In this document: piece by piece, positions 1 to 28,980 of the stretch
Layout: the number at the start of each line of letters is the position of its first letter
Numbering within the stretch: the first letter of the stretch is position 1
DNA from: Aromatoleum sp.
Lineage (GTDB): Bacteria; Pseudomonadota; Gammaproteobacteria; Burkholderiales; Casimicrobiaceae
Assembly: GCA_010365205.1 (NCBI GenBank)
Contig: JAAFGU010000001.1
Location: 12,672 to 41,651 of the forward strand
Direction: 5' to 3'
DNA length: 28,980 bases
Position numbers and translations under genes: made by a program
The notes under the pieces: model-generated
The model's database searches: none
The model's input: only the letters and a program-made list of their open reading frames with translations
Told to the model about the DNA's origin: nothing

Positions 1-1
1 G

Positions 2-1744
2 CTGTCGAGCGAAGACGGTTCGCTGTGGCTCGTCGCCAACGGAGAGATCTACAACTACCGCGCATTGCGCGACGAACTCGCGGCGCTGGGCCACCGGTTC
101 AAGACCGGATCGGATAGCGAGACGATCCTCCATCTCTACGAACAGTACGGCGACGACTGCGTCACCCGCCTCAACGGCATGTACGCGTTCGCGCTCTGGG
201 ACGCGCGCCGCCGGCGGCTTCTCGTCGGTCGCGATCGGCTCGGGGTCAAGCCGATCTACCTGTGGAACGACGGCAGGCGGCTGGTATTCGCGAGCGAGGC
301 GAAGGCGATTCTCGCGCTGCCGGGTGTCCGCGCGGAACTCGATCCGGCGGCGCTGTCGTCGTATCTCGCTCTGGGCTATGTGCCGGCGCCGCAGTCGATC
401 TTCCGGGGGATTCGCAAGCTGCCGCCCGCGACACTGCTGTCGGCCGAAAACGGACGCGTCAGCGAGAGGCGTTACTGGACGTTGCCGTCCGAGGTCGACC
501 GATCGCGCTCCGAGGATGACTGGGTGGCGCAGATCCGTGCCCGGCTCGAGGAGTCGGTGCGGATGCAGATGGTCAGCGACGTGCCGATTGGCGCCTTCCT
601 CTCAGGCGGCGTCGATTCGAGCGCCGTCGTGGCGTTCATGTCGGCGCACAGCGACCACCCGGTCAAGACCTACGCGATCGGTTTCGGCGGCGGCGAGGCC
701 GAGGCGTTCTACAACGAACTGCCCTTTGCCCGGCAGGTCGCGCAGCAGTTTGGCACCGAGCACCACGAGATCCTCGTGCGTCCGGACGTGGTGTCGCTGC
801 TGCCGCGGCTGCTGTGGCACATGGACGAGCCGATCGCCGACACCGCGTTCATCACGACGTACTTGGTGTCGCAGTTCGCGCGGAAGGACGTCACCGTGAT
901 CCTGTCGGGCGTGGGCGGCGACGAGCTCTTCGGCGGTTACCGGCGCTACCTCGGCAGTCACTATCAGGCGTACTTCGACCGGCTGCCGAACGGCCTGCGG
1001 CGCGCGGCATCGGCTCTGGGTGAAAAGCTGCCGAGCGACCGGCATTCGCCGCTCTTCAACGCGCTGCGGTTGGCCAAGGGATTCCTGTCGACGGCAGGAT
1101 TGCCGTTCGAGGAGCGCTACCGGTCCTACGTGCAGGTCTTTTCCGACGACGTGGCGGACGCGCTCCTGCGCGCGCCGCGCAACCGCGATCGCGACCCGCT
1201 CGCCGACGCCTTCCGCGCGGCCACGGGTAGCGACGAGATCAACCGGATATTCGCGGTGGACGCGCAGACTCAGTTGCCGGACGACCTTCTGCTGCTCACC
1301 GACAAGATGAGCATGGCGGTTTCCCTCGAATGCCGCGTGCCGCTGCTCGACCATGAGCTGGTCGAGCTTGCCGCGCGGATGCCGCACGAGGTGAAAATTC
1401 GCGGCGGCCGCCTCAAGCACGCGATGAAGGCGGCATTGAAGGACGTGCTGCCCCCCAACATCCTCCGGCGCAAGAAGCGCGGCTTCGGCACGCCGATGGG
1501 GGCGTGGCTCAAGGGCGAGCTTGCGCCGATGGTGCGGGATCTGCTGTCCGCAGACGCGGTCGCCGCGCGCGGGCTCTTCCGCCACTCCGAGGTCGCGGCG
1601 CTGATCGCCGCGCACGACGCCAACCGAATCGACGGCACCGATCGTCTGCTGACGCTGCTCAATCTCGAGATCTGGGCCCGGATCTACCTCGACCGGCGCT
1701 CGCCGGCCGATGTCGCCGACGAACTGAAGGCCGTTGCGTCGTGA
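2..1744 (+). CDS. asnB: Asparagine synthase (glutamine-hydrolysing)-like amidotransferase, EPS/exosortase-A-associated type; 5' end lies outside the window
   Basis: Frame is open from base 2 (LSSEDGSLWLVANGEIYNYR). Motifs NGEIYN, DSE, GMYAFA, RDRLGVKP, PP-loop FLSGGVDS, LSGVGGDELFGGY, SLECRVPLLD, RRKKRGFGTP. Confidence 0.92.
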   Translation: MSSEDGSLWLVANGEIYNYRALRDELAALGHRFKTGSDSETILHLYEQYGDDCVTRLNGMYAFALWDARRRRLLVGRDRLGVKPIYLWNDGRRLVFASEAKAILALPGVRAELDPAALSSYLALGYVPAPQSIFRGIRKLPPATLLSAENGRVSERRYWTLPSEVDRSRSEDDWVAQIRARLEESVRMQMVSDVPIGAFLSGGVDSSAVVAFMSAHSDHPVKTYAIGFGGGEAEAFYNELPFARQVAQQFGTEHHEILVRPDVVSLLPRLLWHMDEPIADTAFITTYLVSQFARKDVTVILSGVGGDELFGGYRRYLGSHYQAYFDRLPNGLRRAASALGEKLPSDRHSPLFNALRLAKGFLSTAGLPFEERYRSYVQVFSDDVADALLRAPRNRDRDPLADAFRAATGSDEINRIFAVDAQTQLPDDLLLLTDKMSMAVSLECRVPLLDHELVELAARMPHEVKIRGGRLKHAMKAALKDVLPPNILRRKKRGFGTPMGAWLKGELAPMVRDLLSADAVAARGLFRHSEVAALIAAHDANRIDGTDRLLTLLNLEIWARIYLDRRSPADVADELKAVAS

Positions 1745-2961
1745 GGGTGCTCTACGTCTGCCACCGGTTCCCATTTCCGCCGAAACGCGGCGGCAAGATC
1801 CGCCCTTTCAACATGATCCGGCATCTCGCGCGCGAGCACGAGGTGCACGTGGCGTCGATCGTGCGTTCCGCGGCGGAGGCGGCGGAAGGCGAGGGCCTGG
1901 CGAAGTACTGCAAGGGGTACGCGATGGGCCGGGTGCGCGACCCCGTCCAGGCGCTGCGCATGGTCGCGCGATTGCCGACGCCGACGCCGTCGTCGATGGG
2001 ATTCTTCTACTCGCCGGGCCTCGCGCGCGAGGTCCGGCAGACGCTCGCCCGCGAGCGCTTCGACCTGATCTTTGTCCATTGTTCCTCGGTGGCGCAGTAC
2101 GTCGAGGATGTCGCGGGGATTCCCAAAATCCTCGACTTCGGCGACATGGATTCGCAGAAGTGGCTCGATTACGCGCGGTACAAGCCGTTCCCGCTGTCGC
2201 TGGGCTACTGGCTCGAAGGCAGGAAGATGGAGCGGGCGGAGAAACGGCTCGCCGGCCGCTTCGACCTGTGCACCGCGACCACCCGCGCCGAATGGGAGAC
2301 GCTCGAGGCGTACCGAACGAGCGCGGACTCCGACTGGTTTCCGAACGGCGTCGACGGCGAGTACTTTGCGCCGACCGACGAGCCCTACGATGCCGACACG
2401 ATCACCTTCGTCGGGCGCATGGATTACTATCCGAACCAGGAGTGCATGTTCGATTTTTGCGCCACGACGCTGCCGCTGTTGCAGGCGAAGCGGCCGGCGG
2501 CGAAGCTGCTGATCGTGGGCGCGGACCCATCGCCGGCCGTTCAGCGGCTGAGCAAGCTTCCGGGGGTCACCGTCACCGGCTCGGTGCCCGACGTCCGGCC
2601 TTACCTGCGCCGGTCCGCGCTGATGGTGGCGCCGCTCAACATCGCGCGCGGCACGCAGAACAAGATCCTCGAGGCGATGGCGATGGGCGTTCCTGTAGTC
2701 ACCAGCCGCGTCGCGGCCGGCGGCGTCGATGCGGAAGCGCCGGAACACTTCCTCGCCGCGTCCACGCCGGCCGAATATGTCGCCGCGATGCTGCGGGTGA
2801 CCGAGGACCCCGTCGAGCGGCGGCGGCTGTCGGCCGCCGGACGGGCGCGCATGCTGGACCGTCACGCCTGGGACAAGTCGATGCAACGCCTGGACGGTAT
2901 CATCGACCGCTGTCTTGCCAACCATTCACGCGCGGGCGCGGGGCGCCCGCAAGTTCGCTAG
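1741..2961 (+). CDS. GT4 glycosyltransferase, PEP-CTERM/exosortase-associated sugar transferase type
   Basis: GTG start overlaps the asnB stop (GTGA). N-terminus MRVLYVCHRFPFPPKRGGKIR, plus DFGDMDSQKW, FVGRMDYYPN and ARGTQNKILEAMAMG, typical of this subfamily. Confidence 0.88.
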   Translation: MRVLYVCHRFPFPPKRGGKIRPFNMIRHLAREHEVHVASIVRSAAEAAEGEGLAKYCKGYAMGRVRDPVQALRMVARLPTPTPSSMGFFYSPGLAREVRQTLARERFDLIFVHCSSVAQYVEDVAGIPKILDFGDMDSQKWLDYARYKPFPLSLGYWLEGRKMERAEKRLAGRFDLCTATTRAEWETLEAYRTSADSDWFPNGVDGEYFAPTDEPYDADTITFVGRMDYYPNQECMFDFCATTLPLLQAKRPAAKLLIVGADPSPAVQRLSKLPGVTVTGSVPDVRPYLRRSALMVAPLNIARGTQNKILEAMAMGVPVVTSRVAAGGVDAEAPEHFLAASTPAEYVAAMLRVTEDPVERRRLSAAGRARMLDRHAWDKSMQRLDGIIDRCLANHSRAGAGRPQVR

Positions 2962-2970
2962 GATCGCATC

Positions 2971-4287
2971 GTGGACATCAGCATCTTCGGTTTGGGCTAC
3001 GTCGGCGCGGTTTCGCTCGCCTGCCTCGCGCGGGACGGGCATCGGGTCGTCGGGGTCGACGTCGATCAAGCGAAGCTCGACCTCATTGCCGCGGGCAAGA
3101 CGCCGGTGGTCGAGGAGGGCATGGTCGATCTCGTGGCCGACGCGGTCGCCAGCGGCCGGGTGTCGGTCACCCGCGACACGCGCGAAGCGGTGATGAACAC
3201 CGAACTCTCGCTCATCTGCGTGGGGACGCCCTCCGCACCCAACGGCAGCCAGGACCAGTCGGCGATGCTGCGTCTAGCCGCCGATCTCGGCACGGCGATG
3301 CGCGACAAGGCGGAGCCGCATTTCTTCGTGTTCCGGTCGACGTTGGTGCCGGGGACGGTCGAGGACGTGCTGCGCCCGCTGATCGAGTCCGCCTCCGGCA
3401 AGCAGGAAGGCAGCGACTTCCACGTCTGCTTTCAGCCGGAGTTCCTGCGCGAGGGATCGTCGATCCGCGACTACGACAAGCCGCCGTTCACCGTCGTGGG
3501 CGCCAACGCCGCGGCGCCGGCGGACAAGCTGCGGCAGCTTTTCGCCCATCTCCCGTGCGAGTTCCACGTGACCTCGGTGCGCTCGGCGGAGATGGTGAAA
3601 TACTGCTGCAACAACTTCCACGCGCTGAAGATCACCTTCGCCAACGAGACCGCGCGCGTCTGCGAGGCGATGGGCGTGGATCCGTTCGAGGTCATGGAGC
3701 TCGTGTGCAAGGACCGGCAGCTCAACATTTCGCCGGCTTATCTCAAGCCCGGGTTCGCGTTCGGCGGATCGTGCCTGCCGAAGGACCTGCGCGCGACGCT
3801 GCACTTTGCGAAGATGCGCGATGTCGACCTGCCCGTCCATGCGCACATTCTGCCGTCCAACCGTGCCCACATCGATCACGCGATCGCCAAGGTGCTGGAG
3901 TCCGGGCGGCGGCGCATAGGCATGATCGGCCTCTCGTTCAAGACTGGGACCGACGACCTGCGCGAGAGCCCGCTGGTGCTTCTCGCCGAGCATTTCATCG
4001 GCAAGGGCCTCGATCTGCTCGTCTACGACCCCGAGGTGCACCTGTCCAACTTGCTCGGCGCGAACCGGCGCTTCATCGAGAAGCACGTGCCGCACATCGG
4101 CACGCTGCTGCGCAGGGAGATGGCGGACGTCATCGCGGAAACGGACCTGCTGGTCGTTGGCCTGAACGACGCGCGTACGCTCGAGGCGCTGCGGAAGCAT
4201 GCGCGCCCCGACCAGGTCGTCGTGGATCTCGTCGGGATCGCGGACCGGAAGGACTTGCGCGCCGAGTACGTAGGGCTGTGCTGGTGA
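2971..4287 (+). CDS. algD: GDP-mannose 6-dehydrogenase-like (UDP-glucose/GDP-mannose dehydrogenase family)
   Basis: Rossmann motif ISIFGLGYVG, ICVGTPS, PEFLREG, catalytic GFAFGGSCLPKD, GLSFKTGTDDLRESP. The N-terminus closely resembles AlgD; the exact nucleotide-sugar substrate is not proven. Confidence 0.8.
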   Translation: MDISIFGLGYVGAVSLACLARDGHRVVGVDVDQAKLDLIAAGKTPVVEEGMVDLVADAVASGRVSVTRDTREAVMNTELSLICVGTPSAPNGSQDQSAMLRLAADLGTAMRDKAEPHFFVFRSTLVPGTVEDVLRPLIESASGKQEGSDFHVCFQPEFLREGSSIRDYDKPPFTVVGANAAAPADKLRQLFAHLPCEFHVTSVRSAEMVKYCCNNFHALKITFANETARVCEAMGVDPFEVMELVCKDRQLNISPAYLKPGFAFGGSCLPKDLRATLHFAKMRDVDLPVHAHILPSNRAHIDHAIAKVLESGRRRIGMIGLSFKTGTDDLRESPLVLLAEHFIGKGLDLLVYDPEVHLSNLLGANRRFIEKHVPHIGTLLRREMADVIAETDLLVVGLNDARTLEALRKHARPDQVVVDLVGIADRKDLRAEYVGLCW

Positions 4288-4291
4288 AGCG

Positions 4292-5257
4292 ATGACGGCG
4301 GGCATTGCGGCGAACCTGCTCGCGATGGTCCTGCTGGCGGGCTACCTTCTGCGCCGGGCCTTTCCCGCCACGGAGGCGGTGAGGCTGCGCAACGCGTTGC
4401 TGCTGCAGCCGAGCCGCGCCGAGGACTTCGCATGGACGCCGCCGGGATTCCCGCCGGGGTTCAAGGCGGAACGGCGCGACGCCGACGACGACGTGCGGGC
4501 CATCGTCAGCGAACTCGGCGTCGACCGATTGCCGGACGACTGGTCGCGTGCCGTCAGGCTGGCCGGGCACCTGACCGAGCGTGCGGACGAACGCGGGCCA
4601 TTGCAGGCCGACCTCATGACGTCGTACCGCGGCATCCGGGAGGGCTACGGTTATTGCGCCGATTTCGTGAAGGTGTTCCTCGCGCTCGCGCACGCCGCGG
4701 GCCTGTGCGCCCGGCAGTGGGCCTTCTCGTTCGACGGCTTCGGCGGCCACGGCCACACGTTCGTGGAAGTCTTCGACCGACAGCGGCGGCGGTGGTTGTT
4801 CCTCGACGTTCATGGAAACTTCCATTTCGTGGATCCGTCGACCGGCGAGCCGCTGGGTGCGCTCGACGTGCGCGAGTTGCTGCAAGGGCGCATGGCGCTG
4901 CTCTCGATGAAATCAAACGGCCCGGGCCGCCCCGGTTTCCGCTATCCCGAAAAGGCGCTCGACTACTACCGACTCGGGTTGGCGGAGTGGTACCTGTGGT
5001 GGGGGAACGCCGTGTATTCGTACTATCGCCATCCGGCGGTCGCGGCGGCGGCGCGACTGTCGAACTGGCTCGCCCACCTGGTCGCGATCGTCGTCGGCGT
5101 CCAGCCGCGGATCCGGATCCTGGGCACCGTCGAGAATCAGCAAGTCATCGCGCGGATGTTCCGCTTGCGCCGGCAGCTGCTGGTCATCGGGACGGTCTGG
5201 TTGCTGCTCCTGTGCGCGCTGTTGATTCAGTTCGCGTCGCGCGGGGGCCGGCTTTAG
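4292..5257 (+). CDS. Transglutaminase-like domain membrane protein
   Basis: Cys/His/Asp spacing of the transglutaminase-like core: GYCADF, AGLCAR, GHTFVEVF, WLFLDV. Hydrophobic segments at both N- and C-termini. Confidence 0.7.
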   Translation: MTAGIAANLLAMVLLAGYLLRRAFPATEAVRLRNALLLQPSRAEDFAWTPPGFPPGFKAERRDADDDVRAIVSELGVDRLPDDWSRAVRLAGHLTERADERGPLQADLMTSYRGIREGYGYCADFVKVFLALAHAAGLCARQWAFSFDGFGGHGHTFVEVFDRQRRRWLFLDVHGNFHFVDPSTGEPLGALDVRELLQGRMALLSMKSNGPGRPGFRYPEKALDYYRLGLAEWYLWWGNAVYSYYRHPAVAAAARLSNWLAHLVAIVVGVQPRIRILGTVENQQVIARMFRLRRQLLVIGTVWLLLLCALLIQFASRGGRL

Positions 5258-5274
5258 GCCGCGCCGGACCGACA

Positions 5275-6441
5275 ATGGGCCGCGGAATCTCCGACCGGCG
5301 AACACCGCGGGCAACGGATGAATCGGGCGCCGCCGGGCGTGCGAACGCGCGACGCCCGATCGCGGTCGGACTGGTCGGGCCGCTGCCGCCGCCGTCGGGC
5401 GGGATGGCCAATCAGACCCGGCAGCTCGCGCGGCTGCTGCGGGAAGCCGGACTCGTGGTCGAGATCGTTCAGGTCAACCGGCCGTACGCGCCGGCCTGGA
5501 TCGAGCGCGTTAGCGGCGTGCGGGCGCTTTTTCGGCTGTTGCCCTACGCGGCGCGGCTGTGGCGGTGCGCGGGCCGCGTCGACGTCTTCCACGTGATGGC
5601 GAATTCCGGTTGGGCGTGGCATCTGTTCGCCGCGCCGGCGGTGTGGATCGCGCGCCTGCGAGGCGTCCCGGCGGTCGTGAACTACCGGGGAGGCGAACTC
5701 GCGGCCTTCCTCGAGCGGCAGATACGATGGGTACGGCCGACGCTCGCGCGCGCTGCGGCGATCGTCGTCCCGTCGGGATTCCTCCAGGAAGTATTCGCCC
5801 GCTGGCGCGTGCGTGCGGAGATCGTGCCCAACATCATCGACCTGTCCCGTTTTGCGCCGGGTTCGCGCGATCCCGCGGCGCTCGACGTCCTCGTGTCCCG
5901 GAATCTCGAAGACATCTACGACATCGCGACCGCGATCGAGGCGTTCGCGGCGATCCGCGCTCTGCACCCGCAGGCGCGGCTGACCATCGCCGGATCGGGA
6001 CCCCGACGTGCAGATCTCGAAGCGCTTTGCGCGAAGCTCGCACTCGGCGCTGCCGTCCGCTTCACCGGCAGGGTGGACAACGAACAGATGCCCGACCTTT
6101 ACCGGAGCGCCGACGTCCTCCTCAACCCTTCGCTGGTCGACAACATGCCAATCTCCTTGCTCGAGGCGATGGCGAGCGGAACGCCGATTGTCACGACGAA
6201 CGTGGGCGGGATTCCGTTCCTGGTCGAGGACGGCAGGACGGCGCTGCTGGTCGAGCCGCGGCAGCCGCAGGCAATGGCGGCGGCGGTGCTGCGCCTGATC
6301 GACGACCCGGCGCTCGCGACCCGGCTCTCTGACGCCGGGCTCGCGGCGGCCCGAAATTACACGTGGCCCAAGGTCCGGCCGCGGCTCTTCGACGTGTACG
6401 CGCGCGCGATTGGCCGCTCGGTGGAGGGACGCGACGCATGA
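5275..6441 (+). CDS. GT4 glycosyltransferase
   Basis: ATG at 5275 (start could be slightly downstream). Motifs VGPLPPPSGGMANQ, SRNLEDIYD, NPSLVDNMPISLLEAMASGTPIVTTNVGGIP. Confidence 0.88.
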   Translation: MGRGISDRRTPRATDESGAAGRANARRPIAVGLVGPLPPPSGGMANQTRQLARLLREAGLVVEIVQVNRPYAPAWIERVSGVRALFRLLPYAARLWRCAGRVDVFHVMANSGWAWHLFAAPAVWIARLRGVPAVVNYRGGELAAFLERQIRWVRPTLARAAAIVVPSGFLQEVFARWRVRAEIVPNIIDLSRFAPGSRDPAALDVLVSRNLEDIYDIATAIEAFAAIRALHPQARLTIAGSGPRRADLEALCAKLALGAAVRFTGRVDNEQMPDLYRSADVLLNPSLVDNMPISLLEAMASGTPIVTTNVGGIPFLVEDGRTALLVEPRQPQAMAAAVLRLIDDPALATRLSDAGLAAARNYTWPKVRPRLFDVYARAIGRSVEGRDA

Positions 6442-8102
6442 GCAACGCGGATCGATTCATCGGCGTGACGCTGGAGGGTCCGGGTTGGGCGACCGCGGGC
6501 TCGACTCAGGCGCGCGGGCATGCCCACCTCGATGACCGCTTTCTGACGGCCGTCGAGATCGCGCGCGTCATCGACGAATGCCCGTCCGACGAGGTCTGGT
6601 GCGCAACGGTCGGAAAGCTCAACGGCTGCTTCGCGCTCGTCAGCCGGCGCGCCGGCGCGGTAATGGCCGCGGTCGACCGGCTGCGCAGCATTCCGCTCTT
6701 CTACCGGGTAGCCGACGCCGGAGGCGAGATCAGTGACAACGCGCTCTCGTTGCGCGATCGCTTCGCAAGTTGGACTGCCAATCCCGCGGGCGACGCCGAA
6801 TTCCAGCTCACCGGTTACGTGACGGGGGGCGAAACGCTGGTCAACGAAGTGCGACAACTCCAGGCCGGGGAGATGCTGCGCTGGGACGTCGGTACCTCGA
6901 GCAAACCGGAACGCCGGCGCTATCACGAGTTTCGGCATGGCGACTATTTCCGGGCGGACGCGCCCGAACTCATCGAGCGGCTCGTGGCGACGCACGAGCG
7001 CGTGTTCCGGCGGCTGGCGAACGGTGCTTCGGGACGCACGCTCGTCGTGCCGCTGAGCGGTGGCTACGACTCGCGGCTCATCGGGGTCTCGCTGCGCGAT
7101 CTCGGGCTGCGCGACGTCATCTGCTACAGCTACGGTCTGCCGGGAAACTGGGAATCGCGGATCTCGCAGGAGCTGGCGCGCTACCTCGGGTTCCGCTGGG
7201 AGTTCGTGCCCTACTCGGCCGAACGCTGGCGGGCGTGGGCGGCTTCCGAGCGATTCGCGCAATACTTCCGGAAGGCCGGCAACCTGGCGTCGATCCCCCA
7301 CATCCAGGACTGGCCCGCGGTAGCTGAACTGCAGCGCGCGCATGCGGTTCCGCCCGACAGCATCTTTGTTCCCGGCCATTCCGGCGATTTCCTGGCGGGC
7401 AGCCATATTCCGCGGGATTTTTTGAACGGCCGACCGGTTTCCAGGCGCGCGCTGCTCGACGCGCTTCAGCGCGCCCATTATTCGCTCTGGGATTGGCCCG
7501 CCGGCGGCCGGTCCGCGCAGCAGGCCGGATTCGACCGGCGTATCGAGGGCGTCATCGGCGCCGTGCCCGATGGCTCGCCCGATCTTGCAGCCGATCTCTT
7601 CGAGCGCTGGGACCTGCAGGAGCGGCAGGCCAAGTTCATCTGCAACTCGATGCGCGTCTACGAGGACTTCGGCTACGAATGGCGGCTGCCGCTGTTCGAC
7701 CACGAGCTGATGGATTTCTGGGCGCGGGTGCCGGTGGAAATGCGCGTCGGGCGCAGCCTTTATTTCCAGTTCGCCGCGGAACGGCAGCACATCCCGGTGA
7801 CGTCGCCCAACACCGATCGCAATGTCGTTGCGCGCGGTCTCGTCCGGGGAATGGAGATGGTCGGCCTGATGCCCTTGGCAAAGCGCGCGCGGCGGCTTTA
7901 CCGCAGGCTGCGCTGGCGGCGGGAGTACGAGGCTTCGTCGCTTGGGTGGTTTGCCGTTGTCGATTCAGATTATTTTCGGCGCACGTATACTGGGCACGAG
8001 ATCGTTCATTCCTACGTCGCGCTTGCCAGCAGGAATGTCACACTTTCCGAATCAGGCGGACGCGACCGTCGACAGGTACTTCCAGCGATTCGCGCGAGCT
8101 GA
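6438..8102 (+). CDS. Asparagine synthase-related protein (synthetase domain intact, glutaminase domain degenerate)
   Basis: ATGA overlap with the upstream GT. Motifs KLNGCFALV, AVDRLRSIPLFY, VPLSGGYDSR, PGHSGDFLAG, EWRLPLFDHELMDF. No N-terminal Cys. Confidence 0.8.
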   Translation: MSNADRFIGVTLEGPGWATAGSTQARGHAHLDDRFLTAVEIARVIDECPSDEVWCATVGKLNGCFALVSRRAGAVMAAVDRLRSIPLFYRVADAGGEISDNALSLRDRFASWTANPAGDAEFQLTGYVTGGETLVNEVRQLQAGEMLRWDVGTSSKPERRRYHEFRHGDYFRADAPELIERLVATHERVFRRLANGASGRTLVVPLSGGYDSRLIGVSLRDLGLRDVICYSYGLPGNWESRISQELARYLGFRWEFVPYSAERWRAWAASERFAQYFRKAGNLASIPHIQDWPAVAELQRAHAVPPDSIFVPGHSGDFLAGSHIPRDFLNGRPVSRRALLDALQRAHYSLWDWPAGGRSAQQAGFDRRIEGVIGAVPDGSPDLAADLFERWDLQERQAKFICNSMRVYEDFGYEWRLPLFDHELMDFWARVPVEMRVGRSLYFQFAAERQHIPVTSPNTDRNVVARGLVRGMEMVGLMPLAKRARRLYRRLRWRREYEASSLGWFAVVDSDYFRRTYTGHEIVHSYVALASRNVTLSESGGRDRRQVLPAIRAS

Positions 8103-8167
8103 GCCGGCGTTCCGTGATATGACCTGCACCTGACGAACCGAGACTCGCGGCGACAATCATCCATAGT

Positions 8168-9244
8168 ATGTCGGCAAAGCCACGCCTGATCGCGTTTTAC
8201 CTTCCGCAATTCTACCCGACCCCGGAGAACGACGAGTGGTGGGGCAAGGGATTCACGGAGTGGACCAACACCGCGAGGGCCAAGCCACTATTTCGTGGCC
8301 ACTACCAGCCGCACATTCCGGCCGACTTGGGATTTTATGACCTGCGCGTGCCTGAAACGCGCGAGGCGCAGGCGGACATGGCGAGAGCGTACGGCATCGA
8401 AGCGTTTTGCTATTACCATTACTGGTTCGGAGGTCGCCGCATTCTTGAACGGCCGTTTCAGGAAGTGACGTTGTCAGGACGCCCGGATTTCCCGTTTTGC
8501 GTCTGCTGGGCAAACCAGAGCTGGACGGGGATTTGGCACGGCGCGCCCGATCGTGTTCTGATCGAACAGACGTATCCCGGCGACGATGACTATCGCGCGC
8601 ATTTTGATTATCTCCTGCCGGCCTTCTCCGACCGGAGGTACGTGACCGTCGACGGGAACTCCCTGTTCGTCATTTACCGTCCTCACCAAATTCCAGACGT
8701 GCGGCGGGTCACCGATCTGTGGCGTGGACTTGCCATCAAGAACGGCCTCCCAGGACTGCATCTCGTGGGCGTGCATGACGATCCCCATTGGAATCCGGTC
8801 CAACACGGGTTCGACGCATCCACGTGTCAGCGGCTGCCGCAACGCCGGGGCTGGATTTCCAGACGACGACCGATGACGTGGGCGGGACAGAAGATTGCCG
8901 AACTGAGGGGCATTCCGACCGTTCATCGTTATCAGGACGTGCTCGCCGAATTGATGCCGGTCCAAGAGCCTGGTGTCGAGAGCTATCCGATGGTCGTTCA
9001 TGCGTGGGACAACTCCCCGCGTTCCGGTCGGGACGGGCTGGTTCTTCACGAATCTGATCCCGAATTGTTTCGTCAAGTGTTGAAACGTGCCTTCGAATTG
9101 CGGGTCGCCGCGCCACCCTCGCGCAAGATAGTGTTTCTGAAATCATGGAATGAATGGGCCGAGGGAAACCACCTGGAACCGGATCTGAAATTTGGCCATG
9201 GTTTCCTGCGTGTTGTCCGGGAAGAGTGGGAGCGGATGCAGTAA
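8168..9244 (+). CDS. WbsX-family glycosyltransferase / GH99-like domain protein
   Basis: Family signature IAFYLPQF..TPENDEWWGKGFTEWTN, LGFYDL, FCYYHYWF, CWANQSW, WDNSPR, SWNEWAEGNHLEPD. Confidence 0.88.
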   Translation: MSAKPRLIAFYLPQFYPTPENDEWWGKGFTEWTNTARAKPLFRGHYQPHIPADLGFYDLRVPETREAQADMARAYGIEAFCYYHYWFGGRRILERPFQEVTLSGRPDFPFCVCWANQSWTGIWHGAPDRVLIEQTYPGDDDYRAHFDYLLPAFSDRRYVTVDGNSLFVIYRPHQIPDVRRVTDLWRGLAIKNGLPGLHLVGVHDDPHWNPVQHGFDASTCQRLPQRRGWISRRRPMTWAGQKIAELRGIPTVHRYQDVLAELMPVQEPGVESYPMVVHAWDNSPRSGRDGLVLHESDPELFRQVLKRAFELRVAAPPSRKIVFLKSWNEWAEGNHLEPDLKFGHGFLRVVREEWERMQ

Positions 9245-9265
9245 GCATCTTCCGCCGGTCCGCGA

Positions 9266-9302
9266 GTAGCCGGATGCGGCATTTTCTTGCGCATCCGCCT
9301 AT
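9266..9302 (+). repeat. REP-like GTAG-initiated imperfect palindrome
   Basis: GTAG-C-CGGATGCG-gcattttcttg-CGCATCCG-C-CTAT in the intergenic gap; perfect 8-bp core stem. Single copy in this window. Confidence 0.4.
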
Positions 9303-9311
9303 GGACCAGGG

Positions 9312-9325
9312 CGTCATCGATGACG
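9312..9325. promoter_or_regulatory. Perfect 14-bp palindrome, candidate operator
   Basis: CGTCATCGATGACG is its own reverse complement, lies 38 bp upstream of the GTG at 9364 and is followed by AT-rich ATTATTACT. Confidence 0.3.
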
Positions 9326-9363
9326 ATTATTACTGACCGCGGAATTGTCGCGTTGCTGCCGTA

Positions 9364-10668
9364 GTGGCCGATATCAGCGCGCTTTCGCATCGACGGTTCT
9401 CGCGACTGTTGTTCGTGTCGCGCGCGTTCCCCGCCGATTTCGATCGCGCGACGTACGGCATCTACATGCGTATGCGGGTACTGCTCGAAGCGATCCGAAA
9501 TCTTGCGGACGACCTCGATATTCTTTTCTTCGTCGATCCGTCCGTTCCAATTTCGGAGGAATTACGTCGTCGCACCCAGGTTCGCATCGCGCAATCGTGG
9601 GGCGTCGAGGCCAACGTCTTTCTGGCGCACGAGCGGCCCGTAGCATCGGACGCCGGCTACTGGGCGAACTACGTCGCACCGGTGCTGGATTTCCGCCGCA
9701 ACCCCGACTACGCCGGCATGGCCGGACCGGAGCAGGTCGCGGCGGTGGAGGCGGCGCTCGATCGCGACATCTCGGCAATCGTCGTCCATCGGCTCGATGC
9801 AATGTGCCCGATTCTGACGATTAGAAGGAAGCTGCCGCCGATATTCCTCGATCTTGACGACATCGAGCATCGCAAGCTGGTTCGTGAACTGGCCCGGAAG
9901 CCTTTCTACCCGGGAAAACTTGCGTTGTTCCTCCGGGCGCCATCAGTCTTCCTGGCCGAACTTCGTGCGATTCGCCGCACTTGCTCGACCTTCGTCTGCT
10001 CGCAAAGCGATCGACGGTATCTGTCGCACTTCGTGCCATCGGATCGAATTGCGGAGGTGCCGAATGTAGCGACGTTTCCTCCGGATGCGCCGGCAGCGTC
10101 AGAGTCGGAAACCCTTCTCTTCCTCGGCTCCTACACTTACGCCGCCAATGTCGATGCCGCCGAGCATCTGGTGCGCGTGCTCTGGCCGCATATCAGGGCG
10201 TTGCGACCATCCGCCACGTTGCTGGTGGCCGGGCAACGGCCCGAACGGATTCCCAGTTACGCGGCGAAGCCGCCCGGCGTGGTTTTCACGGGGTTCGTCG
10301 ACGACCTGGCGGCGCTCTATGCGCGCGTCCGCGTGGTTTGCTGCCCGATTCGATACGGCGGCGGAACGCGGATCAAGATCATCGAGGCCGCCGGCTACGG
10401 CAGGCCGGTCGTGTCTACGCCGATCGGAGCCGAAGGGCTCGTGTTTACGCATCCGGACGAAATCGTTCTCGCACGTACCGACGACGAGTTCGCGGCATCG
10501 TGCGCCCGGCTGCTGGGCGACGCCGACCAGGCACGGGCGGTCGGTGTCGCGGCGCGCCGGCGTGCGCATTCAGCGTACGACCGCGACGCCGTGATCGCAG
10601 GCGTGCGCCGCATTGTGGAGGCCGGTCTGTCGACGACGGTCGACTCCGATGGGCGGGGTTTGGCGTGA
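9364..10668 (+). CDS. GT4 glycosyltransferase
   Basis: Motifs FLDLDDIEH, LLFLGSYTYAANVDA, CPIRYGGGTRIKIIEAAGYGRPVVSTPIGAEG. GTG start is approximate. Confidence 0.85.
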   Translation: MADISALSHRRFSRLLFVSRAFPADFDRATYGIYMRMRVLLEAIRNLADDLDILFFVDPSVPISEELRRRTQVRIAQSWGVEANVFLAHERPVASDAGYWANYVAPVLDFRRNPDYAGMAGPEQVAAVEAALDRDISAIVVHRLDAMCPILTIRRKLPPIFLDLDDIEHRKLVRELARKPFYPGKLALFLRAPSVFLAELRAIRRTCSTFVCSQSDRRYLSHFVPSDRIAEVPNVATFPPDAPAASESETLLFLGSYTYAANVDAAEHLVRVLWPHIRALRPSATLLVAGQRPERIPSYAAKPPGVVFTGFVDDLAALYARVRVVCCPIRYGGGTRIKIIEAAGYGRPVVSTPIGAEGLVFTHPDEIVLARTDDEFAASCARLLGDADQARAVGVAARRRAHSAYDRDAVIAGVRRIVEAGLSTTVDSDGRGLA

Positions 10669-11897
10669 CAGAGATTGGCGTGATGCGAGCTTCGGCCGCG
10701 AGCCAGCACGGCGTCGGGCTCCCGGCATGGTCGATCGTCCTGCCATGGGACCCCAGCCGGCCGGGCGGGGTCGACCTGGTGGCGCTGAACCTGTACCGTG
10801 AAATGCGCTCGCGCGGCGTGTATGAACCGCGGATGCTGATCGCGTCGTGGGAACATCCCGCGCCGCTCGACAGTGTCGACGACGGCCGGCCGACCACCCG
10901 GATCCGGTTGCGGTCGCCCGTTGGCGGTCGATCAGCGCTTGTGCATGCGCTGACATGGCTGCTGGCGCTACCTGCCGAACTTCCGCGCCTTGCCCGTCAC
11001 CTGCGTGCACACCGCGTCGCCGTCGTGAATGCGCATTTTCCCGGGCTGTCGGCGCTGCAATTCGTGTTGGTCAAGCGCTTCCTCTACCGCGATCTGCGCG
11101 TCGTCCTCTCCTTTCACGGACTCGATATCGGCGGCGCGGCGCGGACGCGCGGACTCGAGCGCTGGTTGTGGCGACGCCTGCTGCGCTCCGCCGACGCGCT
11201 GGTTGCCTGCTCGCACGATCTCGCCGGGCAGATCCGGGCCTTCGATCCCGGCGTGACGGCGAGGACGGTGACCATCCACAACGGCCTCGATACGGACGGC
11301 TTTCTCGCCGAAGCCGCGCCTGATGCTGTTCTGGATCCGCGCCTCGAGGGCCGCCGTTACATCCTCAGCGTTGCCGCGTACGAGCCCAAGAAGGGCCTGG
11401 ACGTGCTGATACGCGCGTTCGCGTCGCTGGTGCCGCGCGTCGAACCCGATGTCTTGCTCGTGCTGGTCGGCGTCGATCGCGGGATCCGCGCGGAGCTGCT
11501 GGCGCTCGCCGCGAACCTGGGTGTCGCCGATCGCGTCGTGTCGTTCACCGACGTCGCTCAAGCGCGCCTTCACCCCTTCTACCGGGCGGCGACCGCCTTC
11601 TGCCTGCCGTCGCGCCGCGAGCCGTTCGGGCTGGTACTGCTCGAGGCGGGCGCGTATTCGCTTCCGGTGGTGGCCTCGCGGGTGGGCGGGGTGCCGGAAA
11701 TCATTGCGCACGGCGAGACCGGACGGCTCGTGCCGCCCGAAGACCCGGAAGCGCTCGCCGCCGAGCTGCAGGACCTGCTGTCGCACCCCGCTGAGCGGGC
11801 CCGGCTGGGCGCGGCGCTGCATTCCCGCGTGCGTGCACGGTTCACCTGGGCTGCGGCGTACGAGCGCTACGTCGCGTTGCGGGCGCTCGAGCCCTGA
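10665..11897 (+). CDS. GT4 glycosyltransferase
   Basis: GTGA overlap with the previous gene (alternative ATG at 10683). Motifs VVNAHFPG, IHNGLD, SVAAYEPKKGLDVL, PSRREPFGLVLLEAGAYSLPVVASRVGGVPE. Confidence 0.88.
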   Translation: MTEIGVMRASAASQHGVGLPAWSIVLPWDPSRPGGVDLVALNLYREMRSRGVYEPRMLIASWEHPAPLDSVDDGRPTTRIRLRSPVGGRSALVHALTWLLALPAELPRLARHLRAHRVAVVNAHFPGLSALQFVLVKRFLYRDLRVVLSFHGLDIGGAARTRGLERWLWRRLLRSADALVACSHDLAGQIRAFDPGVTARTVTIHNGLDTDGFLAEAAPDAVLDPRLEGRRYILSVAAYEPKKGLDVLIRAFASLVPRVEPDVLLVLVGVDRGIRAELLALAANLGVADRVVSFTDVAQARLHPFYRAATAFCLPSRREPFGLVLLEAGAYSLPVVASRVGGVPEIIAHGETGRLVPPEDPEALAAELQDLLSHPAERARLGAALHSRVRARFTWAAAYERYVALRALEP

Positions 11898-11935
11898 CGC
11901 GCATCCCGCCGCGTCCGCCGTGCACCCGGAACCGC

Positions 11936-13105
11936 TCAAGCGGTGCGTAGAAAGTACACGGGTTTGTCGAACGCCTGCGCAATCACCACGCCCTTGAGGT
12001 TGGGCACGTATTGCATCCGGCTCATGATCGCCGTGTCGCCGCCGTTCACGCCCGCACCGTAGGCGACTGGAGGAGTGCCCGTCGTGGGCAGTTTCGAAAC
12101 GGCGAACGTCGTCGGATCGATCACGTAAATCTCTTCGAGGTCCGTGAAGTACAGGAACCTGTCGAGCACCGGATCGTGGACGAAGCCTGCGCCGGATGCG
12201 CGACGCAGTGGCAGCCCCGAAGCGGGGGCGTCACGATAGGCGGCCGGACGCTTGGACAGATCGAAGTAGCCGATCTGCGAGTCGCCCATTCCGGGGCGCG
12301 GTCCGATCCGCACCAGTCGACTTCGCAGCGGGTCGACGAGCGCGCACCCGCGGTCGACGTCGACCCATTCGGTATCGGCCAGGATGGCATCCGGTTGCCC
12401 GGTGGCGTTGTTCCAGAGCTGAATTAGGTGCGAGCTGGGGAAATAGACGTCGCCGGTAACGGGATGCTGCGCCACCCAGTTCCCCTCGTATCCGCCGGCC
12501 CTGGCGTACATGCGTCCGTAGTGTTCAGCGGGGTACCAGCGGCCTCCGGACGCCAGAGGGATCGCATCGACCTGCCAGCCCTTGCCCTTGTCCATCGGCC
12601 AAACCGGGCCGCAACCATAGACGATCAACTCGTCGCGCCCCGCGTTGTATTGCGGCGCGTAGTACGAGTGCCGTGACACCGGCGTTCCATCGGGGTTGTA
12701 GAACGCGCTGCTGTTCGATTGATTGGTCCGCACGCCGGAGGCATTTGACGGCTTCACGATGCAGAACCATCGCGGCGCGTCGGTTTCCAGGGCAAGGGCG
12801 CGGACCTCGTTGCCGCCCCAAGTCCGACCGCCACCGCCGAACGACATCAGCATGCTGTCGGACTTGCGAAGGGCACCGCCGCTGAACGTGAAGGTACCCG
12901 TTCGCGGATTCGTGCCGAAGCCAATGTCCCGCCAGTTCCGGTCGGTGAGGCCAGCCGCGACCAGGTCGGCCAGCACCGCCGGGCTGTCGATTTGCCGCGT
13001 ATTCGGAATCGCGACCCATTCGCCGACCTTCCTTCCCTGAAGCCATGCTGGAATCCGTGCGGCCGTTGCCGCGGGAAAGCTGAGCGGGGCAGAGGTGGAC
13101 TTGAT
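11936..13105 (-). CDS. Gene C: hypothetical beta-propeller-like protein, 389 aa if initiated at ATC 13105 (first canonical start is GTG 12976)
   Basis: Frame is open from 13105 to TGA 11936. Upstream of the GTG it reads IKSTSAPLSFPAATAARIPAWLQGRKVGEWVAIPNTRQIDSPA. The body has repeated aromatic/DP blade-like motifs (SFGGGGRTWGGNEV, LVDPLRSRL, VHDPVLDRF, YVIDPTTF, MQYVPNLKG). Start position is uncertain. Confidence 0.72.
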   Translation of the reverse strand: MKSTSAPLSFPAATAARIPAWLQGRKVGEWVAIPNTRQIDSPAVLADLVAAGLTDRNWRDIGFGTNPRTGTFTFSGGALRKSDSMLMSFGGGGRTWGGNEVRALALETDAPRWFCIVKPSNASGVRTNQSNSSAFYNPDGTPVSRHSYYAPQYNAGRDELIVYGCGPVWPMDKGKGWQVDAIPLASGGRWYPAEHYGRMYARAGGYEGNWVAQHPVTGDVYFPSSHLIQLWNNATGQPDAILADTEWVDVDRGCALVDPLRSRLVRIGPRPGMGDSQIGYFDLSKRPAAYRDAPASGLPLRRASGAGFVHDPVLDRFLYFTDLEEIYVIDPTTFAVSKLPTTGTPPVAYGAGVNGGDTAIMSRMQYVPNLKGVVIAQAFDKPVYFLRTA

Positions 13106-13111
13106 TTACGG
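13092..13111. repeat. 20-bp direct repeat, copy 1 (B/C junction)
   Basis: GAGGTGGACTTGATTTACGG versus GAGGTGGGCTTGATTTACGG at 20611-20630 (19/20 identical). Confidence 0.9.
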
Positions 13112-13276
13112 GCCTCCGTGACGGTAGAAGAGCAGGCCGGGGTTCGGCATGCCGATGCCGCCCGCCCAAAGCGACCAGTCGTCGGGCACCCACGGGCATG
13201 GCAACGCCAGCGGTGTTCCGAGGTGGCCGTCGATCATGGCGCAGTCGAACGCCGAACGCGGTGACGTCGATTTCAT
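13106..13276 (-). CDS. Mini-B: 56-aa protein or internally deleted remnant of gene B (absent from the ORF track)
   Basis: MKSTSPRSAFDCAMIDGHLGTPLALPCPWVPDDWSLWAGGIGMPNPGLLFYRHGGP*. The first half matches the N-terminus and the second half the C-terminus of 20625..21728. ATGA overlap with gene A1. Confidence 0.7.
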   Translation of the reverse strand: MKSTSPRSAFDCAMIDGHLGTPLALPCPWVPDDWSLWAGGIGMPNPGLLFYRHGGP

Positions 13277-13620
13277 TGCCCGTCATCCGCATCGATGATG
13301 ATGCCTGCGAGATCGCCGTGGCCGATGCGGGTCAGGATGCCTTCGCGGCTGAGCATCAGCACGCCGGCAATCGGGGCGCTCCGCGCGTTGAGCGAGAACG
13401 TCAACGGGTTGCCGTCCGGATGCGTCACGAATGTGCGCAGGTCGAGCGATGCTCCGATCGCGAGCGCCGCGCCCGAAAAGCCTGCCAACCAGGCGGCCTC
13501 GCGATCGGAGGTGAATGACGACGCGGGTTCCTTCGTATTCTTGGCGCCGACCCCGCACGCCGCCGAAGGGGCGATGAGCGCGCCTGCGCCTGCGATGATG
13601 AAATCACGGCGAGAGGTCAT
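13273..13620 (-). CDS. Gene A1: twin-arginine (Tat) signal protein with Ig/cadherin-like C-terminal domain, 115 aa
   Basis: MTSRRDFII followed by a hydrophobic stretch; GAGGA SD upstream; DLRTFVTHPDGNPLTFSL...EGIL...IIIDADDGQ. Paralog of 21725..22072. Confidence 0.8.
   Translation of the reverse strand: MTSRRDFIIAGAGALIAPSAACGVGAKNTKEPASSFTSDREAAWLAGFSGAALAIGASLDLRTFVTHPDGNPLTFSLNARSAPIAGVLMLSREGILTRIGHGDLAGIIIDADDGQ
13277..13299. repeat. 23-bp perfect direct repeat, copy 1 (A/B junction)
   Basis: TGCCCGTCATCCGCATCGATGAT is identical at 13277-13299 and 21729-21751. Confidence 0.9.
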
Positions 13621-13847
13621 TCCATTTTCCTCAGCGGAGTCCTCAATCTTTCACGGCGAGCAACGGCTCGTAGGCCGATGCTGCCTCGGTTCGCAACAGG
13701 GGCCGTTCGACCCCACGACTTGCAATCGAATGAATTCTAGACCAAATGCAATCGCGCTTCTGGAGGTTGCCGCACAGGCCGCGTGCGGCGAGATTTTGCA
13801 ATCATCGGGATTCAAGCCAGCATTGCCGCCCGGCGAGACCGCCATTC

Positions 13848-15356
13848 TCAGCCCCACCGCGTCAGGATGCGGCGTACGTCGTGCGCAATCGGGTGCCGCA
13901 CTGCGAAGACCATGGCCAGCCAGACCGGCAACGTCGTTGCCGCGGCGATGACGATGACCGCCCAGCCCGGGAGATGCTGGCCTCGAGACAGCACGGTCGC
14001 AAGGAGCGTTATGGCGATCGACGGAACGGCGATGGCCAGGCTCGGTCCGGCTGCCCGCAGAATGGCGCCAAGCGAAATGCCGAACACGCGGGAAAGGCTC
14101 ACCTGCGATGCAGCCACCGAGACGAGCGACATCGCGCTCATTGCAATCGTGACGGCGATGAGCCCGAACGGAGCGGCGACAATCAGGACGGCGACGCGGC
14201 AGATCAACGTGAAGAGCAGCACGTTGAAGGCGGGTCGAAGGCGGCCGAGTCCGGTATAGAAGGTGCTCCAGAGCAGATACGGGACGTAAAGCATGTTGCC
14301 CAGCACGATGATTCGGACGAGGTCAACCGACGGCAACCATTGGGAACCGTAAAGAAGCGCGATGAGTTCGGGCGCCAGGATGCCCACCGCAGCGAGCGCG
14401 GGCCACACCAGCGCGGTCAGATAGCGTACCGTGTTGCAGAATCCTTGACGCAGATCTCCGCCCGCCCGATTCTTTTCGGCGAAATACGGTGCGGCCACCG
14501 TGTAGACCGCCGAAGTGAAAACCCGGTAGACGATGTCCAGGATGGTGTTCGCCCGGCCGTAGAACCCGACCGCGACGAGCGAAATCACGCGGCCGATGAT
14601 CAGATCCGGGACGCCGCGCGCTACCTCGATCACGATGGCAGTGCCGCTCGACCACGCTCCGAAGCGAAATACCTCGCGCATGTGCCGCAGCGAGGGCCTC
14701 CAAGGCCAGTCGCGCGGACGGTACCGGAGAGCAAGCAGGATCGTCACGATGCTTCCGGCGAGAAGCCCCCACGCCATGCTCATGTAGCTGAATCCGGCAA
14801 ATGCGAGCATCACGGTCGTGGAAGAACCGACGATGGCGCTCGCGAGCCGGACAACCAATATCTTCCCGAAGTCCAGGTTGCGGCGGACCCACGCCATCGT
14901 TACGGTGCCGAACGGGATCAGCATGAAAGAGATCGCCAGTACGGACATGACCTTGGCGACGCCGGCTTCGCGATAAAAGATTGACGCCGGCCACGCAACG
15001 AGCAGAAGAACGGCCGCCAGCCCGAATCCGGTCACCATCGCAAGCGCGGAAGCTGTGCGGATCTTGTCGACGGTCAGGTCGCGCTCTTGGGCGATATAGT
15101 CGGCTACGCCGAAGTCCCGCAATACCTGGGCCACTGCCACGAGGACCATCGCGACGGAAAACGTCCCGAATTCCGCCGGCGTCAGCAGCCGCGCGACGAT
15201 CAGCGACGCAACGAACTGGATCAGCGTCGTGGCGTAGTTCTGAAGAAAGGAGAGCGCTAGCGCGCGACGGATTTTTGACAAGGGAACACGCTGCCCTGTG
15301 GGTGCCGCGATGATCCGCTCGGAGTCCTCCCCGGGCGGCGAAAGGTCCGGGAACAT
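13848..15356 (-). CDS. wzx: Wzx-type polysaccharide flippase (MOP/PST family)
   Basis: Many hydrophobic helices; IVARLLTPAEFG, PDLIIGR...VGFYGRA, LLYGSQWLPSV. Start may be a few codons downstream. Confidence 0.88.
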   Translation of the reverse strand: MFPDLSPPGEDSERIIAAPTGQRVPLSKIRRALALSFLQNYATTLIQFVASLIVARLLTPAEFGTFSVAMVLVAVAQVLRDFGVADYIAQERDLTVDKIRTASALAMVTGFGLAAVLLLVAWPASIFYREAGVAKVMSVLAISFMLIPFGTVTMAWVRRNLDFGKILVVRLASAIVGSSTTVMLAFAGFSYMSMAWGLLAGSIVTILLALRYRPRDWPWRPSLRHMREVFRFGAWSSGTAIVIEVARGVPDLIIGRVISLVAVGFYGRANTILDIVYRVFTSAVYTVAAPYFAEKNRAGGDLRQGFCNTVRYLTALVWPALAAVGILAPELIALLYGSQWLPSVDLVRIIVLGNMLYVPYLLWSTFYTGLGRLRPAFNVLLFTLICRVAVLIVAAPFGLIAVTIAMSAMSLVSVAASQVSLSRVFGISLGAILRAAGPSLAIAVPSIAITLLATVLSRGQHLPGWAVIVIAAATTLPVWLAMVFAVRHPIAHDVRRILTRWG

Positions 15357-15478
15357 GTACCGGACAAATTGCGCATTCTAACCGGGACCAGTCCTGCATT
15401 TGTCGTGCCGCACGCACTCCGTTCCGGCGTCCGTCGCTGCCAGCCGGTGGCGCGCAGCGTGAATCGTCTGCGATCAGA

Positions 15479-15487
15479 TGCTATAGT
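15479..15487 (+). promoter_or_regulatory. Possible extended -10 promoter element
   Basis: TGcTATAGT, 36 bp upstream of ATG 15524, in the divergent wzx/15524 intergenic region. Confidence 0.3.
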
Positions 15488-15523
15488 CGGGATCGTTTGG
15501 CGTATGCGGGATGAACGCGAGCG

Positions 15524-16693
15524 ATGATCGTCAAGAACCTGCGCCGCGAGCAATTGGGGGGGAACGTACGGCTGTCGGCTGACATCGTTCACGAGACGGT
15601 GCCGGCTCCGTTCGCCGTGATCTACTACGAGGTCGAGGAACGCCACGCCGACCTGCTGACCGACAGCTACGCCCCGTTCCTCATCGCAGCACTGGTGCCG
15701 GCAGTGTTCCACGGAGAGGCCCGGATTGTCGTCGAAGGTGACGTTGCGCCTCTGCTCGTCGCCGGACTGCGCTGCGTGATGGGCTGGCACCATCACTGGT
15801 ACGGCAAGCGGCATGCTCCGATTGCCATCGAGGCGGGAACTCGCGCGACCGCCCTGCCGCGGCGCCCATCGGCGGTATACCTTTCAGGCGGCATCGATTC
15901 GATGTTCACGCTTCGCCGCAACCAATTGGGATTTCCCGCAGGCCACGCGTGCCGGGCCGACTCCGCCATTCTGGTCAATGGTTTCGACGTGCGGCGTCCG
16001 GACGCCATTCGGATTGCGCGCGACCACGTGCAGCAGATCGCCGATGCGGCGACCTTGGAGTTGATCACCGTTTCGTCGAACGTGCCGCTGCTCGACGACG
16101 ACTACCCACTCTGGGCGAAGCAGTTCGGCGGTGCCGCCTTCTGCTCGGTGGCACATGCGCTGGCACCCGGTTTTCAGCGGGTCTGGTTCTCGGCGAACAG
16201 TCCGATCCCCGATCTGACCCCGTGGACCTTGCATCCGGCGACCGATCCCAACTATTCCAGCGCCGACGTCGAGATTCGTCAGGAGGGGCTTGAATTCACC
16301 TGCGTCGAGAAGGTCCGCCTGCTTGCGCACTGGGATGTCGCCCTTCGTCACGCCCGAGTGTGCACGCGTAACCCGGTCGATCGACTCAATTGCGGGCAGT
16401 GCGAGAAGTGCATTCGCACCCAATTGGCGTTTCTGCTCGCGGGGCGCCTCAGCGATGCGTCGGTGTTTCCGAACGATGACATCACGGTCGCACAGGTGCG
16501 AGCGGTGCGTATCCGCAACGAGGGTCAAGCGCGCGACAACCACGATCTCGTCAGGGAGCTGCGCGCCGCGGGGCGCGCCAATCTCGCCCGCGCAGTTGCG
16601 GCTAATCTTCGCGAATACGAAAAATGGGTCGCGTGGCGCGATGGCACCGGCCTCAGGCACCGCGCCGCGCGCGTGCTGGGATTCCGGCACTAA
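15524..16693 (+). CDS. Hypothetical PP-loop (QueC-like fold) protein, paralog 1
   Basis: YLSGGIDS nucleotide-binding loop; PWTLHPATDPNYSS; C-x9-C-x2-C-x2-C (CTRNPVDRLNCGQCEKC). Confidence 0.75.
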   Translation: MIVKNLRREQLGGNVRLSADIVHETVPAPFAVIYYEVEERHADLLTDSYAPFLIAALVPAVFHGEARIVVEGDVAPLLVAGLRCVMGWHHHWYGKRHAPIAIEAGTRATALPRRPSAVYLSGGIDSMFTLRRNQLGFPAGHACRADSAILVNGFDVRRPDAIRIARDHVQQIADAATLELITVSSNVPLLDDDYPLWAKQFGGAAFCSVAHALAPGFQRVWFSANSPIPDLTPWTLHPATDPNYSSADVEIRQEGLEFTCVEKVRLLAHWDVALRHARVCTRNPVDRLNCGQCEKCIRTQLAFLLAGRLSDASVFPNDDITVAQVRAVRIRNEGQARDNHDLVRELRAAGRANLARAVAANLREYEKWVAWRDGTGLRHRAARVLGFRH

Positions 16694-16702
16694 GGGGCGC
16701 CG

Positions 16703-17920
16703 ATGATCATCCGAAATTTTGACGTGACTTCGGTCGCAGGCGCGGCCCAGGTGAGCGCCGAAGTCGTATGGGAGGAGAGCGCCCGGGCATCGTTCGATCT
16801 CCACTTCCGGGTGCCCACGGAACACGCGGCGCTGATCTCCGCGAATGCCGACGCGTTTCTGACGGCGGCCCTTTATCCTGCGCGGCGCGCGGGTGAGCGG
16901 CGGGTTCGGGTCGAGGGCGAGGTCTGTCCTTACCTGGTGCGTGGTCTCGAAACCGCGCTCCATTGGCACTGGCACTGGTTCGGCGAGCGCTGCCCGATTG
17001 TCGCCATCGAGGCGCCCGCACGGACCCGACCGATTGCCACCCGCGACGCGGCCGGAGCGCTGCTTTTCTTCTCGGGCGGCGCCGATTGTATGCATACGCT
17101 TCGTCGCAACCGTCTGGAAGTGCCGATCAGTCACCCGGCTGCGATCAGCCACGGGCTGGTGATCGAAGGATTCGACATGCGACGGGGCAACACGTACGCG
17201 CGCTCGCTCGAAGCGTCGCGCCTGGTTGCGGCCGATGCGGATGTGGCGCTCGTGCCCGTAACCACGAACGTCCGCGACCTCGACCTCGACGACGAATTCT
17301 GGGATTGGGAGTTCCACGGCGCGGCGCTCGCATCGGTCGCACACGTGTTCGCGGGCGCGTTCGATCTCGCCTACATTGCGTCCGGAATCGAGATCGAGAG
17401 TCTTTTTCCATGGGGCTCGCATCCGCTGGTCGATCCGCTGTATTCGAGTTGCGATATCAAGGTCCGGCACGACAGCGCGGAGGTGCCGCGTCTGGAGAAG
17501 ATCAGGCTGCTCGCCGAGTGGCCCATCGCGCTCGACAATATGCGCGTCTGTTACCGCCACCCGCAGAATTCCCTGAATTGCGAGGAGTGCGAGAAATGCG
17601 TGCGCACGATGGTCGAACTGGTCGCCGTGGGCGCTCTCGAGCGCGCGGGCGCGTTTCGGCACACCGACATCACGGCGGAACTCGTCCGCGCGGTCCGGTT
17701 TTCCCTTCAGTATCACCGGATCCGTTGGGAAGAGATGATCCCCGACCTCGAACGTCGCGGCCGTTCTGACTTGGTGGCGGCCATTCGGGAAATCGTCACG
17801 CGTTTCCATCGCTGGGACGCGTGGAAGCACGAGCGGGACTGGAAAGGGCGGATCAAGCGCTTCGATCGCCGATTCCTCGGCGGCCGGCTTCTGCCTTATC
17901 TTCGGCGCCTGTACGCTTGA
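16703..17920 (+). CDS. Hypothetical PP-loop (QueC-like fold) protein, paralog 2
   Basis: FFSGGADC; PWGSHPLVDPLYSS; CYRHPQNSLNCEECEKC. Colinear with paralogs 1 and 3. Confidence 0.75.
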   Translation: MIIRNFDVTSVAGAAQVSAEVVWEESARASFDLHFRVPTEHAALISANADAFLTAALYPARRAGERRVRVEGEVCPYLVRGLETALHWHWHWFGERCPIVAIEAPARTRPIATRDAAGALLFFSGGADCMHTLRRNRLEVPISHPAAISHGLVIEGFDMRRGNTYARSLEASRLVAADADVALVPVTTNVRDLDLDDEFWDWEFHGAALASVAHVFAGAFDLAYIASGIEIESLFPWGSHPLVDPLYSSCDIKVRHDSAEVPRLEKIRLLAEWPIALDNMRVCYRHPQNSLNCEECEKCVRTMVELVAVGALERAGAFRHTDITAELVRAVRFSLQYHRIRWEEMIPDLERRGRSDLVAAIREIVTRFHRWDAWKHERDWKGRIKRFDRRFLGGRLLPYLRRLYA

Positions 17921-17925
17921 CGCGG

Positions 17926-19248
17926 ATGGCGCTGACGATGCCGGACGACAAGGGCGACGACAAAATGCCGCGCGACGATTCGCCGCCGGCACAGATTCGG
18001 AGCGCCTTTGGCGCCCGCGCCCGATCTCGCATTCTCGAAATCGTGCGCGTAGCGCTGCTCGCAGGCAATCGCCTGGCTCGGCGGGCGGGGGTCGTCCCGC
18101 GCGGCGTGCTCGTGATTCCGCCGGCGGCACCGGGGAGCCTGGGCGACGAGGCGATGGTGGTCGCGACCATCGACGCCATCCGCGCCAGGTTCGCCGGCCA
18201 TATCGGGTTGCTACGCTATCGGGGCGGTCTCGACTATCCGGTGCAGGTCGACGCAAGACTCGACCTGTCGCGGTATTTCCTCCAGGGCGGCGCGCGAGGC
18301 GACGAATTGCGCTTGCTGGCGGCGCTCTTTCGGTATCGCCACGTGGCGCTGCTCGGCGCCGACGTCCTCGATGGCTTCTATTCCGACGACGCCGTTCGCC
18401 TGCGGTTGCGACTTGTCGAGCTGGCGGCCCAGGCGGGCGCCTGCACCACTGTGCTCGGCTTCAGCCTCAATGCCCAACCTACGGCCGGTGCGGCGGCGCT
18501 GCTGCGCGCGCTGCCCGCATCGGTGCTCCTGTTGGCACGGGACCGCAAGTCGCAACAACGCCTTTCGTCGATCGTCGGCCGGCCAGTGGAGTGCGTCGCG
18601 GACACCGCCTTTCTGCTGGCCCCGGATACCACCGACCCGCGGGGCGATGAAATCGCGCGTTGGGCGACCGGGGTGCGTGCGCGCGGCGGCCGCGTGGTCG
18701 GCGTCAACCTGTCCGCGATCGCGATGGAGGCGGCGGGGCTGAAGCGCGCAGCGATCGTGCAGGTGGCGCACGATACACTCGAAAGGCTGGTCGCCGCCCG
18801 CCCGGCGACCGCGTTGTTGTTGATTCCGCACGACATGCGGGGCGACGCGTCCGACGTCAATCTTCTGCGTCAGCTCGCGGCGAGGCTCGAGCGTCCCGCC
18901 TTCGACGTGCGATTCCTCGTGCCGCCCCTGACGGCGCGACTGGTCAAGCGGGTGTGCGCCAGTGTCGACCTGGTCTGGACCGGCCGCATGCACGTTGCCA
19001 TTGCCGCCCTCGGGCAAGGTGTGCCCATCGTGGCTCACGAGTATCAGGGCAAGTTCGCGGGTCTGTTTGCCGATCTCGGGCTCGAGAACATGCTGTGGGA
19101 TACCGATCGCGAGCCGCTGCCGGCACCACTCACGGCCCTGCTTGTCGAGGCACTTGATCGCGCCGACGCGCTGAAGGCTTCGATCGCGCCGAAGCGGACG
19201 GCACTGACTGCGCGGGCGGCACGGAACATCGATCTGCTGCGCCTATGA
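17926..19248 (+). CDS. Polysaccharide pyruvyl transferase family protein
   Basis: GSLGDEAM, LLGADVLDG, LARDRKS, VADTAF, VGVN, IPHD, WTGRMHVAIAALGQGVP. Start uncertain among several nearby ATGs. Confidence 0.85.
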   Translation: MALTMPDDKGDDKMPRDDSPPAQIRSAFGARARSRILEIVRVALLAGNRLARRAGVVPRGVLVIPPAAPGSLGDEAMVVATIDAIRARFAGHIGLLRYRGGLDYPVQVDARLDLSRYFLQGGARGDELRLLAALFRYRHVALLGADVLDGFYSDDAVRLRLRLVELAAQAGACTTVLGFSLNAQPTAGAAALLRALPASVLLLARDRKSQQRLSSIVGRPVECVADTAFLLAPDTTDPRGDEIARWATGVRARGGRVVGVNLSAIAMEAAGLKRAAIVQVAHDTLERLVAARPATALLLIPHDMRGDASDVNLLRQLAARLERPAFDVRFLVPPLTARLVKRVCASVDLVWTGRMHVAIAALGQGVPIVAHEYQGKFAGLFADLGLENMLWDTDREPLPAPLTALLVEALDRADALKASIAPKRTALTARAARNIDLLRL

Positions 19249-20411
19249 TCCTGTCCGGGTTGCGAAGTTCGACCGTCGCCGGATGGGCGCGACTGAGCGC
19301 GGAGGTTCGCCACGAAGTGGCCTCCGCGCCACTCGCGTCGCTGTTCGTCGAGGTCCCGGAGCGGTTCGGCGACTGGTTGCATGAAGTCTACGATTGTTTC
19401 GCGATCGCCTGTTTCGCGCCAGCGACAATGCATCGGGAGACGCGGCTCGTCGTCGAGGGCGATGTCTGTCCGCTGCTGATCGACGGCTTGGGCGTCGCGA
19501 TGGCTTGGTACCGGCATTGGTATGGCCCGCGCTGGGCGCCGCTTGCGTTCGAAGCGGGGCGCCGCGCCGATGTGCTGCCGGCAAGCGGGCGTGTTGGTGC
19601 GATCTACTTTTCCTGCGGCGTCGATTCGCTGTACTCGTTGCGCAGGATCACGGCCGGAATGCCCTCCGCGCACTGGGGGGCGCCGCGGGCCGCGTTGTTC
19701 GTGATCGGTTACGACTTGCGCAAGCCGATGGCGATCGAGCGCGCCCTTGCGAACGCGCAGGCTGCGGCCGATTTGGCCGGCCTGACCCTCGTGCCGGTGC
19801 GATCGAACATACCGTCGCTCGACGACGACTACAACCTGTGGACCCTTCAGTTCGGCGGCCCGGGATTTGCCGCACTTGCCCATGCGCTGGGACGGGGAAT
19901 CGCACGTGCCTGGCTGGGAGCCGATTGCGACATTCCGAATCTGGTTCCTTGGTGCAACCATCCGGCAACGGCGCCCGAGTTCTCGTCGCACGACGTCGAA
20001 ATCCGGCAAGACGGGATCGAGGCCACACGGGCAGAGAAGGTGGGTGCCATTGCGGACTGGGACATCGCGCAACGCCATCTGCGCGTATGCACGAAAAATC
20101 CCGAGCACATGCTCAACTGCGGTCGCTGCGAAAAGTGCGTGCGTACGCGCCTGGAACTGCTGGCCTTCGGTAGTGCGGACGCGTTGCCGGCGTTCGGCGG
20201 GAGCACGCTCTCCGCCGCCGACGTGAACGCGATCGAGATACGGATGGATTCCATCTACTACGATGAGATCGTACCGCCCTTGCGTGCGCGCGGACGCGAG
20301 GATCTCATCGCCGCGATCGACGAGCGCAAGCGGGAATGGGCGCGGTACAAGCGCTGGCGCTCGGGCGGAACTCTGCGCGCGCGCGCCCGGCGGCTGGTCG
20401 GGGCCGGGTGA
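19245..20411 (+). CDS. Hypothetical PP-loop (QueC-like fold) protein, paralog 3
   Basis: ATGA overlap with the pyruvyl transferase; YFSCGVDS; PWCNHPATAPEFSS; CTKNPEHMLNCGRCEKC. Confidence 0.75.
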   Translation: MILSGLRSSTVAGWARLSAEVRHEVASAPLASLFVEVPERFGDWLHEVYDCFAIACFAPATMHRETRLVVEGDVCPLLIDGLGVAMAWYRHWYGPRWAPLAFEAGRRADVLPASGRVGAIYFSCGVDSLYSLRRITAGMPSAHWGAPRAALFVIGYDLRKPMAIERALANAQAAADLAGLTLVPVRSNIPSLDDDYNLWTLQFGGPGFAALAHALGRGIARAWLGADCDIPNLVPWCNHPATAPEFSSHDVEIRQDGIEATRAEKVGAIADWDIAQRHLRVCTKNPEHMLNCGRCEKCVRTRLELLAFGSADALPAFGGSTLSAADVNAIEIRMDSIYYDEIVPPLRARGREDLIAAIDERKREWARYKRWRSGGTLRARARRLVGAG

Positions 20412-20498
20412 GGATGGGCAAGTCCACGGATGAGCTCGCAGCGGGTGGCCGACGCCGGATGGTGTCCCGACGTCAGCGCGTCGTCCGCAGCGACTGGA

Positions 20499-20540
20499 CG
20501 CTAAGCCCGGCGCCGACGTGCGCCGGCACTGTACTTAGCG
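20499..20540. terminator. Composite inverted repeat between convergent genes (possible terminator or structured RNA)
   Basis: CGCTAAG-c-CCGGCGC-cgacgt-GCGCCGG-cactgta-CTTAGCG: two perfect 7-bp stems; no U-tract. Confidence 0.35.
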
Positions 20541-20603
20541 CCCGCGCCTCGCGCCAGAGGATCGCCGACATTGCGTAGAAGAGGTAGGCGAGATCAAAAT
20601 ACG

Positions 20604-20624
20604 CGGAGCTGAGGTGGGCTTGAT
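20604..20624 (-). pseudogene. Seven-codon stub of gene C (IKPTSAP)
   Basis: Directly follows the TAA of gene B2 in frame and matches IKSTSAP at 13105-13085. Similarity then ends and the frame stops at 20535-20537. Confidence 0.6.
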
Positions 20625-20630
20625 TTACGG
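20611..20630. repeat. 20-bp direct repeat, copy 2 (B/C junction)
   Basis: 19/20 identical to 13092-13111. Confidence 0.9.
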
Positions 20631-21728
20631 ACGTCGATGACGATAGAAGAGCAGATCGGGATTCGGCACGTCGACGCCGCCTGCCCACATCGACCAGTCG
20701 TTCACCGGATCGTAGACGGCCATTCGCGCTTGAAGCTTCCTGCCGTTGGGGGCATCGACGGCGGCGACGCGCCAGCGGTTTTCCGACGGCTGGTAGACGT
20801 AGAGCCGGCCGTCGTTGAGGTTGAGGTATTCGACGACGCGATGCCGGCTGTTGAACACGATGTGCGTGTGGTTCGCCGCCCGCGGGGTCTCGAGCGGCCC
20901 TGGCGGCGGCGCGCGCTCGGAAAATGCACCGCTGTCCATGTCGATTCGGATGAACAGCGCATCGATCGGGTCGATTGTGTAGACGCAACGGCCCGACAGA
21001 TCGATCGCGACATAGTCCTTCCAGATGCTGGGCTTGCGACCCCTGCTGTTGTCAGGAAGATTGACGGGCACGCGCCACGAGGGCGGCGACGTCGCAATGT
21101 CCAGCACCTGCATTTTCGGTCCCAGCCCGATCCGGCTTATGGTCCTTTTCACCGGATCGAGCCACGAGAACCACGAATCGGTGTAAGCGATGCCTGCGTC
21201 AACGCCCGCCCTCGACCACCGTCGCGGCGGCGGCGCGAACGGGTCGAACCACATCACCTCGTCATGGACGAAGTTCGCGTCGCTGGCACGCGCCGGTGTT
21301 TCGTTGGGTGGATTGTCCGTGGTGATATCCATCACGCCAGGAATCATCCAGAACCGGTGGAGCATGGCATCCCACTGCCAGCCGACGTAATCGGGGTGTT
21401 TGGGCTGCACCGAATTCCCGCCGAATCCGGCGTACGGGTACTCGAGCCGCCAACCCGCGTTCGGGTTCCGGGGATTCGCCATCCGCTCGGCGACGTCAAG
21501 CGACCAGGTTTCCTGGCGGTAGCTGCTGACCCATGGCTGCCCGCCGTAGTCGCCGCCGACGAAATAGATGCGCCCATTGTCCGGACAAAAGGCGCCCGTG
21601 ACATGTTTCATCCCCCCGCCCCACGGAGGCGCGTTCGGGGCGAACCCGCACGGCAGCGCGAGCATGGTTCCGAGTAGACCCTCCGGAGTCTGGCACGCGA
21701 AGGTCAACGGCGTTGAGGTTGCCTTCAC
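20625..21728 (-). CDS. Gene B2: hypothetical beta-propeller/kelch-like protein, 367 aa, no signal peptide
   Basis: GTGA overlap with gene A2. Blade-like motifs GRIYFVGGDYGG, WQWDAMLHRFW, MWFDPF, SWLDPVKR, YTIDPID, AVYDPVND. Both termini are homologous to mini-B. Confidence 0.78.
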   Translation of the reverse strand: MKATSTPLTFACQTPEGLLGTMLALPCGFAPNAPPWGGGMKHVTGAFCPDNGRIYFVGGDYGGQPWVSSYRQETWSLDVAERMANPRNPNAGWRLEYPYAGFGGNSVQPKHPDYVGWQWDAMLHRFWMIPGVMDITTDNPPNETPARASDANFVHDEVMWFDPFAPPPRRWSRAGVDAGIAYTDSWFSWLDPVKRTISRIGLGPKMQVLDIATSPPSWRVPVNLPDNSRGRKPSIWKDYVAIDLSGRCVYTIDPIDALFIRIDMDSGAFSERAPPPGPLETPRAANHTHIVFNSRHRVVEYLNLNDGRLYVYQPSENRWRVAAVDAPNGRKLQARMAVYDPVNDWSMWAGGVDVPNPDLLFYRHRRP

Positions 21729-22072
21729 TGCCCGTCATCCGCATCGATGATCACAGCGGCGATGTCGCAGGTCGCGATTCGGGCCAGGATGCCTTCAGGA
21801 TTGAGCGTAAGTCTGCCGACAGTAGGCGCACCATGCGCGTTGGGCGAAACGGTCAGTCGCTTCCCATCCGGGTGAATCGCGAACACGCGCAGATCGATCG
21901 AGGCCGCCACCGCGATGGCCGCGCCGCAGAGTGCGCGCCACCATACCGGATCGTGACGGAATGCACGCTGTCCCGAAGGTGGCGCCTCGGACGCGGTCGC
22001 GGCCCGGCATACGACCGATGGCGCCGCGAGAACTCCCGCACCCAGGACGATGAGATCGCGGCGAGACATCAT
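21725..22072 (-). CDS. Gene A2: twin-arginine (Tat) signal protein with Ig/cadherin-like C-terminal domain, 115 aa
   Basis: ATG 22072 preceded by GAAGGAG SD; MMSRRDLIV. Ungapped alignment with A1 gives 56/115 identical residues by hand count, ending IIDADDGQ. Confidence 0.8.
   Translation of the reverse strand: MMSRRDLIVLGAGVLAAPSVVCRAATASEAPPSGQRAFRHDPVWWRALCGAAIAVAASIDLRVFAIHPDGKRLTVSPNAHGAPTVGRLTLNPEGILARIATCDIAAVIIDADDGQ
21729..21751. repeat. 23-bp perfect direct repeat, copy 2 (A/B junction)
   Basis: Identical to 13277-13299. Confidence 0.9.
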
Positions 22073-22374
22073 TGCTTCATCTCCTTCGAGAACTCGGCCC
22101 GCGGCATCCAAACTGGATGTGCCGCCCGACGTTGGTCCGCAATGCGCTTCATGACACTGACCCTAGCGCAGGATGTCACGAGATTCAAGGGGTGGGAATT
22201 TCGGTAGAGTTTCGGCCTTGGAAGACGCCGCTCCTCATCGAGGCGACTTGGCGAGCGGCCATGATCCTGGCGCCTTGGGAAGTTGGTCGGCTCCTCCAAC
22301 AGTTGCAGCAATGACAGTTTGCCCTTGATACTCTGGGGCCCACTCGCACTGCACTTCGAGAACCGCGTCCCGAC

Positions 22375-24630
22375 ATGCACTTAAGTTCCAAGCATCTTGG
22401 CGGACAAGATCGGCCGCATGACCGGCGCTTGACCGTTGGCACACGCCTGTTGCCGCTAATCGGTCTTGTCTTGGCGATGGCAACCATTTGGATTCCCGAG
22501 CTTCACCACTACTTTGTGCGAGCGGTTCCGGTCGAGGCGCGGGCCGTGGATTTGATGCGGAGGGCCCCGAGCGATGCAGTACTGGACGAATTGGCCAAGG
22601 CGCGCATACTGCATCCGGCTCGCGATGCGGTGGACCGCGCGAGTGCAATTGTCGATGCCGACCGGGCGTTGGAGGGGCGATTCGTCACCGAAGACGGAAC
22701 GAGCGTCGCATTCAGCTGGCCGTTCGACGCTGCGGATCTCGAGCAGGGTCCGCTGGACTGGTCGCTGGCCGTGGCCGCGTTCGCAATTCCCGATCGGCTG
22801 CTCAAGGCCTACGATGCGACGGGCGAGCTCCGTTACCTCGACCAAGCCGTCGAGTACGTGCTGGCGTGGCAGAGGTTCGAGGCGTCGGCGTGGCTCCCGC
22901 GCGGGCTGATGTGGAATGATCATGCGATCGCGGAACGCGTATACGTCCTGGTCGACCTGTGGCGGTCGTACCGAAAACACCCGCGTTTCGACCCGGAGCG
23001 GGCAAAACTGCTTCTTGTCCAAGCCGAGCGCTGCGCGATCTATTTGGCACGCCCGGATCATTTCACATCCGCGACCAATCATGGCGTCATGCAGAACCTG
23101 GCGCTGATGCTCGTCGCGATCGCGATGCCTGGGTTGCCGGATGCAAAGCGGTTTTTCGACGTCGGCCGAGAGCGTTTCATCCGCCAATTGGATTTCTACG
23201 TGAGCCGCGACGGTGTCGTGCTGGAGCATTCGGCCGGCTATCACGAGTTCGGCCTGCAGCTGCTGCGCCTCGCGCGCCGCTATTTCGAGCTTGCAGGCGT
23301 TGCCCCGCCGGCAGGGTACGACGCCATGCTGGAGCGGGCGTCGCACTTTCTCGACGCAATGCGACGCCCCGACGGTTCGTTGCCGCTGATCGGCGACACG
23401 CGGGCGACTTCCCGGGCGGCACCGGCGACCATTCGTCCGGGAACGTCGGGCGAGACCACGGCGGAAACTCCGCCGGAGCGGCTCACGCCAGCGGGAAGAT
23501 GCCTCATGTCCGCGGTTGCGGGATATTCCGTCTGGCGGACGCCGCTCGACGGGTCGCCGGACACGGCTGATCAGTCCCAGCTCGTGACCCTCTGGTCCCA
23601 TTTTCCAGGGCACGGCCATAAGCACGCCGACGAACTGAGCATATTGCTCTGGGCGGACGGACAGGACTGGATCGCCAATGCCGGTTACTGGGCCTATGGA
23701 GATCCCGACCGTGGCAAGGCTGAGTCGTGGGACGGATCGAATGCGCCTCACCTTCTTGGCGAGTCGCCGAAAGCCGAACGATCGTCGGAGTTGATGGGTT
23801 CAAGTTGTTCTGGACAGAGCGCGGCAATCGATCTTCAGCGCGTCACGCGCGAGGGGCTGCGAATTCGACGCCAGGTGGTCCAGATCTCGCCTGTTGTCTG
23901 GATCGTGATCGATCACGCGCAGGGTGGTACGCGAACCTTGGTAACCAACTGGACGGGGTTTCCCGGGATCGACCTCGAAAACGGACCCATTCGGCAGAGC
24001 TTCCGCATGAAGCGTGCGACAAACGGCATGGTGCTCGACTTTGCGTACGCCGGATCCGATGCACCGGCACTACGACCGCTTCGGGGCAGTTCGGATCCGT
24101 TCGCCGGATGGGTTTTCATGGATCACGGGCCCGCGGCCGCGCCCGCACTGCGGGTCGAGCAGGCTGCGGGTGAATCATGGTCCGCGATGATTTGGGTCTT
24201 GAATCGCACGCCGTCCGTCTTCGGTGTGACCGAGGCACCTGCCGTGCGGTGGGGCGGGGTGGAGACGTGGAGCCTGTCGGTCGGATTGCCGGGCGGGCGT
24301 GTCGCCATCGTCCGGGACCACGCAACGATCACGATCGGCACGACACCGCCGCTCCAGCTGATGCCGCCCGCGGTCGACGTTTCGGCCGAGCAGGCGAAGA
24401 TCGCGATTGCCTACGCCGCGCTCAAGGCCGACTTTCCAATCTACCGCGACCTTGGACGTTATCGTCGCCGCGCAGCTGTCGCGGCGATCGGGCTGTTTGC
24501 GCTCCAGGTGTTCATCTTGTACACGTCATCGCGTCGCTTCCGCGCCGTGGGCCGCCTCATGAACTGGGTGACGTTTATCGGCTGGATCCTAGTCTGCGTG
24601 TGGCTGCAGATGTATTATTTCGCGCACTAG
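22375..24630 (+). CDS. Heparinase II/III-like (polysaccharide lyase) protein, membrane-anchored
   Basis: WNDHAIAER, TSATNHGVMQ, DGVVLEHSAGYH, DGSLPLIGD, GHGHKHADELS, HLLG. N-terminal hydrophobic helix and two C-terminal hydrophobic helices. Start approximate. Confidence 0.78.
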   Translation: MHLSSKHLGGQDRPHDRRLTVGTRLLPLIGLVLAMATIWIPELHHYFVRAVPVEARAVDLMRRAPSDAVLDELAKARILHPARDAVDRASAIVDADRALEGRFVTEDGTSVAFSWPFDAADLEQGPLDWSLAVAAFAIPDRLLKAYDATGELRYLDQAVEYVLAWQRFEASAWLPRGLMWNDHAIAERVYVLVDLWRSYRKHPRFDPERAKLLLVQAERCAIYLARPDHFTSATNHGVMQNLALMLVAIAMPGLPDAKRFFDVGRERFIRQLDFYVSRDGVVLEHSAGYHEFGLQLLRLARRYFELAGVAPPAGYDAMLERASHFLDAMRRPDGSLPLIGDTRATSRAAPATIRPGTSGETTAETPPERLTPAGRCLMSAVAGYSVWRTPLDGSPDTADQSQLVTLWSHFPGHGHKHADELSILLWADGQDWIANAGYWAYGDPDRGKAESWDGSNAPHLLGESPKAERSSELMGSSCSGQSAAIDLQRVTREGLRIRRQVVQISPVVWIVIDHAQGGTRTLVTNWTGFPGIDLENGPIRQSFRMKRATNGMVLDFAYAGSDAPALRPLRGSSDPFAGWVFMDHGPAAAPALRVEQAAGESWSAMIWVLNRTPSVFGVTEAPAVRWGGVETWSLSVGLPGGRVAIVRDHATITIGTTPPLQLMPPAVDVSAEQAKIAIAYAALKADFPIYRDLGRYRRRAAVAAIGLFALQVFILYTSSRRFRAVGRLMNWVTFIGWILVCVWLQMYYFAH

Positions 24631-24675
24631 AAGTGAACTTGGGAGCGTCGGGCGCTCCAACCAGGGAATCCGCAA

Positions 24676-26001
24676 ATGCGCGACTATGCGCTAACCGCCT
24701 TCATCTTCGGCTCGATCCCGTTCATTCTGTGGCGGCCATGGATCGGCGCGTTGATGTGGGTTTGGATCGGGCTGATGAATCCGCACCGCCTCACCTGGAA
24801 TTTCGCGTTCAACATGCCATTCGCCCAGGTCGTCGCGATCGCAACCCTGGTCGGTATGCTGTTCTCCGGCGAGAAATTCCGGATACCCTGGTCGCCGCCG
24901 GTCAAACTTTTATTCGCCTTGGTCGCGTGGATGTCGGTTAGCACGTATTTTGCCATCGATACGACAGACGCGTTCCCGCAATGGCAGAAGGTCATGAAGA
25001 TCCAGTTCATGACATTCATCGTCATGATGCTCATTGCCGACCGGAAGCGGCTCGAGGCACTGGTCTGGGTGGCCGCGCTATCGCTGGCGTTCTACGGCGT
25101 CAAGGGCGGGATCTACACGTTCACCGGTGGCGGCTCGAATCAAGTGCTCGGCCCCGAGGGGTCGTTCATCGAAGGCAACACCGAGATCGGCCTTGCGCTG
25201 GTGATGGCGCTGCCGCTGGTCCGGGTCATGCAGATGAGCGCCCAGCGACGAGCCGTTCGCTGGGCGCTCGGCTTGGCGATGCTCCTGACTGGACTCGCCA
25301 TTCTCGGGACACAGTCGCGGGGCGCGTTTCTGGGTGCTGCGGCGATGGCGATCATGCTATGGATCAAGAGCCGCAAGAAGGCGATGCTTTTCGTCATGTT
25401 GATCGCGGCCGTGCCGGCGCTGCTCGTCGTGATGCCGGACAGCTGGTTCACGCGAATGGAAGGCATCGGCAGCTACGAGCAGGACCGGTCGGCGATGGGA
25501 CGCCTCTATGCATGGGAATTCGCCTTCCGCATGGCCGTGAAGCACCCGCTCGTCGGCGGCGGTTTCGCGAGCTTCACGCCCGAGAACTACGCCGTATATG
25601 CGCCCGACCTGACCGAGGCCGTCAACGAGAAGGGGGCGGTGGCCGATGCGCACAGCGTCTACTTCCAGGTGCTGGGTCATCACGGATTCGTCGGCCTCGC
25701 GATCTTCCTCGCGCTGCTGGCGGCCATGTGGCAATCGGCGGCGCGCGTCATGCGGGCGACGCGCGCAAGGGAGGACTTGAGGTGGGCGTACGACACGGCG
25801 GCGATGTCGCAGGTAAGCCTGGTCGGGTTCATGGTCGCCGGCGCATTCCTCGGCCTCGCCTATTTCGACCTGCTGTACACGCTGCTGGCGATCATCGCCA
25901 TCACCGAGTCCCTGGTCCGCCGCGGACATGGGACCATTCCGGCGGTCGCGTCCACGGCCGACGCTGTCGGAGCGGCGCAGCAGCAACCGCTGCGACCGTA
26001 G
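24676..26001 (+). CDS. Putative O-glycosylation ligase / O-antigen ligase-like protein, exosortase-A-system type
   Basis: MRDYAL...RPWIGALMWVWIGLMNPHRLTW N-terminus, TQSRGAFLG, DRSAMGRL, HPLVGGGF, DAHSVYFQVLGHHGFVG. Confidence 0.88.
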   Translation: MRDYALTAFIFGSIPFILWRPWIGALMWVWIGLMNPHRLTWNFAFNMPFAQVVAIATLVGMLFSGEKFRIPWSPPVKLLFALVAWMSVSTYFAIDTTDAFPQWQKVMKIQFMTFIVMMLIADRKRLEALVWVAALSLAFYGVKGGIYTFTGGGSNQVLGPEGSFIEGNTEIGLALVMALPLVRVMQMSAQRRAVRWALGLAMLLTGLAILGTQSRGAFLGAAAMAIMLWIKSRKKAMLFVMLIAAVPALLVVMPDSWFTRMEGIGSYEQDRSAMGRLYAWEFAFRMAVKHPLVGGGFASFTPENYAVYAPDLTEAVNEKGAVADAHSVYFQVLGHHGFVGLAIFLALLAAMWQSAARVMRATRAREDLRWAYDTAAMSQVSLVGFMVAGAFLGLAYFDLLYTLLAIIAITESLVRRGHGTIPAVASTADAVGAAQQQPLRP

Positions 26002-26050
26002 CGGGAGCCGATCGCGATCCGACGACGGGATGCCGCGATCGAACCGATGA

Positions 26051-26797
26051 TTGTCCGTGAACGGTGATTTCGAAACCGACTGGCGCGACCGTTTCAAGGA
26101 ATTTGCCGAAGAGCGCGACGACGACGCCGGAATCGCCGGCTGGACGACGACCGGCCTCGAGGCCCGGACCCGACGATTTCTCGGACTGTGGCGGCTGAGC
26201 AAGCCCGACGACCGCTGGCTGGACGCCGGGTGCGGCGCGGGCACCTACAGCCGCCTGCTTCGGGATCGCGGAGCGGCGGTTATCGGCGCCGATTACTCGG
26301 AGATCGCGGTGCGGAAGGCCGCGCTACGCAGCGCAGCGGGGATCGACTACGTGGTCGCCGACGTGCGCCGTCTTCCGTTTCCGCCGGCCACGTTCGACGG
26401 CGCCATATGCTTCGGCGTCACGCAGGCGCTGTCGGCGAGCGCGCAGCCGATTGCCGAGCTTGCACGGCTCGTGAAGCCGGGTGGGGTGGTGTGGATCGAC
26501 GCGCTGAACGGGTGGTGCCTCGTGCACGTCGCCGGAGCGCTTGACCGCAAGCTCGCCGGGCGTCGGATGCACCTGCGGTACGATTCGCCTATGGCAATCC
26601 GGAAGCTGATGGCGGCGGCCGGTCTGCAGGGATGCCGTGTGCACTGGATGCCGATCGTTCCCACGAGGTGGCAGCGCCTGCAGCCGATGCTGGAGAGCCG
26701 GTTGGCGCAGTTCGCGATGCGCGTCGTGCCGCTGATCGGCCTGCTGTCCTGTCACGCGTTCATCGTCGAAGCCCGGAAGCCGGCAAGCCAGTCGTGA
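26051..26797 (+). CDS. Class I SAM-dependent methyltransferase
   Basis: WLDAGCGAG, IGADYS, ADVRRLPFPPATFDG. Start at TTG 26051 or GTG 26057. Confidence 0.88.
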   Translation: MSVNGDFETDWRDRFKEFAEERDDDAGIAGWTTTGLEARTRRFLGLWRLSKPDDRWLDAGCGAGTYSRLLRDRGAAVIGADYSEIAVRKAALRSAAGIDYVVADVRRLPFPPATFDGAICFGVTQALSASAQPIAELARLVKPGGVVWIDALNGWCLVHVAGALDRKLAGRRMHLRYDSPMAIRKLMAAAGLQGCRVHWMPIVPTRWQRLQPMLESRLAQFAMRVVPLIGLLSCHAFIVEARKPASQS

Positions 26798-27786
26798 TGA
26801 GAAATGTCGTTGACACCCTGCTGATGAGGTGCGCAGCCCTCGTCGCTGCGGCTGGAGTCCGCGGGCGGCTGTCTGTGCTCATCTATCACCGCATTCTGCC
26901 AGAGCCCGACGACGTGAATCGCTGGGACGTGACGGCGGCGGAGTTCGAGCGGCAGATGCGGGCGCTGCGCGAGTCCTTTTCGCCGCTCCCACTGTCGGAG
27001 GCGCTCGAGCGGCTTGCGAAGCGGAGCCTTCCGCGACGTGCGGTCGCGGTGACGTTCGACGATGGCTACGCGGACAATGCGGAAGTCGCACTCCCAATCC
27101 TCCGCCGCTGCGGTGTGCCGGCAACGTTTTTCGTCGCAACCGGCTACCTGAATGGCGGACGGATGTGGAACGACAGCGTTGTCGAGGCAATCAGGCGGTT
27201 ACCCGGCCCGACGGCTGACCTCCGGCCCGTCGGGCTCGGCGTCCTCGACATCGGTGACAGTGACCGCAGGCGCGACGCCATTGCCGGCATTCTCGGCCGC
27301 TGGAAGTACGAAGCGGCTACCGACCGCGAGGCACGCGCCACGGCGGTGGCGGTACTCGCGGGCCTGCTGCCGATGCGCGACCTGATGATGCGCGACGATC
27401 AAGTCAGGTGCCTGCGGGCTGCGGGCATGGAGATCGGCGCGCACACCGTCTCGCATCCGATCCTCGCGCGTTGCGCCGACGCGGACGCCGAACGCGAGAT
27501 CGTCGACAGCGGCCGCTACCTTGCGGAGCTGCTCCGCGAGCCAATCCCGCTGTTCGCCTACCCGAACGGCCGACCCGGGAAGGACTATGAGGCGCGGCAC
27601 GTGGCCATGGTGCGCAGAGCCGGATACCGTGCCGCGTTGTCCACCGCGCCGGGCGTGGCAGTAGCCGAGACCGACCGCTACCAGCTGCCCCGGTTCACCC
27701 CTTGGGATCGCGATCCTGGGAAATTCTCGTTTCGATTGGCCGTCAACTTCCGGAAAGCGATGCCGGAGACCGTGGCGATGATGTGA
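26794..27786 (+). CDS. Polysaccharide deacetylase (CE4/NodB homology)
   Basis: GTGA overlap (or ATG 26797); VLIYHRI, VTFDDGYADN, ATFFV, EIGAHTVSHP, FAYPNG. Confidence 0.9.
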   Translation: MMRNVVDTLLMRCAALVAAAGVRGRLSVLIYHRILPEPDDVNRWDVTAAEFERQMRALRESFSPLPLSEALERLAKRSLPRRAVAVTFDDGYADNAEVALPILRRCGVPATFFVATGYLNGGRMWNDSVVEAIRRLPGPTADLRPVGLGVLDIGDSDRRRDAIAGILGRWKYEAATDREARATAVAVLAGLLPMRDLMMRDDQVRCLRAAGMEIGAHTVSHPILARCADADAEREIVDSGRYLAELLREPIPLFAYPNGRPGKDYEARHVAMVRRAGYRAALSTAPGVAVAETDRYQLPRFTPWDRDPGKFSFRLAVNFRKAMPETVAMM

Positions 27787-27874
27787 TGAAGCGCGCGAAG
27801 ACACTCGGATTGCGGACGATATGCGACGCTGCGTGCCCTCGCCGTCGCGACGACCCCGGGGGCGCGTCGCCGCC

Positions 27875-27909
27875 GGCGTTCCACCGGAAGGCGTTCCACC
27901 GGAAGGCGT
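27875..27909. repeat. 15-bp tandem repeat (GGCGTTCCACCGGAA, two full copies plus 5 bp)
   Basis: Exact copies at 27875-27889 and 27890-27904, then GGCGT. Each unit contains TTCC-N3-GGAA. Confidence 0.85.
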
Positions 27910-27972
27910 GCGCAGGCGGCCGTCCGCCAAGGCTGGCCGACCGCATCGGGTCCTGCGGCCGGGAGGCTCCGA

Positions 27973-28827
27973 TTGCCCGCCGGTAGCTTCAAGGCGGTGA
28001 AGAAAGGCATCAAGCGGCGCCTCAAGATGCTGCGGCAAGCTTTCGCTCGGACCTTCCGTTCATTCACGCCCGACGACTTGCTGGAGCGATTGCGGCAGCT
28101 GGGTATCGTGCCGGGTGACGTCGTACTCGTCCACAGCTCTTACGACGCATTCGAGGGATTTTCGGGCAAGCCGACCGATGTAATCGCGATCCTTCAGCGA
28201 GCAGTCGGCGCGGAGGGAACGCTGCTGATGCCGACGATGGCGTTCACGGGGACTGCCGTCGAGTACGTCAGTCGCACGCCGGTGTTCGACGTGGCGCGCA
28301 CGCCCTCGCGGATGGGCCTGCTCAGCGAACTCTTTCGCCGCTCTCCGGGCGTCGTGCGCAGCGTGCACCCGACGCACCCGGTGGCGATCTGGGGGCGCGA
28401 CGCCGAAGGACTCGCCGCCGATCACCATCGGGCGGGCACGCCGTGCGGTGCGGGGACCCCGTTCGCCCGGCTGCTCGAGCGGCAAGGTAAAATTCTGTTC
28501 CTGGGTGCTGATATCGACAGCCTGACCTTCTACCACACGATCGAGGAAATGCTCGAAACGCGCCTGCCGGCCTCGCCGTTCACGCAACAGGTCTATCAGC
28601 TGAAGTCGAAGTTGCCGGACGGCACGTCGGTCGTCACGCAGACGCGTCTGTTCGAGCCCTCCGTTTCCCGCCGCCGCAACCTCGGCAAGCTGGCGCCGGA
28701 ACTGCGTCGGCAGGGCGCTTGGCACGAGGCGCGCGTGGGCCGGCTCAAACTGACTCTTCTGGGGACCAGCGATGTGCTGGCGGCGGTCGCCGCGATGGCC
28801 GATCGAGGGGCGTACTGCTATGACTGA
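27973..28827 (+). CDS. AAC(3)-family (aminoglycoside 3-N-acetyltransferase/YokD-like) acetyltransferase
   Basis: GDVVLVHSS, GTLLMPT, PSRMGLLSELFR, RSVHPTHPVAIWG, ILFLG...TFYHTIEE. TTG start is uncertain. Confidence 0.85.
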   Translation: MPAGSFKAVKKGIKRRLKMLRQAFARTFRSFTPDDLLERLRQLGIVPGDVVLVHSSYDAFEGFSGKPTDVIAILQRAVGAEGTLLMPTMAFTGTAVEYVSRTPVFDVARTPSRMGLLSELFRRSPGVVRSVHPTHPVAIWGRDAEGLAADHHRAGTPCGAGTPFARLLERQGKILFLGADIDSLTFYHTIEEMLETRLPASPFTQQVYQLKSKLPDGTSVVTQTRLFEPSVSRRRNLGKLAPELRRQGAWHEARVGRLKLTLLGTSDVLAAVAAMADRGAYCYD

Positions 28828-28980
28828 GCACGCGGTGGACTTGGCAGCGGCCTTGGTGTCTCCCGGCGGCACGTCGGAAGGCAGCCCCTCGCGGGACGCG
28901 GTCGCTGCCCTGTTCGGGCAGGGCAGGCTCGACGAAGCGGCCGATGCGGCGCGGGCGCTCTGTGCCGCGCAGCCGGCGCC
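28820..28980 (+). CDS. 5' fragment of a possible TPR-containing protein (truncated by the window end)
   Basis: ATG overlaps the end of the acetyltransferase; MTEHAVDLAAALVSPGGTSEGSPSRDAVAALFGQGRLDEAADAARALCAAQPA, with a TPR-like GRLDEA segment. Confidence 0.5.
   Translation, partial: MTEHAVDLAAALVSPGGTSEGSPSRDAVAALFGQGRLDEAADAARALCAAQPA

Follow-up and report, generated by a model that had tools for sequence, protein, structure and literature searches.

Two partial copies of a three-gene unit, A-B-C, lie in the window (the whole stretch of 28,980 nucleotides analyzed here) from an Aromatoleum sp. genome. They raise the question of how such an operon came to be divided between two sites and how its products, of which only A appears to bear an export signal, might leave the cytoplasm. 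The unit had been described in an earlier note as embedded in an exopolysaccharide (EPS) locus, and profile searches confirmed a locus of the exosortase-A type (XrtA/PEP-CTERM): TIGR03097 matched at positions 24676-26001 with 484.9 bits (cut-off, 188.1), and Exosortase_EpsH had a match of 238.8 bits some 5 kb ahead of the window on this contig. TIGR03108 stayed below its cut-off on a gene that is truncated by the window edge. Exosortase-type EPS loci are the home of the A family, which comprises 9 clusters in 5.8 billion proteins, and the accessory proteins of these loci are largely uncharacterized. A check of the open reading frames (ORFs) returned both copies at the positions first noted for them, with all of their ORFs on the minus strand (Table 1).

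Table 1. Positions in the window of the two A-B-C copies and of the neighboring features
Feature	Position	Strand	Description
C	11936..13105	-	389-codon Kelch-type six-bladed beta-propeller, no signal peptide; non-canonical ATC start
miniB	13106..13276	-	56-aa in-frame B remnant; ATG overlaps A1 TGA; TAA abuts ATC of C
GGAGG Shine-Dalgarno-like motif	13113..13117	-	In last miniB codons, 7 nt upstream of C ATC
A1	13273..13620	-	115 aa; SRRDFI twin-arginine motif, lipobox-like SAAC, Ig-like (He_PIG/cadherin-like) domain ending ...IIDADDGQ
Wzx-type MOP flippase	13848..15356	-	Directly upstream of A1
Inter-copy block	15524..20411	+	Three paralogous genes (family unknown) and pyruvyl transferase; context, outside the module
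C stub	20603..20624	-	22 nt after B TAA (ATC AAG CCC ACC TCA GCT CCG ...) matching C start; similarity stops there
B	20625..21728	-	367-aa Kelch-type beta-propeller, no signal peptide; GTG start overlaps A2 TGA
A2	21725..22072	-	115 aa; RR motif SRRDLI, degenerate lipobox SVVC, apparently truncated Ig-like domain as in A1

A1 and A2 align without a gap and are identical at 56 of 115 residues (BLASTP E value, 4e-37), and their starts are 8452 nt apart. The full B of copy 2, and in copy 1 the short ORF made only of the two ends of B together with a full C, were likewise reproduced; the length of C is counted from the ATC directly after the TAA of the remnant. This remnant aligns to B residues 1-27 and roughly 343-367, and about 311 codons are gone in frame. 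A direct repeat links positions 13084-13182 and 20603-20701 (83% over 99 nt). What had been taken for a C stub of seven codons in copy 2 stands as 22 nt of similarity to C after the TAA of B; the reading frame at this point continues for 29 codons without a stop. Positions 11500-22500 are spanned with 0 differences in an independent Logan assembly, made from the run that is probably the source, and a 240-nt contig from another sediment study of 2025 runs gap-free across the whole miniB ORF and both its junctions. The two-copy arrangement is not an assembly artifact.

In the relatives, the arrangement is Wzx-A-B-C and it occurs once. One intact A-B-C was found per relative, in L003, L005, and L006 and on two further contigs, and the flippase upstream of A1 is 65% identical to the flippase preceding A-B-C in L006. 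As the relatives have a single Wzx-A-B-C, copy 1 occupies the ancestral site. In a maximum likelihood tree, A1 groups with A2 plus P0045, the only known A2 orthologue, with a support of 94/94, which indicates that the duplication took place inside this lineage. Both the single intact unit of the relatives and the sister placement of A1 and A2 bear out the claim that A-B-C was duplicated. The two A genes differ by a dS of about 0.96 (dN/dS, 0.41). Both copies of this rare operon are old. We propose that a second copy of A and B, with only the first 22 nt of C, was placed 8.45 kb away and that the original copy behind Wzx then lost the 311 or so B codons in frame while retaining C. The new copy has the sole intact B, and the genome thus still encodes one B and one C, in separate transcription units. 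Of the reciprocal loss that had been suggested, only that of B in copy 1 is demonstrated: a search for a 3' remnant of C in copy 2 gave none, and the duplicated stretch may never have reached farther than 22 nt into C.

The two types of gene junction are conserved, as had been claimed. The stop codon of A overlaps the start codon of B as RTGA in all six loci, and C starts at the stop of B in five loci, with ATC, CTGA, or TTGA and with GGAG(G) 6 to 9 nt upstream. The first ATG, GTG, or TTG in the C frame of the window is codon 44, and a canonical first start would cut off the nearly invariant residues P19, W21, and W30. Translation of C probably requires ribosomes arriving from the upstream ORF. 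Because C has a weak start at the upstream stop behind GGAGG, the B remnant may persist as an intact 56-codon frame that serves as a ribosome relay; ribosomes ending this ORF would start C at the ATC.

The sequences do not show that each copy specialized after the duplication. A2 has 20 lineage-specific changes and A1 has 3, and the stem lengths in the tree are 0.88 and 0.083, respectively. A2 evolves much faster than A1, the conservative copy. The lipobox of A2 is degenerate, and P0045 has lost the RR motif (it reads SCRD) together with 15 residues. Such features would fit a redundant copy as well as a specialized one, and A2 looks relaxed rather than specialized. They also favor the alternative that fares best against our model, namely, plain duplication followed by neutral decay, in which the remnant is dead and kept its frame by chance, the redundant A2 drifts, and A1 suffices for B and C alike, as one A suffices in the relatives, with neither specialization nor a relay. 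A random deletion stays in frame in 1 of 3 cases. In addition, the remnant has lost an invariant Leu (Leu-8) of the N-terminal peptide, and the two changes in the remnant that separate a related strain from the window are both non-synonymous (this strain also has T4I in C); the lost Leu and the strain differences fit weak constraint. However, after a dS of about 1, no stop codon interrupts the two A copies or the remnant, and dN/dS stands at 0.31 to 0.41 in A and at about 0.33 in the ends of the remnant. The remnant has not changed significantly faster than B (8 versus 5 specific changes), it is intact in a second sample, and B and C each rely on an upstream ORF for a coupled start. We consider neutral decay a serious possibility but on the whole an unlikely one.

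Within the unit only A bears an export signal; B and C lack a signal peptide. A twin-arginine motif with a hydrophobic region is present in 6 of 6 A proteins with a complete N terminus; besides those of A1 and A2, the motifs are SRRTFI, SRRNFI, SRRKFI, and DRRSFI. Among the curated Tat models, PF10518 reached 12.1 bits on A2 (E value, 0.21; cut-off, 22.7) and gave no match on A1, and no Pfam or NCBIfam model, including TIGR01409, matched A above threshold. TatC was not found in this metagenome-assembled genome, which is 85% complete, and was found in 14 of 15 genomes of the same genus. A usually carries a putative lipobox, which reads LAAC in L005 and P0043, LFAC in L006, SAAC in A1, and SVVC in A2; its Cys is missing from two homologues, P0044 and P0046.

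The remainder of A aligns to the Ig-like domain of L014 and L015 and stops at DDG, and the domain of L014 and L015 extends about 14 residues beyond this point (ending in DTFSIDV). The L014 domain matched He_PIG over profile positions 5-95 of 96 with an E value of 0.002, below the cut-off. Since A breaks off at the DDG loop, with about 14 residues of the profile still to come, the last strand is missing from the A chain, and its Ig-like domain is predicted to be one beta-strand short. A1 and A2 gave no match to He_PIG or cadherin-like family models up to an E value of 10. The A protein of L005 matched Cadherin_4 at 0.011, below the cut-off, and the Atlas hits for A were all He_PIG, Big_9, or cadherin-like, with scores of 0.75 to 0.78 that make them leads only.

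B and C are distantly related six-bladed propellers of the Kelch type, and on this point the structural and profile values agree with what had been proposed. B matched Kelch clusters with TM scores of 0.73 to 0.78, the C model (pLDDT, 92.5) aligned over 284 residues with the LZTR1 Kelch domain at a Z score of 25.0 and with KLHDC3 and YjhT (2uvk) at Z scores of 24 and 20.7, and hhalign paired the B and C families across 319 columns with a probability of 95.7% and an E value of 1e-8. The gathering score of the Pfam Kelch models was not reached by either protein (Kelch_6 gave 17.9 bits on B, with a cut-off of 25.3, and C had none); some B homologues carry PF01344 or PF07646. PEP-CTERM (PF07589) had no match on B or C. 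Some structural neighbors of C do carry a PEP-CTERM motif. Residues 1-19 of C form a low-confidence tail with the peptide K-S-T-S-A-P-L-S-F, the corresponding peptide of B is K-A-T-S-T-P-L-T-F, and the common pattern K-x-T-S-x-x-L-x-F is confined to B and C of the split type. Elsewhere the same parts occur in one chain. P0048 combines an RR signal with a B-like and a C-like domain, and in P0092 an RR signal and a lipobox are joined by a proline-rich linker to a C-like domain. Fusions of B with C are seen in P0053, P0060, and P0061. In a syntenic EPS locus from Casimicrobiaceae, the corresponding position is taken by P0004, which is C-like and has an RR signal of its own. A rough motif-and-hydrophobicity regex found RR-type N termini in 17 of 154 C-family proteins and Sec-like N termini in 17 of 30 B-family proteins. 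B and C of the window lack the Tat or Sec signals that homologues possess.

A may act in trans, taking B and C through Tat and anchoring them, a proposal for which we see the arguments as about evenly balanced. B and C would fold in the cytoplasm, bind A, cross the membrane on its signal in hitchhiker mode, and then be held by its lipid anchor near the polysaccharide export machinery. The likeliest docking element would be the common N-terminal peptide of B and C, which may provide the strand missing from the Ig fold of A. Binding of A to B and to C, co-export through Tat, strand completion, the relay, and an action on polysaccharide are what we infer for this locus, and the complete model (the duplication history with Tat hitchhiking, peptide docking, and translational relay) seems to us equally apt to prove right or wrong. 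A bolder version appears doubtful. It makes A a detachable Tat-lipoprotein carrier with an Ig fold that is deliberately one strand short, has the Kelch propellers dock by a donated N-terminal strand, be exported folded, and be lipid-tethered at the polysaccharide export site, and has relic or redundant ORFs (the 56-codon remnant and perhaps A2) kept only as translational relays.

Two further explanations concern the relation of A to the propellers. A could be a small Ig-like lipoprotein that is exported on its own account, for instance to bind polysaccharide, with B and C cytoplasmic or exported otherwise and linked to A by operon co-regulation only. When the N-terminal peptide of B or C was appended to A, there was no significant gain in alignment to complete Ig-like domains (mostly p > 0.2), the fold of a fused A2~B failed (mean pLDDT, 45.8), and about three quarters of the C-family representatives have no recognizable signal by the rough regex, although many of them are fragments or multidomain proteins; these three results speak for an A that acts alone. 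It would be harder to explain why stand-alone B and C homologues bear their own Tat or Sec signals, why P0048 and P0092 unite such parts in single chains, why the A-B overlap is kept in 6 of 6 loci, and why the A domain ends before its last strand, and we regard an independent A as improbable. Recoding, in which ribosomes would shift frame by -1 where A and B overlap, or read through the TAA that precedes C, to give a fused A-B or B-C that is split only in the DNA, is highly improbable: the remnant (or B) and C of the window do share a frame with one TAA between them, natural B-C fusions are known elsewhere, and the Ig-like domain of A would be completed in cis, but no conserved slippery heptamer precedes the A stop in the six loci, a Shine-Dalgarno motif lies at start-codon distance from the ATC, and the frame of C relative to B varies in the relatives (TTGA, CTGA, or the B frame running on in L006), so readthrough cannot be a conserved mechanism.

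The proposed carriage of B and C by A can be compared with several known systems. The small and large subunits of [NiFe] hydrogenase and DmsAB are Tat hitchhiker complexes, and the likeness is that one subunit has a twin-arginine signal and that signal-less partners would be exported folded, as a putative complex. To our knowledge, known Tat hitchhiking almost entirely involves cofactor-bearing redox enzymes, whereas here the candidates are Kelch propellers without cofactors in a polysaccharide locus, and the putative carrier is a 115-aa lipoprotein-like adaptor and not a catalytic subunit. E. coli PaoABC, a ternary Tat hitchhiker complex (PMC4273604), has three components, as do A, B, and C together. 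If our model is correct, a small lipoprotein adaptor that ferries plain beta-propellers would widen the range of Tat passengers and carriers, and a compact natural docking tag would be on offer. P0048, P0092, and P0004 have matching propeller families, the same type of EPS locus, and the same parts (Tat signal, anchor, propellers), but they hold all parts in cis, lack both the A-type Ig-like domain and K-x-T-S-x-x-L-x-F, and are only 40 to 54% identical to B and C of the window. LZTR1, KLHDC3, and the bacterial NanM/YjhT mutarotase (2uvk) share the six-bladed fold; their identity to B and C is 10 to 16% and no common active-site or ligand-site pattern was identified, so their functions cannot be transferred. 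He_PIG and bacterial cadherin-like Ig domains (PF05345, PF17803, and PF17963) resemble A in that A aligns to the domain of L014 and L015 and that the Atlas leads fall in this clan, but A has no Pfam match and ends early.

In chaperone-usher pili, an incomplete Ig-like fold is completed by a strand from another polypeptide (donor-strand complementation). The strand supply proposed for A would be similar, but the two cases are not homologous, a chaperone or usher is absent here, and our hypothesis gained no statistical support. The history of the locus recalls duplication-degeneration-complementation, a general evolutionary model for duplicated genes, in that the copies lack different parts and both are now needed for the full gene set; the difference is that whole genes within an operon are concerned and that copy 2 cannot be shown to have lost C. 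The locus gives a clean natural case of complementary loss in a duplicated operon, with the loss shown for B in copy 1. As C has a conserved reading frame without a canonical start codon, it also offers direct experimental access to translational coupling and to AUC/CUG initiation.

The window is an exosortase-A type exopolysaccharide (EPS) locus, the setting that the earlier note had proposed. It encodes an XrtA-associated O-ligase-like protein (TIGR03097, 485 bits), an XrtA-type amidotransferase, several GT4 enzymes, WbsX, a pyruvyl transferase, a heparinase II/III-like protein and a deacetylase, and an exosortase gene lies on the same contig about 5 kb before the window. The locus carries two copies of a unit in which an export-signal protein stands beside propellers, as the earlier note had also claimed: a small protein with a twin-arginine (RR) motif and an Ig-like domain (A) and two Kelch-type propellers (B and C). 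A1 and A2 align without gaps with 56/115 identities (BLASTP, E 4e-37), and 8452 nt lie between their starts. The B remnant of copy 1 consists of the two ends of B (the first 27 and last approximately 25 residues), with about 311 codons gone in frame. The pattern ATC AAG xCC ACC TCx GCx CCG is common to the start of C and the sequence after B's TAA in copy 2. The copies share a direct repeat of 99 nt with 83% identity, and similarity ends after this C-start stretch.

Genes of the two copies and neighboring genes discussed here (window positions)
Feature	Position	Strand	Remark
Transglutaminase-core protein	4292-5257	plus	within EPS gene row
C	11936-13105	minus	389-codon open frame from ATC directly after the remnant's TAA
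B remnant ORF	13106-13276	minus	56 codons, behind A1
A1	13273-13620	minus	115 aa
Wzx-type flippase	13848-15356	minus	directly upstream of A1
Paralogue	15524-16693	plus	~390-405 aa
Paralogue	16703-17920	plus	~390-405 aa
Paralogue	19245-20411	plus	~390-405 aa
B	20625-21728	minus	367 aa, GTG start overlapping A2 stop
A2	21725-22072	minus	115 aa
Aminoglycoside 3-N-acetyltransferase family protein	27973-28827	plus	end of EPS locus

An assembly chimera, the alternative raised with the original claim, is very unlikely, since a single contig of the Logan assembly made from the probable source run extends over 11500-22500 with 0 differences, and an unrelated sediment study of 2025 yielded a contig that runs through the entire 56-codon ORF and its two junctions with 5 substitutions and no gaps. 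The complementary retention of B in copy 2 and C in copy 1 is upheld. As for the reciprocal loss read into it, B was demonstrably lost from copy 1, but a loss of C from copy 2 is not demonstrated, as the similarity there amounts to 22 nt only. In copy 2, neither a 3' remnant of C nor similarity to the DNA downstream of C rose above shuffled controls, and the same was true when the upstream DNA of the two copies was compared. The detectable duplicated unit is A, B and these 22 nt, and the endpoint of the duplication may lie there.

The duplication itself stands. In a maximum-likelihood tree of the A domain, for which the Ig-like domains of two metagenomic proteins (L014 and L015) served as the root, A1 groups with A2 plus its orthologue P0045 (support 94/94), and relatives have a single unit. 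The stem of A2 and P0045 is long (0.88) and the A1 branch short (0.083); comparison with seven outgroup A proteins gives 20 lineage-specific residues for A2 and 3 for A1. Both share derived traits, namely equal length and loss of the proline-rich linker that is present in A of the relatives. With dS at about 0.96 and dN/dS at 0.41 overall and 0.31 in the domain, A1 and A2 are the products of an old within-lineage duplication with strongly asymmetric divergence. At its two ends the remnant resembles the window's B (32/52) a little more than other B proteins (26-30/52), and these ends have exclusive residues in common with the window's B. Specific changes number 8 in the remnant and 5 in B, and the rate in the remnant is not significantly higher.

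That each A had specialised, as was proposed, is doubtful. A1 is conservative, whereas A2 evolves fast and its lipobox is unusual, and P0045 lacks both RR and part of the domain. A redundant A2 fits as well as a specialised one, and it was perhaps retained because the start of B is coupled to A2. P0045 (ENA contig, 958 nt) is the sole A2 orthologue, with 88% domain identity. It has SCRD in place of SRRD, 15 residues of the Ig-like domain are missing, and a B-like ORF follows with a 4-nt overlap. It may be the decaying A2 of a related strain, or a contig error.

The A-B-C family is rare and tiny. The A profile found 9 clusters among 5.8 billion proteins, the window's two included, and A was not found in the 200 same-family genomes searched, among them 46 of the same genus. 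A single close locus was present in GTDB representatives, in a Betaproteobacteria MAG, and JGI metagenomes scanned with B patterns gave no match. Relatives with available DNA have a single intact unit, arranged as Wzx-A-B-C in locus L006, whose flippase is 65% identical to that of the window, and as A-B-C in L003, L005 and two further contigs; in L004, genes for a PEP-CTERM protein and for EPS export come after B-C. Because these relatives have one intact unit, in L006 behind Wzx, the position of copy 1 is the ancestral site. C-like genes of the same bacterial family show at most 43% identity and metagenomic relatives 71-78%; horizontal acquisition of the block is probable. In L005 (7056-8434), genes for a reverse transcriptase (RVT_1) and a Y1 transposase precede the unit by about 1.2 kb, a hint that the block may be mobile.

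No match above cut-off was obtained for A, B or C with Pfam and NCBIfam. B is a Kelch-type propeller (residues 40-367; TM 0.73-0.78 to Kelch clusters), and its more distant homologues have Pfam Kelch domains and Sec-type signals. C, in a model built with 65 sequences (mean pLDDT 92.5), is a six-bladed Kelch-like propeller, with Z scores of 25 to LZTR1, 24 to KLHDC3 and 20.7 to the bacterial mutarotase YjhT; residues 1-19 of the model form a tail of low confidence. The two families are homologous along their entire length (hhalign probability 95.7%, E 1e-8). Phage proteins (TM 0.87) and PEP-CTERM proteins are among the closest predicted-structure neighbors of C. L014 (15-1700) and L015 (98-2053) encode proteins of 560-650 aa whose N-terminal Ig-like domain resembles that of A but is complete; a large domain without annotation comes after it. 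This architecture and the phage neighbors of C point to a link with phage or depolymerase-type polysaccharide recognition.

All A members with a complete N-terminus have the twin-arginine motif, and five of the seven have a lipobox-like Cys. For the domain of about 65 residues the sole leads are He_PIG, Big_9 or cadherin-like Ig domains; the A profile gave chance matches only against PDB sequences. In L014 and L015 the related domain runs about 14 residues (..DTFSIDV) past the ...IIIDVDDG loop, and the sub-threshold He_PIG match of L014 reaches profile position 95 of 96. Every A protein ends at the ...DDG loop, so the last strand of the Ig-like domain is missing from the A polypeptide.

We consider the chances even that A carries and anchors B and C via Tat in trans. 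This idea is based on several sequence features. Split-type B and C, encoded separately behind A, have no signal of any kind, although their families are exported. In P0048, encoded in an EPS locus, a single chain combines an RR signal with B-like and C-like propellers, and P0053, P0060 and P0061 are B-C fusions. The stop of A and the start of B overlap (RTGA) in 6/6 loci. Finally, B and C, otherwise very dissimilar, have in common an N-terminal peptide, K-x-T-S-x-x-L-x-F, which is confined to split-type proteins in the sets examined. P0092 has the N-terminal half of A in cis (RR signal, lipobox and proline linker before a C-like propeller), and P0004, at the end of a Casimicrobiaceae gene row syntenic with window 2971-11897, is C-like and has an RR signal of its own. 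Among known mechanisms, Tat hitchhiking comes closest, the ternary PaoABC (PMC4273604) being one case of it. TatC was not found in the window's MAG, which is incomplete; 14 of 15 genomes from the genus have it. It is an attractive idea, from position and pattern only, that the N-terminal peptide is the missing strand of A. Appending the peptide of B or C to A gave no significant gain in alignment score, and a structure prediction of A2 fused to B (block alignment; larger mixed alignments, misaligned by MAFFT, were left out) was unusable (pLDDT 45.8).

The conserved C peptide starts at ATC in both copies of the window and in L006; in L004 and L005 (CTG) and L003 (TTG) the start overlaps B's TGA. 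A GGAG(G) motif lies 6-9 nt upstream, within the His-Gly-Gly codons of B. The first canonical start of the window's C is codon 44, use of which would remove P19, W21 and W30, nearly invariant in the family. The frame of C relative to B varies between loci, which favors initiation or re-initiation and rules out TAA-ATC readthrough as a conserved mechanism. No conserved slippery site was found at the A/B overlap. The weak start abutting an upstream stop suggests that translation of C depends on ribosomes terminating at that stop. An in-frame remnant that keeps the coupled start, the Shine-Dalgarno motif and the stop of B would preserve the relay to C, and we infer that the remnant may persist as such a translational relay. 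An in-frame deletion has a 1 in 3 probability by chance; the peptide's invariant Leu is gone from the remnant, and in a related strain the remnant differs from that of the window by 2 changes, both non-synonymous.

The ingredients, Tat hitchhiking, Kelch propellers, Ig-like adaptors and complementary degeneration after duplication, are all of known kinds, and their combination is undescribed. In the literature searched, no paper tying Kelch to exosortase or PEP-CTERM was found. The mechanisms that give the unit most of its interest are still inferred.

Several other genes of the locus deserve mention. Between A1 and A2, beside the pyruvyl transferase gene, the three paralogous genes have common blocks including a CGxCxKC motif (repeat families D1 and D4) and no match in Pfam or NCBIfam. 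The acetyltransferase family protein matches Antibiotic_NAT at E 1.8e-52 and stays below the AAC(3) cut-offs of NCBIfam; a role as a sugar N-acetyltransferase is more likely for it than one in resistance. GC drops to 0.59 at 8001-10000, the region of the WbsX-type glycosyltransferase, compared to 0.65-0.70 elsewhere, which suggests a mosaic origin of the locus. Another Casimicrobiaceae assembly (L017, GCA_039934675.1, 1-8927) has a gene row syntenic with window 2971-13105: UDP-sugar dehydrogenase, transglutaminase-like protein (Pfam E 3.4e-6 in the window, at the same position), GT4, Asn-synthase-like protein, WbsX, GT and GT4. The last gene of this row, on the same strand, encodes a C-like propeller that carries an RR signal of its own, whereas in the window C is on the opposite strand behind A1.

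Follow-up and report, generated by a model that had tools for sequence, protein, structure and literature searches.

A putative AUC start codon abutting a stop codon upstream of a beta-propeller gene in Aromatoleum sp.

Known non-canonical starts and coupled junctions

Initiation at AUC is rare in bacteria but has known precedents. In Escherichia coli, AUC is described as initiating at 1-2% of the level of AUG, with an N-terminal Met detected by mass spectrometry (10.1101/063800), and the start of infC is given as AUU or AUC (PMC5499595). Outside infC, few natural AUC starts are well supported. Gene C, the subject of the present analysis, resembles infC and pcnB, as portrayed in the same two sources, in having a near-cognate AUH codon behind a Shine-Dalgarno (SD) sequence, a conserved protein and no canonical alternative (10.1101/063800, PMC5499595). 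However, the odd codon of infC serves as the sensor of IF3 autoregulation and is located at a free 5' initiation site, whereas C is an unrelated propeller gene whose ATC abuts the stop codon of the preceding open reading frame (ORF). As a separate observation, the infC gene of the genome analysed here appears itself to be without a canonical start, with ATA located behind GGAGA.

The other relevant comparison is with tight stop-start junctions. Stop-start spacings of -4, -1 or a few nucleotides, together with intragenic SD motifs, are reported to support termination-reinitiation (PMC12548453, PMC6728339). The trpE-trpD (UGAUG) and galT-galK junctions and ATGA pairs share with C the co-directional arrangement, a tight stop-start spacing (for C, 0 nt in the window and -1 nt in G231) and a strong SD within the upstream coding sequence. 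The A-B pairs of the C operon show ATGA or GTGA overlaps, of the kind described for termination-reinitiation systems (PMC12548453, PMC6728339). Unlike at trpE-trpD and galT-galK, the restart codon of C is ATC rather than ATG, GTG or TTG, and the coupling of C is putative. A strong SD placed exactly at a stop codon would allow a clean test of the idea that discrimination among start codons is relaxed by termination-reinitiation. A study of reinitiation at non-canonical codons (PMC4648390) was considered as a precedent and set aside as not applicable, being a Xenopus oocyte study.

Organization and integrity of the locus

The window, i.e., the whole stretch of DNA that was analysed (28,980 nt), carries the features listed in Table 1. 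A1 is the first gene of an A-miniB-C unit, and its TGA overlaps the ATG of miniB as ATGA. A1 and A2 are 48% identical; A1 has no Pfam match, and a homologue search for A returned only A itself. The ORF named gene B in the preliminary description, and the junction behind it, are present in copy 1, but a full B gene is not. Judging by its translation, by alignment of its DNA with both ends of B2 and by comparison with B orthologues, this ORF is an in-frame internal deletion relic of 56 codons (miniB), in which the N-terminal ~30 codons of a B-type propeller gene (367 aa) are joined in frame to its C-terminal ~26. In copy 2, the GTG start of B2 overlaps the A2 stop as GTGA. Copy 2 had been put forward as a second instance of the junction, and its sequence agrees, but gene C is absent behind it: the frame ends after 29 codons at a stop at 20537..20535, and CGACG (duplex energy 0.0 kcal/mol) stands in place of GGAGG. 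This remnant is read as the decayed start of a lost C gene. The genome keeps exactly one complete gene of each type, B in copy 2 and C in copy 1, which looks like a case of reciprocal loss with function retained. A promoter and terminator scan of 11700-14000 found nothing. Gene C sits within a polysaccharide gene cluster.

Table 1. Features of the two operon copies, in positions of the window
Feature	Position	Strand	Description
Gene A1	13273..13620	-	115 aa, twin-arginine signal and lipobox, MTSRRDFIIAGAGALIAPSAAC...
miniB	13106..13276	-	56-codon ORF, stop TAA 13108..13106
GGAGG Shine-Dalgarno motif	13113..13117	-	within last miniB codons (CAC GGA GGC), 7 nt before ATC
ATC, proposed initiation codon of C	13103..13105	-	0 nt from miniB stop
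C codons 1-11, (I)KSTSAPLSFP	13073..13105	-	N-terminal tag common with B-type proteins (MK.TS..L.F)
Gene C	11936..13105	-	389 codons counted from ATC, predicted Kelch-type six-bladed beta-propeller
ATT, codon 18, rival start	13052..13054	-	in frame; aligns with TTG in G231; no SD
GTG, codon 44, first canonical in-frame start	12974..12976	-	inside helix 42-50, downstream of PAW...W.AI..T block
Gene B2 (copy 2)	20625..21728	-	367 aa, full length, ends ...YRHRRP TAA
Copy 2 junction remnant	20535..20624	-	ATC AAG CCC ACC TCA GCT CCG..., open 29 codons

The minus strand reads CCG TAA ATC AAG TCC ACC TCT GCC CCG at 13111..13085 (copy 1) and CCG TAA ATC AAG CCC ACC TCA GCT CCG at 20630..20604 (copy 2), in agreement with the TAA-ATC junction described earlier for both copies, including the synonymous changes at Ser (TCT/TCA) and Ala (GCC/GCT) and the Ser/Pro difference at codon 3. 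The 20-nt pattern CCG TAA ATC AAG YCC ACC TC, searched with up to two mismatches, was found to have exactly two matches, 13092-13111 and 20611-20630, both on the minus strand, the expectation from 100 dinucleotide shuffles being 0.00 matches. A Logan contig (23,763 nt) of run X1, probably the source sample of the window, covers 12700-13700 with 0 differences, and a contig of 240 nt that comes from a different study (run X3) extends over 13046-13285 with five differences and no gaps (~98% identity). Together, these contigs rule out an assembly artefact at the junction. None of the four differences with listed places in the X3 contig falls in GGAGG, TAA or ATC, and the X3 strain carries T4I within the N-terminal tag of C. 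The pieces from runs X2 and X4 were short or divergent, none bridging the junction.

Position of the C start

Where does gene C begin? Translation of 13276..11936 gives 56 aa, a stop, and then 389 aa. The reported absence of ATG, GTG and TTG over 43 codons is borne out: no canonical start lies in the C frame between TAA and codon 44, the first being GTG 12976, located 43 codons after ATC and 346 aa from the C end. The AF2 model of C (pLDDT 83.9, pTM 0.86), with which Foldseek retrieved Keap1, KLHDC and designed SAKe propellers (E ~1e-8, TM 0.4-0.6), indicates a six-bladed Kelch-type propeller. No Pfam match was obtained for C from sequence, and no paralogy between C and B2 was detectable by BLASTP (best E 0.021). 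Relative to the orthologue from genome G231 (70% amino acid identity, dS 1.47), the dN/dS of C is 0.145 over 389 codons, with no stops, and that of codons 1-43 is 0.30. On these codon comparisons, C is under purifying selection, and it is probably a functional gene.

Whether conservation extends upstream of GTG 12976 had been raised as a check. It does so by tblastn, alignment and AF2 model, contrary to the possibility that the upstream 43 codons are not conserved. In tblastn with C, 20 distinct distant homologue loci were counted once duplicates and hits that began beyond residue 25 had been removed; the match starts at query residue 18-22 in 14 of them, at residue 14 in one and at residues 2-6 in five. 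Most of 25 alignment rows include the PAW...W.AI..T block, which, like strand 29-32, is conserved down to 30% identity. Residues 21-50 of the model, with a strand at 29-32 and a helix at 42-50, have pLDDT values of 94-96, and residues 1-12 are disordered. Both conservation and the model place the beginning of the core near residue 19, and no canonical start was found between the in-frame stop and this core. On the tblastn matches, the alignment and the model, the C start must lie before codon ~19.

The claimed likeness of the peptide after ATC to the start of gene B is real: MKSTSPRSAF (miniB), MKATSTPLTF (B2) and IKSTSAPLSF (C). The tag MK[AST]TS..[LS].F forms the extreme N-terminus of all six B-type sequences seen (B2, miniB and P0010-P0013), and three of the four matches to its regular expression in six frames of the 3.0-Mb genome lie at the B2, miniB and C starts. 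Between the window and G231, I1, K2, T4, S5, L8, F10 and P11 are kept among codons 1-11, with S5, L8 and F10 differing synonymously; over the first 21 codons, 11 differ non-synonymously, which counts against the AUC reading, as does T4I in the X3 strain. The related protein P0001 (74% identity to C) has the N-terminus MK-IKTTSVSLSFP.

The GGAGG motif 7 nt upstream of ATC has a duplex energy with the anti-SD of -9.5 kcal/mol, a range (-9 kcal/mol or lower) reached by 1.9% of 3000 random genome positions; GGAGG at any one of five spacings is found at ~0.4% of sites. ATT 13054 and GTG 12976 have -1.7 kcal/mol each and no SD. In G231, where the junction reads cacGGAGGctccTGATCaag, GGAGG is located 6 nt before ATC AAG, also with -9.5 kcal/mol, and in both genomes the spacing lies within 5-9 nt. 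Stop and start are co-directional in both, at 0 nt in the window (TAA|ATC) and at -1 nt in G231, where the TGA that ends B shares 1 nt with ATC (TGATC) and C is in a different frame from B. The two genomes thus have GGAGG and ATC AAG in common but arrange stop and start differently, and a start at or close to ATC is the only one that fits both. The decay of GGAGG to CGACG in copy 2, where C is lost, was also counted in favour of the AUC reading. The HGG residues encoding GGAGG are present in 4 of 7 B C-termini seen and could be kept partly for protein reasons. Genome-wide counts of GGAGG-stop-ATH were uninformative, many being ATGA overlaps of ordinary starts. In the minimum-energy fold, GGAGG pairs over 5 bp with CCACCUC of codons 3-5, a pairing absent from the centroid.

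ATC at the junction is kept in G231, the X3 strain and the copy 2 remnant, a DNA comparison comprising one independent orthologue (G231) and one near-identical strain (X3). Since ATC is the preferred Ile codon in this 66% GC genome, its identity across copies is weak evidence alone. G231 has in-frame GTG, GTG and TTG at codons 15, 17 and 18, and upstream, at distances of 21 and 24 codons, another GTG and TTG in frame, so that G231 alone has no need for ATC. As to which codon occupies the ATC position in homologues, G231 has ATC, as predicted by the AUC reading, but P0001 has Met-Lys before Ile, its ATG being two codons upstream. At least one orthologue therefore has a canonical start and ATC there may be an ordinary Ile codon, which counts against the AUC reading. 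For P0003 (78% identity), the called start corresponds to GTG 12976 and gives 346 aa, as gene callers behave when no canonical start lies upstream; from this gene call, the junction arrangement probably recurs in P0003. An orthologue search of 401 genomes of the order (E <= 1e-60) returned one, G000 itself, and single metagenome and genome scans returned only homologues of ~40% identity or less.

Overall, on comparative evidence, AUC 13105..13103 seems the likely start of C, with initiation there coupled to the end of translation of the upstream ORF. Ribosomes translating that ORF (miniB here, full-length B in relatives) would terminate at UAA 13108..13106, be held by GGAGG 7 nt upstream and restart at the adjacent AUC with initiator tRNA, giving a C protein that would begin fMet-Lys-Ser-Thr-Ser-Ala-Pro-Leu-Ser-Phe. 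From the sequence features, both AUC as the codon used and dependence on upstream termination rather than free 30S binding are judged reasonably probable. AUC is a poor initiator (1-5% of AUG in E. coli), so that very little C would be made unless coupling raises the yield. We propose that the 56-codon miniB may persist because of ribosome delivery.

Alternative readings of the junction

The preliminary description had offered two routes to C, reinitiation at AUC and UAA readthrough. Reinitiation is favoured by the ATC kept in G231, the strong and well-spaced SD found in both genomes, the conserved tag and the absence of a canonical start before the core, whereas readthrough found no support and is very unlikely. 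The predicted miniB-C fusion length of 446 residues is arithmetically correct (56 + 1 + 389), and miniB and C do share a frame with one stop between them. Moreover, a natural single-chain protein with B-like and C-like parts exists in genome G080 (1293 aa, ...FFLFRYKSAPAWLSGKPVNEW...; L041 705..4586, minus). It resembles B + C in having two propeller modules in the same order, the B end (FFLFRYK) running directly into the C core start (SAPAWLSGKPVNEW). However, it is a single polypeptide that carries a signal peptide of its own as well as additional Ig-like and C-terminal domains, and unlike the window it lacks both the stop and the ATC junction; nor does an N-terminal MK.TS tag precede its C module. 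Readthrough would yield no C in G231, where the TGATC overlap puts B and C in different frames, and a fusion would bury the N-terminal tag within the chain. Nor was a stimulatory context seen: RNA around and after the stop is not stabler than shuffles (z +1.24 in the window, +0.48 in G231), Rfam gave no match, and the stop is UAA, which both release factors recognise and which is generally the least leaky of the three stop codons. Initiation at GTG 12976, giving the 346 aa that a gene caller would annotate, would use the only ATG/GTG/TTG codon in frame and corresponds to the P0003 call. It is extremely improbable, as this codon lacks an SD (-1.7 kcal/mol) and falls inside helix 42-50, so that strand 29-32 and the conserved PAW...W.AI..T block would be removed, and the dN/dS of 0.30 over codons 1-43 also stands against it.

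A start at the in-frame AUU 13054..13052 (codon 18), the preceding 17 codons being an untranslated spacer, is quite unlikely, although several observations agree with it. ATT aligns with TTG in G231 and Val in P0001, just before the PAW block; the P0002 gene call starts at codon 15, three codons upstream of this position; AUU is a better documented non-canonical start (infC, pcnB); and model residues 1-12 are disordered. However, AUU has no SD, with -1.7 kcal/mol in the window and -3.0 kcal/mol at the aligned G231 position, and it would leave unexplained the protein-level conservation of IK.TS..L.FP (with synonymous S5, L8 and F10), the identity of this peptide with the tag at the N-terminus of six B-type proteins, and the presence in two genomes of a strong SD positioned for ATC. 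Alternatively, C could be poorly or not expressed, ATC being a mutated ATG in a decaying copy 1. The locus is indeed eroding, with B cut to 56 codons in copy 1 and C lost in copy 2; AUC is a weak start, and P0001 has a canonical ATG nearby. Decay nevertheless appears unlikely given that ATC and the SD are common to G231 across a dS of 1.47, with a dN/dS of 0.145 and 389 open codons in both, that the X3 strain has the junction unaltered, and that the keeping of one full B and one full C looks like reciprocal loss rather than general decay.

The reading of AUC as a coupled start can be extended, though doubtfully, to the whole operon. AUC might be kept to make C obligately dependent on just-terminated ribosomes, with miniB as a ribosome-delivery leader, MK.TS..L.F as a shared tag by which the B and C propellers, which have no signal of their own, would dock to the Tat lipoprotein A and be exported, and one B and one C left by reciprocal loss. 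If true, this would amount to an assembly line, enforced by the start codon, for a hitchhiker export complex in a duplicated operon. An uncontrolled prediction of the complex of full-length C with mature A1 (residues 24-115) scored 0.29 and 0.01 against a mark of 0.32, which speaks neither for nor against such docking.

For annotation, zero-distance and -1 junctions are worth checking for ATH codons. Standard gene callers are blind to an AUC start: C of the window and P0003 are cut to 346 aa and P0002 is called 14 codons late, and in these calls the conserved N-terminal tag and part of the fold are lost.

The duplicated unit and its TAA-ATC junction

The A-B-C genes considered here are all encoded on the minus strand and are set in an exopolysaccharide cluster, which also contains asparagine-synthase-like genes and genes for several GT4 glycosyltransferases, UDP-glucose dehydrogenase, WbsX, the flippase, a pyruvyl transferase, a heparinase II/III-like protein, Wzy, a methyltransferase and a deacetylase. 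Comparison with the DNA of B2 revealed miniB to be a B gene reduced by an in-frame deletion to its ~30 N-terminal and ~26 C-terminal codons. In copy 2, the ATC frame after the B2 stop was found to be open for only 29 codons, indicating that this copy has lost C. Read from the sequence, the genome holds one full B (copy 2) and one full C (copy 1) from a once-duplicated A-B-C unit, a reciprocal loss that leaves a B relic beside C in one copy and a full B without C in the other. The duplication is old, as the mere 48% identity between A1 and A2 shows. A and B overlap at their junctions in the classic way, by ATGA in copy 1 and GTGA in copy 2.

Features of the two copies and their surroundings
Feature	Coordinates	Strand	Remarks
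Flippase	15356..13848	minus	A1, miniB and C lie downstream
A1	13620..13273	minus	115 aa; twin-arginine signal and lipobox
miniB	13276..13106	minus	56-codon ORF; own ATG overlaps A1 stop; B relic beside C
GGAGG	13117..13113	minus	perfect; 7 nt before ATC
C	13105..11936	minus	389 codons; ATC AAG TCC ACC directly after miniB TAA; proposed start ATC 13105..13103
A2		minus	copy 2
B2	21728..20625	minus	full, 367 aa; propeller protein; Kelch_6 match below threshold; no C beside it
20-nt junction motif, second occurrence	20611-20630
Tag MK[AST]TS..[LS].F	13073-13105, 13247-13276, 21699-21728	minus	common to the unrelated propeller families B and C
GGAGG to C codon 5	13091-13117	minus	contains CCACCUC, anti-SD-like, in codons 3-5 (UCC ACC UCU)
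Acetyltransferase-like ORF	27973-28827	plus	edge of polysaccharide cluster; strong Pfam match, aminoglycoside 3-N-acetyltransferase (PF02522, E 1.8e-52)

The conserved TAA-ATC junction reported in the preliminary description was confirmed. Its 20-nt motif occurs a second time, where chance would predict no occurrence, and a Logan contig of 23,763 nt from run X1, which is probably the source sample, matches 12700-13700 throughout with zero differences. A gap-free 240-nt contig from run X3, belonging to another study, covers 13046-13285 with five differences; the four that are listed (13076, TTT>TTC, synonymous at F10; 13095, ACC>ATC, T4I; 13137 and 13140, both in miniB) leave GGAGG, TAA and ATC untouched. 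The miniB deletion and the junction are thus present in a related strain elsewhere.

Fold of C and the interval in which it must start

The first ATG, GTG or TTG in the frame of C is GTG 12976, at codon 44, and the absence of a canonical start from the preceding 43 codons of copy 1, as described before, holds. A start at this GTG would cut into a folded, conserved protein. No match to C was obtained in a Pfam search, and paralogy between C and B2 was undetectable by BLASTP. The AF2 model of C is confident (pLDDT 83.9, pTM 0.86), and Foldseek matched it to Kelch-type six-bladed propellers (E about 1e-8). Residues 21-50 of the model reach pLDDT of 94-96 and include a strand (29-32) and a helix (42-50); the first 12 residues fall below 50 and are predicted to be flexible. 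An alignment of 25 family sequences contains the block PAW(L/M)Q..(P).N(Q/E)W.AI..T. As this block and the modelled strand precede codon 44, conservation does extend upstream of GTG 12976.

Homologues of C are rare, being found in 4 of 41 relatives and 12 of 326 family genomes (E <= 1e-20); an order-level search at E <= 1e-60 detected C in 1 of 401 genomes, solely the one described here. Among 20 distinct distant loci, counted after removal of duplicate loci and of tblastn matches beginning after query residue 25, 14 have a match that starts within residues 18-22, one at residue 14 and five within residues 2-6. The C module at these loci is preceded by a signal peptide with lipobox or by a large N-terminal domain. 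Many distant homologues (L011, L012, L018, L019, L023, L024, L027, L028) carry the C-type propeller at the C-terminal end of the protein, behind an N-terminal domain of 500-650 aa that ends in ...W(L/F)DHYHGGT...YIGPM. Judged from conservation and the model, the start of C must fall after the TAA and no later than about codon 19, an interval in which the only near-cognate codons are ATC (codon 1), AAG (2), ACG (14) and ATT (18).

Choice among the candidate starts

Initiation of C at AUC is the best supported reading, and a reasonably probable one. The anti-SD duplex of GGAGG was calculated to be -9.5 kcal/mol, against a 9-nt anti-SD consensus, compared with -1.7 kcal/mol at each of ATT 13054 and GTG 12976. 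A duplex of <= -9 occurs at just 1.9% of 3000 random genome positions, and GGAGG, with a frequency of 7.7e-4 per nt, is expected in about 0.4% over five spacings. In the relative G231 (locus L025; 70% identity; the sole orthologue read as DNA), a full-length B ending in ...YRHGGS leads into the junction cacGGAGGctccTGATCaaggtcacc. GGAGG is kept there 6 nt before ATC (-9.5), as is ATC AAG; the TGA that ends B shares its A with ATC, and C lies in a different frame from B. In copy 2, from which C is gone, GGAGG has become CGACG (0.0 kcal/mol). As a counterpoint, the HGG encoded over GGAGG may partly be a protein feature: it is present in four of the seven B C-termini seen (miniB, G231, P0011, P0012) and missing from B2, P0010 and P0013.

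The tag in codons 1-11 of C was also found at the extreme N-terminus of all B-type proteins seen: MKATSTPLTF (B2), MKSTSPRSAF (miniB), and MKTTSGSLTF (P0010), MKATSPALIF (P0011), MKTTSPPLAF (P0012) and MKATSPSLSF (P0013) among the four further B orthologues. In this alignment the Ile codon of C occupies exactly the place of their initiator Met. A six-frame regex search of the 3.0-Mb assembly returned the tag four times, at the starts of C, miniB and B2 and as a chance match on contig 478. Between the window and G231, I1, K2, T4, S5, L8, F10, P11, P19, A20 and W21 are unchanged, S5, L8, F10 and P19 through synonymous codons; the first 21 codons comprise 6 identical, 4 synonymous and 11 non-synonymously different ones. 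The orthologue P0001 (74% identity) begins MK-IKTTSVSLSFP. On these comparisons, the peptide of codons 1-11 is conserved as protein. C shows dN/dS of 0.145 overall (dS 1.47) and 0.30 over codons 1-43, by which it has been kept functional while ATC and SD stayed in place across this divergence. The tag, if functional, would need translation from codon 1, which fits an AUC start and not AUU or GTG.

Several points count against AUC. P0001 has an ATG two codons upstream of the Ile, which may therefore be internal in at least one orthologue. In G231, codons 15, 17 and 18 are GTG, GTG and TTG, and a further in-frame GTG and TTG lie 21 and 24 codons upstream, all with weak SD scores (-3.0 to -4.3). 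Gene calls start P0002 at codon 15 and P0003 at the equivalent of GTG 12976, the latter call suggesting that P0003 likewise has no canonical start upstream. Moreover, Ile is preferentially encoded by ATC in a genome of 66% GC, and T4I in the X3 strain falls inside the tag. The other mechanism raised in the preliminary description, UAA readthrough into a 446-aa miniB-C chain, is very improbable. It finds a natural counterpart in the genome G080, where B-like and C-like propellers form a single chain (...FFLFRYK / SAPAWLSGKPVNEW...), indicating that the two modules work together; in the window, by contrast, B and C are separate genes. Readthrough is disfavoured by the UAA stop and by the absence of a stimulatory structure at the junction, and is excluded in G231, where B and C lie in different frames. 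In the window, the in-frame TAA excludes a canonical start upstream. Initiation at ATC is the one mechanism that fits both the window and G231.

The G080 protein (L041 705-4586, minus strand; G080:C3) is secreted and 1293 aa long, with the two propellers fused head to tail ahead of a pair of Ig-like repeats and two more repeats at the C-terminus.

Proposed coupling at the B-C junction, and AUH starts

SD, G231 and the tag thus support the AUC start that was proposed together with re-initiation; the re-initiation step itself is one that we infer. A terminating ribosome, held by GGAGG, would restart at AUC, and initiator tRNA there would give a protein beginning MKSTSAPLSF. The in-frame miniB relic may persist because it brings ribosomes to the AUC site. 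The stop-start spacing is 0 (window) or -1 nt (G231), with the SD inside the upstream gene, the same geometry as in termination-reinitiation in Escherichia coli and Haloferax, for which coupling has been shown and intragenic SD motifs are reported usually to matter (PMC6728339; PMC12548453). A scan of 11700-14000 found no promoter-like or terminator-like sites, an Rfam search gave no match, and the local RNA fold at the junction showed no extra stability relative to shuffles (z +1.24, +0.48, +0.07). CCACCUC can pair with GGAGG, placing AUC in the loop; this pairing is part of the minimum-energy fold in both the window and G231, with stability not above shuffles.

AUC initiation in E. coli is reported at 1-2% of AUG, with production of an N-terminal Met (10.1101/063800), and at about 5% in older work cited in PMC5499595, according to which infC uses AUU or AUC and AUH makes up 0.004-0.024% of annotated starts. 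The AUC start of C would be a new instance of this known rare phenomenon, located at a stop-start junction and of moderate general interest. The infC gene of the same genome (L042, G000:C470:4758-5261, minus strand) has no canonical start near its conserved N-terminus. It likely starts at an in-frame ATA, with GGAGA about 8 nt ahead of it, which fits the AUH starts known for infC.

Follow-up and report, generated by a model that had tools for sequence, protein, structure and literature searches.

Two loci in the window, that is, the whole 28,980-nt stretch of Aromatoleum sp. DNA analysed here, couple a gene for a small protein with a twin-arginine signal to genes for propeller proteins that have no signal peptide. 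The small protein (A, 115 aa, copies A1 and A2) has an Ig-like domain that stops just before its last strand, and the propellers (B, 367 aa, and C, 389 aa) open with a common 10-residue peptide that resembles the strand missing from A. The reading that we favour, at slightly less than an even chance, is that A is a Tat lipoprotein carrier and that the signal-less B and C would dock on it via this peptide (hereafter the tag), to be exported and tethered together with A. Conservation of the tag, truncation of A, replacement of signal peptides by the tag and synteny are directly established, and from them we infer binding and export.

Two copies of a putative A-B-C operon in an exopolysaccharide locus

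The window is a Wzx/Wzy exopolysaccharide cluster. Besides a Wzx flippase and a Wzy_C/DUF5935 protein, it encodes glycosyltransferases of the GT4 (three) and WbsX (one) types, two asparagine-synthase-like proteins, a heparinase II/III-like protein, a pyruvyl transferase, a methyltransferase and a deacetylase. Genes for pilins, chaperones or ushers were not seen among its ORFs. The minus strand carries every feature of both loci. In locus 1, A1 (13273..13620 including the stop; coding 13620..13276, stop 13275-13273) is followed by a 56-aa ORF, mini-B (13106..13276, coding 13276..13109), and by C (11936..13105, coding 13105..11939). In locus 2, the paralog A2 (21725..22072, coding 22072..21728) is followed by B (20625..21728, coding 21728..20628) and by a stub of C (20535..20624, coding 20624..20538), whose 29 codons come after the TAA of B. 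A1 and A2 are 49% identical with zero gaps. The first-pass annotation had reported that A is translationally coupled to a gene starting MK-x-TS, and both loci bear this out with a four-base overlap of stop and start and a first-codons pattern that extends to MKxTSxxLxF. Between A1 and mini-B the overlap is ATGA (13273..13276), from which the downstream ORF starts at 13276 and reads MK-S-TS, and between A2 and B it is GTGA, the start of B being the GTG within it.

The N-terminus of mini-B matches the start of B, and over its last 25 residues mini-B shares 68% identity with B residues 343-367, such that mini-B corresponds to B minus about residues 32-342, in frame. It is better read as an internal-deletion remnant of a B paralog. 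Since mini-B is thus a shortened B and the ORF at 20624, which starts ATC-AAG, is a decayed remnant of C, the ancestral unit was A-B-C, subsequently duplicated and reciprocally decayed. Judging from these remnants, one cargo was kept per copy, C with A1 and B with A2. The ancestral operon had a single A for two cargoes, which counts against the docking and export reading.

The reading frame of C offers no canonical start codon over 43 codons; its first codon is an ATC right after the TAA of mini-B, with a GGAGG ribosome-binding site (13113..13117, minus strand) 7 nt ahead of it. The open frame of mini-B preserves this site and the stop-start junction, both of which C needs for want of a canonical start. 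At another locus, L008, in which C follows B, C again starts ATC-AAG behind a GGAGG. Stop-codon readthrough from B into C was ruled out, as the L008 genes are in different frames, yet C keeps both ATC-AAG and GGAGG there.

A contig from an independent study spans 13184-13395, which includes the A1/mini-B junction, at about 94% identity and gapless, and a second outside contig spans 13046-13285, the whole of mini-B, at about 98% identity. The junction is genuine and no assembly error. When the junction DNA pattern was sought in metagenomes, none of the 43 loci found encoded a relative of A, B or C, and these were chance matches. An A, a B-type and a C-type protein (P0041, P0113 and P0003) each come from a 6,283-nt ENA contig, taken as one contig from the agreement in length, and a further B-type and C-type pair (P0012 and P0001) each from a 2,683-nt contig, taken as one on the same grounds.

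A is probably a Tat-exported lipoprotein

The twin-arginine signal was said to be on A only, and this is what we found: A1 and A2 carry SRRDFI and SRRDLI, respectively, and a hydropathy table revealed no signal peptide on B or C. The signal region of A1 (residues 1-22; 13555..13620, minus strand) begins M-T-SRRDFI, continues into a hydrophobic core and reaches Cys22 (SAAC); in A2, Cys22 closes the sequence SVVC. The A family comprises five proteins, A1, A2, P0040, P0041 and P0042, four of which have an intact N-terminus. All four of these combine [ST]RRxF[IL] (SRRKFI in P0040, SRRNFI in P0041) with a Cys that closes the hydrophobic core, Cys22 being conserved in 4/4 full-length members, and the signal cores of the family reach maximum 12-residue hydropathy values of 2.07-2.27. 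Pfam TAT_signal (PF10518) scored A2 at 12.1 bits against a cut-off of 22.7, did not match A1, and NCBIfam gave no match; such short signal models are insensitive.

The suggestion that a conserved Cys22 marks A as a lipoprotein gained weight from the homologs, as P0040 (LAAC) and P0041 (LFAC) have regular lipoboxes; the lipoboxes of A1 and A2 themselves remain off the consensus [LVI][ASTVI][GAS]C. P0040 also has a long Pro/Thr linker. Taken together, these features suggest that A is probably a Tat-exported, lipid-anchored protein. A TatA/B family protein is encoded at a contig edge of this genome's assembly (85% complete, 493 contigs), in which TatC was not found; TatC was found in 4/4 genomes of the same family and in genome G201. 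Tat export is plausible for this organism.

The Ig-like domain of A ends before strand G

Neither Pfam nor NCBIfam gave a significant match for A. An exhaustive phmmer search with A returned 73 proteins with E-values down to 4e-16, namely four close relatives and about 70 giant proteins that in most cases contain 4-16 tandem repeats matching A residues 40-115. The repeats that were tested in Pfam are Big_9 (PF17963), Cadherin_4/5 and He_PIG, and a DxDG loop and an A.DDG turn are conserved between A and the repeats of the giant proteins. Where giant surface proteins string together Big_9, bacterial cadherin-like or He_PIG repeats, A has one such domain, preceded by a Tat/lipoprotein signal. A search for homologs of near-equal length returned only A itself, and the A profile found nothing among PDB chain sequences or in the genome holding L008. 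The family is tiny, at about ten sequences, which also counts against docking and export.

The abrupt end of A at IIDADDGQ had been taken to reflect a missing Ig strand, and comparison with homologous repeats, Big_9 and cadherin agrees with this. All five A-family proteins terminate at one residue, D-D-G-x, and the C-terminal end of A2 is as in A1. In A1, the Big_9/cadherin-like domain (residues about 40-115; 13276..13503, minus strand) ends in DADDGQ and consists of strands A to F only. Three lines confirm that A stops just before its last strand. First, in 44 homologous repeats the chain extends beyond the DDG turn as GGTxxxxFxVTV plus a linker, corresponding to strand G, so that A ends 12-13 residues short of the repeat unit, at the F-G turn. 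Second, P0067 has an end like that of A, and its terminal domain spans positions 1-77 of the 89 in the Big_9 profile, positions 78-89 being absent. Third, A1 was modelled with AlphaFold from an alignment of 19 rows; the model (mean pLDDT 73, and 78-93 over residues 41-115) has predicted strands at residues 58-60, 74-77, 88-90, 95-98 and 108-112, and its residues 36-115 correspond to residues 1-89 of the 102 of cadherin-23 EC1, placing residue 115 about 13 residues before the end of that domain. Against cadherin EC domains, the model reached a Foldseek probability of up to 0.99 with an E-value of about 0.05, and VIA gave Z 6-7; such Z values are middling alone but consistent with the sequence family.

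A shared N-terminal tag resembles the missing strand

Four copies of the tag were found, with first codons at 13276 (mini-B), 13105 (C, first 10 codons 13076..13105), 21728 (B, residues 1-10) and 20624 (C stub), all on the minus strand. B and its close homologs P0009-P0012 and P0113 start MK-[AT]-TS-x-x-L-x-F, and C follows the same pattern from its ATC codon; in L008, C reads V-TS-TALRF after ATC-AAG, and P0001 has two extra residues ahead of the tag. The tag of mini-B is degenerate, with S and not L as residue 8. A short linker rich in Pro, Ala and Thr comes after the tag in B and C. When the whole genome (6.07 million six-frame residues) was scanned with a relaxed form of the motif, the tag was seen to open long ORFs only at these genes. 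The tag of B was also considered as a lipobox (LTFAC) and rejected, the Cys being absent in P0009-P0012.

The first-pass annotation held that one N-terminal peptide stands four times before dissimilar proteins. The four copies stand, and the dissimilarity has to be tempered, as the copies represent two families twice, which are themselves marginally related (hhalign E 6e-5 between B and C, and structure matches in the Atlas). Both families are probably Kelch-like propellers: B scores E 0.003 against Kelch_6, below the Pfam cut-off, and its homologs carry PF01344, PF07646 and PF24681, while the Atlas model of C matches Kelch clusters with TM 0.68-0.78. Our own AlphaFold model of C, with a mean pLDDT of 47, was too poor for a fold search.

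The copies of the tag differ synonymously (AAA/AAG, ACG/ACC, TCA/TCT, TTG/CTC/CTG and TTC/TTT), which shows that conservation acts on the peptide. We compared this peptide with strand G by extending the profile of the 44 repeats by 25 residues and appending the first 25 residues of each cargo to the A1 domain, with 2,965 ORF N-termini of the same genome as the null. The appended cargo N-terminus lengthened the repeat-profile alignment through the G-strand positions, gapless and with a gain of 3 to 7 bits. Empirical p values were 0.003 for P0009, 0.004 for P0001, 0.01 for B, 0.012 for P0012, 0.036 for P0010 and P0011, and 0.08 for C; the peptides are related to one another, hence these values are not independent. 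For mini-B (p 0.2) and the C stub (p 0.5) the gain was indistinguishable from chance. Tag residues L8, F10 and residue 12 align with the inward-facing F, V and V positions of the G strand of the repeats. The tag thus bears a modest resemblance, at the level of sequence, to the G strand that A lacks.

A complex prediction with full-length B and A2 residues 22-115, using alignments for each, gave scores of 0.29 and 0.30, the mark being 0.32, and counts neither way. Its lack of a usable answer would suit the idea that the shared N-terminus is no docking element, being instead a relic of gene fission or a sequence for translation start or coupling, with B and C as cytoplasmic enzymes of the polysaccharide pathway; so would the position of the tag at coupled start sites, at one of which C even uses the non-canonical ATC. 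We regard this explanation as improbable, given that the tag is conserved as a peptide while its codons change synonymously, that it fits the G-strand pattern in register, and that two different families carry it exactly where their relatives have signal peptides (see below).

The same register bears on whether A and B are one protein (a lipoprotein with an intact Ig domain and a propeller), whose parts a frameshift introduced in sequencing has separated or programmed -1 frameshifting brings together. A -1 shift from A into B would yield a complete, in-register Ig repeat, and a phage homolog described below is such a fusion. Nevertheless, this explanation strikes us as very improbable: the overlap is kept in both copies despite their 49% identity, contigs of other studies bridge the junction gapless, three homologs from other samples end at the identical residue, and the junction GAC-GGG-CAA-TGA contains no X XXY YYZ slippery site. 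Moreover, C is tagged too, though the gene preceding it ends in a propeller and not in an Ig domain.

Tag-bearing propellers lack the signals of their relatives

In six close B-type proteins and two close C-type ones, the tag is present and the N-terminus is not hydrophobic. A hydrophobic stretch at residues 18-29 of B was rejected as a signal core, because its counterpart in signal-bearing homologs is a strand of the mature domain. Eighteen more distant B homologs (about 34-41% identity) have Sec-type signals in place of the tag and linker. Two B homologs from the same order, G039 and G093, which adjoin an asparagine synthase gene, start MTSRRRF and have their own Tat signal, and a C homolog from a Casimicrobiaceae assembly (P0004) has RRRFLK and a signal core at its N-terminus. 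In all of the more distant full-length homologs, a Sec or Tat signal of their own takes the place of the tag, and hydropathy separates tag-bearing from signal-bearing homologs cleanly. Both cargo families therefore appear to be extracytoplasmic, and both include Tat substrates. In samples of the order (200 other genomes) and of the class (399 others scored), only signal-bearing B homologs were found. The tag-bearing clade has lost every recognisable signal and sits behind a probable Tat lipoprotein.

A possible route for tag-dependent co-export

In the reading that we favour, the tag of the cargo would insert in the cytoplasm as the missing strand G of A, and Tat proofreading would pass only the completed, folded A domain. 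The folded A-cargo heterodimer would then be exported through the twin-arginine signal of A, and A would be lipidated at Cys22, keeping the propeller on the membrane close to the exopolysaccharide machinery; the tethered propeller may trim or modify the polymer there. The first-pass annotation had proposed the shared peptide as a docking strand for export on A. Truncation of A, the tag in register with strand G and the replacement of signals by the tag partly support this proposal, under which the tag would touch A and B and C would leave the cytoplasm with it. We see no other evident reason why a cofactor-free Ig domain of 90 residues would use Tat.

If the tag completes A without hitchhiking, B and C would reach the periplasm by another route and dock on already exported A. 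The structural and sequence evidence for this order of events is identical to that for docking in the cytoplasm, and donor-strand exchange in pili normally occurs outside the cytoplasm. However, B and C lack any recognisable signal, and A minus its G strand should fold poorly and hence be a poor Tat substrate, as would be expected from Tat quality control (PMC9436932). Docking after export would also leave the Tat signal on a tiny cofactor-free Ig domain unexplained, and we think it has little chance of being correct. Cytoplasmic docking followed by joint export through A is the reading compared with known systems below.

Hitchhiking through Tat is established for hydrogenase-2 (HybO/HybC) and for DmsA/DmsB. 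PaoABC is also a Tat hitchhiker complex (PMC4273604), and in a Burkholderia FAD-glucose dehydrogenase the small subunit bears the signal (PMC6719666). As in A with B and C, only one subunit of these complexes has a twin-arginine signal, the signal-less partners are encoded in the same operon, and a small signal-bearing subunit accompanies a larger partner, which is catalytic in the known cases. Known hitchhikers are cofactor-containing redox enzymes with extensive interfaces, whereas no cofactor domain was found here and a single donated strand is proposed; this difference was counted against the docking and hitchhiking reading. A/B/C also differ in that the carrier is a probable lipoprotein, one tag stands on two different cargoes, and export is inferred from sequence.

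Donor-strand complementation is characteristic of chaperone-usher pili, and a related strand donation occurs in TapA/TasA. As proposed for A and the tag, the acceptor in these pili is Ig-like without its C-terminal G strand, and the donor is an N-terminal extension with alternating hydrophobic residues from another polypeptide. In contrast, A/B/C have no polymerisation logic, and acceptor and donor are unrelated proteins. Haloarchaeal Tat-fimbriae combine Tat with donor strands, each subunit having its own Tat signal and exchange taking place after export (PMC11821415); the donor there has a signal, whereas the donor here has none. By analogy, A/B/C would combine two known mechanisms, Tat hitchhiking and donor-strand complementation.

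Common N-terminal anchor modules are found in phage receptor-binding proteins, and SpyTag/SpyCatcher is an engineered split-Ig pair. Like the tag, the phage modules are short, portable N-terminal elements that join different catalytic or binding heads to one anchor, and in SpyTag/SpyCatcher the last strand was split off an Ig-like domain to give a tag and acceptor pair, as suggested for A. Unlike these systems, A/B/C are encoded in a chromosomal polysaccharide locus, with a membrane-anchored acceptor, a proposed role in export and no sign of a covalent bond. None of the papers searched describes a split Ig carrier paired with a tag that replaces a signal.

A broader and more doubtful possibility is that A and the tag represent a natural split-Ig acceptor and tag, in which a portable 10-residue strand would replace a signal peptide, license co-export and tether folded, cofactor-free cargo. 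Docking in phage receptor-binding proteins would be related, and P0067 and small phage He_PIG proteins might use the same device more widely. If so, this would be the first Tat hitchhiking via beta-strand complementation of a split Ig domain rather than through a cofactor-enzyme interface, and the first case of it in which a short transferable tag stands in for a signal peptide in two different families of cargo. Signal-less homologs of secreted proteins beside tiny Tat lipoproteins would be accounted for, and localisation could be predicted better, given that B and C would at present be classed as cytoplasmic. A natural tag/acceptor pair for the export of folded proteins would also become available. 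The system would further link a module of a polysaccharide locus to phage fibre docking.

Related propellers and possible docking peptides in phages

The locus L012, on a viral contig that has a P22-like portal (E 3e-132), holds the gene of a 543-aa protein. In this protein a pair of Ig-like domains, of which the first just reaches the cut-off for He_PIG, leads directly into a B-type propeller that is 39% identical to B over residues 22-364. The tag of B occupies the position that corresponds to the last strand of the second of these Ig domains, and the next gene encodes a C-type protein with a strand-like N-terminus. A natural fusion had been proposed as a search target. The phage protein supplies Ig domains of the He_PIG kind ahead of a B-type propeller, but they are not detectably homologous to A: the profiles of A and of the Big_9 repeats gave no significant match to them. 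None of the 69 large proteins with an A domain contains a B or C propeller, and PHROGs gave no match for A, B, C, P0067 or P0102.

Viral clusters are the best structural matches of C, which would fit a tag that docks elsewhere and not on A. B and C would then be phage-derived proteins resembling fibres or depolymerases, with another partner or with a cytoplasmic or post-lysis role, and A an unrelated lipoprotein that merely shares their operon. B- or C-type propellers in L010, L011 and L012, which have N-terminal peptides in common with neighbouring genes and no A-like gene beside them, fit this explanation as well. It is nonetheless unlikely in our view, as the synteny of A, B and C and the four-base overlap are kept in two diverged copies, with synteny also on other contigs, and as the strand missing from A is exactly the one that the tag resembles. 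In addition, homologs of B and C outside phages are substrates of Sec or Tat, and the locus is a Wzx/Wzy polysaccharide cluster and not a prophage.

In L010 and L011, a shared 17-residue N-terminal peptide opens three consecutive genes, the third of which encodes a C-type propeller with a collagen-like linker. To judge from these N-termini, short docking peptides on varied heads may be a habit of the propeller family.

Translation start of C

The reading frame of C, the 389-aa Kelch-like propeller, contains no ATG, GTG or TTG within its first 43 codons, and sequence comparison showed that these codons are conserved among homologs. Its first codon is an ATC located 6-7 nt downstream of a GGAGG, an arrangement found in three places: the two copies in the window (13103-13117 and 20622-20636, both on the minus strand) and L008 (950-972), a locus from outside the window in which C follows B. 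The ATC comes directly after a TAA in both window copies, while in L008 it shares one base with the TGA of B and lies in a different frame. This arrangement supports translation of C by AUC initiation or re-initiation and speaks against readthrough.

The mini-B frame (window 13106-13276, minus strand), the remnant of a B paralog, has lost about 310 internal codons and is still open. It also occurs at about 98% identity in an independent sediment-metagenome contig. The open frame may have been kept to bring ribosomes to the ATC start of C.

The last 22-23 bases or so of the probable lipoprotein genes A1 and A2 are identical (window 13277-13299 and 21729-21751), whereas the whole genes align at only about 62% identity. 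This identity may stem from codon bias acting on the conserved IDADDG end, or from gene conversion.

Relatives of B and C

One N-terminal peptide, of the pattern M-K/A-T/D-x-T-x-Y/F-x-P-x-x-T-V-x-V-x-D, is shared by three genes in a row in the phage loci L010 (about 1350-2900) and L011 (about 2848-4179). One of these genes comes after a gene for a collagen-like fibre. The third codes for a propeller of the C type whose linker is made of Gly/Pro/Thr repeats. A viral contig (L012, 1-5318) carries, in order, a P22-like portal gene, a gene for a phrog_644 protein, a fusion of two Ig-like domains with a B-type propeller, which overlaps the preceding gene by GTGA, and a C-type propeller.

B homologs with signals of their own were found in other genomes. 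In L006 and L007 (G093 and G039; about 950-2030, minus strand), a B homolog with a twin-arginine signal adjoins another Kelch gene and a gene for asparagine synthase, a setting similar in kind to the polysaccharide locus of the window, in genomes of the same order. In L014 (G414 contig C52, 3-1562), a protein encoded upstream runs at its C-terminus into a Sec-signal B homolog, in one open frame with no stop between them. This Gly-rich, hydrophobic and Arg-rich C-terminus looks like a PEP-CTERM-like sorting tail.

Tat genes and candidate strand acceptors

The sole TatA/B-family gene detected in the source genome (G000 contig C483, 114-266) is separated from the end of its contig by only some 110 bases. 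A search for TatC in this fragmented assembly found none, and the gene was probably lost to the fragmentation.

In the AlphaFold model of A1, signal residues 2-6 are assigned to a beta strand (pLDDT about 60), which may occupy an open sheet edge. Two other proteins, P0067 (209 aa) and P0102 (259 aa), lack a Tat signal and have a terminal Big_9/He_PIG domain that breaks off at the turn where A stops, and the Atlas contains a phage (viral) cluster of 618 He_PIG proteins of 78 aa, the size of the domain of A. P0067, P0102 and the phage proteins may be further strand acceptors.

Follow-up and report, generated by a model that had tools for sequence, protein, structure and literature searches.

Three related PP-loop proteins, encoded close together in an exopolysaccharide locus of Aromatoleum sp., probably modify acid groups on a polysaccharide in a way that has yet to be described. 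They lie with a polysaccharide pyruvyl transferase in the window, which is the whole 28,980-nucleotide stretch of DNA that was analysed. The explanation that best accommodates the findings, and to which a probability of roughly 0.5 can be given, is that the three paralogs are ATP-dependent, carboxylate-adenylating enzymes that tailor the exopolysaccharide, where the carboxyl group of a pyruvate ketal would be the leading candidate substrate and that of a uronate the alternative.

The three genes are all on the forward strand, with paralog 1 (P0001, 389 aa) at 15524-16693, paralog 2 (P0002, 405 aa) at 16703-17920 and paralog 3 (P0003, 388 aa) at 19245-20411, and these open reading frames confirm the three colinear proteins of about 390-405 aa recognised in an earlier, sequence-only reading of this DNA. 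Each protein carries VEG[DE]V.P.L at residue 70, a PP-loop that reads SGGIDS in paralog 1 (15884-15901), SGGADC in paralog 2 (17072-17089) and SCGVDS in paralog 3 (19611-19628), a PW..HP...P.[YF]SS motif, and the four-cysteine arrangement C-x9-C-x2-C-x2-C, which is presumed to be a zinc site (16361-16411, 17549-17599 and 20088-20138, respectively, all on the forward strand). Every one of these motifs was found as that reading had quoted it; the tryptophan motif is likewise present, but its spacing is W-x3-W-[YF]-G and not the W-x2-W that had been given. Over their full length the paralogs are 37-48% identical to one another, with BLASTP E values of 1e-83 to 1e-121, so that their paralogy is well past chance. 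Paralogs 1 and 3 fall into one clade; paralog 2, which has a basic C-terminal tail, shares only 36-37% identity with either of them and clusters with other relatives, and a recent tandem duplication of a single gene is therefore rejected.

Between paralogs 2 and 3 lies a gene that the earlier reading did not mention, at 17926-19248 on the forward strand, which encodes a polysaccharide pyruvyl transferase. It passes the cut-off for PF04230 (E 1.7e-12, 48.3 bits against 25.3) and is matched weakly by the CsaB and WcaK models; its ATG at 17926 is an inferred start within a frame that is open from 17821. The packing of the four genes is very close, with a 9-nt gap between paralogs 1 and 2, a 5-nt gap between paralog 2 and the transferase, and a 4-nt ATGA overlap in which the start codon of paralog 3 meets the stop codon of the transferase. 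The paralogs and the transferase thus form one tightly packed predicted operon, where the start of paralog 3 is predicted to be translationally coupled to the transferase gene. The presumed promoter region is the 167-bp divergent intergenic region at 15357-15523, a placing that follows from position alone because a scan of 15200-20800 gave no match to the sigma-70 consensus; the terminator-like sites in the same interval (7, against 3.3 expected from shuffles) are inside genes and therefore uninformative. Two related loci (L126 and L125) keep the succession of paralog 2, then pyruvyl transferase, then paralog 3 at 58-75% identity, with the transferase orthologs at the same place being 58-64% identical.

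The surroundings bear out the earlier description of a polysaccharide locus, in that two markers of XrtA/PEP-CTERM exopolysaccharide systems in the window score above their cut-offs (TIGR03087, 484.1 against 316.65; TIGR03097, 484.9 against 188.1), and the neighbouring genes are exopolysaccharide genes; no exosortase gene and no Mur ligase were found within the window. A Wzx-type flippase is encoded divergently from the operon at 13848-15356 on the reverse strand (PF13440, E 2.7e-61). At 2971-4287 on the forward strand there is a nucleotide-sugar dehydrogenase (TIGR03026, 350 bits against a cut-off of 189.8), an enzyme that supplies uronic acids, whose carboxyl would be an alternative substrate within the locus. 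The locus also holds genes for two AsnB-like amidotransferases, a polysaccharide deacetylase and an AAC(3)-like N-acetyltransferase. A 99-nt direct repeat, with copies at 13084-13182 and 20603-20701 that are 83% identical, flanks the block of wzx, the three paralogs and the pyruvyl transferase.

Scans of the three paralogs with Pfam and NCBIfam returned no significant family, and searching PDB sequences with a profile produced nothing but spurious matches (E>0.3). A profile built for the family (A2) nevertheless recovers paralogs 1, 2 and 3 as full-length members, at E values of 1.3e-151, 1.2e-157 and 3.8e-138, within a very large and unnamed PP-loop family that comprises 9,387 clusters at 50% identity (profile match E<=1e-3) and is spread over many phyla; the literature yielded no study of it in polysaccharide loci and no published characterisation. 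Its members elsewhere also sit in glycan loci, as a check of gene neighbourhoods made clear. Tandem arrays, with as many as 7 copies, are frequent, and some members are fused to a pyruvyl transferase, a sulfotransferase or a FemAB-like domain. The pyruvyl transferase fusions occur in both domain orders (P0051, P0130 and P0150; L121), PF04230 accounts for 96% of one 55-member Atlas cluster, and a pyruvyl transferase adjoins a family gene in L010 and L015 and is also found on the contig of P0007. A universal partnership was considered and is rejected: the transferase is adjacent or fused in only 3 of the 84 loci that the genome scan supplied (in a fourth it is 7 kb away) and in 2 of 10 loci from the same class, most sampled members being without one, and a whole, distinct clade (48 of the 84 loci) lies instead directly downstream of a RimK-family alpha-L-glutamate ligase. 

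The predicted architecture of each paralog is that of MurL and QatC, namely an N-terminal alpha/beta domain, a QueC-type PP-loop ATP-pyrophosphatase core, a four-cysteine zinc knuckle and C-terminal helices. For paralog 1, where all four parts can be traced, the AF2 model has a pLDDT of 92.4, and a structure search with Foldseek found the QueC-type core fold. The layout of QueC, to which the proteins had been likened, is accordingly upheld for the core fold, the PP-loop and the four cysteines, but membership of the QueC family by sequence is not. Against the PF06508 cut-off of 22 bits, paralogs 1 and 2 score 12.5 and 10.6 bits, with the matches confined to the C-terminal cysteine region, and paralog 3 does not match at all; none of 34 family members passes. 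In comparison with QueC (PF06508; PDB 3bl5) the paralogs carry additional N- and C-terminal domains, their first cysteine spacer is x9 (longer in some relatives) rather than x8 around a zinc site that is predicted, and SGGxDS is kept as SGGIDS in paralog 1 and varied in paralogs 2 and 3. The substrate motifs of QueC are YxQxHxxE, VPxRN and YPDC (PMC13329287). In an hhalign comparison the four-cysteine motif of the family aligns with the zinc motif of QueC and HPxxDPxY(SS) falls at the site of YPDCRPEY, with no equivalent of YGQRH in the family.

What such a core might do in a glycan locus is suggested by its relatives, for QueC, Cap9 and MurL all begin with ATP acting on a carboxylate (PMC5808125; PMC13279940). 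From the fold, the fusions and the gene context we infer carboxylate adenylation and the installation of an amide on the glycan. In the cytoplasm ATP would be bound at the PP-loop and a carboxyl group on the lipid-linked repeat unit adenylated with release of pyrophosphate, after which a nucleophile would displace AMP; by analogy with QueC and Cap9 this nucleophile may be ammonia or an amine, generating an amide. The carboxyl would be, in the first instance, that of the pyruvate ketal installed by the embedded pyruvyl transferase or, alternatively, that of a uronate derived from the sugar dehydrogenase of the locus. Several observations count against this explanation. The pairing with a pyruvyl transferase is not universal, and the substrate could be another one, such as a uronate or a free acid. 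An amidated pyruvate ketal is not known to have been described in any polysaccharide, and a literature search found none. One pyruvyl transferase is not obviously in need of three enzymes, and the locus already has its two AsnB-like amidotransferases. Amidotransferases of the AsnB type (XrtA/PEP-CTERM TIGR03108; WbpS-like) and of the WbpG type are also PP-loop enzymes of polysaccharide loci that deliver nitrogen to an ATP-activated carbonyl or carboxyl, and WbpG-like enzymes form a cluster within the QueC superfamily (PMC13329287). They are, however, other families: the paralogs have no glutaminase domain and no sequence match to them, and the cysteine motif and its position are unlike those of WbpG.

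Of the conserved residues, S121, G123, D125, N186, K295, R351 and the four cysteines are invariant in the family, the cysteines in 292 of 292 sequences, and all are kept in the three paralogs. The consensus loop SGGxDS, found in 230 of the 292, is that of paralog 1, whose orthologs include P0005 (77%) and P0006 (61%). Paralog 2 is the nearest of the copies to the family consensus, departing from it at just 2 of 55 conserved positions, and its orthologs (66-78% identity) read either SGGADC or SGGADS. Because cysteine and serine alternate in this way, and because the last loop position is alanine in about 9% of the family, the loop cysteine of paralog 2 gives no sign of the different chemistry that had been proposed for it. 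Paralogs 1 and 2 both look catalytically intact. The proposal fares better for paralog 3, although only as something plausible. Its change of G122 to cysteine is kept, along with N133I and D241A, in four orthologs of 71-75% identity, among them P0135 (71%) and L126 (73%), and SCGxDS is retained in P0135, L126 and L125; a specialised or impaired role, perhaps as a non-catalytic partner, is plausible on this account.

Such a role leads to the tentative possibility, compatible with the carboxylate-editing explanation, that the paralogs do not act independently and that paralog 3, perhaps with others, assembles with paralogs 1 and 2 and the pyruvyl transferase as a non-catalytic scaffold or specificity subunit. 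The lineage of paralog 3 has replaced the near-invariant G122, N133 and D241, and its coupling to the transferase gene and the conserved gene order would suit a subunit of this kind. Yet D125, N186, K295, R351 and all four cysteines are retained, and about 4% of the family, single-copy members included, has a substituted residue (A, S, C, L or N) at the second position of the loop.

Carboxylate editing can also be drawn out into a more specific proposal, which must be considered doubtful. Here the operon would carry out an undescribed second step on pyruvylated sugars, in which the ketal carboxyl is adenylated and turned into an amide, a nitrile or an amide-linked substituent, by a set of specialised QueC/MurL-like proteins with the Cys-loop paralog 3 as the dedicated partner of the pyruvyl transferase, and the whole family, including the RimK-linked clade, would edit carboxyls that a partner has just installed.

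A different outcome of the same activation is seen in MurL, which requires ATP and Mg2+, releases AMP and acts as a unidirectional epimerase on a carboxylate substrate (PMC5808125). Of the proteins that have been characterised, MurL comes nearest to a paralog from end to end, the N-terminal domain, the PP-loop core and the C-terminal part all being alike (Foldseek E 1.3e-10, TM 0.56/0.50 over residues 2-365, both sides being predicted models; Atlas TM 0.67, also between predicted models, with a feature score to a MurL cluster of 0.84 that is to be read as a lead only). The paralogs could then be ATP-dependent epimerases, where adenylation acidifies the adjacent C-H, the carbon is inverted and the adenylate is hydrolysed with no amide being formed; C5 of a uronic acid, of the sort that the locus makes, or the alpha-carbon of an amino-acid or lactyl substituent could be the target. 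MurL is moreover encoded beside a ligase that installs a carboxyl-bearing group, and the RimK-linked clade mirrors this MurD2-MurL pairing of a ligase followed by a MurL-like enzyme. This explanation is nonetheless unlikely. The pyruvate ketal carbon has no alpha-hydrogen, and what an embedded or fused pyruvyl transferase produces therefore cannot be epimerised. The likeness to MurL is at the level of the fold, with identity of only 12-15%, there is no murD2 neighbour but an exopolysaccharide operon with a pyruvyl transferase, and three of the four characterised relatives form amides (demonstrated for QueC and Cap9, proposed for QatC). When genomes across the class were searched with the family profile, MurL was not among the matches.

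In Cap9 and QatC this core serves to link a carboxylate to the N-terminus of a protein (PMC13279940), and they suggest that the acid could instead come from outside the glycan. A free small carboxylic acid would be adenylated and coupled to the glycan at an amine or a hydroxyl, amino sugars released by the deacetylase being one possible acceptor, with a different acid or site for each paralog. The deacetylase and the AAC(3)-like N-acetyltransferase of the locus, together with arrays of up to 7 paralogs that would fit diversified specificities, are in keeping with this. The N-terminal domain of the paralogs aligns with the N-terminal extension of QatC (QatABCD anti-phage system; PDB 9y01/9y02), to which identity is 12-14%; QatC works with a protein partner, QatB, whereas the partners of the paralogs are glycan enzymes. 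Acyl-donor activation is distinctly improbable, as it accounts less directly for the pyruvyl transferase fusions and the adjacency of a glutamate ligase than does the editing of a newly installed carboxyl, and the operon has no genes for donor synthesis.

That the paralogs are true QueC proteins for preQ0 synthesis, or anti-phage proteins of the QatC/Cap9 type present by chance, is rejected as very remote: fold and zinc motif are shared and no canonical QueC was detected in the 85%-complete assembly, but the PF06508 scores fall below the cut-off, YGQRH and YPDC are missing, PADLOC defence-system models gave no match at E<=1, no que, qat (qatA, qatB or qatD) or CBASS genes lie near the paralogs, and the operon, pyruvyl transferase included, sits inside an exopolysaccharide locus.

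The wider importance of these proteins relates to the size and setting of their family, which, with more than 9,000 clusters at 50% identity across many phyla, is one of the larger protein families to which no function has been assigned and belongs to the gene clusters responsible for capsules, O-antigens and biofilm polysaccharides. If carboxyl editing on pyruvate ketals or uronates is what these enzymes do, it would represent a common but unrecognised decoration of bacterial surface glycans, one that would alter charge, antigenicity, phage recognition and the material properties of the exopolysaccharide. A general logic of two steps is suggested by the RimK-linked clade, with a partner installing a carboxyl that a MurL-like enzyme then edits, and this, if true, would extend the MurD2-MurL paradigm past peptidoglycan. 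Within this setting the conserved module that paralogs 2 and 3 form with the pyruvyl transferase represents a compact and directly testable system.

The three QueC-like PP-loop/4-Cys proteins are encoded on the + strand in the open reading frames of paralog 1 (P0001, 389 aa; 15524-16693), paralog 2 (P0002, 405 aa; 16703-17920) and paralog 3 (P0003, 388 aa; 19245-20411), and between paralogs 2 and 3, on the same strand, lies a gene whose product scores 48.3 bits against PF04230 (cut-off 25.3) and is a polysaccharide pyruvyl transferase. The paralog 1 stop is 9 nt from the paralog 2 start, the paralog 2 stop is 5 nt from the pyruvyl transferase ATG at 17926, and the pyruvyl transferase stop and the paralog 3 start overlap in a shared ATGA. 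Given these very tight junctions, paralog 1, paralog 2, the pyruvyl transferase and paralog 3 form a single four-gene operon, from which a Wzx-type flippase gene (13848-15356, - strand) diverges. The paralogs align end to end with 37-48% identity (BLASTP E 1e-83 to 1e-121), carry the PP-loops SGGIDS, SGGADC and SCGVDS, respectively, and each contain C-x9-C-x2-C-x2-C. The N-terminal, PP-loop, PW..HP and 4-Cys motifs quoted in the sequence-only reading are all confirmed in the three proteins, as is its tryptophan motif, but with the spacing W-x3-W-[YF]-G and not W..W.

What kind of enzyme do these proteins represent? None of the Pfam, NCBIfam or PADLOC models recognises the three paralogs, and only the Cys region gives faint, sub-threshold matches to QueC and DUF6395. 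Structure searches do find the PP-loop fold, with the highest score for QatC (9y02; 15.0, with 295 residues aligned over model residues 1-361), followed by QueC (3bl5; 14.5, rmsd 3.1, residues 113-308), Cap9 (13.3, core domain) and the other PP-loop enzymes LarE, MnmA, ThiI, TilS and TtuA (about 10, core domain). Among reviewed UniProt models MurL is the best and sole full-length characterised match (E 1.3e-10, residues 2-365), with QueC next over the core only, and the ESM Atlas neighbours are consistent with these MurL/QueC matches. In a profile-profile comparison of the family with nine QueC sequences from related genomes (92.9% probability, E 3.6e-7, 184 columns) the PP-loop and the Cys knuckle fall in register. 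The QueC-like assignment thus holds for the fold and the superfamily but not for membership of the QueC family itself, where the score is below cut-off and the substrate motifs are missing: HPxxDPxYSS stands in place of the QueC YPDC motif and YGQRH has no equivalent. Membership of QatC fails on models and neighbours, and the murD2 gene context of MurL is missing at this locus. The three paralogs have a MurL/QatC-type architecture. Among known proteins MurL comes closest to them in architecture, QatC among solved structures and QueC in the core domain. Canonical QueC (PF06508) was not detected in the source assembly (G000, 85% complete) and is present in only 2 of 12 congeners searched, whereas the eight genomes that represent other families of the order all have it.

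The family that holds the paralogs is very large: when its profile was searched against 1.84 billion cluster representatives, 9,387 clusters matched at E<=1e-3, and 4,225 did so at E<=1e-30. A genome scan places it in at least 581 genomes, in Chloroflexota, Desulfobacterota, Planctomycetota, Verrucomicrobiota, Acidobacteriota, Nitrospirota, Cyanobacteria and Bacteroidota. The four Cys are invariant in 292/292 family sequences, and S121, G123, D125, N186, K295 and R351 are invariant in a 34-sequence alignment. Three types of context are found. The first is glycan loci, frequently with tandem arrays (seven copies in two loci, three in two, two in eight more), where the neighbours include ABC-2 exporters, GT1/GT2/GT4 glycosyltransferases, PGA_cap, AsnB and a GMC oxidoreductase with 4Fe-4S proteins. 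The seven-copy arrays lie at L069:3008-12730 and L086:8607-17459, in a Planctomycetaceae MAG and an Acidobacteriota MAG, and that of L069 has an SGGxDA loop in 7/7 copies. The GMC oxidoreductase directly adjoins family members in 12/84 loci, 8 of these within 1 kb (for example L004:6276-7979, L037, L014, L011, L024, L029, L089 and the P0011 contig), and is frequently accompanied by a 4Fe-4S dicluster protein and an NrfD-like membrane protein; it could represent a membrane-linked sugar oxidation step feeding the PP-loop enzyme. The second context is fusions, to pyruvyl transferase in both orders (P0051, P0130, P0150, L121), to sulfotransferase PF00685 (P0048, 705 aa) and to a FemAB-like GNAT, Acetyltransf_6 (P0065, 815 aa). 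One Atlas cluster of 55 members is 96% PF04230.

The third context is a nearly pure clade, which fills 48 of the 54 leaves descending from its common ancestor and accounts for 48/84 distinct loci, mostly Desulfobacterota. Upstream of its members, at a distance of 0-560 bp, lie a GNAT and a RimK-family alpha-L-glutamate ligase (TIGR00768, 162-190 bits, cut-off 143); the window paralogs fall outside this clade. The conserved gene order, in Desulfobacterota and relatives, is GNAT, ligase, PP-loop family member, frequently beside a TLC/MFS-type transporter, and in each of these loci (L001, L003 and 46 more, such as L012, L017, L019 and L045) the family gene spans about 10001-11130. This module mirrors MurD2-MurL and also resembles NAGGN (Ngg/AsnO) logic. 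Its product may be a small peptide that ends in D-Glu or is amidated at the C-terminus.

The chemistry of the paralogs can be approached through their characterised relatives. QueC takes an acid to the amide and on to the nitrile; Cap9, and probably QatC, forms an amide between an acid and the N-terminus of a protein (PMC13279940); and in MurL adenylation of an acid is followed by epimerisation at the adjacent carbon and the release of AMP (PMC5808125). Common to every one is a first step in which ATP is spent on a carboxylate, and by analogy we infer that the three paralogs are carboxyl-adenylating enzymes. The need for ATP would confine the reaction to the cytoplasm, where the enzymes would act on the lipid-linked repeat unit ahead of its flipping by Wzx. 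But which carboxyl would be activated? Carboxyl installers (MurD2, RimK-type ligases, pyruvyl transferases) have a PP-loop enzyme encoded alongside or fused to them, a suggestive pairing that makes the pyruvate ketal carboxyl the leading candidate substrate in this operon, an assignment tempered by the finding that only a minority of sampled family members have a pyruvyl transferase partner. With no alpha-hydrogen at the ketal carbon, substitution to an amide or similar group would be more likely than a MurL-type inversion. The main alternative is that uronate carboxyls are the substrate, where amidation and C5 inversion are both conceivable, and it is favoured by a nucleotide-sugar dehydrogenase in the same locus.

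The Cys substitutions in the loops of paralogs 2 and 3 had been read as pointing to different chemistry or regulatory roles. Loop types in 292 aligned sequences (281 distinct) include SGGxDS (230), SGGxDA (26) and TGGxDS (16), and the last loop Ser is therefore dispensable in the family. Active FMN adenylyltransferases have Cys at the equivalent position. Among paralog 2 orthologs (66-78% identity) SGGADC alternates with SGGADS, and of 55 conserved positions in the family only 2 differ from the consensus in paralog 2, so that there is no sign of altered chemistry in this protein. In paralog 3, SCGxDS is kept in all four sequences seen (the window protein, P0135, L126 and L125) while the adjacent residue varies, and is accompanied in P0003 and P0135, the sole ortholog checked there, by N133I, D241A and L309A at near-invariant positions; D125, N186, K295, R351 and the Zn ligands are retained. 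These changes are a selected lineage signature of paralog 3, which fits a role for this protein either as a specialised catalyst or as a partner.

The surrounding DNA is an XrtA/PEP-CTERM-type exopolysaccharide (EPS) locus, with marker families above cut-off (TIGR03087, 484 bits against 317; TIGR03097, 485 against 188). It encodes two AsnB-like amidotransferases, the uronic acid-forming dehydrogenase, several GT4 and one WbsX glycosyltransferase, a heparinase II/III-like protein, a methyltransferase, a deacetylase and an AAC(3)-like acetyltransferase. The second AsnB-like gene (6363-8102) matches the synthetase part only of the Asn_synthase model (E 5.7e-9), with no glutaminase domain detected, and may specify an ammonia-dependent or otherwise diverged amidotransferase. 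The AAC(3)-like aminoglycoside N-acetyltransferase homolog (27973-28827; PF02522, E 1.8e-52), which adjoins the polysaccharide deacetylase at the locus edge, may serve amino-sugar re-acylation rather than resistance.

The source assembly is a 3.0 Mb MAG, 85% complete, in which these three are the only family copies. A family match is found in 1/24 congeneric genomes, weak and stop-interrupted, and in 13/400 genomes class-wide, and the block is therefore accessory. The congeneric match (G022:C24:387415-388362; L008/L009) is a distant copy, 30-43% identical, in which a stop leaves two separate ORFs (166 and 179 aa), and is possibly a pseudogene. The two copies of a 99-nt direct repeat (13084-13182 and 20603-20701; 83% identity) enclose wzx and the operon. 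Both copies sit inside duplicated - strand genes, an arrangement consistent with a cassette that was inserted into a duplicated gene module or is flanked by one. Orthologs from other metagenomes and MAGs are known for paralog 1 (P0005, 77%; P0006, 61%), paralog 2 (P0183-P0187, 66-78%) and paralog 3 (P0135, 71%), with P0006 and P0135 coming from one sample with matching neighbour positions. Paralog 2, the pyruvyl transferase and paralog 3 recur together in a Casimicrobiaceae MAG (L126; 72%, 58% and 73%), with order and 4-nt overlap kept, and in L125 (74%, 64% and 75%), and on the P0007 contig a pair of adjacent genes of about 393-395 aa, family membership being checked for P0007 only, adjoins a pyruvyl transferase gene. 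The module flanks vary from place to place and the L127 copy lies beside a Y1 transposase, from which it follows that the module moves as a unit. Fragmented-looking paralog 2/paralog 3 copies, with short ORFs of 155-325 aa (L127:1028-3623; L125:10001-13722, the latter with the housekeeping neighbours chorismate-binding enzyme, Rpe and HAD hydrolase), could reflect decay of the module, its mobility or frameshifts in the assembly.

A literature search found no study of the family, and a recent survey of the PF06508 superfamily makes no mention of pyruvyl, polysaccharide or MurL-type members, WbpG-like amidotransferases excepted (PMC13329287). The three paralogs are a real and well-defined feature, and represent a new, uncharacterised branch of a known kind of enzyme.
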